Source of the DNA: Gammaproteobacteria bacterium
GTDB taxonomy: Bacteria > Pseudomonadota > Gammaproteobacteria > Eutrophobiales > Eutrophobiaceae
Length of the DNA: 64,000 nucleotides
Reading direction: 5' to 3'
NCBI GenBank assembly: GCA_038922795.1
Contig: JBCKWI010000001.1
Span: forward strand, 24,033-88,032
A program made the position numbers and the translations under genes. Below are positions 1 through 64,000 of this stretch, piece after piece. The first letter of the stretch is position 1; every line of letters begins with the position of its first letter. Below the pieces are notes generated by a model. That model was not told where the DNA came from and did not search any database. It worked only from the letters and a program-made list of their open reading frames with translations.

Positions 1-445
1 ATTTTCTGAGTAGCGCAATGATTGCGGAAGGATCAGTGGCCGATAATATTGCCCCGGTCAACAATGCGGCAATCCAGGGGAACCCTGAAGGATGATCAAT
101 TCCGTAATAGACGCCGATGGCAATGATACCGGCAGATACCAGTAATAACGGCAATGTGAGCATGAAAACCGGCAGGATATTTTCCCTGAGCGCCCGGACA
201 TCCGTCATGATCGCCGCCTGAAAAATCAATATGGGCAATATAAGGTGGATGATTAACGGCCTGAAATTCTCCCAGTTGATTCCAATATCAATACCAAAAC
301 CTCTGGTTGCGATTTCGGAACTGCCATATCCAAGTATTATCAGGAAAATACTGAACGGGATTTTCAGCTTTTCAATCAAGGGGGCGAGGAGCGCCGCCAC
401 CAGAAGCAGCAGCATGAAAAATACGAAAGCATTAACGCTCAGCAT
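1..445 (-). CDS. Cation:proton (Na+/H+) antiporter, CPA1/NhaP-like, N-terminal 148 codons; gene continues past the left edge
   Basis: Own translation of the minus strand from ATG at 445: MLSVNAFVFFMLLLLVAALLAPLIEKLKIPFSIFLIILGYGSSE...LLTGAILSATDPSAIIALLRK. It consists of hydrophobic helices and has the SATDP motif typical of CPA1 exchangers. It is absent from the ORF track because there is no stop in the window. Track ORF 231..455(+) is its antisense shadow. Confidence 0.6.
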   Translation of the reverse strand, partial: MLSVNAFVFFMLLLLVAALLAPLIEKLKIPFSIFLIILGYGSSEIATRGFGIDIGINWENFRPLIIHLILPILIFQAAIMTDVRALRENILPVFMLTLPLLLVSAGIIAIGVYYGIDHPSGFPWIAALLTGAILSATDPSAIIALLRK

Positions 446-506
446 TACAACATGACCACCAGGAAACGATACATCCCTGTAACTTCTCCACAAGTCTTAA
501 CACAAA

Positions 507-1124
507 TCATGTTTTACGGTAGTGACGCGCTATCCAGTAGTCGACACTGATATATTTTCCTCCGCCAAGGAAAAACAAGGCCAGCAGCATAATAAAATAT
601 GTGGCTGCCCATTCGATGCCGTTATTTGAGACCACAAAATTACCATGTTCAGTCAGCCAGCTGTAATTACCATGTTCTTTCAGGATATCCCTGGCTCGGC
701 CCAGACGTTCGATGGCTTCACCGGCATGGACCGACGCATGCGGACTCATCGGATCATGAATGGCCTGCCAGCCATTATCGATATGAACCGCCACAGCAGC
801 CACAACCATGGTGATCATCAACGGTATGCATATCCAGCGTGTGGCCAGTCCCAGTGCCAGCAGGATGGCGCCAAAATATTCCGCGGACCAGGCTATGTAG
901 GCATTCAGGACAGGGAAAGGCAGTTTCAGGCCATGCTCAAACCATTGAATGACGGAATCCAGCGAACTGTTGCTGTCAAACGGATTCCACTTGTTATTAC
1001 CCGCCACCCAGAAGATGGGCACCAGATAAACACGCAGCAGTAATGAGCCAATAAATGCGAAGTGCTCACGGATCTTGTCGAGGATACCCTGTGCGAGACC
1101 CAGTAATCGGATTAAAGCTGTCAT
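507..1124 (-). CDS. DoxX family membrane protein (HvfX-like accessory of the RiPP operon)
   Basis: Track ORF 507..1148. The internal ATG at 1124 is preferred because GGAGGAG lies just upstream. The protein is multi-TM and DoxX-like (LLLRVYLVPIFWVAGNNKW, AEYFGAILLALGLATRW). It is the last gene of the co-directional cluster 507..4790. Confidence 0.7.
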   Translation of the reverse strand: MTALIRLLGLAQGILDKIREHFAFIGSLLLRVYLVPIFWVAGNNKWNPFDSNSSLDSVIQWFEHGLKLPFPVLNAYIAWSAEYFGAILLALGLATRWICIPLMITMVVAAVAVHIDNGWQAIHDPMSPHASVHAGEAIERLGRARDILKEHGNYSWLTEHGNFVVSNNGIEWAATYFIMLLALFFLGGGKYISVDYWIARHYRKT

Positions 1125-1180
1125 CTCTCCTCCATTAGTTAATTGCATGTAGCTAATCTTTTGAGTCTTGAATCATTTTT

Positions 1181-2701
1181 TCAGGTAACTGATTTCACGG
1201 AATCGCGGCCCACATCGGGATGTAATCTGTACAGGGCCATAGACAGACCATTATCGGTCACTATCCGCGCATGATCACGCCGTAACTGCCGCGGACTTTC
1301 AACGCCGCAGGAATGCGCAAGAGTCCCGACCTCCTTGACCATATTTTTCTGATAGTGCATCACCCGCACCGCCTTTTCCTCCGGCACCAGTCCATGTTGC
1401 AGTTTCTTGTTATGGGTTGTAATGCCGGTCGGACAGGTATTTTTGTTACATTGCAACGCCTGTATACAACCCAGGGCAAACATAAAGCCACGGGCGGAAT
1501 TGATAAAATCAGCACCGATGCAAAGTGCCCAGGCCACATCGGCAGGCGTGACGAGTTTTCCGGAGGCAACGACCTTGACCCGGTCGCGTAGACCATGCTC
1601 ATTCAGTTTATCGACCAGCATGGGCAGGCTTTCGCGCAATGGCAGTCCCATATCATCCATTAATGGCATGGGCGCGGCACCCGAACCGCCTTCGGCGCTG
1701 TCAACCGTAATAAAATCGGGCGCGCTCTCAATACCACGTTTGTTTATTTCGGTGAACAGTTCATCGAGCCAGACAGAAGAACCTATCACCGCCTTGTAAC
1801 CGGTCGGCAAGCCGGTCACGTTACGGATATGATCGATCATGTCCAGCAGTTGCTGGTTGTCGGCAATCTCCGGAAAACGGTTCGGGCTGATGGAATCCTC
1901 GCCCGCCGGGATACCACGTATGCGTGCGATCTCTTCTGTGACCTTGCCGCCCGGCAATATCCCGCCCTTACCCGGTTTGGCGCCCTGACTTAATTTGATC
2001 TCGAACATTTTAATCTGCGGATGACTGGCCAGTTCCCGTAATTTGTCATCGCAGAGATTTCCATTCAGATCACGCACGCCATATTTTGCGGTTCCCATCT
2101 GGAACACAATATCGGCGCCACCTTCGAGATGATAGGGGGACAAACCACCCTCTCCTGTATTCATCCAGCAACCTGCCATGCGTGCCCCATTGGATAATGC
2201 GAGAACGGCAGGCATTGAGATGGCGCCATAGCTCATAGCGGATATATTGAAGAATGAGGATGTGGTATAGGGTTTTCTGCTATCGGGGCCGACGGTGACC
2301 TGCTCCGGTTCAACTGCATCTATACCCAGTGTGGGGAAAGGGCAATTGACGAACAGTACCGTCCCGGGCACCCTCAGATCGCGGGTAGAACCAAAGGCAA
2401 TGGTGTTATCGAGGTTCTTTGCGGCGCGGTAGACCCAGGAACGTTGCGCCCGGTTGAACGGCATCTCTTCCCGATCCATGGCGAAGAAATACTGGCGGAA
2501 AAATTCGCCCAGCTTTTCGAAGAAATAACGGAAATGACCAACAACGGGATAATTGCGTCTTATCGCATGTTTGGTCTGGCTGACGTCGAGTATATAGACA
2601 ATGATGACCGCAATAACCGCGACCCCGACCATAAATACAAACAACGCCACCAGGAACTCAAGGGTGACAAACAAAAAACTTTGGAATTGCTCCGATATCA
2701 T
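1181..2701 (-). CDS. FMN-binding glutamate synthase family protein (GltB domain-2-like), N-terminal membrane anchor
   Basis: 506 aa. An N-terminal TM helix is followed by RNYPVVGHFRYFFEKLGEFFRQYF, NTGEGG, KLSQGAKPGKGGILPG and DSAEGGSGAAP, motifs I recognise from stand-alone glutamate-synthase-like FMN enzymes. Confidence 0.8.
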   Translation of the reverse strand: MISEQFQSFLFVTLEFLVALFVFMVGVAVIAVIIVYILDVSQTKHAIRRNYPVVGHFRYFFEKLGEFFRQYFFAMDREEMPFNRAQRSWVYRAAKNLDNTIAFGSTRDLRVPGTVLFVNCPFPTLGIDAVEPEQVTVGPDSRKPYTTSSFFNISAMSYGAISMPAVLALSNGARMAGCWMNTGEGGLSPYHLEGGADIVFQMGTAKYGVRDLNGNLCDDKLRELASHPQIKMFEIKLSQGAKPGKGGILPGGKVTEEIARIRGIPAGEDSISPNRFPEIADNQQLLDMIDHIRNVTGLPTGYKAVIGSSVWLDELFTEINKRGIESAPDFITVDSAEGGSGAAPMPLMDDMGLPLRESLPMLVDKLNEHGLRDRVKVVASGKLVTPADVAWALCIGADFINSARGFMFALGCIQALQCNKNTCPTGITTHNKKLQHGLVPEEKAVRVMHYQKNMVKEVGTLAHSCGVESPRQLRRDHARIVTDNGLSMALYRLHPDVGRDSVKSVT

Positions 2702-2763
2702 GGACTGTACCCCGGCTGATGATCAGTATCAGATTATTATTGGAATCTTCCTGCCTGACTGGC

Positions 2764-3528
2764 TTATTTTACGCCCAGCAGGATATCTTTCTGTAAGAAA
2801 TTCTGCATAGTTTCAAGACCACCCCTGATCACGACTTCGAGGTTGGGGTGTTTGAGTTCTGCTGCAATGCTTTCAAGAAGTCCGCGGCCAGTCTGGCCGG
2901 TATCCATCTGGATCATCTCCAGCAGACGGGCGGAAACCGGGTTCAATTCGGTAAAACCTACCTTATGATGACGGTCGCGATAAACCACGATGTAAGTGGG
3001 TTGGCCAGGCGCCTCCTGTGGCTGTAACGCCGGGCTGATGGTATGGACAGGGAATTGATAGCTCAATGGCAAGGCCAGCGGGCTCATGACCGGTATGCCT
3101 TCCAGTAAATCACCGGCTGGATTGATGCCTGTCCAACTGATGTCCCGGGTATCCAGCGAGACCGCGAGTTCTATCCATTCGTAATGGGCCAGTTCCAGCA
3201 GGAAGGGTGGGTCATCTTCCGCATCGCGTTCCTGTTCCAGGTATTGCAGGAATTCCCGCGGCATCTTCGGGAATAACGGGGTGTGCGCCCGGTGGCGTTT
3301 GAAATAATCGCGGATCATCGCATGCCAGCGATCATCTGGGGTAATCTTGCGTAATACCGGAAAACTGTTGGCGATAAATCCTTCTACATTACGGTACAAC
3401 AGACCCCGGTAGATCTCCATGCGGCGGTCTTCAATATCCGGTGGGGCCGGTTGATTTTCCGGATCACGAATATGCCGGGTGAATCCGTACTGTATCTCCT
3501 GGAAACGGGGTTTAGGCGTGATGGGCAT
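2764..3528 (-). CDS. hvfC: DUF2063 domain protein, HvfC/BufC-type RiPP maturation partner
   Basis: Track ORF 2764..3582. The start is placed at ATG 3528 ([24 protein letters not shown]), which overlaps the upstream MNIO gene by 17 nt. Size and N-terminal pattern fit DUF2063, and it sits immediately after a DUF692 gene. Confidence 0.7.
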
Positions 3529-4378
3529 GTGTGTCTTTTGTTTCCTTTTGATACCTTCGCTGCATACTGGAGATCTGTTCAACTTCTTTCAGGAGTATTC
3601 CCAGCGGCGGGATATTGAAGTCACGTTCAAGCAGGGTCGGAAACACACCGAAATGTGCATAGGCCTTTGCCAGTAAATCCCATACCGGATCGATCACATC
3701 GGAACCGTGGGTATCGACCCGCAGATCCTCGGCCTCTACGTAATGGCCGGCTATATGGGCATAGGCGATGCGCTCACCGGGCAAGGACTGCAGAAAGGTT
3801 TCCGCATCATAACGATGGTTGATGCTGTTGACATAGATATTGTTGATATCGAGATGCAGATAACAATCCGCTGCTTCAAGAACAGCATTGATGAATTCGA
3901 TTTCCGGCATCTCCTGGCCGGGTGCTGCATAGTAGGAGACGTTCTCAATTGCCATGCGCCGCCCGATGATGTCCTGGGTACGCCGGATACGTTCTGCAAC
4001 ATAGTGCACGGCTTCTTCAGTAAACGGGATGGGCATGAGGTCATACAGATGACCGTCATCCGCGCAATAGCTCAGGTGTTCGCTGTAACAACGGATGCTA
4101 TGGGTATCCAGAAATTGACTGACCTTGTGCAGGAATGCCTCATCCAGCGGCGCGGGACCGCCCAGATTCAGTGAGAGACCATGACAGACAATAGGGATGC
4201 GTTCAGATATTGCCCGGAACAGATGACCGTAACGGCCGCCGACATCGATCCAGTTCTCCGGGGCAACCTCCATGAAATCAATTTGTGTAGGAAATTGATC
4301 TGCGAGCGGGCCGATGAAGGCCCGCCGCAGACCCAGACCTGCACCCCTTACAGGATACTTGCTGTTATCGGGGGGCAT
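3512..4378 (-). CDS. hvfB: DUF692 / multinuclear non-heme iron oxidase (MNIO), HvfB/BufB-type peptide maturase
   Basis: Track ORF 3512..4678 is over-extended into the precursor repeat. The true ATG is at 4378 ([21 protein letters not shown]...). DUF692 motifs present: [45 protein letters not shown]. Confidence 0.85.
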
Positions 4379-4403
4379 GGCGTTGTAACCAGACAAAGCC
4401 TGA

Positions 4404-4790
4404 TTATTTACCCCCGCCTTCAGCCTTGCCTTCGCCTTCAACCTTGCCTTCGCCGCACTTGCCTTCGCCTTCAGCCTTGCCTTCACCGCACTTGCCTTCG
4501 CCTTCAACCTTGCCTTCGCCTTCAGCCTTGCCTTCACCGCACTTGCCTTCGCCTTCAGCCTTGCCTTCACCGCACTTACCTTCGCCGCACTTGCCTTCGC
4601 CTTCAGCCTTGCCTTCAACCTTTTTCTCTTCACCGCACTTGCCTTCTTCGGCAACCATGTAACCGCTGGACAGGTCATTCAGTGCAAACGGATTTTCGGC
4701 AGCCTGAACGATGATCGGGCTGGCAGCCAGGGATACAACAAAGGTGGTGCCAAGGGCTGCTGCGATGGGTTTTAAAGTCTTCTTGCTCAT
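4404..4790 (-). CDS. hvfA: RiPP precursor, HvfA / EGKCG-repeat class (secreted Cys-containing metallophore precursor)
   Basis: 128 aa. The Sec-type leader is [30 protein letters not shown]|AE. The core is made of E/G/K/A/V residues with six Cys, each in G-K-C-G-E (residues 52, 68, 73, 84, 101, 112). A GAGGA RBS lies upstream. The MNIO gene starts 25 nt downstream. Confidence 0.85.
4407..4652. repeat. Periodic coding repeat (15/30-nt units) encoding the [11 protein letters not shown] core of the precursor
   Basis: Reiterated gccttcgccttcagccttgccttcaccgcacttgccttc units. They produce spurious long ORFs in other frames and on the other strand ([20 protein letters not shown]). Confidence 0.9.
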
Positions 4791-4814
4791 TGAGGATTCC
4801 TCTTGGGATTTTTG

Positions 4815-4836
4815 AAAAAAAGGCCATTTCTGGCCT
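4815..4836 (-). terminator. Intrinsic-terminator-like hairpin (AGGCCA-gaaa-TGGCCT followed by T7 on the minus strand)
   Basis: Minus strand reads AGGCCAGAAATGGCCTTTTTTT. It lies about 160 nt downstream of the lysS stop and only 24 nt upstream of the hvfA ATG. The stem is short (6 bp). Confidence 0.45.
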
Positions 4837-4995
4837 GGTTAAAACCATGGTAAGGGAACAATCAGTCCTTCCCTCTATGTGATTAATTAATTTAACGGAA
4901 ACCAGTGTTGTAACTGTTACATCAATATATTTAACACTTGCCTATAGACTCACATTAACTCCAAATGTTTCAATCAACAGGGAATATTCATGCCC

Positions 4996-6480
4996 TTATT
5001 TGGGGCGCATGTGTGGAAACAGGATGACATCCCGTATGGAGGGAGAATCAGTCAGCAACATAACCAGCCGATCTATGCCGATACCTTCGCCGGCCGCAGG
5101 TGGCATGCCATATTCCAGCGCTGTAATGTAATCGGCATCATAGTGCATTGCTTCATCATTACCGGAATCCCTATCCTCCACCTGTTTGCGGAAACGCTCT
5201 GCCTGGTCATCCGGATCGTTCAGTTCGGAGAAACCATTGGCTATCTCTCGGCCACCGATAAATAACTCAAACCGGTCAGTCACGTCAGGATCGGTATCCG
5301 AACGACGGGCCAGTGGTGAGACCTCGGTTGGATAGGCGGTAATGAAAGCAGGTTGTTTGAGGTTGGGTTCCACCGTCTTTTCAAAAATCTCGATCAGGAC
5401 CTTGCCGGGACCGTCATTATTTTCAACAGGGATATCGAGATTCCGGGCAACAGCGCACAATGATTCCAATGATTCAAGATCACCGGTATGGAGCCCCTGA
5501 TTAAATTTCAGGACAGCCTCTTTTACAGTCATGTTCTCGAATGGCTGGCCCAGGTCATAGGATTCACCCTGATAACGGATTTTTGTATCACCCAGGACTT
5601 CCTGCGCCAGGCCCTTTATCATAGCCTCCGTCAATATCATGAGGTCACGGTAACCGGCATAGGCCTGGTAAAATTCCAGCATCGTGAACTCAGGATTATG
5701 CCGCGGCGACAATCCTTCATTGCGAAAACTGCGGTTGATCTCGAACACCTTTTCTATCCCGCCCACGACCAGACGCTTCAGATAAAGCTCCGGCGCAACA
5801 CGTAAATACATTTGCATATCCAGTGTATTGTGATGAGTGATGAACGGGCGGGCGGTGGCGCCACCGGGAATCACCTGCAACATGGGAGTTTCTACCTCGA
5901 TAAATCCTGAGTCCCTGAGATAGCTGCGGATAAAATCAATCGTCTTTGACCGAATGGCAAAAGTACGGCGTGTTTCTTCGTTGGTGATTAAATCCAGATA
6001 ACGCTGCCGGTAACGGGTTTCATGATCGGTCAGGCCATGGAATTTTTCCGGCAATGGCCGCAGGGATTTTGCCAGCAGCTCGATGTGATTAACGTGTACG
6101 GAAAGTTCACCGGTTTTTGTTTTAAACAATGTCCCTTCAGCGCCAAGGATATCACCCAGGTCCCATTGCTTGAATTCGTCATATTGTCCTTCCGGCAGAT
6201 CATCACGTTTCACATAGATCTGTATACGGCCGGACATATCCTGCACATGGGCAAAAGCAGCCTTGCCCATAATACGGCGTGTCATCATGCGGCCTGCAAT
6301 CTTGACATTGACCGCCAGTTGCCCAAGCTCCGCCTGGTCCTTGCCTGTAAATTCAGCATGTAAATCCGCAGCCAATGCATTGCGCCGGAAATGATTAGGG
6401 TAGGCATTGCCTTTCTCACGCAACTGCTGCAACTGTGCACGTCGTTGAGCTATCAGATCGTTATCGTTGTTATCAGACAT
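4996..6480 (-). CDS. lysS: Lysine--tRNA ligase (class II)
   Basis: Track ORF 4996..6525. The start is placed at ATG 6480 ([29 protein letters not shown]), which excludes the upstream repeat element. Class II motifs are present ([35 protein letters not shown]). Confidence 0.95.
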
Positions 6481-6790
6481 ATATGGTATTTGGTATGTAG
6501 TAGATGGTATATGGGGACTAATCACTATTTACCGTCGTGTATAGTTTATTCAACATTTTAGCAACTGATTCAATTTCCAATAATTGTTGATTATCAATTT
6601 GTAAATAATCCAAATCTCCGCAGAGAATAAAATAATATCTCAGTTCCTCTGTATGCCGATATACGTTCAGGACTATATTATGTGCCAGCCTCCAGACTTC
6701 CAGTTGCTTAAAATTATTTATCGTCATCTGTGACTCCTCTCCTTATTAATCTCATATCCCAACTACCATATCCCAACTACCACCTACTAC
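6481..6790. repeat. Palindromic GGTAG/CTACC element, copy 1, carrying a four-helix-bundle gene remnant
   Basis: Left arm 6481..6516: atatggtatttggtatgtagtagatggtatatgggga. Right arm 6752..6790: tcatatcccaactaccatatcccaactaccacctactac. The arms are inverted relative to each other and bracket ORF 6518..6727. Confidence 0.7.
6518..6727 (-). pseudogene. Four-helix-bundle (23S rRNA intervening-sequence type) protein gene, internally deleted
   Basis: 69 aa. The N-terminus FKQLEVWRLAHNIVLNVY and the C-terminal EELRYYFILCGDLDYL...VAKMLNKL match the ends of the ~120-aa family. The central FP..E....Q.RRAA.SI..NIAEG segment is missing. Confidence 0.55.
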
Positions 6791-7885
6791 AGTCCGCTTT
6801 TAAGACTTGCCTCAATAAACCGGTCCAAATCACCATCCAGTACCGCCTGGGTATTCCCCGTTTCAACTCCGGTACGCAGGTCCTTAATGCGGGATTGATC
6901 CAGCACGTATGATCTAATCTGGCTGCCCCAGCCGATATCAGCCTTGGCATCTTCCTGCGCCTGTTTCGCTGCATTGCGTTTCTGCATTTCAAGCTCATAC
7001 AGCTTGGCACGCAACTGGCTCATGGCCTGGTCCTTGTTTTTGTGTTGCGAGCGCTGGTTCTGGCATTGTACAACGATACCAGACGGGTTATGAGTAATAC
7101 GCACTGCTGAATCGGTCTTGTTGACGTGCTGCCCGCCTGCCCCGCTGGATCGGTAGGTATCAATGCGCAGATCAGCCGGGTTAATCTCGATATCAATCGT
7201 CTCATCGACTTCCGGTGATACAAACACCGAGGCAAACGAAGTATGCCGGCGGTTGTTGGAATCAAAAGGGGATTTACGCACGAGTCGGTGCACGCCCGTT
7301 TCAGTGCGCAGCCAACCGTAGGCATAATCCCCTGCATATTTAATCGTCGCACTCTTGATCCCGGCAACTTCACCGGGGGATATTTCGATCAATTCCGTAT
7401 TGAAACCATGCTGTTCCCCCCAACGCAGATACATGCGCAATAACATCTCGGCCCAGTCCTGGGCTTCAGTCCCGCCGGAACCGGATTGAATATCGAGATA
7501 GGCATTATTGGCATCCATCTCACCGGAAAACATGCGGCGGAACTCCAGTTCCTCGACTTTCTTTTCATATTTGTCAACGTCCTTCGCTACCGCCTGAACT
7601 GTGTCAGCATCCTTTTCCTCGGCGGCAATGGACAATAATTCAGAGGCATCGCGTAATCCCTCTTCTATTTCACGGATATAATCAACGATGAGTTCCAGAG
7701 ACGCGCGTTCTTTGCCCAGTGACTGGGCACGCTCGGGATTGTCCCATATCTTTGGTACAGCCAGTTCGTGCTCGACTTCTACCAGCCGCTCAGCCTTGTT
7801 GTCATAGTCAAAGATACCCCCTAAGGGAAGTCACTCGTTCCCGCAGATCCTTGATCTGGGCTAAAACCGGGTTGATCTCAAGCAT
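6787..7885 (-). CDS. prfB: Peptide chain release factor 2, requires programmed +1 frameshift at 7810
   Basis: Frame 0 runs 7885..7811 ([25 protein letters not shown]) and ends at an in-frame TGA. The +1 frame runs 7809..6787 (341 codons including stop, continuous with track ORF 6787..7635). It contains the SPF and GGQ motifs (SGAGGQHVN). Confidence 0.95.
7807..7822 (-). promoter_or_regulatory. prfB +1 frameshift site: AGGGGG TAT CTT TGA C
   Basis: Minus strand reads CTT AGG GGG TAT CTT TGA CTA TGA C. This is the canonical internal SD-like AGGGGG, the slippery CUU and the UGA-C context. Confidence 0.9.
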
Positions 7886-7960
7886 GTCAGGTATTTTTCT
7901 CTAATGAATTAGTTCGGAGCGCACATTGTAATCGGAAGGAGAAAATCCGCTAAGCTTTTT

Positions 7961-8020
7961 GTAGGAGCGGGCCATGCCCGCGAAAGATGTTTTTTCATCG
8001 CACGCAAGGCGTGCTCCTAC
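7961..8020. repeat. REP-type hairpin, family GTAGGAGC...GCTCCTAC, copy 1
   Basis: gtaggagcgggccatgcccgcgaaa...cgcacgcaaggcgtgctcctac. The terminal arms are inverted. Confidence 0.8.
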
Positions 8021-8062
8021 CACAAATCGTTGATCCATATCTATTGGGGCAGGCCACAACCC

Positions 8063-8117
8063 GTAGGAGCGTGCCGTGCACGCGAAAATGCATATCGCAT
8101 GCAGGGCATGCTCCTAC
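8063..8117. repeat. REP-type hairpin, family GTAGGAGC...GCTCCTAC, copy 2 (overlaps recJ stop)
   Basis: gtaggagcgtgccgtgcacgcgaaaatgcatatcgcatgcagggcatgctcctac. Confidence 0.8.
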
Positions 8118-9841
8118 AAAGGCATTATATAGTTAATAAGCAGTTGTAGCTGCCGACGGCCAGCAAATTCATTGATGTCCAGTTTATAGACGGTCTGCAC
8201 TCGCCCGGTCGATTCAGGCCAGTCTTCATCAGTGATATTAAAGGCGATGGCGTCAATGGCCCTGTTATTACCCGGATGCCGTAACTGTAATTTGAGATGC
8301 CTTTCACCAACGACACGGGTATTGATGACTTCAAACTCACCGTCAAACACAGGCTCGGGGAAACCCTGCCCCCAGGGTCCTGACGATATAATTTTTTCCG
8401 CCAGTTCAAAGCTCAATTCATTAACGGATAATTCACCATCGGAGAACAGCACCCCGTCCAGTTCATCGCCGGATAAAAACCTGCCCGTCACCTGATCAAA
8501 CAAAGAACTGAATTGATCAAAATCAGCCTCCCGGATGGTCAGGCCAGCAGCCATCGCATGACCGCCAAATTTACTGATGATGCCGGGATGCTGGCTGGCA
8601 ATCGTATCCAGCACATCACGGATATGCACACTGCTGATGGAACGTGCCGATCCCTTGATATAACCTTCCTTGTCTTTTGCAAAGACAATGGCCGGCCGGT
8701 TTATCTGGTCCTTGATTCTCCCGGCCAGAATTCCGACGACTCCCTGATGCCAGTTCTCATTGAACAGGCAGAGACCGTTCGGTAATGACGCCTGGTCATT
8801 CAAATCCAGATCGGCAATATCGATCATGGCCTGCGCCTGCATCTCTGCCTGTATCTCGCGCCGTTCCTTGTTGAGTTGTTCAAGCTTGAGGGCCATGTCC
8901 TTTGCCAACTGTTGATCATCGGTCAACAAACATTCAATACCGAGCGACATGTCGGTCAGTCTGCCAGCGGCATTCAGACGTGGCGCCACAGCGAAAGATA
9001 AATCCTGTGCAGTTATATTTTTTAAAGAACGATTGGCCGCCTTCAGTAATTCCCTGATCCCCGCGCAACACTTGCCGGAACGGATACGCGCAAGACCCTG
9101 TGCAACCAGGATGCGGTTATTGTGATCGAGTGGCACTACATCCGCGACTGTCCCCAGTGCCACCAGGTCCAATAATTCGGCCAGATTGGGTTCAGGGATG
9201 TTATTCACGGCAAACCAGTTCTGTTCACGCAGATGACTGCGCAGGGCGATCAGGATATAAAACATCACACCCACCCCGGCCAGGTTCTTGCTGGGGAAAC
9301 TGTCACCGGGCTGATTGGGATTGACTATCGCGTTGGCATCCGGGAGAGTCGAACCGGGCAAATGATGATCGGTAATTAATACCTCAATGTTTCTGGAACG
9401 TGCCAGTGCCACACCTTCTATACTGGAAATTCCATTATCTACGGTAATGATGACATCAGGTTTCAAATCAGACGCAACTTCAACGATTTCGGGACTCAAA
9501 CCATAACCAAATTCAAACCGGTTCGGGACAACATACTGGACATCACTAAATCCCATTAACTTCAGGCCGCGCAGGGCGAGTGCACAACTCGTTGCGCCAT
9601 CAGCATCAAAATCCGCAACAATTAGTAATTTTTTATTTTCTTTGAACGCATTGGCAAGCAGTGTCACAGCCTGATCCATGCCAAGCAGTGCTGCAAATGG
9701 CAATAACCCCCGCAACGAATAATCCAGTTCCGCCGCCGATTGTATGTTGCGTGCGGCATAGATGCGCCGTAATACAGGATGGATATCCCCGGAAAAACTG
9801 ACATCATTACGGAAGGTGCGGCGGGTGATATTAATTGGCAT
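8114..9841 (-). CDS. recJ: Single-stranded-DNA-specific exonuclease RecJ
   Basis: 575 aa. DHH/DHHA1 motifs are present (ADFDADGATS, ITDHH, GGHAMAAG). Confidence 0.95.
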   Translation of the reverse strand: MPINITRRTFRNDVSFSGDIHPVLRRIYAARNIQSAAELDYSLRGLLPFAALLGMDQAVTLLANAFKENKKLLIVADFDADGATSCALALRGLKLMGFSDVQYVVPNRFEFGYGLSPEIVEVASDLKPDVIITVDNGISSIEGVALARSRNIEVLITDHHLPGSTLPDANAIVNPNQPGDSFPSKNLAGVGVMFYILIALRSHLREQNWFAVNNIPEPNLAELLDLVALGTVADVVPLDHNNRILVAQGLARIRSGKCCAGIRELLKAANRSLKNITAQDLSFAVAPRLNAAGRLTDMSLGIECLLTDDQQLAKDMALKLEQLNKERREIQAEMQAQAMIDIADLDLNDQASLPNGLCLFNENWHQGVVGILAGRIKDQINRPAIVFAKDKEGYIKGSARSISSVHIRDVLDTIASQHPGIISKFGGHAMAAGLTIREADFDQFSSLFDQVTGRFLSGDELDGVLFSDGELSVNELSFELAEKIISSGPWGQGFPEPVFDGEFEVINTRVVGERHLKLQLRHPGNNRAIDAIAFNITDEDWPESTGRVQTVYKLDINEFAGRRQLQLLINYIMPL

Positions 9842-9858
9842 CAGAATAAGTAGTTAGT

Positions 9859-9935
9859 GTCATTTCGACCAACGGGTAGATCCCTCACTGCGTTCGGGAC
9901 GCCTACGGCGGATTTCTCGCTATGCTCGAAATGAC
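9859..9935. repeat. REP-type hairpin, family GTCATTTCGA...TCGAAATGAC, copy 1
   Basis: gtcatttcgaccaacggg...ggatttctcgctatgctcgaaatgac. Confidence 0.8.
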
Positions 9936-9952
9936 ATAAGAGTTTGTATTTA

Positions 9953-10975
9953 TCAATTTGCATAAACAGCAATTGATTTGGGCCGTTTCCAGAATTGATA
10001 AAGAGAAGACTTGCGGATTGTAAACTGCTGGTATTCAGTTATCAGCGTCAATTCTTCGATCTCTTTGGATTTTATGCAATCAATAGCCTCTGAAAACCAG
10101 AATTCCTCCAGATAGGCAATAAAATCCTGCCAGCCTTTCAGATCATGATACTGGCTGTGACGCAAACCAAAGGACATGACGGCCAATACATCATCTTCAT
10201 CCTCTGCAAGTTCAAGTGCATCATCAATTGAGTCTGGTAACTCCGCGCAGGGAATATTGGCCAGGACAGAAAAACCTTTTGCAATCTCCTCATCGGTAAA
10301 TACCCTGGTCCAGGGACATTTTACAAGGATGGGCAGTTCACCACAGCCCCAGAACCAGAGGCTGTTGACAGCACGCTCACCCCGCCGCTCACGTTCTGTA
10401 TTCACCTGACTTCCATGCAAAGTCATTTGTATTTCATTCAATAACTGTGCCCACGCCTGCTGGTCTTTTCCTGCCGGCATATAATAATGTATGTCCCTGC
10501 CGGCAACTTCATGAACCGGTATTGTTTTAATGTCAGGCGCAACATCCATGGTGATATACCAGCGATTAGTGGTAGGCGCTTCCAGTATCATGCCCCGTTC
10601 TGCCAGGATGTCTTTTACATCTGCCGCCAGCACCAGGGCATCATGCTGATCCAGCGTAAAGGTTGATTCATCCATCAGAACCAATCCCTGCCGGCCGGCA
10701 ACCAGATGTACCGGATCAGCCCGCATCCAGGGCCCCGCCAGTGAATGATCATCATCCACCAGTTTTGTTATCGCAGCGATAGGGAAATCTTTCTCTGCAT
10801 GGCGTTCAAGTTTGAACAACATGCATAATGCATCACTGAATCCAAACGGGATGAGTTGTTCACGGCTGGCACAGGCCAGCAGTTTTTCCAGTGATGGAAC
10901 TGGCGGGATATCCTGTTCAGATAAATCCCCGGCGGGTGTGAGCAGACCGGGGATGAACAGGGTTAAACTATGCAT
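9953..10975 (-). CDS. Conserved hypothetical protein (tentatively RpfE-type / phosphoglycerate-mutase-like family)
   Basis: Track ORF 9953..11017. The start is moved to ATG 10975 (MHSLTLFIPGLL) because the longer N-terminus is encoded by repeat element copy 2. The family call rests only on remembered similarity and on its position next to recJ and prfB-lysS. Confidence 0.45.
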   Translation of the reverse strand: MHSLTLFIPGLLTPAGDLSEQDIPPVPSLEKLLACASREQLIPFGFSDALCMLFKLERHAEKDFPIAAITKLVDDDHSLAGPWMRADPVHLVAGRQGLVLMDESTFTLDQHDALVLAADVKDILAERGMILEAPTTNRWYITMDVAPDIKTIPVHEVAGRDIHYYMPAGKDQQAWAQLLNEIQMTLHGSQVNTERERRGERAVNSLWFWGCGELPILVKCPWTRVFTDEEIAKGFSVLANIPCAELPDSIDDALELAEDEDDVLAVMSFGLRHSQYHDLKGWQDFIAYLEEFWFSEAIDCIKSKEIEELTLITEYQQFTIRKSSLYQFWKRPKSIAVYAN

Positions 10976-11000
10976 CGGAAATACAGCATGTAAAAAATTG

Positions 11001-11081
11001 CATATGGCAGGTAGCATATGGGGATAGTCGAATTAAAATTATTAATATTCCCATATTCTACATTCCATCTACCAGATACTA
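11001..11081. repeat. Palindromic GGTAG/CTACC element, copy 2
   Basis: gcatatggcaggtagcatatgggga - 25 nt AT-rich spacer - cccatattctacattccatctaccagatacta. Confidence 0.7.
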
Positions 11082-12218
11082 TAGATTATCCAATATCGCC
11101 TTCTTTACCTGGTCCAGATTTGCCTCGATCTTGACTACCGGTGCGGTGCTTTGCGCAATCGCAGTGTCCGGGTCTTTCAGGCCATGTCCGGTCAGGGTAC
11201 AAACCACACAACTGTTCTCCGCTATCTTTCCGGATTTAATATCACGCATGGCGCCTGCCAGTGATGTAGCCGATGCCGGTTCACAGAATACACCTTCTTT
11301 TTCAGCAAGCAGTTTCTGCGCGGCAAGGATCTCGTCATCAGTACATTCATCAAACCAGCCGCCGGATTCCTTGTTGACTATCCAGGCCTGGTCCCAGGAC
11401 TGCGGATGACCGATACGGATCGCGGTTGCAACGGTCTCCGGATCATCCACCATTTTGCCACGGAGGAATGGTGCGGAACCACTGGCCTGATAACCGGCCA
11501 TCTTGGGCCGTTGACCGGCACTCGGGCCGCCGGCAAACCGGCAATGCCCTTTGCAGAAAGCACAGGCATCCGTAACGTGATCGCCATCCTTGCAGGCATA
11601 TTCACTGTAACCGATCCAGTGTGCCGTGATGTTGCCTGCATTACCTACAGGCAGGCAATGATAATCCGGTGCGCGCCCGAGCTCTTCAACGATCTCGAAC
11701 GCCGCAGTCTTCTGTCCCTGCAAACGATAAGGATTGATAGAGTTAACGATAGTGACGGGCGCAGTCTGTGCGACTTCTTTTACCAGCCGCATGCCATCAT
11801 CAAAATTGCCCTTGATCTGGATCACAACCGCACCTTCCATCATGGCCTGTGCGAGTTTGCCCTGGGCGATCTTCCCATCCGGTATCAACACAAACGCAGT
11901 GATTCCTGCACGCGCCGCATAAGCCGCGGCCGAGGCTGATGTATTACCAGTCGATGCGCAGATGATGGCCTTTGAACCTTCTTCCATGGCCTTGGTGACT
12001 GCCATGGTCATGCCACGATCTTTAAACGATCCGGTAGGATTCAGTCCTTCATATTTCACATAGATATCGACATCCTTACCGGTCAGTTCCGGAATATTAT
12101 GCAGCCGGATCAGTGGTGTATTCCCTTCACCCAGGCTGATGATGCGGGTGTCATCATGCACCGGCAGACGGTCACGGTAACGTTCGATGAGACCGGTATA
12201 TCTTTGTCTGAAGCTCAT
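11079..12218 (-). CDS. thrC: Threonine synthase
   Basis: Track ORF 11079..12341. The start is placed at ATG 12218 ([20 protein letters not shown]), which excludes element copy 3. The PLP motif [10 protein letters not shown] is present. Confidence 0.9.
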
Positions 12219-12260
12219 TCTGTTTCTATATTTTTCTGAAGTTACTTTACTTAACTGGAC

Positions 12261-12355
12261 AGTATTTAGTAGATGGTATATGGGGAACATCCTGCCCACC
12301 TGCCACATTCTACCTACCAAATTCCATCCACCATATTCCAACTACCACCTACCAG
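12261..12355. repeat. Palindromic GGTAG/CTACC element, copy 3
   Basis: agtatttagtagatggtatatgggga - acatcctg - cccacctgccacattctacctaccaaattccatccaccatattccaactaccacctaccag. Confidence 0.7.
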
Positions 12356-12358
12356 CGG

Positions 12359-13672
12359 TCACTCCAATGTTTCCAACCGTATCCGCATGACCTTGTCATA
12401 AATGCTATCGAGGGCTTCGATCTCTTTAATGGCCTTGTTCATGAATTTTTCCTGCACACGCTGTGTCAACATGATCACTGGCACATGGCTCGCGCCTTCG
12501 GCAGGTTCTTTCTGCAAGATGGCTTCAATGCTGATCCCGGCATCACCCAGTATCCGTGTCACATCAGCAAGCACACCCGGCCGATCGATCGCTTGCATGC
12601 GCAGATAATAGGCAGTCTCTACTTCATCCATGGGTAGTATCGACACGTCAGACAATTTATTTGGCTGGAAGGCCAGGTGCGGGACACGATTATTCGGATC
12701 AGTTGTCAGGACACGCGCAACATCCACTACATCTGCAATCACAGCGGAAGCCGTAGGTTCGGATCCGGCCCCGGCACCATAATAAAGAGTCGGGCCAACA
12801 GCATCACCTTGCACCACCACGGCATTCATTACACCGTTCACATTCGCAATCAGACGGCGCTCGGGTATGAGTGTGGGATGCACACGTAGTTCTATACCTT
12901 TATCTGTTTTGCGTGCGATACCAAGGTGTTTAATCCGGTAACCCAGTTCGTCTGCATAGACTACATCCTGCTGTTCGATCTTTGTGATCCCTTCTGTGTA
13001 GGTTTTATCAAACTGCAACGGGATACCAAATGCAATGGAACCGAGAATGGTCAATTTGTGGGCGGCATCAATGCCTTCCACATCGAACGTTGGATCGGCC
13101 TCGGCATAACCCAGCGCCTGGGCTTCTTTGAGCACATCATCAAACGTCCTGCCCTTTTCGCGCATCTCGGTCAGGATAAAATTTCCTGTGCCGTTGATGA
13201 TACCAGCCACCCACAGGATCTGATTGGCGGCAAGTCCTTCGCGGATTGCCTTGATGATCGGGATGCCACCGGCAACGGCTGCTTCAAATGCAACCATCAC
13301 ACCTTTTTTCTGGGCCGCGGCAAATATCTCGTTGCCGTGTTTTGCGATGAGCGCCTTGTTCGCGGTGACCACATGCTTGCCATTCTCGATGGCCTTGAGC
13401 ACCAGTTCCCGTGCCGGTGAATAGCCGCCTATCAATTCGATAACGATATCAACATCGGGATTATTCACGACTTCAAAGGCATCATCCGTAATCTTGTCAA
13501 TTTTATCCAGACCGTGAATCTTCTCAGCGTTATATTCCTTTGCCGCAGCGTGACAGATCCGGATCTCACGTCCGGCCCGGCGTGCGATTTCTTCAGCATT
13601 ACGGTGCAGCACATTGATCGTACCACTGCCTACCGTACCCATGCCTAACAGACCCACTTTGACTGGTTTCAT
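12359..13672 (-). CDS. hom: Homoserine dehydrogenase
   Basis: 437 aa. It has an N-terminal NAD fold (VGLLGMGTVGSG), a catalytic domain and a C-terminal ACT-like domain. Its start overlaps the upstream stop (TAATG). Confidence 0.95.
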   Translation of the reverse strand: MKPVKVGLLGMGTVGSGTINVLHRNAEEIARRAGREIRICHAAAKEYNAEKIHGLDKIDKITDDAFEVVNNPDVDIVIELIGGYSPARELVLKAIENGKHVVTANKALIAKHGNEIFAAAQKKGVMVAFEAAVAGGIPIIKAIREGLAANQILWVAGIINGTGNFILTEMREKGRTFDDVLKEAQALGYAEADPTFDVEGIDAAHKLTILGSIAFGIPLQFDKTYTEGITKIEQQDVVYADELGYRIKHLGIARKTDKGIELRVHPTLIPERRLIANVNGVMNAVVVQGDAVGPTLYYGAGAGSEPTASAVIADVVDVARVLTTDPNNRVPHLAFQPNKLSDVSILPMDEVETAYYLRMQAIDRPGVLADVTRILGDAGISIEAILQKEPAEGASHVPVIMLTQRVQEKFMNKAIKEIEALDSIYDKVMRIRLETLE

Positions 13673-14880
13673 TATGCTTCCTTCTTTACATCAAACGCCG
13701 GAGTTTCTTCACGAAACATTGAACGGATCCCACGAACCGCTTGCCGGGTACGATGTTCATTTTCAATGAGTGCAAAACGCACATGCTTGTCGCCATATTC
13801 ACCAAAACCGATCCCCGGTGATACGGCCACCTTGGCTTCACTTAATACCTTCTTGGAAAACTCGATCGAACCCATGGCCTGGAATTGTTCGGGGATGGGG
13901 GCCCAGACAAACATTGTGCCCTTGGGTTTTTCCACAACCCAACCGGCGGAGTTCAGTCCTTCACATAACACATCACGGCGGCGCCGGTACATATCACGGA
14001 TATCCGCCACACATTGTTGATCACCTTCCAGTGCGGTAATCGCCGCTACCTGCACCGGGGTAAACAACCCGTAATCCAGATAGGATTTTAATCGGGTCAG
14101 TGCTTTGACCAGTGTCTGGTTGCCAACCATGAAGCCCACACGCCAGCCGGGCATGTTGTAACTCTTGGACAGGGTAAAGAATTCAACCGCAACATCCTTG
14201 GCGCCCGGTACCTGCAAAATAGAAGGTGCGGTGTAACCATCAAATACGATATCGGCATAGGCAAGATCCTGAACCACCCAGATGTCATGTTCACGCGCAA
14301 TCTCGATGACCTTTTCGAAAAACGATAATTCAACACATTCCGTAGTCGGATTGCCGGGGAAATTCAACAATAGTAATTTTGGTTTGGGCCACGAATCGCG
14401 TATGGCCTTTTCCAGCTCCGCAAAAAAATCAAAGCCCGGCCCTATCGGTACATGCCGGACATCGGCCCCGGCGATTACAAATCCGAACGGATGAATGGGA
14501 TAGGATGGATTCGGCACCAGTACCGCATCACCACGATCGACTACGGCCATGGCGAGATGCGCCAGACCTTCCTTGGAACCGATAGTGACGATGGCCTCGG
14601 ATTCAGGATCGAGATCCACGTCATAGCGTTTTTTATACCAGTTGCAGATGGCCCGGCGCAGTCTCGGGATACCGCGTGACCAGGAATAACGATGCGTATC
14701 TTCGCGGCTGGCCGCCTCGATCATTTTGTCGACGATATGCTGTGGCGGCGGCTGGTCCGGATTCCCCATGCCGAAGTCGATGATATCCTCGCCACGATGG
14801 CGTGCCTCCATTTTCAGGTCATTGACGATGGCGAACACATACGGCGGCAGCCGGTTAATTCTTGGAAATTCGTTGTTCAA
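13672..14880 (-). CDS. Class I/II PLP-dependent aminotransferase (AlaC-like)
   Basis: Track ORF 13672..15048 is over-extended into element copy 4. A probable TTG start at 14880 gives (M)[15 protein letters not shown], the usual family N-terminus. The PLP-lysine motif [12 protein letters not shown] is present. Confidence 0.85.
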
Positions 14881-14940
14881 GTCAGTAAACCTGTAAATTA
14901 ATGTAAACCTCAAAAAGGCGAATGAGTATAAGGCATTTAA

Positions 14941-15145
14941 CTGGAAGGTGGAATTTGGTAGTTGGGAGCCGGAATTTGGTATGTAGTAGATGGCATATGG
15001 GGGACACAAACCTTTCGCCAACTCTGATTCCCATATTCTACCTACCATCTACCGTATTCCGTATTCCGTATTCCGTATTCCATATCCCACCTACCATCTA
15101 CCGTATTCCGTATCCTACCTACTACCTACCATATTCCAAATTCCT
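14941..15145. repeat. Palindromic GGTAG/CTACC element, copy 4 (largest; contains a (CCGTATT)4 tract at 15052..15079)
   Basis: Left arm: ctggaaggtggaatttggtagttgggagccggaatttggtatgtagtagatggcatatggggg. A 26-nt spacer follows. The right arm is cccatattctacctaccatctaccgtattccgtattccg...ctacctactacctaccatattcc. Confidence 0.75.
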
Positions 15146-15171
15146 AAAGCTTTTCCTTTATACTGTGCCCC

Positions 15172-15996
15172 ATGACTAGAATTGCTGCCATCCAGATGGT
15201 CTCAACCGATAATGTTGAGACCAACTTAAACTCTGCCGCTGATCTTATCCGGCAGGGCGTGGCTGATCACGCTGAATTTCTGGTTTTACCGGAAAATTTC
15301 CCGCTGATGGGACAGCACGAACAGGACAAGCTGGCCGTGAAGGAACCTTTTGGCCATGGTCCTATCCAGGATTTCCTGAGTAAACAGGCTCAGCAGCACC
15401 AGATTTGGCTGATAGGCGGTACCATCCCGATTCAGGCCAGTGTACCGGATAAAATCCGTGCTGCCTGCCTCCTCTATAATCCGCAGGGAGAGTGCATTGC
15501 TCGCTACGACAAGATCCACCTGTTTGATGTCAGTGTTAATGGTGGCAATGAAACCTATAACGAATCAAGTACCATAGAGGCCGGTAACGGGATTACTGTC
15601 GCAAAAACCCCGTTCGGTAATATCGGCATGTCGGTCTGTTATGACCTGCGCTTCCCGGAAATATACCGGAACATGCTTAACCAGGATGTTAATATCATTA
15701 CTGTCCCCTCCGCCTTTACCGCTACCACCGGCAAGGCGCACTGGGAGACATTGTTGCGTGCCCGGGCCGTGGAGAACTTAAGTTATGTCATCGCGCCTAA
15801 TCAGGGAGGCCGGCACATAAATAATAAAGAGACCTGGGGCCACAGCATGGTCATAAATCCCTGGGGCGATATCCTCGCTGTGGTTGAGCATGGAGAAGGC
15901 ATAGCCTGTGCGGATATCGATCTCGAACAACTGAAGACATTGCGGAATAATTTCCCGGCACTGAAACACCGGACATTGGACTATCACAAGACATGA
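15172..15996 (+). CDS. Carbon-nitrogen hydrolase family protein (Nit-like)
   Basis: 274 aa. The E-K-C triad contexts are VLPENF, HLFD and [10 protein letters not shown]. It overlaps the tldD start by 4 nt. Confidence 0.85.
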
Positions 15997-17435
15997 GTAA
16001 AACACTGGACATCGCCAAACATCAATTGCTGGACAGCGGCGGACTGCAGGTCAATGACATTCAGAAAACACTGGACCAATTGATGCAGCATGATATTGAT
16101 ACGGCTGATCTGTATTTTGAATCCTCACATGCGGAATCCTGGGTGCTGGAAGACGGGATCGTCAAGGAAGGATCGCACAGCATTGATCAGGGTGTCGGCG
16201 TACGCGCCATCAGTGGCGACAAAACCGGCTTCGCCTATTCCGATGAAATTGTCTTACCGGCATTGGCCAGTGCGGCAGAAGCAGCGCGTGCGATTGCCAG
16301 AAGTGGTGGAGCAGGCAAATTGCAGGCCTGGAAACAACAGAACACCCCCGCACTCTATACTGCTGCCGATCCGCTCGTCTCAATCGGTGCGGAGGAGAAA
16401 ATCAATCTATTGAAACGCATTGATGCAGAAGCCCGGAAAAAAGACCCGCGTGTCAAACAGGTGCTGGTCGGGATGAATGCCATGCATACAACCATTCTGG
16501 TGGCTGCCAATGACGGTACGTTTGCCGCGGACATACGTCCACTCGTGCGTTTGAATATTAATGTTATCGTGGAACAGAACGGCCGCATCGAAAAAGGCGG
16601 CGCCGGCGGCGGTGGCCGCTTAGGATATGAATATTTTCTGAATGACAATTTATTTACCACCTATATTGATGAAGCTGTTGCACAGGCACTGACAAATCTT
16701 GAAGCCGTCAATGCGCCGGCAGGTGCAATGACCGTGGTACTCGGTCCGGGCTGGCCCGGCATTTTATTACATGAAGCCATCGGCCATGGTCTTGAAGGTG
16801 ATTTTAACCGTAAGAAAACATCTGCATTCTCCGGCCGCATCGGCGAACGCGTCGCCACACCGGAAGTGACCGTTGTGGATGATGGCACCATAGTCAACCG
16901 GCGCGGCTCACTCAATATCGATGATGAAGGTACGCCGACGCAATGCACGACACTGATCGAACGCGGCATCCTGCGTGGTTACCTGCAAGACAAACACAAT
17001 GCAAAACTCATGGGCATGCAGCCGACCGGCAATGGCCGGCGCGAATCCTACGCTCACCTCACCATGCCGCGCATGACCAACACCTACATGCTCGGCGGAT
17101 CACACACACCGGAAGAGATCATCGCTTCGGTAAGCAAGGGCATCTATGCACAACAGTTTGGTGGCGGGCAAGTAGATATCACCAACGGCAAGTTCGTATT
17201 CAGTGCCAGCCAGGCGTATCTCATCGAAAATGGAAAGATCACCAGGCCCATCAAGGGCGCGACCATTATCGGCAACGGCCCCGATGTGTTGACACGGGTC
17301 TCCATGGTTGGCAATGACATGCAAATGGATTCCGGTATCGGTACCTGTGGCAAGGACGGCCAGTCCGTGCCAGTCGGTGTCGGCCAGCCAACCATCCGTA
17401 TCGATAATCTGACCGTGGGTGGAACAGCTGCCTGA
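15993..17435 (+). CDS. tldD: Metalloprotease TldD
   Basis: 480 aa. It has the [11 protein letters not shown] zinc motif and TldD/PmbA-family sequence throughout. Confidence 0.95.
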
Positions 17436-17518
17436 ACGTATCAATCTGATATAAACTGTTTATTCGGATCACATTACAGTATTAAAATTGTTTCGGGAAA
17501 AAAGAAAGGAGAAAAATT

Positions 17519-17893
17519 ATGAGTAATGCCTCTGCCAATTTGAATGATTACGATGCCATTGCCAAAACTGTTCAGCACTATATAGATGGCGCCATTTCTG
17601 GCCGGGGTGATGACATGAAACCTGCTTTCCACAAGGATGCCATGATTTTTGGTTACGTTGGTAATGATTTAATGGCCGGGCCCATCCAGCAACTATTTGA
17701 CTGGAATGATAAAAATGGCCCGGCAAAAGAATTACAGTCTCGTATTGCCAGCATTGATATTTACGGATCGATTGCCTCAGTGCGCCTGGAACTTGACAAC
17801 TGGACCGGACACCGGTTTACCGATCTGCATACATTGCTTAAAGTTGATGGGGAATGGAAGATTATGAACAAGGTTTTCCACCTGCACATCTAA
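17519..17893 (+). CDS. NTF2-like / SnoaL-type (putative lumazine-binding) small protein
   Basis: 124 aa with a good RBS (aggagaaaaattATG). The C-terminus DGEWKIMNKVFH and the overall pattern fit the NTF2-like fold. Confidence 0.6.
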   Translation: MSNASANLNDYDAIAKTVQHYIDGAISGRGDDMKPAFHKDAMIFGYVGNDLMAGPIQQLFDWNDKNGPAKELQSRIASIDIYGSIASVRLELDNWTGHRFTDLHTLLKVDGEWKIMNKVFHLHI

Positions 17894-18014
17894 GCGGACA
17901 GTGATTTAATGGCAACCTCACAACGCAAGTATTTGACGATGATAATGCAGCACAAACCAGTAAAGAATTGAAATCTCACTATTACACAGACTCTTGAGCC
18001 ATTCTGTTTTTTCC

Positions 18015-18227
18015 ATGCAAAACCGTATTTATTCCGGACTGAAGTATTCGCTCTTCAATATCCTGTTGCTATGTTCTTTGTCTGTTCATGCACGCCAGCT
18101 TGAAGTGCCGTTACAACTGGAACAGGGTTTCATGCAACGTCTGCTGGCGGAACAGGTTTATACCGAAACTAATGGCGAAGCGCAGGGAAGCCTTCTGTGG
18201 CGACTGGGCAAGGATGTGCCTGCCTGA
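18015..18227 (+). pseudogene. Truncated paralogous copy of the 5-prime end (signal peptide plus about 50 aa) of the lytic transglycosylase gene at 20328
   Basis: MQNRIYSGLKYSLFNILLLCSLSVHARQLEVPLQLEQGFMQRLLAEQVYTETNGEA aligns with MQACVYFRLKHFLFAVLLCSPLSGHARQIDVPLRLEQGFMQRLLAEQVYTENDGEA. The DNA at 18088..18185 is roughly 88 percent identical by eye to 20400..20497. It ends in a stop after 70 aa. Confidence 0.8.
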
Positions 18228-18396
18228 CATCCCTGTCATATCGTTCAGCGAGGCAACAATCGGAAACCCTTATATTGAAGACCACGAGAGCCGGTTAATT
18301 TACTATAATTATCCCCAAGGGAATGATCAGTTTAAGGAATAGATAGAAGCGACGTTGAAACGACAGTGTAGGCTATTATGAGCAGAAGGTAGATTT

Positions 18397-18750
18397 ATGA
18401 AGGCAAAGTTTGTTGGTTTTGGCGAGATCGAAATCGATGGTCAGCCCTACGACTTTGATGTCGTCATCGACAAGGGCAAGATCCACAAGCGGAAAAAGAA
18501 GCCCTCCAAGGCATATCGTGAACAATATGGCCACACACCGCTGTCGATTAATGAAGAAATCCCCTGGGGCGGGAAACACTTAATCATCGGTACTGGCGCC
18601 CACGGGCAATTGCCAATTATGCCGGAGTTCTTTGCTGAGGCCAGGCAACGCGGCATTAAGATCGTCGCAGTGCCAACTGATGAGGCCTGCAGGCTCATTT
18701 CGGAAAAAGAGGGCGAAAATGTCCAGGCGATCCTGCACGTGACTTGCTGA
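18397..18750 (+). CDS. Mth938-like (DUF498) domain protein
   Basis: 117 aa. It has GFGEIEIDGQPYDFDVVI and LIIGTGAHGQLPIMPEFFAEARQRGIKIVAVPTDEACRL, which I remember as typical of this family. Confidence 0.55.
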   Translation: MKAKFVGFGEIEIDGQPYDFDVVIDKGKIHKRKKKPSKAYREQYGHTPLSINEEIPWGGKHLIIGTGAHGQLPIMPEFFAEARQRGIKIVAVPTDEACRLISEKEGENVQAILHVTC

Positions 18751-18929
18751 CCTGTCGATTTCACAATAAAAATAATGAATGCGATGCTTAATAAAACCAT
18801 TAACTCAGACGCAAGAAAGTGCCGCTTCCTTATGCTGGTTATGGTTGGTGTTAGACATCATTAATTAAATATATGGAAAAAGTATCTGCGGATTAAACGT
18901 AGTAGAAACTACAAAAAGGAGAAAGATTA

Positions 18930-19292
18930 ATGGATATGTTAAGAAAGTTGATTGGTCCAAAATCGAAATACGATAAAAGCCTGCCATATACCTATGAAGC
19001 AAGAGTACAAATTATAGAAGGAGTAGATGAATACAACTTTTATTTATCAGACACAATATGTGGCTTAATCGAATACCTGGAAAAAAATGAAATTAAACCG
19101 AAAGAAGTTAAGATTTATGAGGTATATCAGAGCGAAGAGAAAGTGATTCAACAAGATCTCTATACAACAAAAGAAGGAGGGTGGCTACATAGACCAGAAA
19201 TATGTCAATGTTTTAGTGAACATTATAAAGGACATATTTATAAAGGCGGATGTTCCTTTATGGATAGGGAGCGTAATGGAATTGGACCATAA
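18930..19292 (+). CDS. Hypothetical protein (low-GC)
   Basis: 120 aa with a strong RBS (aaaggagaaagattaATG). I recognised no motif. It is AT-rich relative to its neighbours. Confidence 0.5.
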   Translation: MDMLRKLIGPKSKYDKSLPYTYEARVQIIEGVDEYNFYLSDTICGLIEYLEKNEIKPKEVKIYEVYQSEEKVIQQDLYTTKEGGWLHRPEICQCFSEHYKGHIYKGGCSFMDRERNGIGP

Positions 19293-19427
19293 GCCAAAAA
19301 TCAAAAAGAGAAAATGAAATATTAATGGCAATGTATTGTAACAAGGATGTCTAATGTTTATGAGGCCCCGTTAAGTCAGGGCAGACTCGATTGATGCAGC
19401 CCGTGAATGTCCGTCCCGACCTGATGG

Positions 19428-19784
19428 CTACAAAGACCGCAAAAATTCCAGTAACGCCTTGCGCATCTTCATGGGTAACGCATTATATAATTTCAGCAAT
19501 TCCTCCTGTTCGTCCGTCATCGCTGCCCGGTATGCAGGCACAGACCCCTCCTTAATCATGAAGGCCGTTTTTTCCTCTTTCGGCTTACGACCGGTAGCCA
19601 ACCATTCATAGCTCACACCTAACACACCGGCAAGCTGTTCCATGCGCTCCCGGCGCGGCGCCGTGCCCTGTGCCGATTCCCACTGGCTGCAAGCACTGCG
19701 GGTAACACCGAGCATTCCGGCAAGACTGGATTGGGAAATATCGGCGTCTTTCCTTGCCTGCCGGATTCGTGCGCTGATTGACAT
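19428..19784 (-). CDS. XRE/cI-type helix-turn-helix transcriptional repressor
   Basis: 118 aa. The HTH is IRQARKDADISQSSLAGMLGVTRSACSQWES. Confidence 0.8.
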   Translation of the reverse strand: MSISARIRQARKDADISQSSLAGMLGVTRSACSQWESAQGTAPRRERMEQLAGVLGVSYEWLATGRKPKEEKTAFMIKEGSVPAYRAAMTDEQEELLKLYNALPMKMRKALLEFLRSL

Positions 19785-19820
19785 GCAGGCAGTTTAAGAA
19801 ACTGATGTAGGGCGGAACAG

Positions 19821-19860
19821 GTTAGAATTACTTGACATATATGGTTAGTATTTCTAACCT
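19821..19860. promoter_or_regulatory. Operator/promoter region between divergent regulators: GGTTAG half-sites and TTGACA -35
   Basis: GGTTAGAAttacTTGACAtatatGGTTAGtatttCTAACCt. It contains the palindrome GGTTAG-N5-CTAACC plus an extra GGTTAG half-site. TTGACA, a 17-nt spacer and TAACCT face the + strand gene. Confidence 0.4.
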
Positions 19861-19899
19861 TGGTGGCGGAGAAAAAACTGTCCAGAGGATGGAAAGCCC

Positions 19900-20190
19900 A
19901 TGAATACCAAAACGACCTCATCCAACAAACTTGCAGTCAGAAAGTTCCTGCGCCAATACGGTCTGACACCGGAAGCGATCGGCCTGCGTGCAAAATGCAG
20001 CATGACGGAAGTGTATGGCGCGTTACATCCGGATCTCTTTGAAATGTGTCCATTGATACTGGTGGCAAAAGTGTGGGGCGCCGTTGAACAGGAATTATCC
20101 ATCCAGGGCTGGAAGGGCGAAAAAGAACGACTCTGGGGTGAGTTTAAGGCGAGACTCAAAAAACTCGCCGGTGCCCAGCAAAAAATATGA
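19900..20190 (+). CDS. Small DNA-binding protein, Ner/Cro-like (tentative)
   Basis: 96 aa, divergent from the XRE gene. The segment LAVRKFLRQYGLTPEAIGLRAKCSMTEVYGAL resembles the Ner/Nlp HTH arrangement. Confidence 0.45.
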   Translation: MNTKTTSSNKLAVRKFLRQYGLTPEAIGLRAKCSMTEVYGALHPDLFEMCPLILVAKVWGAVEQELSIQGWKGEKERLWGEFKARLKKLAGAQQKI

Positions 20191-20327
20191 GGAGGTTCCC
20201 GGCCCAACTTCACGGCAATTTCATGCCTATCCTGCTGATAAACAATCTTTCGGATTAACCGGGCTTTCATAACTGGTATAAAATCACCATCTCCTGTTTC
20301 AGACTTCTCCAGTAGAATAGCAAAGCT

Positions 20328-22244
20328 ATGCAAGCCTGTGTTTATTTCAGATTGAAGCATTTTCTCTTCGCCGTCTTGTTGTGCTCTCCTTTATCCGGTC
20401 ATGCACGCCAGATTGATGTGCCGTTAAGGCTGGAACAGGGTTTCATGCAACGCCTGCTGGCGGAACAGGTTTATACCGAAAATGATGGCGAGGCACGGGT
20501 GTGGAATGACGGCAAGGATTGCAACATACTGACGCTGTCCGCGCCGGAACTTGGTTTTGAGAATGGCCAGATACGCACAAAGACTGCAACGCAAGCACGT
20601 TTTGGTACTGCCATCGGCAGTATCTGCATACCGCTTTTAAACTGGAGCGGATATATTGAAGTTTTCCAGGAACCGTTGCTGGGTTCTTCTCCCGGTGTGG
20701 TGGAATTCAAGGTCGTGGATTCAAAGATCTATAAAGAAGACAGCGAATCCCAGGGGATATTCGGTACGCTGTGGGACTGGATAAAAAAATATGTACACCC
20801 GCGCTTCAACCGCCTGCAATTGAATCTGCAACCGGTACTCGATGAACTCAGGGGATTGCTGGGTCTGGTCTTCCCCCTTGATTCCAGCGGACCGCGCCAG
20901 ATCATGGATTCCGTATCCTTCGACAGTGTTGTTGTTGACGCTGATCATATCGAACTGGGTGTCCGTTTCGAGGTGCCGGAATATATAAGGAGTGCATTGC
21001 CTGTTGAATCGGAACCGGCTTTGACTCATGAAGAATTAATGCGCTGGGAAGAAGCCTGGCAACGCTGGGATGCATTTCTCACCTCCGTCATCAAGCATGC
21101 CGGCGCGGACACCGATCTCCATGAACTACGCTCTTCCCTGTTCGCCGTATTACTTGATGCGCGCCAGGATCTGCTGGAAGTACTGGTGCCCACTGTCTCG
21201 GATGCGCCTGATCCGGTACCGGAGTTGTTTGTCAAAACCTGGGAACAACTGGCGCCGGAATTACGCCGGGTCAGTGAAAAAATCCCGACCTCATCGATCA
21301 CCAGTTATCTGAGTTTTATCACCGCTGGCGATGCGCTCGCTGCCATACAAATGCTGGAAGAAGAAACCGGTTTTATATTGACAGCGGATGCCCTGCGCCG
21401 CATGGCCCGCATGATTGCGCCGGTAGAGACACGCGATCCATTGCACTACGATACTGAGGTCGATCCGGAATTGCGTGAAGTGTTTGGTTTTGGTCCGCCA
21501 CTCCCACCGCCCGAGGCCGATCCTGCACCCGCGGATACGGATCAATTCATAAATCAATCATTACCACCAGCAAGTCCGCTACAGGTCGTGGGTGGCATGC
21601 CGGCTGCGTTGATGTTGTCATTCATGCCGGCATTGATAGTCCATGAAAGTGCATACCACGTGCTGGTCAATCGCCTGAACGGCTGGGTGCCGACAATCAA
21701 TGTACTTAACGAATACCTGCCACAGATGCAGTTACTGCTGGATCTGGTCGCGCAATCAACCCTGCGGAAAAAAAAGCTGGACAGTCAATTCAAGGAACTT
21801 TACCGGACACTGGTACTGACTACCGCCTGGCAGGAAAGCTGCTGGCGGCAGTATGTCAGGACCAGAGGTGAGATTATTCCGATACGTTCCAATGCCGGGG
21901 CGGTCGGTATCATGCAGATCAACCAGCATGTCTGGCGTGGTTTTTATGAAATCGAAGGCTTACAGCATAATCTGGGCTATAACGCAGAGGCAGGCAGCGA
22001 AATCCTGCAACATTATCTGGTTGATTACGCCATCGCCAGAGGCGAACATAACCATGCAGGCGGACTGGATAACCTGATGCGTGCCACCTATGCCATGTAC
22101 AACGGTGGTCCGAAGCATATCAGCCGTTATCGTAATGAGAATACATCCGCCTCACTGCGTGCCATTGACAAAGGTTTCTGGGAAAAATTCCAGAAAGTGC
22201 GGTCCGGCAATACTATGGCGGTAGCCCAATGTTATACAGGTTAA
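20328..22244 (+). CDS. Lytic transglycosylase (SLT) domain-containing periplasmic protein
   Basis: 638 aa with a signal peptide. C-terminal SLT motifs are present: TTAWQESCW, AVGIMQIN and YAMYNGGP. Confidence 0.85.
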   Translation: MQACVYFRLKHFLFAVLLCSPLSGHARQIDVPLRLEQGFMQRLLAEQVYTENDGEARVWNDGKDCNILTLSAPELGFENGQIRTKTATQARFGTAIGSICIPLLNWSGYIEVFQEPLLGSSPGVVEFKVVDSKIYKEDSESQGIFGTLWDWIKKYVHPRFNRLQLNLQPVLDELRGLLGLVFPLDSSGPRQIMDSVSFDSVVVDADHIELGVRFEVPEYIRSALPVESEPALTHEELMRWEEAWQRWDAFLTSVIKHAGADTDLHELRSSLFAVLLDARQDLLEVLVPTVSDAPDPVPELFVKTWEQLAPELRRVSEKIPTSSITSYLSFITAGDALAAIQMLEEETGFILTADALRRMARMIAPVETRDPLHYDTEVDPELREVFGFGPPLPPPEADPAPADTDQFINQSLPPASPLQVVGGMPAALMLSFMPALIVHESAYHVLVNRLNGWVPTINVLNEYLPQMQLLLDLVAQSTLRKKKLDSQFKELYRTLVLTTAWQESCWRQYVRTRGEIIPIRSNAGAVGIMQINQHVWRGFYEIEGLQHNLGYNAEAGSEILQHYLVDYAIARGEHNHAGGLDNLMRATYAMYNGGPKHISRYRNENTSASLRAIDKGFWEKFQKVRSGNTMAVAQCYTG

Positions 22245-22308
22245 ACCAACATCAGACTGGGGATCATTTTTAGGGATGCTCTGAATAAGTCATAAATTGC
22301 TATCAGCC

Positions 22309-22484
22309 GTCATTCTGGTGAAAACGACCCACAGGATGTAGGAAATGCCGCAAGACGCCTATAGGGACATAGGCGGTAGGGCGACGCAGGATGCCAAAGC
22401 CGAGGACAGGGCCGCTCCTTCACTTCCATGTGATCGCGGCATTAGCACATCCATGTGCGTCAGTCCGTAGCGGCCAGCATCCAG
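22309..22484. repeat. REP-type element, family GTCATWCYGG...ATCCAG, expanded copy
   Basis: It starts gtcattctggtg and ends gccagcatccag, with about 150 nt of internal sequence. The internal gatgccaaagccgagg recurs at 27200. Confidence 0.5.
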
Positions 22485-22490
22485 TAAACA

Positions 22491-22527
22491 ACCCCCATCC
22501 TACCTTCCCCCTGAAAGGGGGAAGGGG
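22491..22527. repeat. Hairpin repeat ACCCCCATCCTACCTTCCCCCTGAAAGGGGGAAGG (second copy at 34851..34888)
   Basis: The stem is CCTTCCCCC/GGGGGAAGG. A near-identical 38-nt sequence lies at 34851..34888. Confidence 0.8.
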
Positions 22528-22718
22528 ATACTGGCAGGAGTTTATACCCGGAGGGTACCAGAATGACGATTCAAAGAATTTTTAGACTTAATCAGAGTTT
22601 CCTTAGCAATAAATCAGTTTTCTTTTTTCAGAATAATACGGTTATCTTCCCGATTGCAGGATGTATGAATTAATCAAAAACCTGTACACTGAAGGGCGAT
22701 AATACCCGGTCAATATAT

Positions 22719-23102
22719 ATGAAGAAAAATATACTGATAGCCCTGATTTCCATCATCATAATTGTGACACTGGTCTATTCTACAAAACAACATGAGCAGA
22801 GTTACATATCATTTGAATATAAATGTATAGCAACAAATGGATCAATAAATGATGTGGTCGACAAAACTGTAGCGGAATTTCCTGAGTGTACTATTATCTC
22901 CTCCGGCCAGTTTATGGAATCCGATTTCATATTTGTCAGATGTGGAACCGCAGCGCTGAATGCCAGTAACTTCGTAACATTCAAAAACAGGGATGCCTGT
23001 GATGCATTTTCCGGGTTGGATCTATTCCAGCAAAAAAATATTATTTCGAAACAGGCATTGCCGGGCAATCCGGCAAATCCAGCTATAAAGAATGATCAAT
23101 AA
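22719..23102 (+). CDS. Hypothetical protein with N-terminal TM/signal anchor (low-GC)
   Basis: 127 aa. It begins MKKNILIALISIIIIVTLVY. I recognised no motif. Confidence 0.45.
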   Translation: MKKNILIALISIIIIVTLVYSTKQHEQSYISFEYKCIATNGSINDVVDKTVAEFPECTIISSGQFMESDFIFVRCGTAALNASNFVTFKNRDACDAFSGLDLFQQKNIISKQALPGNPANPAIKNDQ

Positions 23103-23141
23103 AGCCGGGTATGGAATTACATTCTCTCTAAGGGACTGCTT

Positions 23142-23456
23142 ATGTCAGAATTCAAAAATATCAGTGTCGTCAAAAAAGCCAATGTTTATTTTGACGGGAA
23201 TGTGACCAGCCGTACTGTCCTGTTTGCGGATGGTGCAAAAAAGACGCTGGGAATCATGCTGCCGGGTGAGTATGAATTTAATACGGATGCAAAAGAAATC
23301 ATGGAAATTTTGTCAGGTGAGCTTGACGTGCTGCTGCCACAGAATGATGCATGGAAATCATTCAGGAGTGGAGATTCTTTCGAAGTGCCTGCCAATTCAA
23401 AATTCAAACTGAATGTTAAAACACTCACTGATTATTGCTGTTCATTTATTAAATAA
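23142..23456 (+). CDS. ppnP: Pyrimidine/purine nucleoside phosphorylase PpnP (DUF1255)
   Basis: 104 aa. It has [14 protein letters not shown] and [21 protein letters not shown], typical of YaiE/PpnP. Confidence 0.85.
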
Positions 23457-23642
23457 TTTCACGTTTACTTAATAAAGATCTTTCTTTGGTCTATGCTTTA
23501 ATCATCACAATAAAATCTGTCTCAAAATTAGCGGGCCCAGGCGGCATGGATTGTTCCATACAATCCATATGCATTTCCTCCATCCATGGAGGTCAAACAA
23601 GGCAAGTATAGAAATTTTTGAGTATCACTGAAGGAGGTTTAT

Positions 23643-24059
23643 ATGAGCTACACAACACACAAGGTAAATTATTGTTACATCACCGTTGGAAATCGCGCAG
23701 GCGCAGCAGTCAACATACTCGATCAACTCAAGGCAGCAAGTATCAATCTGCTGGCCTTTTCCGGATTTCCGGGCAAAGGCGGCAAGGCACAGGTTGATCT
23801 GGTAGCCGACAAATTGATCGGAATACAACGGCTGGCAAAGAAAAACGGCTGGAAACTGAGCAAGTCCAAAAAAGCATTCCTGATCCAGGGGAGTGATCAA
23901 GTGGGTGCCGTTGCAGGACCCATTGCCAGACTGGCAAAAGCAAAGATCAATATTACCGCTGCTGATGCCGTTGCTGCGGGCAAAGGCCGGTATGGCATGA
24001 TCCTCTGGGTGAAACCCAAGGTTTATAACCGCGCTGCCAAGGCACTCAAGGCACGCTAG
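23643..24059 (+). CDS. Hypothetical protein, tandem ACT-like fold (tentative)
   Basis: 138 aa with RBS gaaggaggtttatATG. It contains two repeats of a pattern like V.V.NRAGA...IL..L..A.INL. Confidence 0.4.
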   Translation: MSYTTHKVNYCYITVGNRAGAAVNILDQLKAASINLLAFSGFPGKGGKAQVDLVADKLIGIQRLAKKNGWKLSKSKKAFLIQGSDQVGAVAGPIARLAKAKINITAADAVAAGKGRYGMILWVKPKVYNRAAKALKAR

Positions 24060-24253
24060 AGCATTAGTTCAAGGAATAGTGGTTTCGCAGGAGATTATTA
24101 CTATCTCCTCAACGGTTATTATTAGCTCAAACAAAACTTAAGCATTACTTCACCTGCTCAAACACAGGATTTTTCCCGTCTTCCCAATCTGCCTGCAACA
24201 TGCTAATGTTGCGGTGCAATATCGCACGGTTCTCCTGAGGAGCGTTTCTATAC

Positions 24254-26884
24254 TTGAAGACCCACGTTAAATCCCTGATTGGTATATTGCTTGTGATTGC
24301 CGCCAACCTGTCAATCTGGGCATGGATCAATCGTCCGCATGAACCCGCCGCCGGATGGAGTGGCAAGATCACCGGATTTTCCTTCAGTCCCATGCGCCGG
24401 GATGACAATCCACTGCATGGTGAATTGCCGTCTCCTGCTGAAATTGAATCTGATCTCAAATTTCTTACCGGCAAGATCACTGCAGTTCGCATCTACGGCA
24501 TGAATGGCGGGCTGGAACTGGTGCCAGGTCTCGCTGCAAAACATGGATTGAATGTAACAGCAGGTGCCTGGATTTCACCTGACCCGGTAAATAACGAACG
24601 TGAACTACGTGCCTTGATAGAGGCCGGTAAAAATTACCGTAATGTCGTGCGTCTCATGGTAGGCAACGAAGTCCTGCTCCGTAATGACATCCCGGCGGAA
24701 CAATTAATCCGTTATATCCGCGAGGTGCAGAAACAGGTTGGTCATCGTGTCAGTACCGCTGAACCGTGGCAGGTCTGGTTGAAAAATCCGGAGCTAGTCG
24801 AAGCAGTAGATTTTATTGCCATTCATGCCCTGCCCTACTGGGAAGGTGTGCATATCGACAAGGCAGTCGATCATGTTTTCAATTCGTATGAACGACTCCG
24901 GGCCGCGTATCCAGACAAAACCATCATCTTTTCTGAAGTCGGCTGGCCAAGTGATGGTCCCACAATTGGTGATGCCATTCCCTCATTGGTCAATCAGGCC
25001 AAATTTCTGCGCACATTCCTCAACGAAGTCATATCACACGACATTGTTTATTACGTGGTCGAGGCTTTTGATCAACCCTGGAAGATCGAGATCGAAGGCC
25101 CGGCCGGTCCTTACTGGGGTGTGTACAATGTAGACCGTATACCAAAGTTCCCCATGACCGGTGCCATGATGGAACTACCAACATGGAAACATTGGGCCGG
25201 TGTCGCAGTGCTACTGGCATTGTTGCCCGCGTTGTATTTCATGATGAGGCGTAGCAATGTCAGCACCCGGGGCAAAGTGTTGTTTGCGATTATCACCAAT
25301 TTTGCTGCATCCGGGATTGCCTGGACTGCCTCCATTGGCGCCAGCCAGTATCAAACGCCACTCTCTGCAACACTATGGATCGTACTCGTCTTGCTCCAGG
25401 CCTTCGCCATGCTGGTGATGATGGTCGAGGCTGTCGAAGTTTCCGAAATACTCTGGCGCCGCAACTCCGCACGTGAGTTCCGGTCATTGCCGTACCGTGA
25501 AGGTTATTTTTATCCCAAAGTCTCGATACACGTGCCTATATATAATGAACCACCGGAAATGGTGCAGGAGACACTCGAGGCACTTGCGCGTCTTGATTAT
25601 GAGAATTACGAAGTGCTGGTCATTGATAACAACACCAAATATCCGGCCATGTGGCAACCGGTTGAAAAAATCTGCCGCGAACTCGGCGCACATTTCCGTT
25701 TCTTCCATCTTGAAAACTGGCCCGGATATAAAGCCGGGGCACTGAACTTCGGTCTCAGTGAGACCAGCGCAAATGCTGATGTTATTGCGGTAATCGATAG
25801 TGACTATGTCGTAACACCGCAATGGTTGAAAAGTCTTACGCCTTATTTCGAGGACCAGCGTGTCGGCTTTGTGCAGGCACCGCAGGATTATCGCGACGGG
25901 AACGAAAATCTCTTCAAGCGCATGTGTTACTGGGAATATACAGGCTTCTTTTACATCGGCATGGTCCAGCGCAACGACTTCAATGCAATTATTCAACACG
26001 GCACGATGACGTTAATCCGCAAATCAGCACTCATCGCTGCTGGACAATGGGCGGAGTGGTGCATCACCGAAGATGCGGAACTGGGACTGCGCTTGCTGCG
26101 TGCAAGGCATGATTCTGTTTATGTGAATGAGAGTTTCGGGCGCGGCCTGATGCCGGATACGTTGTCCGCTTACAAAACCCAACGTTTCCGCTGGGCCTAC
26201 GGTTCAGTGCAGATCATGAAACGCCATCTGCTGGCATTGCTGCCGTTTGTGAGTAAAGGCCTGAATCCTTCGCAGAAATATTATTTTGTTGCGGGCTGGC
26301 TGCCGTGGTTGTCTGATGGACTTGCATTGATCTTTGTCATCGCAAGTCTGGTACTGAGCGCGAGATTGATAACTACATATCCACCCACGGATCTGCCGAT
26401 AGAAGCATTCGTATTACCAACCATCGGTATTTTCTGTTTCAAGGTGATCCGATCGTTGTGGCTTTATTCTGCAAAGGTCAAATGTAACTTCAGGGATTCA
26501 ATTTATGCGCTCATCGCGGGACTTGCCTTGATGCACAGTGTCGGCAAAGCAGTACTTACCGGCATCATCACTTCAGGCCGTCCGTTCGTACGTACACCAA
26601 AACTCGAACGCGGCCGGCCATTGTTATCGGCCATAGCAATGATCTGGGAAGAACTGGTATTGCTCATCATGCTCTGGGGCGCAGCCTGGTGGATATATTC
26701 CATCGAATATTTTTACAACACCCAGGGCCGCTTGTGGATCAGTGTATTGCTCGTGCAATCCACGCCCTACCTTGCCGCTGTGTTGATGGCCGCGATCAAT
26801 GTCGCCTTCAGCATCGAACGCCTACCCGCACCACCACCACGATTACGACCAATGCAGATTGAATCATCCCAACAACTACAGTGA
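24254..26884 (+). CDS. Bifunctional GH17 glucanase/transglycosylase + GT2 glycosyltransferase, NdvB-like beta-1,3-glucan synthase
   Basis: 876 aa with a TTG start. The N-terminal TM is followed by a GH17-like domain (VGNEVLLR, FSEVGWPS). After that come several TM segments and a GT2 domain (VLVIDNN, IDSDY, TEDAELG, QRFRWAYG), then C-terminal TM helices. Confidence 0.75.
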   Translation: MKTHVKSLIGILLVIAANLSIWAWINRPHEPAAGWSGKITGFSFSPMRRDDNPLHGELPSPAEIESDLKFLTGKITAVRIYGMNGGLELVPGLAAKHGLNVTAGAWISPDPVNNERELRALIEAGKNYRNVVRLMVGNEVLLRNDIPAEQLIRYIREVQKQVGHRVSTAEPWQVWLKNPELVEAVDFIAIHALPYWEGVHIDKAVDHVFNSYERLRAAYPDKTIIFSEVGWPSDGPTIGDAIPSLVNQAKFLRTFLNEVISHDIVYYVVEAFDQPWKIEIEGPAGPYWGVYNVDRIPKFPMTGAMMELPTWKHWAGVAVLLALLPALYFMMRRSNVSTRGKVLFAIITNFAASGIAWTASIGASQYQTPLSATLWIVLVLLQAFAMLVMMVEAVEVSEILWRRNSAREFRSLPYREGYFYPKVSIHVPIYNEPPEMVQETLEALARLDYENYEVLVIDNNTKYPAMWQPVEKICRELGAHFRFFHLENWPGYKAGALNFGLSETSANADVIAVIDSDYVVTPQWLKSLTPYFEDQRVGFVQAPQDYRDGNENLFKRMCYWEYTGFFYIGMVQRNDFNAIIQHGTMTLIRKSALIAAGQWAEWCITEDAELGLRLLRARHDSVYVNESFGRGLMPDTLSAYKTQRFRWAYGSVQIMKRHLLALLPFVSKGLNPSQKYYFVAGWLPWLSDGLALIFVIASLVLSARLITTYPPTDLPIEAFVLPTIGIFCFKVIRSLWLYSAKVKCNFRDSIYALIAGLALMHSVGKAVLTGIITSGRPFVRTPKLERGRPLLSAIAMIWEELVLLIMLWGAAWWIYSIEYFYNTQGRLWISVLLVQSTPYLAAVLMAAINVAFSIERLPAPPPRLRPMQIESSQQLQ

Positions 26885-26927
26885 CACCGGCCAGTGGAAC
26901 AAATATAATCTTGAATCACAGTAAACC

Positions 26928-26954
26928 GTCATACTGGTGTATACCAGTATCCAG
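26928..26954. repeat. REP-type hairpin, family GTCATWCYGG...ATCCAG, short copy
   Basis: gtcatactggtgtataccagtatccag. Confidence 0.7.
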
Positions 26955-27263
26955 TCAATATAAAGTCCGCTTTCAGGCGGCACATTTATTTAACTGAATG
27001 ACGAATAAACTCTGAGTTTTTCTGTACTGTACTAAAGGAATAGTGATGAACACAAAGAATTTCACACACCTCGACTATAAGGATGTAGTCGGTACGATTA
27101 CAAGGAAGTAATCGGTAGAGTCGAGTCCGGAACGGAGACCGAGAGCGACGCACGACTCCAGGGATGGAGGAGGTAGAATCGCGTCGGGAACAGCGATCGA
27201 GGATGCCAAAGCCGAGGGTTCATAGAGCTTTTAGGGTGTCTACTTATAGTTAGGTTTCAATTA

Positions 27264-27764
27264 ATGATGATTTATCTTGTAGGAACTAATCATGAACTTC
27301 AGCATACAGCTAAGCCAAAGAGAGCTGAAATTGGAAGAGTAAAAGAAGCAAGAAGTAAATTTAAAGTATATCTCAAAGAACTAGCTCTAAAATTTAAAGC
27401 GACTCTTCTCGCAGAAGAATTTGCTGAAGAAGTTCTTGGGTACCTTGATGCTAGCTCAAATATAAAATCTATTGCTGACGAATTAGGAATAGAACATAGA
27501 TTTTGTGAGCCAGACAGCACAACCAGAACAAAACTTGGTGTTCCTGCTACTGGCACCGGAGATTTACCTGCTCATGAAAGACTTAGGTTGCATGCCATTC
27601 GAGAAAAATATTGGCTAGAAACCATTAAAGATAAGGCAAATGATATTATAATTTTTATTTGCGGTTCTAATCATGTGAAAAGTTTTGAAAGTCTTCTACA
27701 AAAAAATGGATTTAACGTAATCATATTAGAATCATATTGGGGTAATGAAATATATGAAACCTAA
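27264..27764 (+). CDS. Hypothetical cassette protein (weak TraB/GumN-like GTxH / GSNH pattern), low-GC
   Basis: 166 aa. It has YLVGTNHELQ and IFICGSNHV. Its stop TAA lies inside ACCTAAC. Confidence 0.5.
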   Translation: MMIYLVGTNHELQHTAKPKRAEIGRVKEARSKFKVYLKELALKFKATLLAEEFAEEVLGYLDASSNIKSIADELGIEHRFCEPDSTTRTKLGVPATGTGDLPAHERLRLHAIREKYWLETIKDKANDIIIFICGSNHVKSFESLLQKNGFNVIILESYWGNEIYET

Positions 27765-27821
27765 CCAACGGCTCAAGCACGACGCGCAAAAGGCGCGCGC
27801 GTCTTATCCGAGCCGTTATGT
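27759..27821 (+). other. attC-like recombination site 1
   Basis: ACCTAAC-CAACGGCTC...GACGCGC-aaaag-gcGCGCGTC...GAGCCGTTA-TGT. It is an imperfect 60-nt hairpin bounded by AAC and GTT triplets (R-prime GTTATGT). Confidence 0.45.
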
Positions 27822-27979
27822 GTCAAAAAGTCTGAGCCGCTGAAATGATCACCCTCAATGGCGGACGCGGTGAAATAGCGCGCCATTTCCTGTCGGGTGC
27901 GCGGAGTCGGGCCGCTCAAGCTTTTCGTTGGGCGACTTAGAGCTTGCCTTGGTCATACCTTTGGTGATACCTTGGAGCA

Positions 27980-28216
27980 ATGAAAGTCGCAATCTCCCTG
28001 CCCGATCCCGTTTTCAAGGCCGCTGAGGTTCTAGCTCACAAGCTCAAGAAGTCCCGCAGCCAGCTCTATGCGGAGGCCATCGCTGAGTACGTCGGCACGC
28101 GCGGCGCAAAGGCCCTCACGGCGAAGCTGAATTCCGTTTATGCCAATGAGTCCTCGGAAGTTGATCCAGCTTTGAAGTATGCCGAGCTTGAGTCGCTGAG
28201 CCGTGAAGCGTGGTGA
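27980..28216 (+). CDS. Ribbon-helix-helix (CopG/MazE-like) antitoxin
   Basis: 78 aa. MKVAISLPDPVFKAAEVLAHKLKKSRSQLYAEAIAEYV is a typical RHH. It overlaps the toxin gene by 14 nt. Confidence 0.75.
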   Translation: MKVAISLPDPVFKAAEVLAHKLKKSRSQLYAEAIAEYVGTRGAKALTAKLNSVYANESSEVDPALKYAELESLSREAW

Positions 28217-28541
28217 GGTCTGGTGGGCCTCACTTTCCGAGCCGGCCGGTTCGGGGCCTGGGTTCCGGCGCCCTGTCCTGCTGATTCAATCCAACCCGTT
28301 CAATGACAGCAGAATCTCAACCGTAGTCATTGCTGCCATCACGTCAAACTTGGCGCTGGCTGAGGCACCCGGCAATGTTCGCATCGGAAAGGCAGTGTCT
28401 GGCCTAGCGAAACCATCCGTCGTGAATGTGTCTCAGATACTCACTATAGATCGTTCGTATCTTACGCAGCGCGTTCGTGCAGTCCCGGCAGAGACAATGC
28501 GGCGAGTGGACAGCGGACTGCGTTTGGTTCTTGGGCTGTGA
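28203..28541 (+). CDS. PemK/MazF family type II toxin (mRNA interferase)
   Basis: 112 aa with a GTG start. It has KRGEVWWASL....G.....RPVLLIQSN and VVIAAITSN. Confidence 0.8.
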   Translation: MKRGEVWWASLSEPAGSGPGFRRPVLLIQSNPFNDSRISTVVIAAITSNLALAEAPGNVRIGKAVSGLAKPSVVNVSQILTIDRSYLTQRVRAVPAETMRRVDSGLRLVLGL

Positions 28542-28545
28542 AGTC

Positions 28546-28717
28546 GCCCAACAACAGGTTCCAGCCGACGTCCCTGCCTGGAATTAAAGGGCCGGCGTGA
28601 TTTAAAATCAACCGGTCAAAATGAAGTACATGGATGTTCAAATGTCGCGGGCGCAGGAAGCGCATGAGCGGCTAAATCACTCCGGCCCTTTCGTGTTTCT
28701 TGAATGCCCTGTTAATA
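28546..28717 (+). other. Long attC-like imperfect hairpin (GCCCAAC ... GTTAATA) with a 19-bp internal inverted repeat
   Basis: AAAGGGCCGGCGTGATTTA (28586..28604) versus TAAATCACTCCGGCCCTTT (28673..28691) matches 18/19. The outer CAACAGG pairs with CCTGTTA. At 172 nt it is longer than classical attC. Confidence 0.35.
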
Positions 28718-28764
28718 GGTGCTATATATAGGTCTATTAATTGCAGCATATAGAGGCCAATCAC

Positions 28765-29034
28765 ATGCAAACGAAGTTCTCCGAAGATGTAATTCCACTT
28801 TCAGATCTCAAAGTTAATCCTGGAAAAATAGTTAACCGTGCAAAAGATTCCCACCGTCCTATTTTGCTTACTAGCCGAGGTAGGGGCGTCGCTGTCATGC
28901 AGGGATTAGATGAATATGAAAAAAATGAAGAAGAGAGAAAGTTCATAAAGGCAATCGCCCAAGGTCTTATGGAAATTAAAGAAGGGAAAGAAATGGAACT
29001 GAAAGAGGTGAAAAAGAAACTGGGTATCATCTAA
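28765..29034 (+). CDS. Phd/YefM family antitoxin
   Basis: The start is placed at ATG 28765. MQTKFSEDVIPLSDLKVNPGKIVNRAKDSHRPILLTSRGRGVAVMQGLDEYE is a typical Phd/YefM N-domain. Confidence 0.8.
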   Translation: MQTKFSEDVIPLSDLKVNPGKIVNRAKDSHRPILLTSRGRGVAVMQGLDEYEKNEEERKFIKAIAQGLMEIKEGKEMELKEVKKKLGII

Positions 29035-29334
29035 GTGAAAATATCCATTTCCAACTCGGCTCTGAATGATCTTGAGAGTATTCAGGAATATTATAAGGAC
29101 GAGGGCGTCCCCCACGCAGGTAAGCAGTTCTTAGTGTCAATTATTGATCACATTGAGACATTGCGTAATAACCCTGATATCGGAAGAATCGTTCCTGAAT
29201 TTAGTGAGGTCAAAATCCGTGAGCTTATACATTCGCCATTCCGCGTTGTTTACTTGAGGGAACAAAGATCAATTCATGTTGTTAGAGTGTGGCGAAGTGA
29301 AAGGTTACTAGTATTACCTGAGAATGAAACATAA
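29035..29334 (+). CDS. RelE/ParE family toxin
   Basis: 99 aa. The GTG start directly abuts the antitoxin stop. It has IQEYYKDEGVPHAGKQFLVSIIDHIETLRNNPDIGR and FRVVYLREQRSIHVVRVWRSER. Its stop TAA lies inside ACATAAC. Confidence 0.8.
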   Translation: MKISISNSALNDLESIQEYYKDEGVPHAGKQFLVSIIDHIETLRNNPDIGRIVPEFSEVKIRELIHSPFRVVYLREQRSIHVVRVWRSERLLVLPENET

Positions 29335-29403
29335 CAAGGCAAATCAACTCGGACAAATTTTCCGCTGGTGCTCAAAATCCGCCAGTTATTTGCGACGTTA
29401 GGC
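29329..29403 (+). other. attC-like recombination site (ACATAAC ... GTTAGGC), 75 nt
   Basis: ATAAC-aag-GCAAAT-c-AACT ... AGTT-ATTTGC-gac-GTTAG. The arms pair with one unpaired base, and the inner CTGG pairs with CCAG. The canonical GTTAGGC core is at the 3-prime end. Confidence 0.5.
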
Positions 29404-29607
29404 CTAAGCATATAACTGACTCTGCAATTCTCCGAATCGTTTGTACCACGTAAAAATCGGGGTCAGGTCTTGAAATTTGAATATGAGATGCACGAAAAAG
29501 TAACGGTAGAAGAAAATGCATTGACCATGCATATTTAAGATTCAACACTGGCCCTTTACATTCGAAATATCAACATCTGCATTGAAAACAACAGATTCAA
29601 TATATTA

Positions 29608-30312
29608 ATGAGACTTAACAAATTCATTTCTGAAACCGGGATCTGTTCGCGCCGCGAGGCCGATGCCTGGGTTGAACAAGGCCGGGTAAAAATCAATGGC
29701 AAAATTGCTGAACTGGGTACTCAGGTCAGCGAAGAGGATGAGGTGCGAGTTAACGGCCGGATTATTGGCAGCCGCAAAAAGAAACACGTTTATATTGCGC
29801 TGAACAAACCGGCGGGCATCACCTGTACCACCGAGCGGCATATCCCCGGCAATATCATTGATTTCATCAAACATCCCGAACGCATCTTCCCGGTCGGGCG
29901 GCTGGACAAGGAATCCGAAGGCCTGATCCTGCTGACCAGCAACGGGGATATCGTCAACGAGATCCTGCGATCCGAAAACAATCACGAGAAAGAATATATC
30001 GTCACGGTGGACCGGCCGATAACAGACGAATTTCTCACCGGCATGGGCCGTAGTGTGCGGCTACCTGAATTAGATGTCACCACCAAACGCTGCAAGGTCA
30101 GCCGTATAAATCCAAAGACCTTCCAGATTATCCTGACCCAGGGGTTGAACCGGCAGATCCGCCGCATGTGTGCAGTTTTTGGCTACAAGGTGATTCGCCT
30201 GCAACGTATACGCATTATTAATGTCAAACTGGATAGATTAAAATCCGGGTGTTGGCGTGACCTGAAACCTGATGAATTGAAAGGCTTGCTGCCACAGCGT
30301 ATGAAGTGGTAA
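29608..30312 (+). CDS. rluF: 23S rRNA pseudouridine synthase RluF
   Basis: 234 aa. It has an S4 domain ([31 protein letters not shown]) and the RsuA/RluF catalytic motif [14 protein letters not shown]. Confidence 0.85.
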
Positions 30313-30342
30313 TAATCTTGAGACTAAACGAAAATAATACTG

Positions 30343-30840
30343 GTGATTCAAATGCATAAAATATTAACCCGGCTTATAACACTGACCATAATGTTATTTA
30401 CGGGACAACTACTTGCGGATAATACCGGGTGGGACGTGGCAAAAGAGAGTTACGCCGGCGCAATGGAGATCACGGTTTATAGTGATCCGGATTGCGGGTG
30501 TTGCAGTAAATGGATCGCACATCTGGAACAACATGAATTCAACGTGACTGATATTAAAACCAGTGATCTTGACAGGATAAAAAACAAATACAACGTACCG
30601 CATGGACTGGCATCCTGTCATACCGCGATTATTGATGGCTATGTGATTGAAGGCCATGTACCTGCGGATGATATCAAACGGCTCCTGAACACACGGCCTG
30701 ATATCAGGGGTTTATCCGTGCCGCAGATGCCGGTGGGCACGCCCGGCATGGAAATGGGTGACAGAAAAGACCCGTTCAGAGTCATCAGTTTTAAGGATGA
30801 TGGGGAATTTGGTATTTTTCAGGAATACACAGACTACTGA
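30343..30840 (+). CDS. DUF411 (CopG-like) periplasmic metal-binding protein
   Basis: 165 aa with a signal peptide. It has the CGCC motif (DPDCGCCSKW), SCHTAIIDGYVIEGHVP and PVGTPGMEMG. The start could instead be ATG 30352. Confidence 0.75.
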   Translation: MIQMHKILTRLITLTIMLFTGQLLADNTGWDVAKESYAGAMEITVYSDPDCGCCSKWIAHLEQHEFNVTDIKTSDLDRIKNKYNVPHGLASCHTAIIDGYVIEGHVPADDIKRLLNTRPDIRGLSVPQMPVGTPGMEMGDRKDPFRVISFKDDGEFGIFQEYTDY

Positions 30841-30897
30841 ATCCTGCTGCACGTATACATACTCCTGCGTTCATGCAGCCGTCCGTGGTTTCAATAA

Positions 30898-31491
30898 TCA
30901 GGCAATCAGTTTTTCAAATTCCGCGAAACTCTGTACATGCCCATCCACTGGAATATCCATACCAAGCTGCCGTCCGATCTGGGTAATTGAAAAGATACCC
31001 CTGACGAAATAACCCTCCCCTTTTTCCTGAGCCTCGAGCACGATGGCATGCTGACAGCCTGCATTTCGCAGTTGCACGATCACATCGCGCACGCTGGCAT
31101 GTTCGATATTACTGAAATTGAAGGGATTCAACTGCTCGCGCGGGGTCATGATCTGGCGGACCAGAATTTCCCCCCGTTTTACCCGGTCCTGTGTCATGAT
31201 CCTGAGCGGTTTCTCACCCGTGATATCGCGTGCAGTGATCAATCCTGCCAGCATTCCGGATTGATCTATCACTACCAGCATCCTGATGCCGGCATGCTTC
31301 ATGATCTCCATGGCAAATTCGATGGAACTGTCCGGGTTGACAGTGATTGCCTTCACCTGTTGAAGATCGGTCATTGCCCTGATGGCCGGATCATCCAGTT
31401 TAAGCAGCAGCGGTTTGCCCGATGACAGAAGATAAACCGGCGTATTCGCATCCAGGTTGAATGCTTCAAGCTTGTGGGCGTAGGTGGTCAT
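30898..31491 (-). CDS. CBS domain pair protein
   Basis: 197 aa with two CBS-like repeats (AMEIMKHAGIRMLVVIDQSGMLAGLITARDI and VIVQLRNAGCQHAIVLE...GIFSITQI). Confidence 0.75.
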   Translation of the reverse strand: MTTYAHKLEAFNLDANTPVYLLSSGKPLLLKLDDPAIRAMTDLQQVKAITVNPDSSIEFAMEIMKHAGIRMLVVIDQSGMLAGLITARDITGEKPLRIMTQDRVKRGEILVRQIMTPREQLNPFNFSNIEHASVRDVIVQLRNAGCQHAIVLEAQEKGEGYFVRGIFSITQIGRQLGMDIPVDGHVQSFAEFEKLIA

Positions 31492-31587
31492 GACCTGCCT
31501 CCTTCATTGACGGGTTCGCCGGTAAAATCTGTTCTTATTCAAATTATAGCATCTGGTTTTAACCCTGATGTGAAACAGGCCAGCGAT

Positions 31588-32742
31588 TTATTCCCGGAGC
31601 CAGATCCACGCAATGAGCCATGCCGCACCTGCGGTAACTGCCGCGCCGATAAAACATAGTAAGGCGCCGGTCCCATTCCAGATATAACCACTGACCAGAC
31701 TGCCAACCGCCATACCGGCGCCAAAACTGACACTGCTGTAAAGTGCCTGACCCCGGCCCTGTAAACGGCCACGGAAAAATTTATGGATATATAAAATAGC
31801 TACGGTGTGATAAACACCAAATGTCGCCGCATGTAACAACTGCGCGAAAATCAGGATCACTACGCTTTCTACAAAATACCCGATCAGCAACCAGCGCATC
31901 ATTGCAATGAACAGGCTTGCAAGCAACAATAACCGCAAACTGCTGGCGCGGATCAATCGCTGCATGAACATGAACACTATTACTTCCGCAATAACACCCA
32001 GCGCCCACATCTGCCCGATAAAACTGCTGGAATAGCCGTTATCTTCGAGATAGATGGAATAAAACGTGTAATACGTACCGTGACTGGCCAGCATGAGAAA
32101 ACATACCGCGAACAATGCAATGACGTGTGGCCTGAATAATATGGATTTCAAACTTTCATGGGCAGACTCATGCTGTTGGACTTTCTGTTCCGGTATGCCA
32201 AGACTCATTAACCAGACAACGATCATCGAGACCAAAACAAAGACCGGGACATTTTTGATATCGATAGTTTCAAAGACGATACCCAGCAGCCACACCGTGA
32301 CAATAAAACCGACCGAACCCCAGACCCGGATATTGGTGTAATCATGGGTTGACTCACCGAGATGGGCCAGCGTTGCCGCCTCGATCTGCGGCAGTGATGC
32401 ACTCCAGAACAATGAAAACAGGAACAGTATGATCGCGAGAGCCCAGAAATCCTGTACGAACAATGCAGCACTGAAAGTTATAGCGGAGAATAACGAGGCG
32501 ATCTGAATGACCCGCATGCGCCGGCCGGTGTGATCCACCGCCCATCCCCAGAAATAAGTAATAAATACTTTGGTAAAGACAACAATGGCAGACAGAATCC
32601 CGATCTGTTCGGCATTCATGCCGATGGCTTTCAGATACAACGACCAGTACGGCAAAAAGATGCCGACGGTAACAAAGAACAGAAAATAAAATCCGGACAG
32701 GCGCCAGTAAGGAACGGTATTAACGTGGGTATGGAAAGTCAT
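31588..32742 (-). CDS. MFS transporter (HcaT/PPP-like, MFS_1_like)
   Basis: 384 aa with about 12 TM helices. The N-terminus is YWRLSGFYFLFFVTVGIFLPYWSLYLKAIGM. Confidence 0.8.
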   Translation of the reverse strand: MTFHTHVNTVPYWRLSGFYFLFFVTVGIFLPYWSLYLKAIGMNAEQIGILSAIVVFTKVFITYFWGWAVDHTGRRMRVIQIASLFSAITFSAALFVQDFWALAIILFLFSLFWSASLPQIEAATLAHLGESTHDYTNIRVWGSVGFIVTVWLLGIVFETIDIKNVPVFVLVSMIVVWLMSLGIPEQKVQQHESAHESLKSILFRPHVIALFAVCFLMLASHGTYYTFYSIYLEDNGYSSSFIGQMWALGVIAEVIVFMFMQRLIRASSLRLLLLASLFIAMMRWLLIGYFVESVVILIFAQLLHAATFGVYHTVAILYIHKFFRGRLQGRGQALYSSVSFGAGMAVGSLVSGYIWNGTGALLCFIGAAVTAGAAWLIAWIWLRE

Positions 32743-32786
32743 TCGTGATTATTGAACAATATCATCAGTCTTGAGGGAAATACTTA

Positions 32787-32915
32787 CGGGTATATGGGAT
32801 ATGGTAGTTTGTATATGGGGCATCCAACCCATATGCTACCTACCACCTACCACCTACCATCTACCATCTACCATCTACCACCTACCACCTACCAAATACT
32901 AATAGTTACCTACTC
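32787..32915. repeat. Palindromic GGTAG/CTACC element, copy 5 (right arm is a (TACCAYC)8 heptamer array at 32841..32896)
   Basis: gggtatatgggatatggtagtttgtatatgggg - catccaa - cccatatgctacctaccacctaccacctaccatctaccatctaccatctaccacctaccacctaccaaatac. Confidence 0.8.
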
Positions 32916-34013
32916 TATTTTCTTACCAGGAACCACTGGTGTCTCTGATTGTACATCTCCACATTGCGCCCGGTGCCGCAACGCATGATCCACCAATACC
33001 AGCGCCAGCATGGCCTCGGCGATCGGAGTGGCGCGGATACCGACGCAAGGATCATGGCGGCCGGTAGTGATCACTTCATCTTCTTCACCCTTGATGTTTA
33101 TCGTCTTGCCGGGCAGGCGGATACTGGAGGTTGGCTTCAGTGCCATGCTGACCAGAATGTCCTGACCGGAGGAAATGCCACCGAGTATTCCACCAGCGTT
33201 GTTGCTCAGAAATCCCTGTGCGGTCATTTCATCCCTGTGCACTGTTCCTTTCTGAATGATCGACTCGAAGCCGGCGCCGATCTCGACACCCTTCACTGCA
33301 TTGATACTCATCATGGCCTTGGCGATGTCCGCATCCAGCCGATCGAATACCGGCTCACCCAGACCGGGCGGAACATTTTCAGCAACGACATTAATGCGCG
33401 CACCGATGGAGTCGCCTTCCTTGCGCAAGGCATCCATGTAATCTTCGAGTTCCTGTACGCGTGTGGCGTCCGGACAGAAGAACGGATTGTTGTCCACTTC
33501 ATTCCAGTCTTTCAACTCAATATTAATGGACCCGAGTTGTGCCAGATAGCCGCGGATGACGATGCCGTATTTTTCATGCAGGTATTTTTTGGCAATTCCG
33601 CCTGCGGCAACACGCATGCAGGTCTCGCGCGCAGAGGCACGGCCACCGCCACGATAATCGCGCAAACCATATTTCTGCTGATAGGTATAATCCGCATGCC
33701 CGGGACGGAACAGATCCTTGATCTTGAAATAATCCTTGGACTTCTGGTCTTCATTTTCGATCAAGAGCCCGATCGGCGTGCCGGTAGTGACACCTTCGAA
33801 CACGCCGGAAAGTATTTTCACCGTGTCCGATTCCTTGCGCTGCGTGACATGCCGTGATTTGCCCGGCCGCCGGCGATCCAGGTCCTTCTGCAAATCAGCT
33901 TCACTCAAGGCCAGACCCGGAGGACATCCGTCTATAATACAGGCATAGGCCGGCCCGTGGCTCTCGCCACAGGTGGTTACCGTGAATAATTTTCCGAAGG
34001 TATTACCAGACAT
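32910..34013 (-). CDS. aroC: Chorismate synthase
   Basis: 367 aa. It begins [22 protein letters not shown] and also has GRHDPCVG; the sequence is family-like throughout. Confidence 0.95.
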
Positions 34014-34122
34014 GGGCGGCTATTGTAGCGGGTAATACGGCGAACGTCCCCTATGAGATATGCACTATTACGTTCCGGTTTAGTCTAAAATTTAATATCA
34101 ACAATCCGGTTAAAATGACAGC

Positions 34123-34668
34123 ATGCCCCTGCAAATACAAAAAGCCCCGTTGCACCACATCCTGATCACCCTGTTATTGTGTGTTTCATTCCCGGTTCAT
34201 GCCAACGCACCTGTCACGGAACTGGTACGCATTGATGGCGTTACCCAACCGATGTCGGATTATATCGGCAAGGGCAAATGGGTTTTAATTAATGTATGGG
34301 GCCCGACCTGTTCGGCCTGCGTCAAGGAGCTGCCCAAGATCGAGGCCTTCCATAAAAAACATGCGGACGATGTGCAGTTGCTGGGACTGACCATCGACTT
34401 TCCGGGTTTCGGCTACGGCAAAATAGACATCATCAATGAGTTCTTGCAAAAGACGCCGATCCAATATCCCCTGTTTCTGGCTGACATCGAACTTGCCTCC
34501 GAGGTCATCGGTAACTGGCTGGTCGCCATCCCGCTCATGGCCATTTACCATCCGGACGGACGGGTGCTGGCTCGCTGGCCGGGTTATGTGGATATCGATG
34601 AGATCGAGGAGTTTATGCAGAACTATGAAGACTATGTACCGGATGATGAATTGACTAAAGGCTTTTAA
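34123..34668 (+). CDS. TlpA/ResA-like periplasmic thioredoxin-fold protein
   Basis: 181 aa with a signal peptide. The active site is WGPTCSAC (CxxC). Confidence 0.8.
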   Translation: MPLQIQKAPLHHILITLLLCVSFPVHANAPVTELVRIDGVTQPMSDYIGKGKWVLINVWGPTCSACVKELPKIEAFHKKHADDVQLLGLTIDFPGFGYGKIDIINEFLQKTPIQYPLFLADIELASEVIGNWLVAIPLMAIYHPDGRVLARWPGYVDIDEIEEFMQNYEDYVPDDELTKGF

Positions 34669-34896
34669 TAATACCTCCTCCCCCTGCCATGGGGGGGACT
34701 ACATGGAAACGTGCATGGAAGCACTAATACTGCGAGTGCAGGACGCACAGGAGCAGTGCGCAGGTGGTAGAGACAACGCCGGGAACGAGTTGTCGAGCAG
34801 TTGCCGAGGATTAAGGAGGGGGTTGAATTTCAATTCTTTCCAGACTTCATACCCCCATCCTTACCTTCCCCCTGAGAGGGGGAAGGTATGAATAAT

Positions 34897-34970
34897 TTAG
34901 ATTTCTCCAGTTCATACACATTAATAAAACCATCGTGGTTCGGCATCTGCACTTTCCGGTAGGGCCTCGT
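34897..34970 (-). pseudogene. Fragment A: about 70-nt copy of the 3-prime end of the cytochrome c gene at 46639
   Basis: ttagatttctccagttcatacacattaataaaaccatcgtggttcggcatctgcactttccggtagggcc aligns with 46639..46715 and with copies at 41657 and 43053. Confidence 0.7.
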
Positions 34971-35007
34971 ATAAATCTCGTGGTTGACGAATTTTCAAAA
35001 TGCACTC

Positions 35008-35048
35008 ATAGTTGCATCTAGTAATACTATATGCAACTATAGTTGCAT
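35008..35048 (+). promoter_or_regulatory. Palindromic leader of the AAA ATPase gene
   Basis: ATAGTTGCAT - 13 nt - ATGCAACTAT is an exact 10-bp inverted repeat. A third AGTTGCAT follows immediately and overlaps the ATG at 35047. Confidence 0.4.
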
Positions 35049-36243
35049 GAAGAATAGGCAATTCTGGCAGGAAAGAATTGAAACCGCCTGGAAACGGCGC
35101 TCCATTGTCTGGCTTTCAGGTGTACGCCGCGTGGGCAAGACCACACTCTGCCAATCCCTGCCCAACATTGAATACTTTGACTGCGAATTGCCGCGCACGC
35201 GCCGGTTAATGGATGACCCGGAGGGTTTCCTGGCTGGTTTGCGGCACAAGCGGGTGGTACTCGATGAGATCCACCGGCTGGGGCATCCTTCTGAACTGCT
35301 GAAGATCGCCGCCGATCATTTTCCCGATATAAATGTAATCGCTACCGGTTCTTCTACCTTGAGCGCATCAGCGAAATTCCGGGACACACTGGCTGGCCGT
35401 AAGCTGGATTTATGGCTGACACCCATGGCATCGCCTGACTTCAAAGCATTTGCCAGTACCAGTCTCGAACACCGGTTCCTGCATGGCGGTTTACCCCCAT
35501 TCTTCCTCGCAGACCCGCTGCCGGAACGCGAATTTCAGGAATGGATGGACGCCTACTGGGCCAAAGATATCCAGGAGATGTTCCGGCTGGAGCGCCGGCA
35601 TTCGTTTCAAAGGTTCACGGAATTGCTATTAAGCCACAGCAGTGGCATGTTCGAGGCGACACGCTACGCCCGCCCCTGCGAGGTAAGCCGTACTACCATC
35701 GCCAATTATCTGGCTGTGCTTGAAGCGACTTTTGTTGCGCATATCGTGCGGCCCTACAGCAACCGCCGGTCTTCGGAGATCGTTTCAGCACCGAAGATAT
35801 ACGGTTTTGATACCGGGTTTGTCTGCTATTACCGCGGTTGGCACAGTCTGCGTCGCGATGATATGGGACCGTTGTGGGAGCACTATGTCCTGAATGAACT
35901 GAATGCCCAACTGCAAACCCGGGATATCCGTTACTGGCGCGATAAACAAGGCCATGAAATCGATTTCATTCTGGCGCAGAGGGGCCATGCTCCGCTTGCC
36001 ATCGAATGCAAATGGTCAGCGGATGAATTTGACGCCTCCGAGCTCAAGATCTTCCGCAACCGTTACCCCAAGGGGGATAATTATGTCGTGGCGGAAGATG
36101 TGGCCCGTTCGTATGAGCGCGATTATCACGGCATCAAGGTGAAATTCGTCAATCTGAATAATCTGGTCAAGGCCCTGTCCGGGCAGGGCGATATGAAAGA
36201 TCGCCAGCCGGCGGCGAAGAAAAAAAAGCAAAGAAGAAAATAA
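35047..36243 (+). CDS. AAA+ ATPase with C-terminal DUF4143 / PD-(D/E)xK-like domain (COG1373-type)
   Basis: The start is placed at ATG 35047. Walker A is GVRRVGKTT and Walker B is VVLDEIH. The C-terminal GHEIDFILAQRGHAPLAIECKWS looks like a restriction-endonuclease-fold motif. Confidence 0.75.
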   Translation: MKNRQFWQERIETAWKRRSIVWLSGVRRVGKTTLCQSLPNIEYFDCELPRTRRLMDDPEGFLAGLRHKRVVLDEIHRLGHPSELLKIAADHFPDINVIATGSSTLSASAKFRDTLAGRKLDLWLTPMASPDFKAFASTSLEHRFLHGGLPPFFLADPLPEREFQEWMDAYWAKDIQEMFRLERRHSFQRFTELLLSHSSGMFEATRYARPCEVSRTTIANYLAVLEATFVAHIVRPYSNRRSSEIVSAPKIYGFDTGFVCYYRGWHSLRRDDMGPLWEHYVLNELNAQLQTRDIRYWRDKQGHEIDFILAQRGHAPLAIECKWSADEFDASELKIFRNRYPKGDNYVVAEDVARSYERDYHGIKVKFVNLNNLVKALSGQGDMKDRQPAAKKKKQRRK

Positions 36244-36413
36244 TGAAACTCACCGATAACGAAAAGCGGGACATTATCAAGTGTCTGGAAACGGACACTG
36301 ACCGGGCACAAATTTTTACAGAGATTGGGTCAGGCAGCAGGAAACCGGTATCGACTGGTTTTTTAGGCTATTCCAGAATCAGTTATTATTTCGACCGTGA
36401 GGGAGAAATCTGA
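36243..36413 (+). pseudogene. 56-codon ORF, possible displaced N-terminal remnant of the mod gene (tentative)
   Basis: It begins at a TAATG overlap with the ATPase stop. MKLTDNEKRDIIKCLE resembles the N-terminus of many Mod-type methyltransferases that precedes the ..L.W.GK motif with which the current mod ORF begins. Its 3-prime end is a half copy of the GTCATTTCGA REP family (36388..36411). Confidence 0.3.
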
Positions 36414-36456
36414 CATTTAATATGAAAACAGTATTAACGGATAAAGGAAAACATAA

Positions 36457-38064
36457 ATGCCAACGCTGAACTGGATCGGAAAAGAGGCGGTGGTGAATCA
36501 TCACCTGCAAGTCCCGTTTCATCTCCTTAAAGACGTTCTTGATCTTTCCTGTGGCGATCCGGGCAGCGGCAATCTCATCGTACAAGGTGATAATCTCGTC
36601 GCGCTCAAGGCACTGCTTCCGTATTACGCCGGACAGGTGAAGTGCATCTATATCGATCCACCCTACAATACCGGCAATGAAAACTGGGTCTATAACGATA
36701 ATGTGAACAGCCCCGTGATCCGTGAATGGCTGGGCAAAGTCGTGGGGAAAGAAGGAGAAACACTGGATCGGCACGACCGCTGGTTATGCATGATGTATCC
36801 ACGCCTTGCATTGCTGCGGCAGTTTCTGCGGGAAGACGGAGCGATTTTCATCAGTCTGGATGACAATGAAATTCAATCAATCAGAAATTTAATGGATGAG
36901 ATATTCGGTAGAGAGAATTTCCTGGCAACAATCATATGGCAAAAGAGGACTTCTCCAGATGCTCGGTTAAATTTAGGGCCTGCGCATGATTACATAGTTG
37001 TATATTCAAAAAATCTGAATCTGTTAAAACCTACTCTCAATAAAATCCCTCCAGGTGGAGAACGCGTAAAGGCATATAAAAACCCTGATAATGATCCTCG
37101 TGGAGTTTGGGCCTCTGTCGACATTACAGGACAAACTGGACACGCAACACCAGAACAATTTTACGAAATTGTTACCCCATCAGGATTGCGATTGAAACCA
37201 CCGAAGGGAAGATGTTGGGCAATGGCACAAAAAACAGTTATCGAACTTATCAAAGATAATCGCATTTGGTTTGGAAAGGATGGTAAATCACGTCCAAGAT
37301 TGAAAAAATTCCTCTCTGAAACTGAAGGTGTAACTGCTTGGACTTGGTGGCCAAACTCAGAAGTTGGTCACAATCAAGAAGCTACAAAAGAATTAAATGA
37401 AATAATGCAGAGTGCTGATGTTTTCGATAATCCTAAACCTAGTCGATTGATTCAGCGTATTTGTGGACTTGCCACAGATAAAGAATCAATAGTTCTGGAT
37501 TCATTTACTGGCTCTGGGACAACAGGCCATGCAGTTTTGAATTTAAACAAAGAGGATGGCGGCAACCGTAAATTTATTCTTGTGGAAATGGAGCCTTACA
37601 TTGCCCGTGAAGTGACTTCCGAACGCATACGCCGTGTAGCTGAAGGTTATATGAATACAAAAGGTGAGAAAGTGGAAGGACTCGGCGGTGGTTTCCGTTA
37701 TTGTGAACTCGGAGAACCTTTATTTGATGAAAACGGCAAGATCCGATCATCCGTAACCTTCGGTGAACTGGCCCGGCATGTGTATTTCACCGAGACCGGA
37801 GAACCCTTGCCGCGTGAGCGTGTACCGAATACGCCGTTTCTGGGTGAATGCCGGGGTGTAGGCATTTATCTTTTATATAACGGCATACTCAAGGATAAAA
37901 GCGCGAATGGCGGCAATATGTTGACACGCAATATGCTCGCGCAACTTCCACCCTTTGACGGGCAGAAGGTAATTTACTGTGCCGGTTGTCTGCTGGGCCG
38001 GGATCGTTTGCAGGCAGAACGCATCATCGTGCGACAGACACCATATGAGATTAAGGTGAGTTGA
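36457..38064 (+). CDS. mod: Type III restriction-modification system methyltransferase (Mod), beta-class N6A/N4C MTase
   Basis: 535 aa. Motif IV DPPYNTG precedes motif I DSFTGSGTTGHA. It is followed, after two small genes, by a Res-type helicase-nuclease. Confidence 0.85.
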   Translation: MPTLNWIGKEAVVNHHLQVPFHLLKDVLDLSCGDPGSGNLIVQGDNLVALKALLPYYAGQVKCIYIDPPYNTGNENWVYNDNVNSPVIREWLGKVVGKEGETLDRHDRWLCMMYPRLALLRQFLREDGAIFISLDDNEIQSIRNLMDEIFGRENFLATIIWQKRTSPDARLNLGPAHDYIVVYSKNLNLLKPTLNKIPPGGERVKAYKNPDNDPRGVWASVDITGQTGHATPEQFYEIVTPSGLRLKPPKGRCWAMAQKTVIELIKDNRIWFGKDGKSRPRLKKFLSETEGVTAWTWWPNSEVGHNQEATKELNEIMQSADVFDNPKPSRLIQRICGLATDKESIVLDSFTGSGTTGHAVLNLNKEDGGNRKFILVEMEPYIAREVTSERIRRVAEGYMNTKGEKVEGLGGGFRYCELGEPLFDENGKIRSSVTFGELARHVYFTETGEPLPRERVPNTPFLGECRGVGIYLLYNGILKDKSANGGNMLTRNMLAQLPPFDGQKVIYCAGCLLGRDRLQAERIIVRQTPYEIKVS

Positions 38065-38082
38065 GAAGTGACTAACTTAACT

Positions 38083-38156
38083 GTCATTTCGAGCGTAGCG
38101 AGAAATCTGTATTTCAAATTTATAACCACAAGATTTCTCCCTTCGGTCGAAATGAC
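38083..38156. repeat. REP-type hairpin, family GTCATTTCGA...TCGAAATGAC, copy 2
   Basis: gtcatttcgagcgtagcgagaaatct...agatttctcccttcggtcgaaatgac. Confidence 0.8.
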
Positions 38157-38188
38157 ACGAACTAATTTCCAGAGATTACTTTAATACC

Positions 38189-38386
38189 ATGGTAAATATC
38201 AGAGAAATAGTAGAGCAGTTCAACGAGGATGAAGCGGTGTGGCGTTGTTATGAAGCCATACGCAAACTACGCCGGAAACCGGGCACGACTTTATCGTTGC
38301 CGGAAGAGGTGCTTGATCATCTCGATTGGCTGGAAGCGGAGCGGGAATGCCGCGAACAACATTACAACAACAGGAGGGACCCATGA
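38189..38386 (+). CDS. Small hypothetical protein, translationally coupled to the ORF6N gene
   Basis: 65 aa. Its stop overlaps the next start (ATGA at 38383..38386). I recognised no motif. Confidence 0.45.
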   Translation: MVNIREIVEQFNEDEAVWRCYEAIRKLRRKPGTTLSLPEEVLDHLDWLEAERECREQHYNNRRDP

Positions 38387-38964
38387 AGCAATCGCAATTG
38401 ATTGAATTTCTAATCTTCACCATACACGGCCATAAGGTTTTGCTGGATGCTGATCTGGCACGGTTATATGGCGTAGCAACTAAACGGTTTAACGAGGCAT
38501 TCAAACGTAACCGGCAACGATTTCCAGATGATTTCGCCTTTCAACTTACTGCTGCAGATCTCGCAAACTTGAGGTCACAATTTGCGGCCTCAAGATTGCA
38601 AGCCGCTGAAAATCCTGAAGATATGGCGAACTGGTCGCAATTTGCGACCAGTTCGAGCCGTCATCGAGGTGCAACATATCGCCCATGGGCCTTTACCGAG
38701 CATGGAGCACTGATGGCCGCCAATATCCTGCGCAGCAAGCAGGCCGTTCATATGAGCATTTACGTGGTTCGCGCATTTGTGAAACAGCGTGAGCAAATTA
38801 CAGCGAATGCCGCCATATTCAAACGCCTCGCTGAAATTGACAAAACCTTGTTGCAACATGATTCCACCCTGCGCGATATTTACCGTAAACTCATGCCGCT
38901 GCTGCAACCGCCACCTGAACCTCCTAAACGGCGCATCGGATTCATTACGGATGACGATAAATGA
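38383..38964 (+). CDS. ORF6N domain-containing protein (KilA-N-related DNA-binding)
   Basis: The start is placed at ATG 38383 after AGGAGGG. HGHKVLLDADLARLYGVATKRFNEAFKRNRQRFPDDFAFQLT and YRPWAFTEHGALMAANILRSKQAV are classic ORF6N. Its stop overlaps the res start (ATGA). Confidence 0.8.
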   Translation: MKQSQLIEFLIFTIHGHKVLLDADLARLYGVATKRFNEAFKRNRQRFPDDFAFQLTAADLANLRSQFAASRLQAAENPEDMANWSQFATSSSRHRGATYRPWAFTEHGALMAANILRSKQAVHMSIYVVRAFVKQREQITANAAIFKRLAEIDKTLLQHDSTLRDIYRKLMPLLQPPPEPPKRRIGFITDDDK

Positions 38965-41633
38965 TTACGCTTAAGGATTATCAGATACGTGTGCTGGAAT
39001 CGCTAGGCGAGTTCTTCCGGCTGACGGTTAAAAAGCGTGATCCGCATATTGCCTTTGAGGACGTGACCCGGCGCACTTTTCAGGAACCTGCCCCCTATCT
39101 TCCAAATCCTGCTGGCCTGAATTCAGAAATGCCCTATGTCTGTCTTAGGGTTCCCACGGGTGGAGGCAAGACACTGTTGGCGTGTTATGCAGCGGGATTG
39201 GCGAAGAATGAATTGTTGCATGGAGAACATGCGGTGGTGTTGTGGTTGGTGCCGAGCAATACGATTCTGGATCAGACCGCGGATGCCTTGCGTGATCCCC
39301 GGCATCCATACCGGCGGGCGCTGGCACTGGCCTGTGGCGCCGTTGAAGTCATGACGATAGAAGAAGCATTGCGGGTGTCGCGTGCCACAGTGGATGGACA
39401 GACCGTCGTTATCGTCTTGACCATACAATCATTTCGTGTTGAGGATACTACTGGCCGCAGGGTATATGGACAGAACGGCGCTTTTGCCGAACACTTGCTG
39501 AATGTGCCTGCTGATCGTATTGCTGATCTGTTACCGGGTGCAGATGGCAAACCCTTACCCTCATTAGTCAATATGCTGCGGCTGCGCCGTCCGATTGTCA
39601 TTGTGGATGAGGCACATAATGCACGCACTGATCTCTCATTCAACACACTGAGCGGTGTATTGCCCTCCTGCATCATAGAATTCACTGCAACTCCAGCCCG
39701 TGAAGGTAATCCTTCGAATGTTTTGCATCATGTGTCAGCAGCAGAATTGAAAGCCGCAGATATGATCAAACTTCCCTTGCGTGTTGTGACCCGGCATCCG
39801 AGCCAGCGCGATCAATTGCTTGCTGAAGCCATTACGCTGCGCAGCGACCTTGAAAAACTGGCTATATCCGAAGCACAACAGACCGGTGAATACCTGCGGC
39901 CAATCATGTTGATTCAGGCGGAGCGGGTGGATGGATGCGAACCCTTGCGTGAACGTATGGTAAACGAATTTGGCCAAGTGAAGGATGAAATAAAGATATC
40001 GGTGGGTTCTCTGGATGAACTGAAGGATTTAAAAGATATCGATTCTCCAAAATGCCCGGTGCGATTCATTATCACGGTGCAGAAACTACGAGAGGGTTGG
40101 GATTGTCCGTTTGCGTATGTCTTGTGCAGCCTCAAAGAATCGCGTTCTGCTACTGCGATTGAACAGATTGTCGGGCGTATTCTGCGATTGCCCTCTGCGC
40201 GTTTGAAACGACATCCCGATCTTAACTGTGCATATGCACTTTCAGTTTCTGATTCGCTGCCTGAGGTTTTAAATGAACTGAAAGAAGCGCTGGAAAGCAA
40301 TGGATTTACACCGGCAGAGGCTGATCGAATCATCATTCCTGTCCCACAGGGTGTTTTACCGCTTGGGTTGCAACCACAGACACTAAAAGTGGGGCTGGAA
40401 GAAATTGATACTGTAGTAGCTCAGTCACAAGAGACAGCATTCGCGGGAAAGGTGCGAATAGATACTGCTAAAGGTGAGATCACAGTGATTGTCCCGCTGG
40501 ATGATAGCGAGACAGAAAAGCTTACGAATTGTGTCAAGACACCTGAGGCAAAGGCAAAAGTGCGTGAAATAGCTGAGCTTGTACGGGAAGCGGAAAAGGC
40601 CTTTGGTGGTAGCGGCAAAACACGCATGCCTACACCTTATGAGAGGCGTTTGGATTTTGCCGTGCCGTTGTTATGTGTATATGAAAACGGAAAATTATTC
40701 GATTTTGAAAGTACTTTTCTGATGGAACACGCATGGAAACTCAGTGAAAAAGACGCTTCACTTTCTCAAGGATATAACCCAATGAAACGACCTGTGGGAG
40801 AAGCTGGGTATCTGGATGTGGGTGCAAAAGGCGAAGTGCAGAGTAATGTGATTCAGGCACCTGAAGGTGATTTTGTGACTACACTGCATCAACATGTGCT
40901 GGCCTTTGGAGAGTCCAATGATTGGACACTGGAAATGCTGGTTGCATGGCTGGATAGTCATATTGATCACACAGATATTCCGGCAGGTGAATCGGCGGAA
41001 TTCATGCGTAAAGCGATCCGCGGGTTAATGGCGAAATATGGCATCACGGATATGGGTATACTGGCACTGGATCGCTTTCGTCTGCGCGATAAGATAACGG
41101 CACGCATTCAGGAACATAGAGACAGTGAACGCAAGGCGGCGTTCCGGCAATTCCTGTTACCTGGCTCGTCGCTGACCGTCAGTGATGAGCGAGTCCTTAG
41201 TTTCAAGTCCATGACTTATGAACCAAGCCGGCTCTATGAGGGCGGTTTCCAGTTCAAGAAACATTACTTCGGTCCGAAACCCGGTGAATTGCAGGAAAAA
41301 ACCCGAGGCGGAGAACTGACTGAAGAATTTAAATGTGCACAATTTATTGATGGAAAGGCAGAAGTAGAATTCTGGGTACGCAACCTTGCACGAAAAAATA
41401 CTTCTTTCCGCCTGCAAACATCAACCGACTGGTTTTATCCGGATTTTGTCTGCCAGCTCACGGACGGTCGCGTTCTCGTGGTGGAATATAAAGGCAAGGA
41501 CCGTTATACGGGGGAAGATGCGGAAGAAAAACGTGCGGTTGGTGCTGTGTGGGCAGCACGCAGTAAAGGACGCTGTTTGTACGTCATGCCGACTGAAGGT
41601 AACTATTCAACAATCACTACAGCAATTAAGTAA
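38961..41633 (+). CDS. res: Type III restriction enzyme Res subunit (SF2 helicase + C-terminal PD-(D/E)xK nuclease)
   Basis: 890 aa. Motif I is VPTGGGKT and motif II is VDEAHN. The C-terminal nuclease-like segment is YPDFVCQLTDGRVLVVEYKG. Confidence 0.85.
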   Translation: MITLKDYQIRVLESLGEFFRLTVKKRDPHIAFEDVTRRTFQEPAPYLPNPAGLNSEMPYVCLRVPTGGGKTLLACYAAGLAKNELLHGEHAVVLWLVPSNTILDQTADALRDPRHPYRRALALACGAVEVMTIEEALRVSRATVDGQTVVIVLTIQSFRVEDTTGRRVYGQNGAFAEHLLNVPADRIADLLPGADGKPLPSLVNMLRLRRPIVIVDEAHNARTDLSFNTLSGVLPSCIIEFTATPAREGNPSNVLHHVSAAELKAADMIKLPLRVVTRHPSQRDQLLAEAITLRSDLEKLAISEAQQTGEYLRPIMLIQAERVDGCEPLRERMVNEFGQVKDEIKISVGSLDELKDLKDIDSPKCPVRFIITVQKLREGWDCPFAYVLCSLKESRSATAIEQIVGRILRLPSARLKRHPDLNCAYALSVSDSLPEVLNELKEALESNGFTPAEADRIIIPVPQGVLPLGLQPQTLKVGLEEIDTVVAQSQETAFAGKVRIDTAKGEITVIVPLDDSETEKLTNCVKTPEAKAKVREIAELVREAEKAFGGSGKTRMPTPYERRLDFAVPLLCVYENGKLFDFESTFLMEHAWKLSEKDASLSQGYNPMKRPVGEAGYLDVGAKGEVQSNVIQAPEGDFVTTLHQHVLAFGESNDWTLEMLVAWLDSHIDHTDIPAGESAEFMRKAIRGLMAKYGITDMGILALDRFRLRDKITARIQEHRDSERKAAFRQFLLPGSSLTVSDERVLSFKSMTYEPSRLYEGGFQFKKHYFGPKPGELQEKTRGGELTEEFKCAQFIDGKAEVEFWVRNLARKNTSFRLQTSTDWFYPDFVCQLTDGRVLVVEYKGKDRYTGEDAEEKRAVGAVWAARSKGRCLYVMPTEGNYSTITTAIK

Positions 41634-41656
41634 AACCTCCCGATTCAGGCCGCGGA

Positions 41657-41788
41657 TTATTTTTTCTTTTCTTCCAGTTCATACACATTAATAAAACCAT
41701 CGCGGTTTGGCATCTACACTTTCGGCAGGGCCCCGACATTCATCTCGTCATTCTCTCCGATGTTATTGTCCAGATATACCCTAATCAG
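41657..41788 (-). pseudogene. Fragment B: about 130-nt copy of the 3-prime end of the cytochrome c gene
   Basis: ttattttttcttttcttccagttcatacacattaataaaaccatcgcggtttggcatctacactttcggcagggccccgacattcatctcgtc... aligns with 46639..46770. Confidence 0.75.
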
Positions 41789-41992
41789 GGCATGTTCAGA
41801 AATCTTAAAAGCGTGTAGGCTGTATTCCTATCTACCTGAACCGTAAGCGGAAATCAGGTTCTTCGGTGCCAAACTTGAATCAAAAGAACCAGTTACAATT
41901 CTGCCAGTCTATTAATTCTATGAATGCAATTTGGGTTGAATTTCATTTAACCTACTACTATTTATTAATCTGTAAATGAATTTGTATTATCT

Positions 41993-42646
41993 ATGTTAAT
42001 CACTCACGAACGAGAGAAACTTATTAATGCCATCAAGTATTTCGTAAAAAATACGAAATATTGTGGTCTTACAAAGCTGTTTAAACTTCTTTATTTTCTT
42101 GATTTTATCCACTTCCGGGAGACCGGAAAACCTGTAACGGGTCTTACTTATTACACATGGAAAATGGGCCCGGTTCCACGTGATCTATACAATGAGATTA
42201 AAGATCAAAAAGGTAATATTCATACCTTTTTCTTGATCCAGAACCCGGAAGATCTGGAGGCTGAAGAACATGAATCATTGGATTACAAAATACCTAATGA
42301 CCTGAGGGAAGCAGGATATTCATCTGATCCTCGTTGGGGTAAAAACAAGAAAAAAACAACTGTTTTTAAAGCCTATAACAAATATCACGATAAATATTTT
42401 AGTAAAAGAGAGAAAAGAATCCTTGAAGAAGTAGCTTTCATGTTCAAAGAATTATGGGCAGATCAAATTGTTGAGGTTACTCATCTTAAAGGGGCCCCAT
42501 GGGATAAAACGAAAAAACAAAATGGTATGGACCAGCCCATTGATTACATGTTGGCTTTGGATGGTTCCAGTGATAAAGAACTCAATATTGAAGAATTAAA
42601 AACAAGAATTGTTGAAATGGAAATAGCACGGACTGCTCTTGAATGA
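41993..42646 (+). CDS. Panacea (DUF4065, SocA-like) domain antitoxin
   Basis: 217 aa. LTKLFKLLYFLDFIHFRETGKPVTGLTYYTWKMGPVP is the hallmark N-terminal Panacea motif. Confidence 0.75.
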   Translation: MLITHEREKLINAIKYFVKNTKYCGLTKLFKLLYFLDFIHFRETGKPVTGLTYYTWKMGPVPRDLYNEIKDQKGNIHTFFLIQNPEDLEAEEHESLDYKIPNDLREAGYSSDPRWGKNKKKTTVFKAYNKYHDKYFSKREKRILEEVAFMFKELWADQIVEVTHLKGAPWDKTKKQNGMDQPIDYMLALDGSSDKELNIEELKTRIVEMEIARTALE

Positions 42647-42984
42647 AACCTGGCACAGTAATCCATCATAAATAATTTCAAATCTCCGACGGCAATATAG
42701 ATGATAAGTTGCTGGTAATGCTTAATTATCAACGGGGCGGTGAATTTCTAGCTTTACTAACCACATCACAACAATGTAATAGAAAAAAACTTGAAGGTTG
42801 TCAAAGTGAGTTGGGGTATTATTTTTGCCCTGCAAATAAAAACTGGTTTGAAAAAGATACATGGATTCTTCTGTATGAACCCTATTCTTTGAGTAGAACT
42901 GAACTGGAAAATGCCGAGCAAGCGGGAATTGTGAAAATTATGCAGGATTTAGACGATCAATTAACCCGGGCAATCATAAATTGA
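42643..42984 (+). pseudogene. Putative cognate toxin gene interrupted by an in-frame TAA at codon 11
   Basis: ATG at 42643 overlaps the antitoxin stop (ATGA). The reading is MKPGTVIHHK-TAA-FQISDGNIDDKLLVMLNYQRGGEF..., in the same frame as track ORF 42709..42984. Confidence 0.5.
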
Positions 42985-43055
42985 TTCAAGAAATCTGATG
43001 ATTGTTCTGATCATCACTTATGGTTACTTGCTTAGTATCACAAAACGAAATAGAT

Positions 43056-43530
43056 TTATTTTTTCTTTTCTTCCAGTTTATACACATTTATAAACCCGGC
43101 CCGGTTCGGCATCTGCACCTTGGGCAGGGCGTCGGCATTCATCTCGTCTTTCTCGCTGATAATATTATTCAGATATAAAAGATAGGCCGTGACCGCATAC
43201 ACCTCATCGTTGGTCAATGTCCCCGGTGCGTTCATGGGCATGGAGCGGCGGGTCATATCAAAGATCGTCGTTGCATACGGCCAGTAACTGCCAATGGTCT
43301 GTTCCGGATATTCACTGGTGAGAGACATTTTTGCACCGGCAAGTTGATCTGCCGTACCACCCACGCCTTCCAGACCATGACACGCCACACAATGTTTTTC
43401 ATAAATGGGCTTGCCTGCCTGGGCCGTGCCTTTTCCTTCCGGTAGACCTTCACCATCGGGCATGATGCCGATGTTCCCAGTGGGCGATTTCTTCCGGAGT
43501 TGCAGGTTGCCCGAGTCCTGGGCCTTCTAA
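43056..43530 (-). pseudogene. Fragment C: about 470-nt copy of the 3-prime two-thirds of the cytochrome c gene (heme site retained, N-terminus and signal lost)
   Basis: The 135-aa ORF aligns along its whole length with the C-terminus of ORF 46639..47469 (CVACHG, YWPYATTIFDMTRRSMPM). Homology continues to about 43530 but with a 1-nt indel (gttccc versus gtccc). Confidence 0.85.
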
Positions 43531-43540
43531 AAGATGTGTT

Positions 43541-43732
43541 TATAATTACAAATTATCAGGAAGAGTTGAATATGATGAATTTTACTCTGATAAATCCAAA
43601 CTCATTATTGACCAGATTGACGAAGTTTTAGCACAACACTATGGCTTCTCCGAGGAAGAACTGGATTTCATTATTAATTATGACATCAAGTACCACATGG
43701 GACTCAGCGGGGATGAAAGCGAAAACGAATGA
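43541..43732 (+). pseudogene. 3-prime remnant of a restriction/modification-type gene (tentative)
   Basis: It encodes ...KSKLIIDQIDEVLAQHYGFSEEELDFIINYDIKYHMG...*, which I recognise as a C-terminal tail seen in DNA methyltransferase / type IIG enzymes. There is no start or upstream body. Confidence 0.35.
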
Positions 43733-43771
43733 ACCGCACGGATGTTATGTAACTACATTAGCTTGTTAAAT

Positions 43772-44815
43772 TTACTCTTTGTCAGTTTTGCCTGCTTTAG
43801 CCCTCTCGATCATCCTTTTTACCGCGGAATTTGCTTTATAGGGATATAATTCTATTTCCGGATGCCTTTGGGCAAACACCCTGAAAATTTCGTCTGCAAA
43901 GGCTTGTCCAATCGACTCAACACCATTGAAGTCAAATATGACAACCTTAAACAATTCAACTCTTGCGAGAAGCCTTTTCGCCTGGGAGCGGGATATTAAT
44001 TTGTCATTTCCATATTGGGCCAATTTCACAGGTACGACCGTTTTGTTGAAGCCGTAGTCATCACCGGAAGAATGTTGATCGAATATCTTTTTGGTTGCTC
44101 GCGCAGTATGGTTGTTTAGTTTCATCCATACTGCTGTGCCCGTTTCAAACCGTTCTCTTTCAATAATCCAGTCTTCAGCATCTCCAAATTTATGAGAAAA
44201 ATACACACCGCCAGATACAATATCGAAAGCATCAAACATTCTTGAGGAGAAAAAGATGCCTTCACCGGTATGATTCCTGGGATCTGTAGTTAACTTTCCC
44301 TTGGAGAGCTCAAGGATGGCATGGCGCTCATCCAGCAGGCCCAATTCCGCCTGGATTTTCTTGAAAATACCCACGCCATTGTCGAGCAGCGCCATCTCAG
44401 TATTTGCAGCGGTTTTTCTTATTCGAACGTATATTTCAGAGCCGCCTGAATGATCAATTGCATTATTAAACATTTCAGTGAAACCGTAATGCCATATATC
44501 CATGACATTGTCAGGCATTTGTCCGATCACTGGTGTTATTTCATTTCTCCATACCAGATCTTCGGCCAGTTTTGTGGTGATCTCAAACTGCTGATCCCAT
44601 TCCAATAAAGGACATAGCTTATATGACCGGTTTCTCGTTTTCCCGGTCTCTGAGAGCGCGTGTTCTGAAGCTAGTCTTAGCAGATGTTTATTGACCGCTT
44701 GCCGGGTGATGCCAAAATGTCCGGAGGTCAGCTTGCTTATGTTAGCTGGATGTTTTTCGACGTTTTCCAGTATAAAACGCCGGATGTCTTCACCCCTTGT
44801 TCGCGCCCTGGTCAT
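43772..44815 (-). CDS. wHTH + GHKL (HATPase_c) ATPase + STAS-like DUF4325 protein
   Basis: 347 aa. The N-terminal wHTH is ISKLTSGHFGITRQAVNKHLLRL. GHKL N-box is NNAIDHSGG and G1 is LLDNGVGIF. The C-terminal DUF4325-like segment is LISRSQAKRLLARVELFKVVIFDFNGVESIGQAFADEIFRVF. Confidence 0.7.
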   Translation of the reverse strand: MTRARTRGEDIRRFILENVEKHPANISKLTSGHFGITRQAVNKHLLRLASEHALSETGKTRNRSYKLCPLLEWDQQFEITTKLAEDLVWRNEITPVIGQMPDNVMDIWHYGFTEMFNNAIDHSGGSEIYVRIRKTAANTEMALLDNGVGIFKKIQAELGLLDERHAILELSKGKLTTDPRNHTGEGIFFSSRMFDAFDIVSGGVYFSHKFGDAEDWIIERERFETGTAVWMKLNNHTARATKKIFDQHSSGDDYGFNKTVVPVKLAQYGNDKLISRSQAKRLLARVELFKVVIFDFNGVESIGQAFADEIFRVFAQRHPEIELYPYKANSAVKRMIERAKAGKTDKE

Positions 44816-44835
44816 TTGAAACCTTGCCCCTTATA

Positions 44836-44887
44836 TTGTCAACCTTAATCGCAATTATTGTCAACCATAATGAATAATTTGTCAACC
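44836..44887. promoter_or_regulatory. Three direct TTGTCAACC repeats (iteron-like) upstream of the wHTH-GHKL-STAS gene
   Basis: TTGTCAACC occurs at 44836, 44858 and 44879 (spacing 22 and 21 nt). On the gene strand each reads GGTTGACAA and contains a TTGACA hexamer. The last copy lies 21 nt from the ATG. Confidence 0.55.
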
Positions 44888-44916
44888 ATATAGACGACCG
44901 CCCGGAACCCCGTCAG

Positions 44917-45126
44917 TTATTTTATTCGTGGCTCGAATTGTATGCCATTATCGCCTGGGTGAGAGGTGGTGTGATTGTTGCGCCCATCCCATATTGGATC
45001 TGGGATGCGGTCTGGGAAGGCCGCACACCGGTGTAGCATCAGCGATCTTATATGGCGGCAGTTGTTACAGACCGGACTCCATGCCGAGTCCGGCCTTGTG
45101 TCAAATCGTAGATTTTTATCAGACAT
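44917..45126 (-). CDS. Small Cys-containing hypothetical protein
   Basis: 69 aa. It has CNNC...C and AFPDRIPDPIWDGRNNHTTSHPGDNGIQFEP. It starts 2 nt after the upstream ORF ends. Confidence 0.45.
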   Translation of the reverse strand: MSDKNLRFDTRPDSAWSPVCNNCRHIRSLMLHRCAAFPDRIPDPIWDGRNNHTTSHPGDNGIQFEPRIK

Positions 45127-45128
45127 TG

Positions 45129-45557
45129 TTACTTTCTCCGTCTTCGAGAATATTTAAGTCCGGTCCGGCGCGCAACTCGCATCCATAATAAATGCTGATA
45201 GTGTATATCGAACTGATCTTCCGTGATTTTCTCTGACTGTAGGGCATCATACATTTGCCCGATCAGTTTAGCCTCCACATCTTCTACCGCAGGCATAATA
45301 ACCTCGTCAAACAAGCGCTTGTCCCAGCCGCCTTCAGGCGGTTTCATGATGTACACAAAAGCTGGGTCAATAACGCGCATCTCTGCAACCCCGAGCTCGG
45401 ACGAAGTTTTCACATCCTTGACTGAAAACGAGGTAATTACAGGGTGATTATGCAGCGTGATCGCCCCCTTCATTAACCGCTGCTCTTCTTCTGTAAAAGG
45501 CACGTTGTGTTCGGTGCCAGTTTTTGTGAATAGCAACTCTCCATTTTTAGACAACAC
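45129..45557 (-). CDS. Hypothetical protein, possibly 5-prime truncated (contains an LHNHP...S..D segment)
   Basis: 142 aa from GTG 45557. The reading frame stays open a further 46 codons upstream without any ATG/GTG/TTG, which suggests loss of the original N-terminus. Confidence 0.4.
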   Translation of the reverse strand: MLSKNGELLFTKTGTEHNVPFTEEEQRLMKGAITLHNHPVITSFSVKDVKTSSELGVAEMRVIDPAFVYIMKPPEGGWDKRLFDEVIMPAVEDVEAKLIGQMYDALQSEKITEDQFDIHYQHLLWMRVARRTGLKYSRRRRK

Positions 45558-45890
45558 AACCGCTTCTTCTAATTTACTGCCGGCAATTGACTGCTGATAA
45601 TCTGAAATGACTTTCCCGATTTTCGGCGCTGCATAAGCAACCTGTTTTCGAGGTTGCCCAAGTAGTGGGGGTGTTATGTTCTTCCTTTAAGGCGTAAATA
45701 TGAAGATTGAGGAATATCATTTCCGGAATAAACCTGCATAGCTAAAGGACTAATCCATCAATTATGATTACAAGGACGAATATTGGCCCTGTTATCCTCA
45801 ACCGGATGAAATCTCATTACCCGGCGGTACTGGAACGGCGCCTTGGGAGAGCTGCAGCGGACAGAATCAGCACACTTGGCAGTCTTCGGA

Positions 45891-45919
45891 TTGCAGAAAT
45901 TCTGCTTTTCTGCCATACT
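45891..45919 (+). promoter_or_regulatory. Putative vapBC promoter with palindromic operator
   Basis: TTGCAG - 17 nt - CATACT. The palindrome GCAGAAATTCTGC (45893..45905) overlaps the -35. The ATG lies 8 nt after the -10. Confidence 0.4.
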
Positions 45920-45926
45920 GTCATGC

Positions 45927-46169
45927 ATGAAAACCACTCTCACGGTCACGAGCCGGGGCGTTGTGACCTTGCCCGCCAAGCTCCGTCAGGAACTCGGTAT
46001 TAAAGCTGATGATCAGTTGATCGCCGAGACCACCCCGGAAGGATTACTGCTGCGCCCTGCCGTTACTCTCCCGGTAGAGCTGTACAGCGAGAAACGGATC
46101 CGGGAGTTCGACAAAGCTGAATCCGATTTGAACAAAGTCCTGCGCCGTAGCAAGAAATCCACCCGCTGA
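45927..46169 (+). CDS. vapB: AbrB/MazE/SpoVT-type antitoxin (VapB-like)
   Basis: The start is placed at ATG 45927. MKTTLTVTSRGVVTLPAKLRQELGIKADDQLIAETTPEGLLLRP is a SpoVT/AbrB swapped-hairpin motif. Confidence 0.8.
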   Translation: MKTTLTVTSRGVVTLPAKLRQELGIKADDQLIAETTPEGLLLRPAVTLPVELYSEKRIREFDKAESDLNKVLRRSKKSTR

Positions 46170-46178
46170 TCGCAGTGG

Positions 46179-46592
46179 ATGCGGATCTTCCTTGACGCCA
46201 ACATTCTTTTTTCCGCCGCCAAGTCAGATGGCGCCGTAAGGCGATTGCTGACATTACTCATCGACGCCGGTCATGAGTGCTGGGTGAATAGTTATGTGCT
46301 GGAAGAAGCGCGGCGAAACCTGGTTATCAAAATACCTGAAAATCTTTCTGCTCTGGATGCCCTGCTGTCACAACTGCATCTGGCTGATATTTACTCACCC
46401 CTCACAGTCCCCAAAGCAGCGCTCAAACTGCCGGAAAAGGATCGGCCGGTACTCGCGGCGGCTATTCACCTCTACTGTGATGTATTGGTTACCGGGGACC
46501 GGACTCATTTCGGTTATTTGTATGGCAAGACAATTGATGGTGTAAAGATTTGCTCGCCACGATTACTTGCAGAGACACTGTTCCCTGTCTGA
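46179..46592 (+). CDS. vapC: PIN domain toxin (VapC-like)
   Basis: 137 aa. It has MRIFLDANILF, EEARRNL and VLVTGDRTHF, which give the acidic PIN residues. Confidence 0.8.
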   Translation: MRIFLDANILFSAAKSDGAVRRLLTLLIDAGHECWVNSYVLEEARRNLVIKIPENLSALDALLSQLHLADIYSPLTVPKAALKLPEKDRPVLAAAIHLYCDVLVTGDRTHFGYLYGKTIDGVKICSPRLLAETLFPV

Positions 46593-46638
46593 GTACTAAA
46601 TCACTTAATAAACACGTTTCATTCTGACTTAATAGATT

Positions 46639-47307
46639 TTATTTTTTCTTCTCTTCCAATTCGTACACATTAATAAAACCATCACGGTTCGGCATCTGCA
46701 CTTGGGGCAGGGTCCCGGCATTCATCTCGTCTTTCTCGCCGATGATATTGTTCAGGTATAAGAGATAGGCCGTGACGGCATAGACTTCATTATTGCTCAG
46801 TGCGCCCGGTGCGGTCATGGGCATGGAGCGGCGGGTCATATCAAAGATGGTCGTGGCATAGGGCCAGTAACTGCCGATGGTTTGTTCCGGATAGTCACTG
46901 GTCAATGCCATCTTTGCACCGGCGAGTGGGTCGGCCGTACCGCCCGCACCCTCAGGCCCATGACAGGCGACACAATGTTTTTCATATATCGCCTTGCCTG
47001 CCTGTGCCGTGCCTTTTCCTTCCGGTAGACCTTCACCATCCGGCATGATGCCGATGTCCCAGTGGGCGATTTCTTCAGGTGATGCGGGTTGGCCGAGGTT
47101 GGGGCTTTGGGGCGGGTTGGCATGGACGGGATTGAGGAAACTGAAAATTAATAGAACCGCCAACAGATTTTTTCCCTCACCCCTACCCTCTCCCGGAGGG
47201 AGAGGGAGACTGAAAGCTGAAAAATTATTTTGCTTAACCCCGCCCCGCCCCTCTTCCGGAGGGAGAGGGAGAATACTTGAATGACGAATTGAAGAAAGTG
47301 AGGACAT
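46639..47307 (-). CDS. Monoheme c-type cytochrome, partner subunit of the upstream molybdoenzyme (SorB/SoxD-like); start uncertain
   Basis: CVACHG heme site. Track ORF 46639..47469 overlaps the upstream gene. ATG 47307 follows the sorA-like stop (47321). The N-terminal 45 codons are encoded by two REP hairpins, then comes a signal-like LLAVLLIFSFLNPVHA. Confidence 0.7.
   Translation of the reverse strand: MSSLSSIRHSSILPLPPEEGRGGVKQNNFSAFSLPLPPGEGRGEGKNLLAVLLIFSFLNPVHANPPQSPNLGQPASPEEIAHWDIGIMPDGEGLPEGKGTAQAGKAIYEKHCVACHGPEGAGGTADPLAGAKMALTSDYPEQTIGSYWPYATTIFDMTRRSMPMTAPGALSNNEVYAVTAYLLYLNNIIGEKDEMNAGTLPQVQMPNRDGFINVYELEEKKK
47174..47271. repeat. Two REP-type hairpins, family CTCCCGGAGGGAGAGGG, inside the 5-prime part of the cytochrome ORF
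   Basis: ccctcacccctaccctctcccggagggagagggag and aaccccgccccgcccctcttccggagggagagggag. They translate as PLPPGEGRGEG / LPLPPEEGRGG. Confidence 0.8.
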
Positions 47308-47320
47308 GCTCAAAGCTTTC

Positions 47321-48685
47321 TTAATCCCAGCCGCTATCAATACTGATATCGTCAGTAGTCTTTGTAATGTCTTTTTCATCATAGATATGATTGACCACAC
47401 CCTCTTCATCGATTTTCCAGGTGACAATGGCGTTGTAATGGAAGAACCCGTGCCGGCCGCGCTCCGCAATCAATTTATCGCGTTCCGGTTGCACATAGCC
47501 GGTCTCATCCGTGGCACGGCTTTTCAGAATGGCCGGTTTGCCATTCCATTGCCAGGGAACACGGAAGCGGGTAAGTGACTGTGATAATACTGGTTCCTGC
47601 AATTCCGCCTCGGCCCAGCTCTTGCCGCCGTCAGCCGAGACCTCGACCTCTTTGATCTTGCCACGGCCGGACCAGGCCAACCCGGTGATCTGATACAGGC
47701 CGGGTTGTTTCAGGATCATATTCGCTGAAGGTGAAGTAATGAGCGACTTGGCTTCCATGACAAAAGTAAACATCCGTGCCTTGCCGTCCGGTTGCAATTC
47801 CGTATAGCGTGAGGTCTCATTGCGCGCCATGATCGGTTTGTCCGTGGCCTTCAACCTTCGCAACCATTTTACATTCAGTACCCCTTCCCAGCCGGGCAAG
47901 ATTAACCGTAAGGGATAACCATTTTCCGGGCGTATGCGCTCGCCATTCTGGTACAAGGCAAGCATGCCGTCCTGCATCGCCTTTTCGATCGGGATGCTGA
48001 TGTTCATGGCAAAGGCATCCGCGCCTTCCGTGATCAACCATTTAGCTTTTTCGGTGACACCCACTTCATTCAATATTGTTGCGAGCGGCACGCCAGTCCA
48101 TTCACTGCAGGAGACCAGCCCGTGAAAATAACCGGCCTCCGCTTTTGCTGGTGATTTATTCCAGCCCGCGTTACTGTTGCCGCCGCATTCCACAAAACAG
48201 ATGCGTGACTGCATCGGATAACGCAACAGATCTTCGATGTTGAAAAATGAAGGGTTCCTGACCAGACCATGGATCAGCAATTTGTGTTGTGCCGGATCGA
48301 CCTGCGGTACACCGTTATGATGGCGCTCAAAATGCAAACCGCTCGGGGTAATAGTCCCCTCCAGTTTATGCAGTGGTGTCCATGACACACCGTTGCCACT
48401 GACGTCGCGGTTGGCCGTCGGGAATCTCACCACCTCATCTTCATATTTCGACGGTGTGCCATAAATCGAAAACGGCGCGCCGGGTTCATGCAGCCACGGT
48501 GGATTGGCAGGATCAATTGGTGAATCAATATCTTTGGCGGAAATTACTTTGGGAACTGCTGATGCGGCAAGAGTCGCAACACTGAAGGTCAGGCCGGTTT
48601 TCAGAAACAGGCGCCGGTCCAAAAGACCGTTGCCGGCGATTGATTGTAAATCATCAACATCAGGCATATGTGGATTTTTTTTCAT
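47321..48685 (-). CDS. Molybdopterin-dependent sulfite dehydrogenase/oxidase family catalytic subunit (SorA/SoxC-like), Tat-exported
   Basis: 454 aa with a twin-arginine leader (LLDRRLFLKTGLTFSVATLAA). Sulfite-oxidase-family segments are present (ECGGNS, YPLRLILPGWEGVLNVKWLRRL). Confidence 0.75.
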   Translation of the reverse strand: MKKNPHMPDVDDLQSIAGNGLLDRRLFLKTGLTFSVATLAASAVPKVISAKDIDSPIDPANPPWLHEPGAPFSIYGTPSKYEDEVVRFPTANRDVSGNGVSWTPLHKLEGTITPSGLHFERHHNGVPQVDPAQHKLLIHGLVRNPSFFNIEDLLRYPMQSRICFVECGGNSNAGWNKSPAKAEAGYFHGLVSCSEWTGVPLATILNEVGVTEKAKWLITEGADAFAMNISIPIEKAMQDGMLALYQNGERIRPENGYPLRLILPGWEGVLNVKWLRRLKATDKPIMARNETSRYTELQPDGKARMFTFVMEAKSLITSPSANMILKQPGLYQITGLAWSGRGKIKEVEVSADGGKSWAEAELQEPVLSQSLTRFRVPWQWNGKPAILKSRATDETGYVQPERDKLIAERGRHGFFHYNAIVTWKIDEEGVVNHIYDEKDITKTTDDISIDSGWD

Positions 48686-48773
48686 TTAATGACAAAGTGC
48701 ACGACTATTTATAAATACCTTTGATTAATCCTGTCCCATAATTATTTATGTCAGGCCACCATGATAATAAACC

Positions 48774-48805
48774 GTCATACCGGCCATGGACTGGCCGGTA
48801 TCCAG
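48774..48805. repeat. REP-type hairpin, family GTCATWCYGG...ATCCAG
   Basis: gtcataccggccatggactggccggtatccag. Confidence 0.75.
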
Positions 48806-48912
48806 AAGCTGGAGCCTGTACCATACTTGATTACAGGAGATACCTTCCCTGGTGGCTGGATTGCGTACATTCCTGTACGCAACGACGATGATGGTATTTT
48901 GAGACAGGTTGC

Positions 48913-49821
48913 TTAACCAAACCAGCGTTGTATTTCATCGCAAGTCAATAAAAAAACACCTTCGCCGCCGCGCTCAAATTCCAGCCATAAAAATGGCACA
49001 TCCGGATACTGCTCGCTTAATGCATGCTGGCTGTTGCCGACCTCTACTACTATTACACCGTTTTCCGTCAGATGCTGACTGGCTGTATTTAATATGCGGC
49101 GTACAATATCCGACCCATCGGGTCCGGCATGTAGTCCCAACGCCGGTTCATGCTGATACTCCGCGGGCAAAGCCGCCATGTCTTCATCATCTACATAAGG
49201 CGGATTGGCAATAATCAGATCATATTGTTTGTCCTTGGTTTCATCGAACAGATCAGATTCGATCAGCGTTAAACGATTCTGCAATCCATGACGTTCAACA
49301 TTTCTTTTGGCCACGGCCAGGGCTTCTGCACTGATGTCGACGGCATCGACTTTTGCATCAGGAAATGCCAGTGCACTGGCAATGGCAATACATCCGCTGC
49401 CGGTGCCGATATCGAGAATGGATTTCACATTAACGGCATCGCACCAGGGTGAAAATTGTTCTGCAATCAATTCGGCGAATGGCGAACGTGGCACCAGCAC
49501 GTGTTCATTGACATAAAACGGCAGCCCCGCAAACCAGGCTTCATTGAGCAGATAGGCCGCGGGTTTCCGGGTGCTGATGCGTTCATTGATGAGCGAAACT
49601 ACCTTGTCTATTGCTAATGCATCCAGAGGTTGATCCAGTATTTTGTCAGATACATCAAATGGCAGACCCAGCGATCGCAAGACCATGAATACTGCTTCAT
49701 CGTACGCATTGTCCGTCCCGTGACCGTAATACAGTTCACTGGATTCAAATTGTTCTGATGCCCAGTCGATCAACTGGTGTGGTGTTGCTGTTGATATTTC
49801 AGTATTGTGTGAGAAGCGCAT
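48913..49821 (-). CDS. prmB: Ribosomal protein L3 N5-glutamine methyltransferase PrmB
   Basis: 302 aa. The SAM motif is ILDIGTGSGCIA and the NPPY motif is IIANPPYVD. The N-terminal domain is typical of PrmB. Confidence 0.85.
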   Translation of the reverse strand: MRFSHNTEISTATPHQLIDWASEQFESSELYYGHGTDNAYDEAVFMVLRSLGLPFDVSDKILDQPLDALAIDKVVSLINERISTRKPAAYLLNEAWFAGLPFYVNEHVLVPRSPFAELIAEQFSPWCDAVNVKSILDIGTGSGCIAIASALAFPDAKVDAVDISAEALAVAKRNVERHGLQNRLTLIESDLFDETKDKQYDLIIANPPYVDDEDMAALPAEYQHEPALGLHAGPDGSDIVRRILNTASQHLTENGVIVVEVGNSQHALSEQYPDVPFLWLEFERGGEGVFLLTCDEIQRWFG

Positions 49822-49838
49822 AACCAGTTAATGTCCTG

Positions 49839-49929
49839 CTCCCTCGCCCCAACCCCTCTCCCGGAGGGAGAGGGATATTATATGGGCCCTCGCCCACTGG
49901 GAGAGGGCGGCGTAAGCGGGTGAGGGAGG
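49839..49929. repeat. Two REP-type hairpins, family CTCCCGGAGGGAGAGGG / related
   Basis: ctccctcgccccaacccctctcccggagggagaggga and gggccctcgcccactgggagagggcggcgtaagcgggtgagggagg. Confidence 0.75.
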
Positions 49930-49958
49930 TATGTAATACCCGATGAAATTGAATATCC

Positions 49959-51584
49959 TTAATTAAACGGTGGTGGAACATAACCGGGGATACTGTTCAC
50001 ATCAAACTCATCGATCTGTTCCGGATCAAGATGTTCTTTCGCGTATTTGAGATAGATCTGGTCCCACATGAAGATATCAAATAAATCCGGATCAACATGC
50101 TGATCCTGCTTCATGCGACCCAAGATGGTCAATGATTTTGACAGGGACATGGCCTTTTTATAAGGCCGGTCTTTTGCCGTCAGTGCCTCAAACACATCGG
50201 CAATTGCCACCATGCGCGCGGGTACAGACATCTCTTCTTTTTTCAGTTTATTCGGATAGCCGGTGCCGTCCATTTTTTCGTGATGCCCGCCGGCAAATTC
50301 CGGTACACGTTTTAAATGTTTGGGATATGGCAAGGATTCGAGCATCTTGATCGTCACGGCGACATGGTTGTTGATGATCTCACGTTCCCGGTAACTCAAA
50401 GTTCCCCGGCCAATCTTCAGGTTCTGGCTTTCCTCTTCGTTCAGTATATATTCCGGCTGGCCGGCAACCGTCCGCCATTGATAACCTGCAATCCGGTCAA
50501 TTTTCTTTATTGCCTCATCCGAGATCACCTCACCACCAACATTGCAGGTCCGGATAAACTGCCGGTCCGCATCAAGCCGGTCAAGTTCGTCATTGAGTTC
50601 CTTGTCTTTAAACTCTGTAACTCCCATTGCAGTTAGCCTGCGTTTCAGTGCAGCGATCTCGGCATCACGTTTCAGCACTTCAAATCGTGCATCCACCAGC
50701 TGGATACGATCAAAAATAGTCTCCAGCTTGGTGGACTTGTCCACCACGTATTCCGGCGTGGTGATCTTGCCGCAATCATGCAACCAGGCCGCGACATCCA
50801 GTTCGTATTTCTCCTCTTCCGTCATGCTGAAATCCTTAAGCGGACCATATGAAATCCTGCAGGCTGCATCGGCAATCAGATTGGTCAGTACCGGCACACG
50901 CCGGCAATGACCGGCGGTATAAGGTGATTTTTCGTCGATGGCATTGGCGATCAACTGGATCAGGGCATCGAATAATTGTTTCTGTGCATCAATCAGTGAT
51001 TTGTTGGTGATCGTCACCGCCGCCTGCGAGGCGAGCGATTCAACCAGTTGCTGATCGAGCTCGGAAAATGGTTTAACTTTACCTGTAGGCGGATCCTTCG
51101 CATTAATCAACTGCAGAACGCCGATAATTTTGTTTTCATGATTGGTCATCGGCACGGTCAGGAATGATTGAGACCGGTAGCTGGTTTTCTGATCAAATTT
51201 GCGCGTGCCGGAAAAATCAAATTCCTCACTTGAATAGGCATCGGGAATATTAATTGTCTTGTTTCCCAGTACCGCACAGGCCGCAACATTATGTTTGTTA
51301 GGGGTGCCATCTTCCTTGAATAAACGGACCGGAGAGAAGGGTATTTCTTCTCCACCGGCACCGCCCATGTGGATAAAGAGAGAATCAGTATGCATGATCT
51401 CGAACTTGAGCTGGTCATCCTCGGTGCGGCTGTAGAGCGTACCGCCGTCGGCGTTGGTGATCTCCTTGGCCCGCATCAGGATCATTTCCAGCAGGCGCCC
51501 GTGGTCCTTTTCCGCGGACAGGGCGATGCCGATGGCATTCAGCTCACCGAGCAGCTTGGGCAAGTCTGTTTTTGAAATATCCAT
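49959..51584 (-). CDS. GAF domain + HD-GYP domain protein (c-di-GMP phosphodiesterase family)
   Basis: 541 aa with an N-terminal GAF-like region. HD is LHDCGK and GYP is HHEKMDGTGYP. Confidence 0.85.
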   Translation of the reverse strand: MDISKTDLPKLLGELNAIGIALSAEKDHGRLLEMILMRAKEITNADGGTLYSRTEDDQLKFEIMHTDSLFIHMGGAGGEEIPFSPVRLFKEDGTPNKHNVAACAVLGNKTINIPDAYSSEEFDFSGTRKFDQKTSYRSQSFLTVPMTNHENKIIGVLQLINAKDPPTGKVKPFSELDQQLVESLASQAAVTITNKSLIDAQKQLFDALIQLIANAIDEKSPYTAGHCRRVPVLTNLIADAACRISYGPLKDFSMTEEEKYELDVAAWLHDCGKITTPEYVVDKSTKLETIFDRIQLVDARFEVLKRDAEIAALKRRLTAMGVTEFKDKELNDELDRLDADRQFIRTCNVGGEVISDEAIKKIDRIAGYQWRTVAGQPEYILNEEESQNLKIGRGTLSYREREIINNHVAVTIKMLESLPYPKHLKRVPEFAGGHHEKMDGTGYPNKLKKEEMSVPARMVAIADVFEALTAKDRPYKKAMSLSKSLTILGRMKQDQHVDPDLFDIFMWDQIYLKYAKEHLDPEQIDEFDVNSIPGYVPPPFN

Positions 51585-51655
51585 CCTGCTCCGCTTATCG
51601 TTATTATATAAATGACACTATACTATAAATACCAATTATAACGGGCCACCAGACA

Positions 51656-52450
51656 ATGTATAAATCTCTCACTATCCTGATACTCTTCATGCTGCCCTGT
51701 ACCCTTGTGGCTGAAGAGGGGGAAAAACCCGAATTTACCGAAGATCAGTTAAACCGGCTCAAGGCGGCGGAAGATAAATACAAGGACAACCCCGAGGTGA
51801 TGAACCTGATCCAGAAGATTAAGGAACAATCAGGACTGACTGAAGAAACAACGGAAGCCCCGGCGGCGCCTCCACCCACTCAAGAACCAGCCCTGCAAGG
51901 GGACCGCGGTATTGCGGAAGCCGCTTACAAAAACAGGGATTACGCTACGGCCATTGAACATTACAAGGCCCTGGCTACCGAAGGTGATGCGGAGGCCAGC
52001 CTGAAACTTGGCACAATGTATGAGACGGGCAAAGGCACGGACAAAGATTCTGCGGCTGCCCATGCGTGGTATAAAAAGGCCGCTGATGAGGGTGATGACC
52101 GCGCCAAAATGTTTCTCAAATCAATTGAAAAAACCTCAATGTCTGAAGAGGATCTGGCCAGAGCAGAAGAAAACTACGAGCAAATCAGCAAGGAGCCCGG
52201 TGGTGAGTCCATTGCTGGCGATAAAGGCCAGACTGATGCCGGTATTGATTCTGCGATAAGATTTTCCCTGATTCCGGGGGCAACCCCTGGTCAGTGGAAA
52301 AGCACCGGTTACACTGACACCAGAGAAGTTAAAATTTCACCAGAAAAATTTAACCCGATGCAGCACCCCAAACCCGCTCTGAACGACAAACATCTTCAAC
52401 CACGCAAGTTCAACCGTCTGTCTCCGTCTGAAACCACAACGGATAGTTGA
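51656..52450 (+). CDS. Sel1-repeat (TPR-like) secreted protein
   Basis: 264 aa with a signal peptide. Sel1 units include AEASLKLGTMYETGKGTDKDSAAAHAWYKKAADEGDDRA. Confidence 0.75.
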   Translation: MYKSLTILILFMLPCTLVAEEGEKPEFTEDQLNRLKAAEDKYKDNPEVMNLIQKIKEQSGLTEETTEAPAAPPPTQEPALQGDRGIAEAAYKNRDYATAIEHYKALATEGDAEASLKLGTMYETGKGTDKDSAAAHAWYKKAADEGDDRAKMFLKSIEKTSMSEEDLARAEENYEQISKEPGGESIAGDKGQTDAGIDSAIRFSLIPGATPGQWKSTGYTDTREVKISPEKFNPMQHPKPALNDKHLQPRKFNRLSPSETTTDS

Positions 52451-52462
52451 AATATCGGACAT

Positions 52463-54361
52463 TTATTTCCCCGGGGTTTTTTCACCCAACCGCAGAAACA
52501 TATTATTGAGACGCCGCACAAAACCGGCCGGATCCTCGAGCTGGCCACCCTCACTCAGCAGCGCCTGTTCGAATAATATATTTGACCAGTCGGAAAAAAC
52601 GTCTTGATCGGCTTCCTGTTCTAACCTTGCTATGACCGGGTGTTCAGGATTGATTTCAAGTACGGGTTTGCTGGCCGGGATCTTTTGTCCTGAGGCCTTG
52701 AGTATGCGCTCCAGGGTGCGGCCCATGTCGTGTTCATCCGCCACCAGACAGGCTGGTGATGACGTCAGTCTTTGGGTGGTACGTACATCCTTGACCCGCG
52801 ACTCCAGAACCTTTTTGATCCGGTCAGTGAGTTCATTCAATTCCTTGTTAACTGCAGCGGATTTATCATTGTCTTTTTTCTCTTTCTCATCACCCAGGGC
52901 CAGTTCGCCTTTCATGACGGATTGCAAGGGCTTGCCGGCAAATTCATTGAGGTGCGTAGTCACCCATTCATCAATCGGATCCGACATCAGCAGGACTTCA
53001 ATACCCTTCTTGCGGAAGATTTCAAGATGAGGACTGTTTTTAGCCGTGACAAAACTGTCAGCAGTAATATAGTAGATGGCCTTCTGATCCTGTTGCACCC
53101 GGCCCACGTAGTCTTCCAGCGAGACCGTCTGCTCTTCGCGGTCTGCATGCGTGGAGGAAAACCGGAACAATTTTGCCAGGTCTTCACGCTTGTCCGTTTC
53201 TTCGATCACCCCTTCCTTCAGTACACGCCCGAATTCGTTCCAGAATTCACTGTATTTATCCGGCTCTTTCCTGGCCATGTCTTTAAGCAGCCCGAGGATC
53301 TTTTTCGTACAACCGGAGCGGATGGCGCCGATAGTTTTATTGTGCTGCAATATTTCCCGCGAGACATTCAGTGGCAGGTCATCGGAATCCACTACCCCCC
53401 TGATAAAGCGCAGATAAGACGGGACCAATTGTTCCGCATCATCCATGATGAACACACGCTTGACATAGAGTTTTACCCCTTGCCGTTGCTGCCGGTCCCA
53501 GAGATCAAATGGCGCATGCGCCGGAATAAACAGCAGGCTGGTATATTCAAGCTTGCCTTCAACCTTGTGGTGCAGCCGGGTCAGTGGTGGCTGGAAATCA
53601 TGGGAGACATGTTTGTAAAATTCCTGATATTCCTCATCACTGATGTCCTTTTTATTGCGCGTCCACAAGGCGGTTGCACTGTTAACCGTTTCCTCGCCTT
53701 TTTCATCCTGGCCTTCGACCGGCATCACGATGGGCAGGGAAATGTGATCCGAATAACGCTTGATAATACCGCGCAGACGATGCCCATCCAGGAATTCCTT
53801 TGCCTCATTGCGCAGATACAAAACGACTTTGGTGCCACGTTTGGGCCGGTCAAGCGTTTCTACCGTGTATTCACCTTCTCCACTGGACGTCCAGCGGACA
53901 CCTTCCGTCCTTGGCAGCCCGGCACGCCGTGATGACACCTCCACTTTTTCCGCCACAATGAAAGTTGAATAAAAACCGACGCCGAACTGGCCGATCAACT
54001 GGGCATCCTTGCTCTGATCACCGGTCAGGGATTCAAAAAACTGGCGGGTACCGGATTTGGCGATGGTACCGAGGTGTTCGATGATTTCATCACGCGACAT
54101 CCCGATACCATTGTCGGTGACACTGATGGTTTTCTGCTTCTTGTCATATTCAACCCGTATCCTCAGTTCAGCATCATCCTCATGGAGGCCATCATTTTGC
54201 AGTGCCTCAAAACGCAATTTGTCCGCTGCATCAGATGCATTCGAAATCAACTCGCGGAGAAATATCTCCCTGTTGCTGTAAAGTGAGTGGATCATCAGAT
54301 CCAGCAACTGCCGGACCTCGGCCTGAAACCCGCGGGTTTCCTGTCTGGCTTCAACGCCCAT
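52463..54361 (-). CDS. htpG: Molecular chaperone HtpG (Hsp90)
   Basis: 632 aa. It has [38 protein letters not shown] and GQFGVGFYS. Confidence 0.97.
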
Positions 54362-54409
54362 TGTTAACTAACCCCCTGTTCGATAATTCAAAAAATTCTG
54401 GTGAACTTA

Positions 54410-54437
54410 ATATGGTGACAAGGGCCCATAATTCAAG
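54410..54437 (-). promoter_or_regulatory. Sigma-32 (heat shock) type promoter of htpG
   Basis: Minus strand reads CTTGAAT - tatgggcccttgt - CACCATAT, compared with consensus CTTGAAA-N13/14-CCCCATNT. It lies about 48 nt upstream of the ATG. Confidence 0.6.
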
Positions 54438-54538
54438 CCTCAAATATATGGCAGGATTTTTCCATCCAAGATTGCCTTACACCATGTTAAAGTCCATAAT
54501 TGGATGAGAAGTTTACAATATCCTAGCGAGGATCAACC

Positions 54539-54793
54539 ATGAAGAAATACCTGAAACAACTTGGCCAGGGCATGACGGAATACATTATTATCGTGGCACT
54601 TATTGCCATTGCGGCTATTGCAGTATATTCCATTTTTGGCGACGTCGTTCGCAGCCAGGTCGGCGGCATGGCTGAAGAACTGGCGGGCAAGGATGGGGCC
54701 ACAACCGCAGCCAAATCCGATGCAGCGGCAGGCAAAGCCGCCACGGCTGGTGATGCCAAAACGCTGGATAACTTTGCTGAAGGTCAACCATAA
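54539..54793 (+). CDS. flp: Flp/Fap family type IVb pilin (long variant)
   Basis: 84 aa. MKKYLKQLGQG|MTEYIIIVALIAIAAIAVY is a Flp-type prepilin leader and hydrophobic stem. RBS is gcgaggatcaaccATG. Confidence 0.75.
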   Translation: MKKYLKQLGQGMTEYIIIVALIAIAAIAVYSIFGDVVRSQVGGMAEELAGKDGATTAAKSDAAAGKAATAGDAKTLDNFAEGQP

Positions 54794-54872
54794 CGTTAGC
54801 ATTTGATTCATCTGCTATTCAGTCAGGGATACTTAATAACAAAAACATTTTAACTAAGGTCCTGGCTGGCCG

Positions 54873-56711
54873 GTGATGCTCAGCTATTTCGCATATGCAG
54901 GGGGTCGGCAACGGGGCCAGGCCATGGTCTTCGTGGTGCTGTTTCTGGGGGTAGTGAGCCTCTCACTGGTATTCCTCTACAAGGCGGGGAAGATAACCAG
55001 TGAGAAAATGCAGGTACAAAATGCGGCAGATGCCGCAGCCTACAGCGTCTCCGTGACCGAGGCCCGGGATCTCAACTTCATGTCCTACACCAACCGCTCC
55101 ATGGTGGCCAATGAAGTGGCCATCGGCCAGCTGGTGGGTATGGCCTCCTGGGCCACGCACTGGGAATCCTTCGGCTATTATCTGATGGCCTATCACCGGC
55201 TGTTTATCCAGCCGCTGGTTTCCGCCGCCTCTCTGGGTACCGCTACCGCGCCGGTTGAAACCATATTTACAACCGCGTCGAATCTTGTCTTCATCACCCC
55301 GGGGAAACTGTTTTTTAATATCTTCAAGGTGGTGGCCAACATCGGCGCCACTGTCCTGCATAATATCAACAAGGCCTACAGTTTCGCCCAGACCGGTTAT
55401 CACTTTGCCAGCATACTCTACGGGGTCAGCGCCTATGTGGACCTGGTGGAACATAATGCACCGGGCGCCAAGATCTCGGATTTCGGGATCTTGTCACTGA
55501 TCGGCCATGCCATGACCTATGGCCAGATTCCAGGTATTCCCGGCAATTTCACCACGACTTACCGGCCCACCAAAGAGGAGCATGCAGAGGGCTACCAGCG
55601 TTTCGCCGCGACAGTGAATGGCTCCAAGGATGAGTTTACCCGCAAACGTGGCTGGACCTTGCCACTGGCCATTCCACCACTACCTATCAATATTGATGAA
55701 CGCTATTCAATCGACCTGGGGATTGCCGAGTTATATGTTGAAATCCAATTCAGGTTTGCCCTGGACCTGGAAAAGGAGGGGGCCAGTGAACTCAGGTTCA
55801 AAGGCGATACAGCCACAGGGAATAAATTCAGCTGGTCCGCCGCCGATACGACCGAACTCGCACTGACATTCTTTTTTCATGTCAAGGCCGGCGCTGATAT
55901 ACCCGTTATTGGGGATATTTCAGCATCGGTGACGGTCGGCTTGGCGGATGGTGAAGCCAACGCCGCCCTGTCGTTACCGGTCATTGGCGAGTTATTCAAT
56001 ATTACGCTACCGTTCCCGACGGGCGCCCCCTTCAGTTCGGGTGCGGCACAGGCGGGGAAAGCCGCTAACGCGCTGAACCAGGCTGATCTGATTGATGTCT
56101 CGACCGATAGTTATGGCAATGCCCCGACCAATCGGGCCTCATGGGTTATCGGCGCGCCATTCATTCCCGGCCCTGGTCCGGTTTTTGTGGCGCCCAATGT
56201 CCCTGTCGTCAGCCTGACCATGCCGACCCCGCAACGCAAGGTTAATACCAGTTATGGGGGATTACCGATGTACTCAGACACCATCCCGCAGAGTGATCCC
56301 TGGGGTTTCGAGGCGCCCTACTTCCTCGCTGGTGTGGTCAAGGACAGCGACCGGATCTACAGCGATAATGCGCCCCTGAAAACTACGGGCACAGGCAAGA
56401 TTAACTCCGATAATTTTTTTTATCTGGATGACGATTCGATTGCCGACAGTGAAGTAGCCGCCATTGCCAAATCCGAAGTTTACTACAGCCGGCCACAGGA
56501 CCTGACCTATTTCCGGCGCGCGGATGGCAACGTTGAATATGGCAGCGCATTTAATCCATACTGGCAGGCCCGGCTGGTGGAGACGACCTATGCCGATCGG
56601 ACGGTTTCAATATTGATCCAGCAGAAACAGACCTTTGGATTTTTGGCTTTACTCTCAAATCTGCTGCAGGTCCCGCTGGATCCCACCAGCTGGTTGCCGG
56701 GATATCCATGA
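54873..56711 (+). CDS. TadG-like pilus-associated protein (Tad N-terminal domain)
   Basis: 612 aa. RQRGQAMVFVVLFLGVVSLSLVFLYKAG...VQNAADAAAYS is typical of TadG/TadE-like N-terminal regions. Confidence 0.6.
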   Translation: MMLSYFAYAGGRQRGQAMVFVVLFLGVVSLSLVFLYKAGKITSEKMQVQNAADAAAYSVSVTEARDLNFMSYTNRSMVANEVAIGQLVGMASWATHWESFGYYLMAYHRLFIQPLVSAASLGTATAPVETIFTTASNLVFITPGKLFFNIFKVVANIGATVLHNINKAYSFAQTGYHFASILYGVSAYVDLVEHNAPGAKISDFGILSLIGHAMTYGQIPGIPGNFTTTYRPTKEEHAEGYQRFAATVNGSKDEFTRKRGWTLPLAIPPLPINIDERYSIDLGIAELYVEIQFRFALDLEKEGASELRFKGDTATGNKFSWSAADTTELALTFFFHVKAGADIPVIGDISASVTVGLADGEANAALSLPVIGELFNITLPFPTGAPFSSGAAQAGKAANALNQADLIDVSTDSYGNAPTNRASWVIGAPFIPGPGPVFVAPNVPVVSLTMPTPQRKVNTSYGGLPMYSDTIPQSDPWGFEAPYFLAGVVKDSDRIYSDNAPLKTTGTGKINSDNFFYLDDDSIADSEVAAIAKSEVYYSRPQDLTYFRRADGNVEYGSAFNPYWQARLVETTYADRTVSILIQQKQTFGFLALLSNLLQVPLDPTSWLPGYP

Positions 56712-57787
56712 CATTCGTGAAACGACAATTCAGGAAAATACAGCAAGGTCAGGCCATGACCGAGACATTGATCACGGCCTCGACCATATTGGTGCCGTTG
56801 CTGCTCCTGATACCCCTGTTAGGCAAATATATCGACATCAAACACAGTGCAATCCAGGCGGCCCGCTATGAGGCCTGGGAATACACGGTATGGTATGGCA
56901 ACAATACTGTGCGCACTGGCCCATGGTCCAGCGGCGAGCGTTCTTCCGGGTTCCAGGATCTCAATGGCAATAACCTGCCACAACCGGTCAAAAGCGTGAG
57001 CCGGTTACAAACGGAGTCCCGGCAAAGATTTTTCTCGGCGACTGACAGCCCTATCACCAGCAGTGATGCACTGACCGGCTGGGATGACACGAATGCCAAC
57101 GAACTCTGGAAAGACCATCGTGATAACCGGCTCTGGGCGGGCGATATTCCTACCGGCTATCTCCCGAAAAGTTCTGAAAACACACCGGATTACAGTGGCG
57201 GGGTGCTCAATACCCTGCTGGACATCCTGGATGCGGTATTCAGCGCCATCGCCTTCGCCATGAAACTGGTTGGCAGCAGCGTCGGATTTACCGCCATCAA
57301 TACTCACGGACTGTCAAAATCGAACGTGATGATACCCGTCACGGCGCCGGCGGGCCTGATCGATTTTGCCACGATCACCGATGCCCCGGGGGTGGATGAT
57401 TCCACGGCGGCCTATGACCTGCAGTTTGAAGCGGGCGCCGCCGTCCTGACCGATGGCTGGAATTCCGGCGGTCTGGGGCATACGGTCAACCAGGTCGGTG
57501 GTATTACACCGACCAAGATTCTGGGCTCACTGGTGGATACCTTACTTGATTCAGTACCAGGGCTGGGCGTCGCCTGGGACATCGTCACCATCTTGATCCC
57601 CGAATGGCGCCGTTGCAATCCCGCCATTCCGCATTTCCTCGATCCTGAAGGTGATGGCAGCCTGTGGCTGGGTTATATTAACGTCGACGCTGTACATCCC
57701 GACCGGCTGGATATTGGCGGTTCTCATGATTGCCCTGACGGGATTTGCAATTTCAGCTATCAGGACTATGCACCTTGTGATTTATAG
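56708..57787 (+). CDS. TadE/TadF-like pseudopilin-related protein
   Basis: 359 aa. IQQGQAMTETLITASTILVPLLLLIPLLGKYIDIKHSAIQAARYEAWE is present. It overlaps the upstream gene by 4 nt. Confidence 0.5.
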   Translation: MTFVKRQFRKIQQGQAMTETLITASTILVPLLLLIPLLGKYIDIKHSAIQAARYEAWEYTVWYGNNTVRTGPWSSGERSSGFQDLNGNNLPQPVKSVSRLQTESRQRFFSATDSPITSSDALTGWDDTNANELWKDHRDNRLWAGDIPTGYLPKSSENTPDYSGGVLNTLLDILDAVFSAIAFAMKLVGSSVGFTAINTHGLSKSNVMIPVTAPAGLIDFATITDAPGVDDSTAAYDLQFEAGAAVLTDGWNSGGLGHTVNQVGGITPTKILGSLVDTLLDSVPGLGVAWDIVTILIPEWRRCNPAIPHFLDPEGDGSLWLGYINVDAVHPDRLDIGGSHDCPDGICNFSYQDYAPCDL

Positions 57788-57796
57788 AGACCGAAA

Positions 57797-58507
57797 ATGA
57801 AAACAGGCATTGCTTCGCGATTCTTTTTCAGGCTACTGCTTTGTGCCGGACTGTGCACCATGTTGCCCGGCGTCTGGGCGGCGCCGAAGTTTCCCGCTCC
57901 TCCTGATGCAACTGCCGGTATGCTGGGCGAGGCAATGGTGGTCAATGGCATTCCCATGCATATCCGTCAGTTTGTCAGTAATAAATCAGTCCACGAGGTG
58001 CTGGAATATTACCGCCAGTTCTGGCCCAAAGGCACAGAGGAAAAACCCGGTTATACCGAGACCGATATATTGACGCCGTGGAAGATCATCACCCGTGTCG
58101 AGGATGGTTATCTGATGACGGTACAGGTAACGGAACAGGGCGAGAAGGGATCACATGGATTGCTGGGCATGAGCAAACTGCCCAATCCGGACAGGGATCT
58201 GCCGGAGCTGGGTAAAGACTTTCCCAGGATGCGTGGCAGTACGGTATTCAATGATATCCAGAGTAAGGATATCGGCAAACAGGGCCGCACCCTGCAACTC
58301 TCCAACCCGTTTTCCGTGGAGTCCAATGCCAATTTCTACCGGGATCACTTTACCAATCAGGGCTGGGCGGTTGATATGGACAAGGACTTTTCCAGTAACG
58401 GCCATGCGCAGCGATTCAGCAATGGCAATCAAAATGTTATCATCACCATAAACAAGGGCAAAAACGGTTCAGTCATCGTTGCACAGACTGAGAAGACAGG
58501 ATGGTAA
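57797..58507 (+). CDS. Hypothetical secreted protein of the tad locus
   Basis: 236 aa with a signal peptide (RFFFRLLLCAGLCTMLPGVWA). I recognised no motif. Confidence 0.5.
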   Translation: MKTGIASRFFFRLLLCAGLCTMLPGVWAAPKFPAPPDATAGMLGEAMVVNGIPMHIRQFVSNKSVHEVLEYYRQFWPKGTEEKPGYTETDILTPWKIITRVEDGYLMTVQVTEQGEKGSHGLLGMSKLPNPDRDLPELGKDFPRMRGSTVFNDIQSKDIGKQGRTLQLSNPFSVESNANFYRDHFTNQGWAVDMDKDFSSNGHAQRFSNGNQNVIITINKGKNGSVIVAQTEKTGW

Positions 58508-58518
58508 AGGTTTCCGGC

Positions 58519-58962
58519 ATGAAAAATATTACACCAGCCACACCCAAAGACAGCTTCCGGCAAAAGGCCCGGTTTCGTCAACTGGGACAATCCATGGTGG
58601 AATATACCGTGGTCTCGGTATTCGGAATACTGGTGCTCACCACAGGACCTGGAGGGGATGTGATTGTCGACCTGACCAATGCCATCCGCAATAACTACAA
58701 TGGTTACACCTACGCCGTATCGCTCTCTGACTACCCGGACAAGGAAGACCCGGCGGAAGTTGTCAGTCTTTATAACAGTCAGGGTATGCCCGCGGAACAG
58801 GTCGCCTATCTGGTTGATGTCCCTGCGGATTTAATCCACGATATACTGAATTTCAATATCAGTAGTTTCCCGAGCGTACAGGAAGGACTGGATTTCCTGG
58901 ACGATGTGGGGTTGGGTGTGAGTGATTTTTGCGGTGAAGGCTGCCCATTGTCACTTTTTTGA
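58519..58962 (+). CDS. Pilin-like protein with Flp/TadE-type leader
   Basis: Track ORF 58501..58962. ATG 58519 gives MKNITPATPKDSFRQKARFRQLGQS|MVEYTVVSVFGILVL. Confidence 0.5.
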   Translation: MKNITPATPKDSFRQKARFRQLGQSMVEYTVVSVFGILVLTTGPGGDVIVDLTNAIRNNYNGYTYAVSLSDYPDKEDPAEVVSLYNSQGMPAEQVAYLVDVPADLIHDILNFNISSFPSVQEGLDFLDDVGLGVSDFCGEGCPLSLF

Positions 58963-59149
58963 TTGAAGAAATCCTGATTCCTGGCCGGACTCGCTTAAAT
59001 CCGGGAACAGAATCACAAAAAAAACGAATTGATGTTTATTAATCGCTAGACTTGTTATAAGCGGGTTGTAACTGGCAGCGCCATAATAAACAATAGCATT
59101 ATTAATCAGATTACGGGGATTACCCGTAATATTATCGAGAGGGGAAGAT

Positions 59150-60964
59150 ATGGCTTCAGCGAGTGGCAGTAAGACCTTGATGTTACTGGTGGGTGCTATC
59201 GGCTTCGGCATAGCAGCTGCAATCCTCTCAACGGTTTACCTGAAAAGCCGTGAGGCTGCCATCATCAAAAGCCTGAAAGGAGACGAACAGGAGATGGTCG
59301 CTGTAGTAGTCGCCAATCAGGATTTACCGAAAGGCCAGGAAGTCGGGCCCGGTTATTTCGCGGTCCGGAATATTCCCGGTACCTATGTCCATCCTAACGC
59401 AGTATCACCTGACAAAATTGAAAGTTATTACGGCCGGTTCCTGGTTGAGAACCTCGGCCGCGGCAAACCACTCCTGACCAATTTCATGAATGAGACCTTC
59501 CCGGTGGATTTCTCGGATCTCATCAGTCAGGGGCGGCGAGCCATCACCATCCAGGTGGACGAGGTGCAATCGATCGCAGGCATGGCACGGCCGGGGAACA
59601 AGATAGATATCTACGTCAATATCGCCACCAAGATTGCCGGATACAAGGAAGAGGGCAAGCCAGGCGAATTGCCTGCCGGAATGCAACAGGCCGCCTTGCA
59701 GGCCGCTGCCAATTCCGGGGTAGACATTCCGCCAGAGGCGCTGGATGCCGTGGCTGCCAATATTGCGGATAAACCCGCCGATGTCATTCTGCCGGTATTA
59801 CAGGATGTGCGGTTACTGGCAACCGGCCGCGAAGCCTATGATGAGCACCTGGATGCTATCGGCTATCCGCAGCGCCGCTCTGAATTGAATTATACTTCGA
59901 TGACGGTCGATGTCACGCCGGAACAGGCAGCATTACTGGCCATCGCCGAGGATAAAGGTGATCTGATCGCCGTATTGCGTAACCGCAATGACAAGCAAAG
60001 CGCGCAATTCACCGGTATCACGCCTTTCGATCTGTTCACCAACGCCAGTGAAATGAAAAAACAGGCGGCTATCCGCAAGGCGGCCGAGGCCGCAGGCGCC
60101 ACCATTGATGAAAATGGCAACTGGGTGGCCAGTGACGGCACCGTTATCAAGAAAGAGAATCTGGTTATTTCGGAGAGCGGCGCAGTGACAACGAAGAATG
60201 GGCAATTGCTGGCTTCCAACGGGATTTCCGTCAACAACAGTGGCCAGTATGTCGATGCCCAAGGGAATGTCATTCCGCCTGATCAGATTATTGTCAATGC
60301 GGACGGCACGATCACCAGTAAAGACGAGATCATGAAGGCCGCGGGTTATACCAAAAATGCAGATGGCGACTATGTCGATGCCCAGGGCAACGTGGTCAGG
60401 AAAGAAGATGTCATGGTTGCCGCGGACGGTACCGTGATGAACCGGGACCAGATCATGAAGGCCGCGGGTTATACCAAAAATGCAGATGGCGACTATGTGG
60501 ACGCCGACGGCAATGTTGTAAAGGCCGAAGACGTCAAGGTACTTGCCAGCGGTTCGATAGTCGCCGGGGGAAAGGCTATCGGTGGCCCGAAGGTAACCGT
60601 CAACGAGCAGGGTTTCATCATCGCTGAAGACGGCACCGTGATGACCGCTGACGGGAAGGTATTGACCGGCGTAGCGGTAAACGAAAAAGGCCAGGTAGTC
60701 GGGCCCGATGGCAAGGTGCTGACAGATGCCAATCTCGCCGTTGCGGCTGATGGGACGGTACGGGACAGCAGTGGAAATCTTGTAGCCGGAATTTCCGGCT
60801 CGGACTTGCCTCCTGAAATTGCTGTCACGGATGTATCACCATTCCTGGCCAGATTATCCAATTTTGTCAGCTTGATTGTAGGTGGCGCCAGCAAGGATGG
60901 TGTTGCCAAAACCAGCATCTTGCCGGTACAACCATTGGCTGGTGAACTACAGGCAACCGAATAA
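59150..60964 (+). CDS. cpaB: CpaB/RcpC pilus assembly protein with about 300-aa repeat-rich C-terminal extension
   Basis: The N-terminal TM is followed by a SAF/RcpC-like region (VVVANQDLPKGQEV, RRAITIQVDEVQSIAGMARPGNKIDIY). Residues from about 300 to 604 consist of DG(T/N)V-type repeats. Confidence 0.75.
   Translation: MASASGSKTLMLLVGAIGFGIAAAILSTVYLKSREAAIIKSLKGDEQEMVAVVVANQDLPKGQEVGPGYFAVRNIPGTYVHPNAVSPDKIESYYGRFLVENLGRGKPLLTNFMNETFPVDFSDLISQGRRAITIQVDEVQSIAGMARPGNKIDIYVNIATKIAGYKEEGKPGELPAGMQQAALQAAANSGVDIPPEALDAVAANIADKPADVILPVLQDVRLLATGREAYDEHLDAIGYPQRRSELNYTSMTVDVTPEQAALLAIAEDKGDLIAVLRNRNDKQSAQFTGITPFDLFTNASEMKKQAAIRKAAEAAGATIDENGNWVASDGTVIKKENLVISESGAVTTKNGQLLASNGISVNNSGQYVDAQGNVIPPDQIIVNADGTITSKDEIMKAAGYTKNADGDYVDAQGNVVRKEDVMVAADGTVMNRDQIMKAAGYTKNADGDYVDADGNVVKAEDVKVLASGSIVAGGKAIGGPKVTVNEQGFIIAEDGTVMTADGKVLTGVAVNEKGQVVGPDGKVLTDANLAVAADGTVRDSSGNLVAGISGSDLPPEIAVTDVSPFLARLSNFVSLIVGGASKDGVAKTSILPVQPLAGELQATE
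60298..60543 (+). repeat. Tandem 123-nt (41-aa) duplication inside cpaB
   Basis: A 48-nt perfect repeat, gatcatgaaggccgcgggttataccaaaaatgcagatggcgactatgt, occurs at 60328 and 60451. The flanking sequence is similar. Confidence 0.9.
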
Positions 60965-61028
60965 TAAATCCAGTACAACTTAAATAACTAAATGACCCAC
61001 TGCTAATCACTGATAACAGGCTACTAAA

Positions 61029-62363
61029 GTGAAAAAAATTCTGATTATTTTCTTCCTTGCCATCACCACGCTGGCAGCCCATGCCGTCGATAGTGTTTCG
61101 ATGTTCGCCGGCGAAATTAAAATTCTGGAAGTTGGCTCAATTGACAGGGTAGCGGTCGGTAACGCAGGGCTGCTGAGTACATCAATGCTGGATAACGGCC
61201 AGTTATTATTACTTGCCGAGAAAGAAGGTGAAACAACCGTACACATCTGGTACAGCGATGGCGCCGAAAGTGATCTCAAGGTACAGATACTCGCCAGCGA
61301 CAATACCCGCGTGGTCCATGAACTTCGCACCCTGTTGAGTGGCCTGGGCGATGTTGAGGTTAAACAGGTAGGTGGGCGCATTTTTATCACGGGCTCATTA
61401 CTGACGACTGATGGGGAATTGCTTGGCACCATCAAGACTGCCTATCCACAGTTGATCGACCTGACCCGCAAGTTTGATCCGCCGGCCTCGGCGCTGGTGC
61501 TGCCTTCACAAAAGATGATCTACATGAACGTGAAGATCACCGAATTCAATACCAGCAAACTTACGGAATTGGGTATCGATTGGTCTGATGCTGTTGCCGG
61601 CCCCGGTGCAGGTCTAGTACATTCCTTTGTGACCAACCAAGCTTTCACCCATAATACTGAGGCAGGTGCAACCTCATTTTGGCCTATAACAACTATTGAA
61701 GATGATTTAGGAAATACATCAAATGTATTAGGTTTCCCCAGCCCTATTGGGGCTTTTGGTATAGCCACTGAAATTTTTTCACGAATTAACCTATTAGTGC
61801 AGACCGGTGATGCCGTAATCCTGGCGGAACCCAGACTCAGTACCCGCAGCGGTGGCAAGGCTGAATTCCTCGCCGGTGGAGAGATCCCCGTTGTTTCCGC
61901 TGCCGGTCTGGGATCCACCACTGTCGAGTACAAGGAATTCGGTATCAAGCTGGCTATCGAACCGGTAGTCGACAGCCTCAATAATATTATGGCCAAGGTA
62001 GCAACCGAGGTCAGTGCAGTAGATCGGTCAAATGCGGTCGGAGGGATACCTGCATTTATAACACGCAAGACCACTACCGATATCAGCATGAAAGACGGTG
62101 AGACACTGGTATTGTCCGGCCTTGTAGACCGAAGTATCGGTAAGTCTATTGATAAATTTCCAATACTCGGTGATATCCCGATCCTCGGCGCCCTGTTCCG
62201 TTCCACACTCTGGAACAACGACCTGACCGAGCTGGTCATCTTTGTCACCCCGACCGTCTTTGATGCCAAATCGGAATTTAATCAGGAACGCGTGCAGCGC
62301 CGGGAAAAATTGATCGAACAATTCAAGACCAACGCTAAAAAAGATGATCTCATTATTGACTGA
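61029..62363 (+). CDS. cpaC: CpaC/RcpA secretin (type II/III secretion system secretin family)
   Basis: 444 aa with a GTG start and signal peptide. It has an N-terminal pilus BON-like domain. The secretin C-domain has GETLVLSGLV, FPILGDIPILGALFRS and ELVIFVTPTV. Confidence 0.9.
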   Translation: MKKILIIFFLAITTLAAHAVDSVSMFAGEIKILEVGSIDRVAVGNAGLLSTSMLDNGQLLLLAEKEGETTVHIWYSDGAESDLKVQILASDNTRVVHELRTLLSGLGDVEVKQVGGRIFITGSLLTTDGELLGTIKTAYPQLIDLTRKFDPPASALVLPSQKMIYMNVKITEFNTSKLTELGIDWSDAVAGPGAGLVHSFVTNQAFTHNTEAGATSFWPITTIEDDLGNTSNVLGFPSPIGAFGIATEIFSRINLLVQTGDAVILAEPRLSTRSGGKAEFLAGGEIPVVSAAGLGSTTVEYKEFGIKLAIEPVVDSLNNIMAKVATEVSAVDRSNAVGGIPAFITRKTTTDISMKDGETLVLSGLVDRSIGKSIDKFPILGDIPILGALFRSTLWNNDLTELVIFVTPTVFDAKSEFNQERVQRREKLIEQFKTNAKKDDLIID

Positions 62364-62491
62364 CAAAACCGGAACTACGAAAAGCACTAAGGGGGAAAAT
62401 TAATATATTGTTTGTTCGTGATTTGGCTTTTACATTGTGTTCATTGGTTAAATTAACTTTCTAATTATCCTGAAAATCTATTGAGGTTGCC

Positions 62492-64000
62492 ATGTTTGAC
62501 GTAGTCGTAAAAACCAAAGACGGAAAAAAAATAAAAGGGCTGCGTGTCCCGATTAATGTCTGCGGAATAGGCAAGGCCCGCGATAACCTCGTCCAGGTAA
62601 GGGGCTGGCGGGTCTCACCCTATCACGCCGAGATCCAGCGCAATGCCGATGGCCTGTTCGTCGAAGACAAGAGCGGCGGCAATACACTCGTAAATGGCAA
62701 TGAAATCCAGCGGTATGGGCCATTACGCTCATCAGATGTGATTGTTGTCGGTGGCTTTTACATTACCGCTGGCATTGATGAAAAGACCGAGGGTGCTTAT
62801 GTCGATGATGTCACCGATATCCGCACCATGATCGGCGTGCATCCCCATGCCGAGATAAAGGAAGACGAATCCATCTTCGAGAATGAACGCTTCATGTGGC
62901 GCAACCGTGTGCATGAGGAACTGCTGCATATGATGGATCTGCGCCGTCTCGACATCGGCAACATGTCTGAAGACGAGTTGCGCCACCATGTGGACAAGTT
63001 GATCAAGGAGATCATCAAACAGATGGAGGGCAAGATCCCCGCCGATGTTGACAAGGTAAAACTGGCAACAGATGTTCTGAATGAAGCCGTGGGCCTGGGG
63101 CCGCTGGAAGAATTGCTGGCCCAGGATGATATTACCGAGATCATGGTCAACAAGTTTGATGAGATCTATATTGAAAAAGGCGGCAAATTAATAAAATCCA
63201 ATGTCGTCTTCAGCAGTGATGATGCCGTCATGTCGGCGATTGAACGTATCGTTTCACCCTTGGGCCGGCGTATTGATGAAAGTTCGCCTCTGGTCGATGC
63301 ACGGTTAAAAGATGGTTCCCGCGTGAACGCTATCATCCCGCCGCTGGCCCTGCGCGGTCCATGTCTGACCATCCGCAAATTTTCCAAGAAAAAACTGACC
63401 GATGAAGATATGATTAAATTCGGCGCCGTCAACGAAAACATGATGAAATTTCTGAAGATGGCTGTGGTACACAGGAAAAATATCGTCATTTCCGGCGGCA
63501 CCGGCAGCGGCAAGACCACTCTGCTCAATGTGCTCTCCAACTATATACCCGAAACCGAACGCATCATTACCGTAGAAGACGCCGCGGAAATGAAACTGTC
63601 GCAACCGCATATAGTGAGTCTGGAGGCACGGCCGCCCAATATGGAAGGCAAAGGCGCCATTCCGATCCGGGAATTGGTCAAAAACTGCCTGCGTATGCGG
63701 CCCGATCGGATTGTGGTCGGTGAGTGCCGTGGCGGCGAGGCGCTGGACATGCTGCAGGCCATGAATACCGGCCATGACGGATCGATGACTACCGCGCACG
63801 CCAATACGCCGCGCGACTTGATCGCACGCCTTGAGGTCATGGTCATGATGTCGGGTATGGATTTGCCCAGCAAAGCAATCCGCGAGCAGGTCGCCTCTGC
63901 CGTGGATGTCGTTGTGCAACAGACCCGCTTCAGTGACGGCAGCAGAAAGGTTGTCAACATTACCGAGATCACCGGCATGGAGAGCGACATGGTACAGATG
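62492..64000 (+). CDS. cpaF: FHA domain + CpaF/TadA secretion ATPase, C-terminus beyond right edge
   Basis: Own translation from ATG 62492 gives 503 codons to the window end with no stop. The N-terminal FHA-like segment is GKARDNLVQVRGWRVSPYHAEIQRNADGLFVEDKSGGNTLVNG. Walker A is GGTGSGKTT. Also present are VGECRGGEALDMLQAMNTGHDGSMTTAHAN. It is absent from the ORF track. Confidence 0.9.
   Translation, partial: MFDVVVKTKDGKKIKGLRVPINVCGIGKARDNLVQVRGWRVSPYHAEIQRNADGLFVEDKSGGNTLVNGNEIQRYGPLRSSDVIVVGGFYITAGIDEKTEGAYVDDVTDIRTMIGVHPHAEIKEDESIFENERFMWRNRVHEELLHMMDLRRLDIGNMSEDELRHHVDKLIKEIIKQMEGKIPADVDKVKLATDVLNEAVGLGPLEELLAQDDITEIMVNKFDEIYIEKGGKLIKSNVVFSSDDAVMSAIERIVSPLGRRIDESSPLVDARLKDGSRVNAIIPPLALRGPCLTIRKFSKKKLTDEDMIKFGAVNENMMKFLKMAVVHRKNIVISGGTGSGKTTLLNVLSNYIPETERIITVEDAAEMKLSQPHIVSLEARPPNMEGKGAIPIRELVKNCLRMRPDRIVVGECRGGEALDMLQAMNTGHDGSMTTAHANTPRDLIARLEVMVMMSGMDLPSKAIREQVASAVDVVVQQTRFSDGSRKVVNITEITGMESDMVQM

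Follow-up and report, generated by a model that had tools for sequence, protein, structure and literature searches.

The interval between a glucan synthase gene (glucS) and rluF very probably holds what remains of a chromosomal integron whose integrase gene, intI, is gone and whose insertion site and a short cassette array persist. On this reading the locus is a decapitated integron, and its array is partly decayed. It lies in a 64-kb stretch of DNA (the window) on a 96.7-kb contig, C1, of a metagenome-assembled genome of 1.92 Mb in 127 contigs that is 72.6% complete. The units, counted from the attI core, are cassette 1, a 112-bp stump, a MazEF cassette and a Phd/ParE unit (Table 1). GC content changes abruptly between units, as the initial annotation had observed (0.36, 0.57 and 0.40, with 0.50 in the flanking genes).

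Table 1 Features of the integron remnant (positions are those of the window)
Feature	Position	Strand	Description
Dispersed REP-like repeat block	27072..27218		Occupies the expected place of intI and outer attI
attI core	27221..27249	+	CATAGAGCTTTTAGGGTGTCTACTTATAG; crossover after G27249
Cassette 1	27250..27815	+	Starts TTAGGT, exact complement of its own R'' ACCTAA; carries ORF 27264-27764
attC1, complete	27759..27821	+	R'' ACCTAAC to R' GTTATGT, 63 nt; R1 29.4 bits (E 1.6e-4), R2 45.6 bits
Remnant, 112 bp	27816..27927	+	Starts TTATGT; L''-like arm and L'-R' end of an attC only; no R''
MazEF cassette	27928..28590	+	Starts TTGGGC, exact complement of R'' GCCCAA
RHH-like antitoxin	27980-28216	+	78 aa; weak matches: Pfam RHH_1 E 0.076, PDB MazE6 E 0.005
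MazF	28203-28541	+	PF02452 E 6e-27, full-length coverage
attC2, 5' part only	28546..28590	+	R'' GCCCAAC, L'' GTTCCAG, L' CTGGAAT, spacer, crossover G; R' missing
Hairpin, 19-bp stem	28586..28709		Loop and right arm are of the REP family
Phd/ParE unit	28711..29397	+	5' boundary uncertain; GTTAATA at 28711 unmatched to complement of its own R''
Phd	28741/28765-29034	+	PF02604 E 3e-16
ParE	29035-29334	+	PF05016 E 4e-16; TIGR01552 E 2e-12 within the Phd/ParE pair
attC3, complete, final site	29329..29403	+	R'' ACATAAC to R' GTTAGGC, 75 nt; R1 22.0 bits (E 8e-3), R2 23.9 bits (E 4e-3)

Our evidence supports the array as a real and ordinary representative of a well-known class, a short CALIN with toxin–antitoxin cassettes. 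The class is defined by at least two attCs found by covariance model on one strand and less than 4 kb apart; attC1 and attC3 were both found on the + strand, 1.5 kb apart, with models of our own rather than the attc_4 model of IntegronFinder. The element fits the CALIN definition (PMC4889954) because contig C1 carries no intI: across its 96.7 kb we found no match to the integron integrase family TIGR02249 at E ≤ 0.001. The proposal of a short CALIN between the glucan synthase gene and rluF is borne out, and neither of the two outcomes named at the start as refuting it is observed. Of the parts of a complete integron, an intI beside attI is missing and an attI at the array head is present as the attI core.

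We built two covariance models of attC. R1 was trained on 16 attCs from the arrays on contigs C8, C50 and C9 of this genome, which adjoin an intI gene or an intI fragment, and from an array without integrase in a related genome (G016); its training set excludes every sequence of the window and the attC1 family. R2 was trained on 42 attC sites. Both are self-built and tuned to the lineage, and their E-values are rough. When R1 was run over both strands of the 64-kb window, its two best matches were attC1 and attC3, each on the + strand, and the third-best reached only E 1.3; R2 agrees on both sites. The significance of attC3 holds at window scale (E 0.004–0.008), and the site is absent from the matches at E ≤ 0.01 at whole-genome scale. 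With R1, the attC that closes the C8 array, an authentic site, reaches 21.8 bits, so that 22 bits lies in the range of authentic sites. Pattern-and-energy scans for attCs, written in Python, either overlooked sites 1 and 3 or depended on thresholds set arbitrarily, and covariance models were used instead.

The initial annotation had counted three attC sites and proposed to check them with an attC covariance model; with our models in place of attc_4, two of the three pass. The motifs on which it had relied are all present: GTTAGGT at 27249, ACCTAAC at 27759, GAGCCGTTATGT ending at 27821, GTTGGGC at 27927, GCCCAAC at 28546 (5 nt past the MazF stop), ACATAAC at 29329 and GTTAGGC at 29397. Its open reading frames also stand, and Pfam bears out MazF, Phd and ParE. 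The bottom strands of all three sites fold as hairpins, as it had anticipated, with z-scores of −3.3 for sites 1 and 2. The expected bulged G is found at site 3, where the z-score is only −1.6, and therefore fold energy alone fails to single out this site.

These folding results bear on the least probable explanation, namely a chance set of toxin–antitoxin modules and terminator-like hairpins with accidental 7-mer matches and no integron, to which we give almost no credence. Clusters of toxin–antitoxin loci are frequent in variable regions, the fold of site 3 is no improvement on shuffled sequence and site 2 fails the model; however, the model matches coincide with the predicted sites in strand and exact coordinates, attC1 has homologues within arrays, an attI core is present and 24 nt are identical to the end of an attC on C8. 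The covariance-model matches and the attI core already contradict a chance collection.

attC1 has close copies in the arrays of three other loci: it matches the final attC of the array on C8, which is linked to intI, at 86% identity, and attCs of the related genomes G016 and G017 at 95% and 93%. Its boxes are present, but R'' and L'' are separated by an unusual bulge of 4 nt and R' is one position off GTTRRRY; its R'' includes the TAA stop of ORF 27264-27764. Thirteen metagenomic homologues were found for this frame (166 aa, GC 0.36), which matches no Pfam or NCBIfam family. Its AlphaFold model is confident (pLDDT 94), and its best match in the PDB, HopBA1, is weak (probability 0.87, E 0.035, TM 0.43). 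The rule that a cassette starts with a TTRRRY complementary to its own R'' holds exactly for cassette 1 and the MazEF cassette, and is kept by six of the eight checkable cassettes of the C8 array; the Phd/ParE unit departs from it if 28712 is taken as its start.

Between cassette 1 and the MazEF cassette, the segment 27816-27927 is the stump of a lost cassette. Its R' is the GTTGGGC at 27927-27933, and positions 27911-27934 match, without a single difference, the 3' end of an attC on C8 (C8:27604-27684). Neither R1 nor R2 matches an attC ending at the close of this segment. The suggestion that 27822..27926 is an ORF-less cassette or part of a composite site fails on both counts. Only the L'-R' end of an attC is present, and as an ORF-less cassette the segment has no R'' when circularised on paper. 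A single 175-nt composite attC spanning sites 1 to 1b is rejected because the model recovers the 63-nt site at full length, and is also contradicted by G016, in which the next cassette directly follows the 63-nt site.

In the MazEF cassette, the gene for MazF, with its PemK_toxin domain, is preceded by a small antitoxin gene that overlaps it by 14 nt. Of the RHH/MazF pair named initially, MazF is secure and the RHH partner matches its families weakly. The attC of this cassette was also only partly as described: the 5' half is there (8.7 bits as a 3'-truncated match) and R' is missing, and neither model matches a full-length attC at site 2 in the window. Circularised on paper, the cassette regains a canonical 51-nt site ending in GTTGGGC. 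At the locus, the likeness to attC goes no further than the crossover G and a REP hairpin follows, and the right junction of the cassette is G|GCC, non-canonical against G|TT. Positions 28604-28709 are 91–96% identical to C21:13463-13569 and C3:7301-7380, the former directly 3' of a Y1_Tnp (RAYT-type) gene. Site 2 as a 172-nt attC running from GCCCAAC to GTTAATA was rejected, as it has no full-length model match and contains a REP copy; GTTAATA is more likely part of a palindromic Phd operator than of an attC. Because site 2 consists of a 5' half followed by the REP hairpin, the two toxin–antitoxin pairs are probably fused into one unit.

In the last unit, Phd precedes ParE, the domain order of Phd/YefM-ParE type II toxin–antitoxin systems, and the ParE stop lies within the ACATAAC at 29329. 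In the bottom-strand fold of attC3, the L box is 6 bp long and a G bulges from the 3' arm; the site has all expected features, except that its R'' is one position off RYYYAAC. Both toxin–antitoxin pairs have operator-like repeats of their own upstream, and they are probably addiction modules that would counter the loss of cassettes as an array.

The head of the array is what links it to integrons with integrases. The 15-mer TTAGGGTGTCTACTT (27231-27245) within the attI core occurs exactly four times in the 1.92-Mb assembly, and the other three copies adjoin intI genes and head the arrays on C8, C9 and C50. The upstream part of attI that contains TTATACACC is present at these three loci and missing here. 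The core lies directly upstream of cassette 1 and had been missed by the initial annotation. The REP block ends 3 nt short of the start of the attI homology; blastn against the genome itself finds dozens of copies on many contigs (84–100% identity), and copies also occur in the relatives G001, G014, G015 and G017. A tblastn search of 26600-27400 for a remnant of intI found nothing meaningful at E ≤ 50.

The surviving attI core lets the array be assigned to an integron head and not to a random insertion. It is accordingly improbable that a trans-acting resident integrase put in the cassettes successively at a secondary, attG-type site at which intI was never present. Integron integrases insert cassettes at GWT sites genome-wide, and small CALINs or SALINs may result (bioRxiv 10.1101/2022.09.11.507474); this genome has two intact IntI, and the array is short with no intI pseudogene left. 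However, the 29 nt ahead of the first cassette are the core that heads three intI-linked arrays and no arbitrary GWT site, the assembly has no further copy of the attI 15-mer, and attG sites differ from attI in sequence (bioRxiv 10.1101/2022.09.11.507474).

The repeat block raises a second concern, slightly less probable still: the assembler may have jumped the multi-copy REP block at 27072-27218, in which case the true locus is a complete integron or the array belongs elsewhere. The fragmented and incomplete assembly, the dozens of near-identical REP copies and an attI homology that breaks off only 3 nt from the block are all in keeping with such an artefact. Against it, the flanking genes are also neighbours in G002, a genome of the same genus; the array is thus framed by genes in synteny, and a simple mis-join implies two chimeric junctions. 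Arrays without an integrase are, moreover, real in the family: G016 and G017, both about 100% complete, have at least nine and at least seven attCs in arrays, and no integron integrase was found in either genome.

A genome-wide search for intI, which had been proposed at the outset, located two intact integron integrases above the TIGR02249 cut-off, on C50 (480 bits) and C8 (395 bits), together with two decayed copies, of which the one on C9 is a fragment and the one on C29 is frameshifted. The two resident integrases are divergent (59% identical) and share the same attI core. An integron integrase is present in 9 of the 21 genomes searched (G000 included). Comparison of the interval across relatives was confined to G002, the only one that shares both flanks. 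Its glucS–rluF interval holds GFA, lipoprotein and MPG genes unrelated to the cassettes here, and no attC was found in it; the same three genes were not found elsewhere in the present, 73% complete assembly. R2 found no attC at the loci of cassette-gene homologues (MazEF in G004, Phd/ParE in G020 and five metagenomic loci of the ORF 27264-27764 family).

We suggest that the locus may once have been a complete integron or a piece of one, from which a REP-associated rearrangement would have removed intI, and that a REP hairpin would have disabled the middle attC. The attI core and the two intact attCs may still be recombinable in trans by the two resident integrases. Recombination of attI with attC1 would excise cassette 1, and that of attC1 with attC3 would excise the 1.58-kb block 27816-29397. 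It is conceivable, if rather unlikely, that these integrases still use the orphan attI core, together with the two intact attCs, in trans as a satellite platform, and further that REP elements mobilised by RAYT target single-stranded att hairpins. If the former were true, one small genome would run several cassette docks from few integrase genes; if the latter, REP elements would both decapitate integrons and freeze cassettes.

The origin of CALINs is debated between integrase loss, array rearrangement and secondary-site insertion (PMC4889954; 10.1101/2022.09.11.507474). Here, one small genome spans a whole decay series, from two intact integrons through a fragment and a frameshifted copy of intI to the decapitated locus, and its REP elements sit precisely where att sites are broken. 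In annotation, seeking lineage-specific attI cores beside CALINs offers a cheap way to classify them. The current understanding of integrons is unchanged by this locus.

In sedentary chromosomal integrons such as the Vibrio superintegron, type II toxin–antitoxin pairs of the ParE/Phd and MazF/PemK types occur as cassettes with their own promoter–operator regions, and such cassettes are thought to stabilise arrays. Toxin–antitoxin pairs as cassettes are common to both systems, with stabilisation of the present array putative; the Vibrio-type superintegron has tens to hundreds of units, in contrast to three here, one of them a toxin–antitoxin cassette with a disabled attC. Decayed chromosomal integrons with inactivated intI exist, for example, in Xanthomonas. 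The present locus resembles them in that the platform decays in place while the cassettes persist, and the intI fragment on C9 and the frameshifted intI on C29 represent intermediate stages in this genome. In those integrons intI is a pseudogene, whereas here it is wholly removed, with REP elements in its place.

The likeness to CALINs (Cury et al. 2016, PMC4889954; IntegronFinder 2.0, PMC9024848) extends to a small array with at least two same-strand attCs within 4 kb and no nearby intI, and to cassettes of unknown function alongside toxin–antitoxin modules. IntI is encoded elsewhere in the genome, as in about half of CALIN-bearing genomes. The difference is the recognisable attI core, which suggests that the array once had an integron head. 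IntegronFinder calls attI only where a sequence matches a class 1–3 site exactly, and no intI pseudogene is recognisable near 95% of CALINs, so that the origin of CALINs was left open (PMC4889954). Insertion at attG sites, with the SALINs that may result (Loot et al., bioRxiv 10.1101/2022.09.11.507474), is alike in its cassettes without an adjacent integrase and in the G|GCC junction of the MazEF cassette; it differs at the head of the array, which here is an attI core rather than a generic GWT site.

The stretch between a glucan synthase gene (GH17 plus GT2) and rluF (encoding an S4 plus pseudouridine synthase protein) is a decapitated integron. The initial annotation had placed here a short array of attC sites lacking an integron-integrase (a CALIN), with two toxin–antitoxin (TA) cassettes and candidate attCs at 27759, 28546 and 29329 (sites 1, 2 and 3). 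A sequence check located every motif that it listed (see table), and the abrupt shifts in GC content between units are also present (0.36 in unit 1, 0.57 in MazEF and 0.40 in Phd/ParE; 0.50 in the flanking genes). Family matches bear out the named ORFs: MazF (PF02452, E = 6e-27), Phd (PF02604, E = 3e-16) and ParE (PF05016, E = 4e-16). The 78-amino-acid partner of MazF, called an RHH protein, is RHH-like only weakly (RHH_1, E = 0.076; PDB MazE6, E = 0.005). A strong σ70-like match directed toward the array overlaps the glucan synthase stop codon, extends slightly beyond it and has a terminator-like hairpin downstream.

Coordinates of array features and of related loci (bare numbers are window positions; C, contig; G, genome; L, locus)
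Feature	Position	Strand	Remark
σ70-like match GTGACA-17-TATAAT	26881-26909		11/12
Palindrome-containing motif CCGTCATACTGGTGTATACCAGTATCCAGTC	26923-26960		
Terminator-like hairpin	26967-26980		
REP-like repeat block	27072-27218		
GTTAGGT	27249		precedes cassette 1 ORF
Cassette 1 ORF	27264-27764		166 aa
ACCTAAC	27759		includes TAA stop of cassette 1 ORF
Site 1	27759-27821	+	hairpin ending GAGCCGTTATGT
GTTGGGC	27927		
GCCCAAC	28546		5 nt past MazF stop
Site 3	29329-29403	+	
ACATAAC	29329		contains ParE stop
GTTAGGC	29397		
Motif GGGGTCAGGTCTTG	29457-29470		in 210-bp tail between site 3 and rluF
Weak attC-like match	18786-18856	+	R2 19.9 bits, E = 0.03
G016 array	L020, G016:C3:405000-415000	-	
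G017 array	L021, G017:C36:82000-92000		
Integrase-distant attC sites and clusters (R1)	C10:7209-10956; C21:14273-14860; C1:9493-9549; C24; C48; C70		

Two of the three sites are attCs by covariance model. Model R1 was trained on 16 attCs from arrays on contigs C8, C50 and C9 and from an array of a relative (G016). R-box and L-box pairs were imposed, and all window sequences and all members of the site 1 family were excluded. Scanned over the entire window on both strands with filters off, it recovered site 1 (29.4 bits, E = 1.6e-4) and site 3 (22.0 bits, E = 8e-3); the third-ranked match had E = 1.3. A second model, R2 (42 sites), scored them at 45.6 and 23.9 bits. Because R1 gives 21.8 bits to the attC that closes the C8 array, an authentic site, 22 bits fits the range of real attCs; site 3 by itself would fall short of significance at whole-genome scale. 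Site 1 shares 86% identity with this closing C8 attC, and 95% and 93% with attCs of the relatives G016 and G017, respectively. The expected bottom-strand folding, computed as single-stranded DNA, beats shuffles for sites 1 and 2 (z = -3.3) but not for site 3 (z = -1.6), although the site 3 fold includes an L box of 6 bp and, on its 3′ arm, a bulged G.

Site 2 did not survive as a whole attC: neither model returned a site starting at 28546, and 28546-28590, forced as a 3′-truncated match, reached only 8.7 bits. By eye, this stretch is GCCCAAC-AACAG-GTTCCAG-loop-CTGGAAT-TAAAG-G, a canonical R''-L''-L'-spacer and then the crossover G, which, joined on paper to the first bases of the MazEF cassette (TTGGGC), yields a normal 51-nt attC. 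The chromosomal bases after G28590 are GCCGGC, not TT, and a hairpin with a 19-bp stem follows the half-site. Repeats on C21 and C3 match the hairpin loop and right arm (28604-28709) at 91-96% identity, and we identify these as a REP element, of a second REP family in the window, because the C21 copy (L090:1463-1569) comes directly after a Y1_Tnp (RAYT-type) transposase gene (232 amino acids). That gene is apparently inserted into a HigA-like gene and adjoins another integrase-less attC pair (C21:14273-14335 and 14801-14860).

The segment 27822-27926 had been proposed as an ORF-less cassette or part of a composite site. The last 24 nt of 27816-27927 reproduce exactly the L'-R' end of a C8 attC (C8:27604-27684). 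An L''-like arm is present but R'' is absent, and the segment has no covariance-model match. We read it as the stump of a lost cassette. TTATGT at 27816 complements R'' of site 3 (ACATAAC) and nothing closer by, at odds with the cassette-start rule (six of eight checkable C8-array cassettes begin with a TTRRRY exactly complementary to their own R'').

The array is headed by an attI core. The 29 nt ahead of the first cassette read CATAGAGCTTTTAGGGTGTCTACTTATAG, followed at the junction by TTAGGT; their core, TTTTAGGGTGTCTACTTnTAG, also separates intI from the first cassette on C8, C9 and C50, and the 15-mer TTAGGGTGTCTACTT has exactly four copies in the assembly (the attI of C8, C9 and C50, and the window). 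Cassettes might instead have been inserted by the attG route (10.1101/2022.09.11.507474), a weaker explanation because an attI core, not a generic GWT site, heads the array. At the three intI-linked loci, the core is preceded by a shared stretch containing TTATACACC and, farther out, by intI. The window instead has a block of REP-like repeats that stops 3 nt short of the attI homology. This modular family has dozens of copies (84-100% identity) on many contigs and also occurs in relatives G001, G014, G015 and G017. No intI remnant was detectable upstream of the window core, nor any intI on its contig, C1, where the window occupies 24033-88032 (TIGR02249 search). The assembly may possibly have skipped over the repeat block, dropping sequence, but both flanks are syntenic in a same-genus relative (G002). 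REP elements lie at both places where att homology breaks. For the decapitated integron, we suggest that a REP-associated rearrangement removed intI and that the REP hairpin disabled the MazEF attC, which would leave the two TA pairs locked together; these pairs may also stabilise the array. Resident integrases may still act on the locus in trans.

The motif CCGTCATACTGGTGTATACCAGTATCCAGTC occurs on at least eight contigs (C2, C8, C26, C29, C34, C41, C122 and others), perhaps as a binding site for a regulator or as a further small repeat. The C8 attI joins its first unit as TAG then ATGG, not TAG then TT (L086:400-425, G000:C8:25400-25425), a non-canonical G/AT junction that opens an array whose integrase is intact.

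The genome-wide search for intI proposed at the outset found two integron integrases above the TIGR02249 curated cut-off in this assembly (1.92 Mb, 127 contigs, 72.6% complete), on C50 (480 bits) and C8 (395 bits), with 59% mutual identity, as well as fragments on C9 and C29. The intI-adjacent arrays on C8, C50 and C9 have canonical attCs. Such integrases occur above cut-off in 9 of the 21 genomes searched, this one included. Genome-wide, R1 gave 27 matches at E ≤ 0.01, including attCs and small clusters distant from any intI, so that several cassette clusters in this small genome lack an integrase. The motif GGGGTCAGGTCTTG has six copies genome-wide, one of them just ahead of the final attC in the C50 array and another heading the C21 cluster.

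Among relatives, G016 and G017 (each ~100% complete) have arrays of at least nine and at least seven attCs, respectively, and no integron integrase anywhere in their genomes; integrase-less arrays are therefore recurrent in the family. The G016 array is headed by an attI-like motif (GTGTCTA...ATAG, then TTATGC) similar to that of the window. The interval between the glucan synthase gene and rluF has other content in the same-genus relative G002 (99% complete): the two genes are separated there by 1.7 kb that holds GFA, lipoprotein and MPG genes and no attC. These three genes were not found in the present 72.6% complete assembly. A second relative has wholly different neighbours.

The cassette 1 protein has 13 metagenomic homologues (45-52% identity) and no family assignment. 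It belongs to a small family known from metagenomes only, with invariant GTxH and GxxH within the pattern GTxHExQH ... EE ... R ... CGxxH. AlphaFold predicts the fold with confidence (pLDDT 94); the best PDB neighbour of the model, with weak scores, is the effector HopBA1, which we take to be a member of the EreA/ChaN-like fold group, a likeness that may serve as a lead to function only. No attCs were detectable with our own model beside homologues elsewhere. In one metagenome-assembled genome (L095), a homologue directly follows an HTH_3 gene, beside a ParDE pair.

The locus combines two intact attCs and two half-sites with an attI core and three gene units of differing composition, and it has no intI. 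It fits the definition of a CALIN (PMC4889954), as first proposed. The element is real and ordinary, of a kind already known; its added value is modest, as a clean example of CALIN origin.

Follow-up and report, generated by a model that had tools for sequence, protein, structure and literature searches.

The locus examined here raises the question of how the 3' end of one housekeeping gene came to be repeated along an 11.7 kb island, and by which route the genes between the copies arrived. The window, i.e., the whole stretch of DNA analysed, comprises 64,000 nucleotides of a gammaproteobacterial contig, and all positions refer to it. The proximal flank of the island is formed by sorA (47321..48685, minus strand; Pfam Oxidored_molyb and Mo-co_dimer), which encodes a molybdopterin sulfite dehydrogenase and is conserved across all relatives compared, and by an intact sorB-like cytochrome c gene (46639..47382, minus strand; Pfam Cytochrom_C), whose stop codon lies at 46639 and whose product ends in ..EEKKK*. 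The latter encodes the periplasmic cytochrome c of the sulfite dehydrogenase, a housekeeping function. The initial annotation had placed the start of this gene at 47307, but the ATG at 47382 is probably the true one, because the reading frame translated from there opens with MMKKTLQRLLTISVLIAAG, matching the SorB N-termini of relatives, and because it shares 62 nt with the end of sorA, an overlap also seen in these relatives. Compared with relatives, the N-terminal region of the intact gene carries an in-frame insertion of about 60 codons that contains two REP-like hairpins. The distal flank is a tlpA-like gene for a thiol-disulfide oxidoreductase (34123..34668, plus strand; Pfam AhpC-TSA/Redoxin), which converges with sorB. 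Both flanks are kept among relatives, with sorA-sorB on one side and tlpA-aroC-MFS-CBS on the other.

Alignment and the shared stop-codon register confirmed that the 3' end of sorB recurs at three further spots (43055-43527, 41657-41782, and 34897 to about 34978), each in the orientation of the intact gene, and that these copies divide the island into three islets. Fragment C (43055..43527, minus strand) is a sorB allele reduced to its final 473 nt; over the terminal 414 nt its identity to the intact gene is 86.0%, and it contains the CxxCH heme motif of the mature domain, a single 1-nt indel near its 5' end, and no signal peptide. Fragment B (41657..41782, minus strand) comprises the last 126 nt and is 84.9% identical to the intact gene over this length. 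Fragment A (34897..34978, minus strand), located next to tlpA, aligns solidly to about 34952 and weakly but collinearly to about 34978; it matches the sorB genes of relatives at 85–88% over 52–56 nt (E-values 1e-10 to 3e-11). The homology of all three fragments, as assumed in the initial annotation, is genuine. Residual sorB similarity was sought 5' of each fragment and none was found, hence the fragment boundaries are real. Decay rises toward tlpA: fragment C retains an open reading frame of 135 codons, B is interrupted by an in-frame stop, and A is partly unrecognisable. The C-terminal tail separates the copies as well. The intact gene, B, and C all end in ..EEKKK*, whereas A lacks EEKKK and has a tail of the native type (..YELEKS..) that resembles the remnant LEKSAE* of lineage L102 and the tail at the empty site of L096. 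Judged by this tail, fragment A is the native sorB 3' end, displaced and retained beside tlpA. The variants that the initial annotation had described as shared by A to C do not indicate that these three have a common origin: the Tyr and Leu codon variants are synonymous and found in the intact genes of relatives too, and at the variant site fragment C has T while A and B have C. Fragment A is separated from tlpA by a spacer of 228 nt (34669..34896, no strand assigned) that is not present in empty sites and had no match in relatives; at 34851-34886 it contains a REP-like hairpin of the host type, 94% identical to positions 22491-22525 of the same window.

The cargo of the islets consists of defence and addiction genes, and its previous assignments were upheld by Pfam, PADLOC, and NCBIfam. 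Islet 1 encodes, all on the plus strand, an ATPase with AAA_14 and DUF4143 domains (34984..36243; PADLOC candidate PDC-S01), a Type III restriction-modification (R-M) methyltransferase, Mod (36457..38064; Pfam N6_N4_Mtase; PADLOC MTase_III, E-value 7e-208), an anti-repressor-like ORF6N-domain protein (38326..38964; PADLOC candidate PDC-S05), and the Type III restriction enzyme, Res (38961..41633; Pfam ResIII; PADLOC REase_III, E-value 2e-128), whose stop lies 23 nt from that of fragment B. REP elements of the host type occur inside this islet, which suggests that the donors were relatives. Islet 2 contains a SocA/Panacea-domain antitoxin gene (41993..42646, plus strand; Pfam SocA_Panacea, E-value 5e-24), whose match to NCBIfam SocA_antitoxin falls under the family cut-off, and a 91-aa open reading frame (42709..42984, plus strand) that had no family match and is presumed from its position to encode the toxin partner. 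At the distal end of islet 3, the methyltransferase remnant of the initial annotation was confirmed and narrowed to the final ~57 codons of a large gene for a DNA methyltransferase (43559..43732, plus strand; tblastn against plasmids, E-value 5e-14), which align at the very C-terminal end of a methyltransferase of 1088 aa encoded on plasmid pPRO1, the best plasmid match. It is followed by a gene for a GHKL ATPase with a STAS-like DUF4325 domain (43772..44815, minus strand; Pfam DUF4325 and HATPase_c_2, the HATPase matches scoring under the Pfam gathering scores) and by a 142-aa open reading frame (45129..45557, minus strand) without match in Pfam, PHROGs, NCBIfam, or PADLOC. Next to the intact sorB lie genes for a MazE/AbrB-type antitoxin, VapB (45843..46169, plus strand; Pfam MazE_antitoxin, E-value 3e-10), the true start of which is probably internal to this frame, and for a PIN-domain toxin, VapC (46179..46592, plus strand; Pfam PIN_3), whose stop is 46 nt from that of sorB. 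The GC content of the islets is as low as 36%, that of the flanks about 50%.

The search for empty sites was successful in six lineages of relatives (L011, L013, L014, L015, L095, and L096-99), in which sorB and tlpA abut convergently at a spacing of -4 to +141 nt; the tlpA gene of the window is 78% identical at the nucleotide level to the gene abutting sorB in L011. Unlike defence cargo was found at the same site in five to six lineages, among them L012/L102 (HEPN-MNT, ParE, type I R-M, ThsB_TIR, AbiEi), L094 (Panacea, HsdS), L104 (a DISARM-like set), and L010 (6A-MBL), where the site is occupied, yet the sorB tail differs. On an independent contig, L012/L102 is stacked likewise: the intact sorB is followed by a toxin-antitoxin (TA) islet, a sorB fragment of about 195 nt, a second islet with type I R-M and AbiEi, a 33-nt native sorB remnant, and tlpA, together forming a complete island of 12.3 kb. 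Thus in the window and in L102 alike, sorB is regenerated and a remnant with the native tail stands at the distal side next to tlpA, as the initial annotation had proposed for the window. What is fragment plus cargo in one genome corresponds to intact sorB plus cargo in another: the Panacea module lies behind fragment C in the window and behind the intact sorB in L094, where a homologue directly downstream of sorB is 45–50% identical to the antitoxin of the window, and non-coding DNA downstream of the L012 fragment shares about 80% identity with that downstream of the intact sorB in L104. Across the SorA tree, the ..EEKKK* tail linked to islands occurs in scattered places, and tail types do not track the tree, as would be the case if islands carried adjoining core-gene sequence with them. 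Based on the stacked tail copies, the empty sites, and the differing cargo among relatives, the sorB-tlpA interval is a reused insertion hotspot for foreign defence and addiction DNA, in agreement with the initial annotation.

The divergence between the copies bears on where they came from. The intact sorB and fragment C show 58 differences over 414 nt, distributed over codon positions 1, 2, and 3 as 11, 7, and 40, and the codon differences comprise 35 synonymous and 16 non-synonymous ones. This third-position bias (40/58) indicates that the two sequences were functional genes of different lineages while they diverged, and the sorB copies are thus alleles imported from other lineages and not local duplicates. 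Had the 3' region of sorB been duplicated in tandem within this genome, with later decay and replacement of the intervening DNA, direct repeats in register would result, as from unequal crossing-over. This explanation is, however, largely refuted by these data and hardly credible to us: 69% of the differences between the intact gene and C fall on third codon positions, which reflects purifying selection and not pseudogene decay, the cargo differs between each repeat pair, the islets have a GC content as low as 36% and the flanks one of about 50%, the copy beside tlpA departs from the others in its native tail, and relatives hold other cargo at the site.

No integrase or transposase was found in the island of the window (Pfam on all open reading frames of at least 60 aa; six-frame translation of intergenic gaps), nor in the complete L012/L102 island and 10 kb of L104 (precomputed Pfam), so that about 34 kb of island DNA from three lineages were screened. 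The comparison of the region downstream of sorAB had been proposed to reveal both alternative islands and intact integrases; it yielded the former, and none of the latter in these sequences. Both complete islands lack tRNA genes and terminal repeats, no Rfam match was found, inverted or direct repeats at the islet ends did not exceed chance, no shared motif was found at these ends, and the island of the window thus has none of the terminal inverted repeats, target-site duplications, or transposase genes of transposons and insertion sequences. The sorB-like end was not found as attP in IMG/VR viral contigs by protein pattern or degenerate 33-mer. All fragments share the stop codon as their 3' limit, whereas their five 5' limits in the window and L012/L102 are all unlike (33, ~55-85, 125, ~195, and 473 nt, counted from the stop). 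At the newest junction, the truncated sorB (fragment C) abuts the last 57 codons of the methyltransferase gene of about 1000 codons; the missing 5' part of the latter would fall where fragment C now stands. No donor or pre-insertion parental sequence was found, and sliding-window identity along sorA-sorB revealed no recent import tract.

With middling confidence, we propose that the copies arose by import of related chromosomal DNA, anchored in sorAB homology and closed by an illegitimate joint in the resident sorB tail; the uptake of DNA by the host's own recombination machinery is more likely than by integrases that were lost later. The recombination pathway at sorB that we infer would begin with the entry of DNA of a related strain, bearing sorA-sorB and then that strain's island. 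Host recombination would pair this DNA with the resident sorAB, sorA likely serving as the homology anchor, and the far, non-homologous end would be sealed by an illegitimate joint in the 3' portion of the resident sorB, which would be redundant at that point as the incoming DNA brings a complete sorB end. The product would start with an intact sorB, imported in part, and continue with the portion of the donor island nearest to sorB, the 5'-truncated resident tail, and the older content. Upon repetition, the newest islet would be placed beside the intact sorB, and older islets and tails would shift toward tlpA. Joints within the redundant sorB piece would be the surviving ones because they spare tlpA as well as the R-M and TA modules already present, whose loss would be penalised. 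Homology-facilitated illegitimate recombination is seldom seen in experiments (PMC5361080); for T6SS effector-immunity arrays and for rhs/CDI orphan modules, the same process has been put forward (PMC5361080), and hotspots that lack integrases and recombine at the core genes flanking them are on record (PMC5635113). Import of this kind leaves unexplained how differing cargos first came to lie 5-250 nt from an EEKKK-type stop; that the boundary lies so sharply at the same place, the stop codon, is what one would expect of a site-specific process.

Such a process was the explanation of the initial annotation, which regarded the sorB 3' end as an attB used by integrases since lost. In this case, elements, each equipped with an integrase of its own (tyrosine or serine) and with an attP bearing a replacement sorB 3' end, would have integrated three times, and the integrases would have been deleted later. 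The regenerated sorB, the native 3' end moved to the far side by tlpA, and the empty sites in relatives agree with it, as does the finding that the cargo-linked copies all end in ..EEKKK* and that similarity between units stops no more than about 8 nt from the stop, like an element-borne att end; the highly conserved 33-nt block beside the tail would be a good target. The explanation nevertheless did not hold up well and is unlikely in our view, since no integrase or remnant was detected in the ~34 kb of islands from three lineages, even in the very young islet 3 with its fragment C still open over 135 codons. The five 5' limits, extending over up to 473 nt of real coding sequence, would need five cores. 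In favour of the explanation, different integrase families reportedly use different sublocations within one target gene (Williams 2002). Against it, B and C share a tail and would belong to one element family, yet their limits are 125 and 473 nt. In addition, no arm motif is common to the islet ends, junction C joins two truncated genes, and IMG/VR contained no attP candidate. The oldest and shortest remnants may still be of integrase-mediated origin.

RecA-dependent, Campbell-type insertion, in which a non-replicating circle with a sorB 3' piece and cargo enters the recipient sorB by a single crossover and duplicates the shared piece, would leave the same footprint as the import favoured above (variable repeat length, allelic divergence, no integrase), and sequence alone does not separate the two. 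The circle could stem from homologous recombination between sorB repeats, the direct repeats around each islet being excision substrates, or from illegitimate excision in the donor. We regard this route as quite improbable: repeats of 55-125 nt are short for an efficient RecA crossover, the circle still requires an illegitimate joint (e.g., methyltransferase remnant to sorB), and the circular forms are hypothetical. Cassettes could also be inserted after the sorB stop by a recombinase encoded elsewhere in the genome (cf. Xer for IMEX elements and pdif modules) or by a different site-specific activity, with the conserved sorB end (..TTTATTAATGTGTA..GGAAGARAAGAAAAAATAA) as its target. This would account for the absence of a recombinase in cis, for the sharp boundary at the stop codon common to seven different cargos, and for a tail identical or 1 nt off in seven copies, the upstream 100 nt being 75-85% identical; by our estimate, however, the nucleotide conservation of the tail given its amino acid sequence is not statistically compelling (p about 0.2). 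As the variable length of duplicated upstream sorB sequence is left unexplained, no dif-like or palindromic core and no common motif at the other islet ends was found, and L010 is occupied with a differing tail, this route is very improbable.

The sorB array resembles C-terminal displacement in rhs, cdiA-CT/cdiI, and Vibrio cholerae T6SS loci. As PMC5361080 and the works cited there describe these arrays, a new 3' end with downstream genes enters via conserved upstream homology, while the previous 3' end is displaced together with its downstream gene and both are kept, which gives strings of 5'-truncated 3' fragments with their own cargo and the newest beside the intact gene; according to the same account, no integrase is involved, homology-facilitated illegitimate recombination is proposed, and retention reflects selection on the downstream gene. 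Likewise, the intact sorB is followed by 5'-truncated tails, each with downstream genes, and the copies correspond to alleles of other lineages. Unlike in these loci, polymorphic toxin 3' ends with cognate immunity genes are not found here, the anchor is the conserved 3' end of a housekeeping cytochrome c gene, the displaced pieces are redundant and not alternative toxins, the cargo (R-M, TA, candidate defence) has no functional tie to the anchor gene, and on its second side the array is bordered by a core gene that is fixed and convergent. Transformable bacteria offer a further parallel: in their homology-facilitated illegitimate recombination (de Vries & Wackernagel 2002, Prudhomme et al. 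2002, Meier & Wackernagel 2003, cited in PMC5361080), foreign DNA is likewise added through one homologous anchor and a nearby illegitimate joint. This is known from laboratory selection experiments, whereas for sorB it is suggested by natural footprints.

Tandem islands made by integrases at the 3' ends of tRNA, tmRNA, or protein genes share with the present locus a regenerated gene, a displaced native 3' end, empty sites, and partial gene copies that separate stacked islands. They differ from it in that here no recombinase gene lies in or beside the island, the repeats vary from 33 to 473 nt instead of spanning a fixed core-to-end segment of constant extent, the youngest junction consists of two truncated genes, and common arm sequences are lacking. 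The fixed core flanks, the lineage-variable defence content, and the lack of a recognisable mobile element are shared with the P. aeruginosa cDHS (PMC10250203) and with integrase-free hotspots (PMC5635113). In contrast to such core-flanked hotspots, in which double crossovers leave no scar, each gain at sorB leaves a partial copy of one flank, and these copies record the number and order of gains and point to one-sided anchoring.

The intact sorB-like cytochrome c gene (sorB; minus strand, stop codon at 46639–46641) is accompanied by three further partial copies of its 3′ end, which were located by repeat search and alignment and are all in the same orientation and in register with sorB at the stop-codon side: fragment C (43055–43527), nearest to the intact gene, fragment B (41657–41782), and fragment A (34897 to ~34952, beyond which a weaker collinear match extends to ~34978). 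Over the last 414 nt, fragment C shares 86.0% identity with intact sorB; the heme motif is retained, the signal peptide is missing, and a 1-nt indel lies near the 5′ end. For fragment B, the identity is 84.9% over 126 nt, and there is an in-frame stop. Fragment A was matched to sorB genes of relatives at 85–88% identity over 52–56 nt (E-values of 1e-10 to 3e-11). No sorB similarity was left 5′ of fragments A, B, or C, and the fragment limits are hence regarded as real.

The copies are separated by three blocks of cargo (islets 1 to 3). Islet 1, on the side of the convergent tlpA-like redoxin gene (tlpA), encodes an AAA_14-DUF4143 ATPase (PADLOC candidate PDC-S01), a Type III Mod, an ORF6N protein, and a Type III Res; islet 2 encodes a Panacea antitoxin together with a 91-aa ORF; and islet 3, next to intact sorB, carries a GHKL-STAS-like gene, an unknown 142-aa ORF, and a MazE-type antitoxin with a PIN toxin. 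The locus is flanked by sorA on one side and by tlpA and the genes for chorismate synthase, an MFS transporter, and a CBS protein on the other. Both the repeated sorB ends and the defence and addiction genes of the three islets agree with the initial annotation. The GC content was 36% in islet 2 versus ~50% in the flanks, and searches of the window for tRNA genes and Rfam families returned no matches. When the islets were compared with known plasmids, only cytochrome c genes, site-specific (Mod-type) methyltransferase genes, and the 3′ ends of large DNA methyltransferase genes matched; an origin of the islets as part of a known plasmid was rejected.

Contigs of uncultured related organisms (L-numbers) were reached through protein homologues of SorB and TlpA. 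The site is empty in at least six lineages (L011, L013, L014, L015, L095, and L096–99), i.e., sorB is directly followed by convergent tlpA, with the two stop codons −4 to +141 nt apart. Elsewhere, the same place is occupied by different cargo, namely a distantly related toxin/Panacea pair followed by HsdS in L094, a 6A-MBL anti-phage protein (NCBIfam, E-value 3e-83) in L010, and, downstream of sorB in L104 (6276–16027), DUF3800, a UvrD-like helicase, a 1173-aa Eco57I-type methylase, and an SNF2/PLD helicase, then Fic. One JGI contig (L012/L102) contains a complete island of 12.3 kb in the order sorB, HEPN-MNT and Phd-ParE, a ~195-nt sorB 3′ fragment, a type I R-M system with ThsB_TIR and DUF3800, AbiEi, a 33-nt sorB remnant, and tlpA. 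Given the stacked fragments in L012/L102 and the varied cargo in other relatives, the architecture is recurrent, and the sorB–tlpA site is a genuine hotspot. A SorB scan of genome contigs returned distant relatives only, and a metagenome scan mostly yielded relatives of at most 68% identity lacking the sorB–tlpA neighbourhood, with stacked fragments in none. Exact matches to the SorA and SorB proteins of the window were looked for and not found, and a few homologous proteins are labelled Gammaproteobacteria or Pseudomonadota in their source records. As to the cargo itself, the first four genes in L104 form a DISARM-like set; the stretch of contig covered stops short of the other end of this island. 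In the type I R-M system of L012/L102 (L012 12672–20534, L102 12063–20546), a ThsB-like TIR gene, a 149-aa ORF, and a DUF3800 gene are embedded among hsdM, hsdS, and hsdR, the HsdM has an N-terminal HTH_3 domain, and an AbiEi_2 gene adjoins tlpA.

Next to tlpA, the sorB copies terminate in ..LEKS.. (fragment A) and ..LEKSAE* (L102 remnant), similar to the tails of empty sites, e.g., QGKSGE* in L096; by this likeness, the native sorB end is taken to have been displaced to the far side, next to tlpA. Copies preceding cargo end in the 19-nt GGAAGARAAGAAAAAATAA (..EEKKK*), which was identical or different by 1 nt in seven of them, i.e., intact sorB (46639–46657), fragment C (43056–43074), and fragment B (41657–41675) of the window, as well as L012 (10516–10534), L094 (1421–1439), L101 (403–421), and L104 (6009–6027), while the ~100 nt upstream were only 75–85% identical. 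The two exceptions are L010 (LEKTR*) and the L012 fragment, which is without the EEKKK tail and has a gap across it in the alignment with L104. None of the listed empty-site sorB genes had the GGAAGARAAGAAAAAATAA end, and the prediction that the EEKKK-tailed homologue P0022 sits at an occupied site was borne out. In the SorA tree, EEKKK/occupied lineages were interleaved with empty ones, and the tail hence travels with the islands and not with the lineages; its conservation may reflect hitch-hiking, selection, or a recognition site. The Panacea toxin–antitoxin genes follow fragment C in the window and intact sorB in L094, and ~90 nt of non-coding DNA after the L012 fragment are ~80% identical to the DNA after intact sorB in L104. 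A fragment with its cargo in one genome thus corresponds to an intact gene with its cargo in another. The protein P0062 (135 aa) was considered as a fragment-like sorB copy and rejected because it is cut by the contig edge; its contig provides one more EEKKK-tailed sorB, which is not followed by tlpA.

Intact sorB and fragment C differ at 58 of 414 positions (11, 7, and 40 at the first, second, and third codon positions, respectively), corresponding to 35 synonymous and 16 non-synonymous codon changes. Divergence so rich in third positions is typical of working genes, and on this ground the two are taken as alleles of separate lineages, united by transfer; local duplication of the sorB 3′ end was rejected for the same reason. 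The differences of fragment B are less biased by codon position (7/3/9) and include the stop, and fragment A is partly unrecognisable. This decay, rising from C over B to A towards tlpA, fits an insertion order in which the newest islet lies next to intact sorB. As no sampled relative was closer to fragment C than the resident sorB, no particular donor is indicated, and the insertion order given here is based on the position and decay of the fragments rather than on a phylogeny of the four copies. Sliding-window identity along sorA–sorB revealed neither a mosaic breakpoint nor a recent import tract.

The initial annotation had proposed the sorB 3′ end as an attB whose integrases have since been lost, and the evidence points against such an integrase. 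Recombinases or transposases were found neither in the ORFs of the window island (Pfam, PADLOC, PHROGs, and NCBIfam) nor in its intergenic gaps (six-frame Pfam search on X-masked translations), and the annotations of the complete L012/L102 island and of 10 kb of L104 list none. The 5′ limits of the five fragments are all different (33, ~55–85, 125, ~195, and 473 nt from the stop), with fragments B and C having the same tail and different limits, and terminal repeats or shared motifs at the islet ends were not found beyond chance. At the youngest junction (43527/43528), truncated sorB abuts the last ~57 codons of a DNA methyltransferase gene (tblastn E-value 5e-14; the match lies at the very C-terminal end of a 1088-aa enzyme encoded by plasmid pPRO1), and the joining of two truncated genes indicates an illegitimate joint rather than an att site. 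No sorB-like end able to act as attP was found on viral contigs, and a dif/Xer-like site in the conserved sorB-end block was rejected on inspection by eye. One observation speaks for a site-specific process, as the units cease to be similar within ~8 nt of the stop codon in front of seven different cargos; however, the spacers between the stop codon and the first cargo gene vary from 5 to ~250 nt, and the abutting core genes offer essentially no other harmless insertion point. Thus, the reused hotspot (empty sites, different defence cargo at the same place in relatives, stacked fragments in L012/L102), the serial displacement (native-type tails next to tlpA, increasing decay), and the defence/addiction cargo of the original interpretation stand, whereas attB and lost integrases are not supported, given the missing recombinases, the varying limits, and the joint of truncated genes.

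The most likely mechanism, we infer, is the homology-anchored import of DNA from relatives combined with an illegitimate joint in the resident sorB tail. DNA of a related strain, with sorAB and an island of its own, would pair with the resident sorAB through the host recombination system, and its non-homologous far end would be closed by an illegitimate joint. Joints inside the 3′ portion of resident sorB would destroy nothing, because this portion has just become redundant, and would likewise leave untouched tlpA and the R-M and TA modules already present, whose loss is penalised; the small islets would be the sorB-proximal pieces of larger donor islands. Such import would explain why the fragments have different limits, the cargo ends are truncated, and the islets are small, as well as the hitch-hiking of the tail allele, the missing recombinases, and the decay order. 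The same footprint would be expected from a single RecA-dependent crossover of a circular fragment, which is inseparable from import by sequence alone.

The closest known process is the 3′-end (C-terminal) displacement of rhs genes, orphan cdiA-CT/cdiI modules, and Vibrio cholerae T6SS effector-immunity arrays, for which homology-facilitated illegitimate recombination has been proposed, with the displaced downstream gene kept by selection (PMC5361080). Serial 3′-end displacement has so far been described for polymorphic toxin genes; here, in contrast, the anchor is a housekeeping cytochrome with a conserved 3′ end, and the cargo consists of unrelated defence/addiction genes. The locus is also a defence hotspot flanked by core genes, as in P. 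aeruginosa, where such hotspots without mobility genes were called enigmatic (PMC10250203), and belongs among the integrase-free hotspots recombining at flanking core genes, for which recombination at the flanks was deduced and scars were not seen (PMC5635113). Unlike those hotspots, it leaves scars. Tandem integrase-made islands at tRNA or gene 3′ ends are alike in outcome, but two of their defining features are missing here, as the island contains no recombinase and the repeats vary in extent. The locus bears on how defence islands build up at core-gene-flanked hotspots without mobility genes: with every acquisition, part of the flanking gene was left behind as a copy, and from these copies the number, order, relative age, and junction type of the events are directly readable. 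In itself, it is one more defence hotspot in an uncultured lineage, with a readable record of integrase-free island growth and a proposed mechanism.

Serial 3′-end displacement may also operate at housekeeping genes in general, as a common way of building defence islands without integrases, a generalisation that we find possible but somewhat doubtful. Where convergent core genes abut, the illegitimate end of incoming DNA would do no harm only in the upstream gene's tail, which has just become redundant, so that every gain would be recorded in a dated, 'tree-ring' copy of this tail. Owing to the direct repeats, each islet would in turn be a cassette that RecA can excise and insert, and the EEKKK* end of sorB would be a hitch-hiking or even selected 'handle' spreading with the islets across species. 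If the pattern is this general, partial copies of flanking core genes could help to detect and date acquisitions without integrases in further genomes, and to foresee which islets can be lost or moved by recombination between repeats.

Several smaller features were recorded along the window. Short GC-rich REP-like hairpins of several families are scattered through its intergenic regions (34851–34886 and 22491–22525; 47186–47209, 47249–47272, and 49854–49875; 38082–38107 and 9911–9936). One REP-like element of islet 1, located between mod and the ORF6N gene, also has matches at intergenic sites of L010 and L011, which suggests that islet 1 is a long-term resident of the lineage or derived from a relative. 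The palindrome GGTCGCAAATTGCGACC occurs twice in the ORF6N gene of islet 1 (38573–38589 and 38633–38649; as many matches in 0 of 100 shuffles) and also in homologous non-coding stretches of L104 (6060–6160, after sorB) and L012 (12500–12580, after the sorB fragment), which may be remnants of ORF6N-type genes or a shared regulatory element. A repeat of ATAGTTGCAT, both inverted and direct (35008–35048; 33 nt, 91% self-complementary), closely precedes the likely ATG of the AAA_14-DUF4143 gene and looks like an operator.

The PrmA-like methyltransferase/sorA junction is also variable: it is without extra genes in the window (48686–48912) and contains four in L011 (6235–8670; Lactamase_B, TauE, Sulf_transp, and DUF6691), a 260-aa gene in L095 (7793–8575), and a 245-aa gene on the other strand in L104 (3039–3776). 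A pirin gene between tlpA and aroC in L011 is missing from the window. The public gene call starts sorB at ATG 47307, and the frame is open upstream to ATG 47382, from where it opens with MMKKTLQRLLTISVLIAAG, a match to the SorB N-termini of L011 and L013, and shares 62 nt with the end of sorA, an overlap also present in both of these relatives. In this part of sorB (47109–47382, minus strand), an in-frame insertion of ~60 codons with two REP-like hairpins separates the N-terminus from a second signal-peptide-like segment (KNLLAVLLIFSFLNPVHA), and similar REP-derived 'extensions' are present in L010 and other close homologues.
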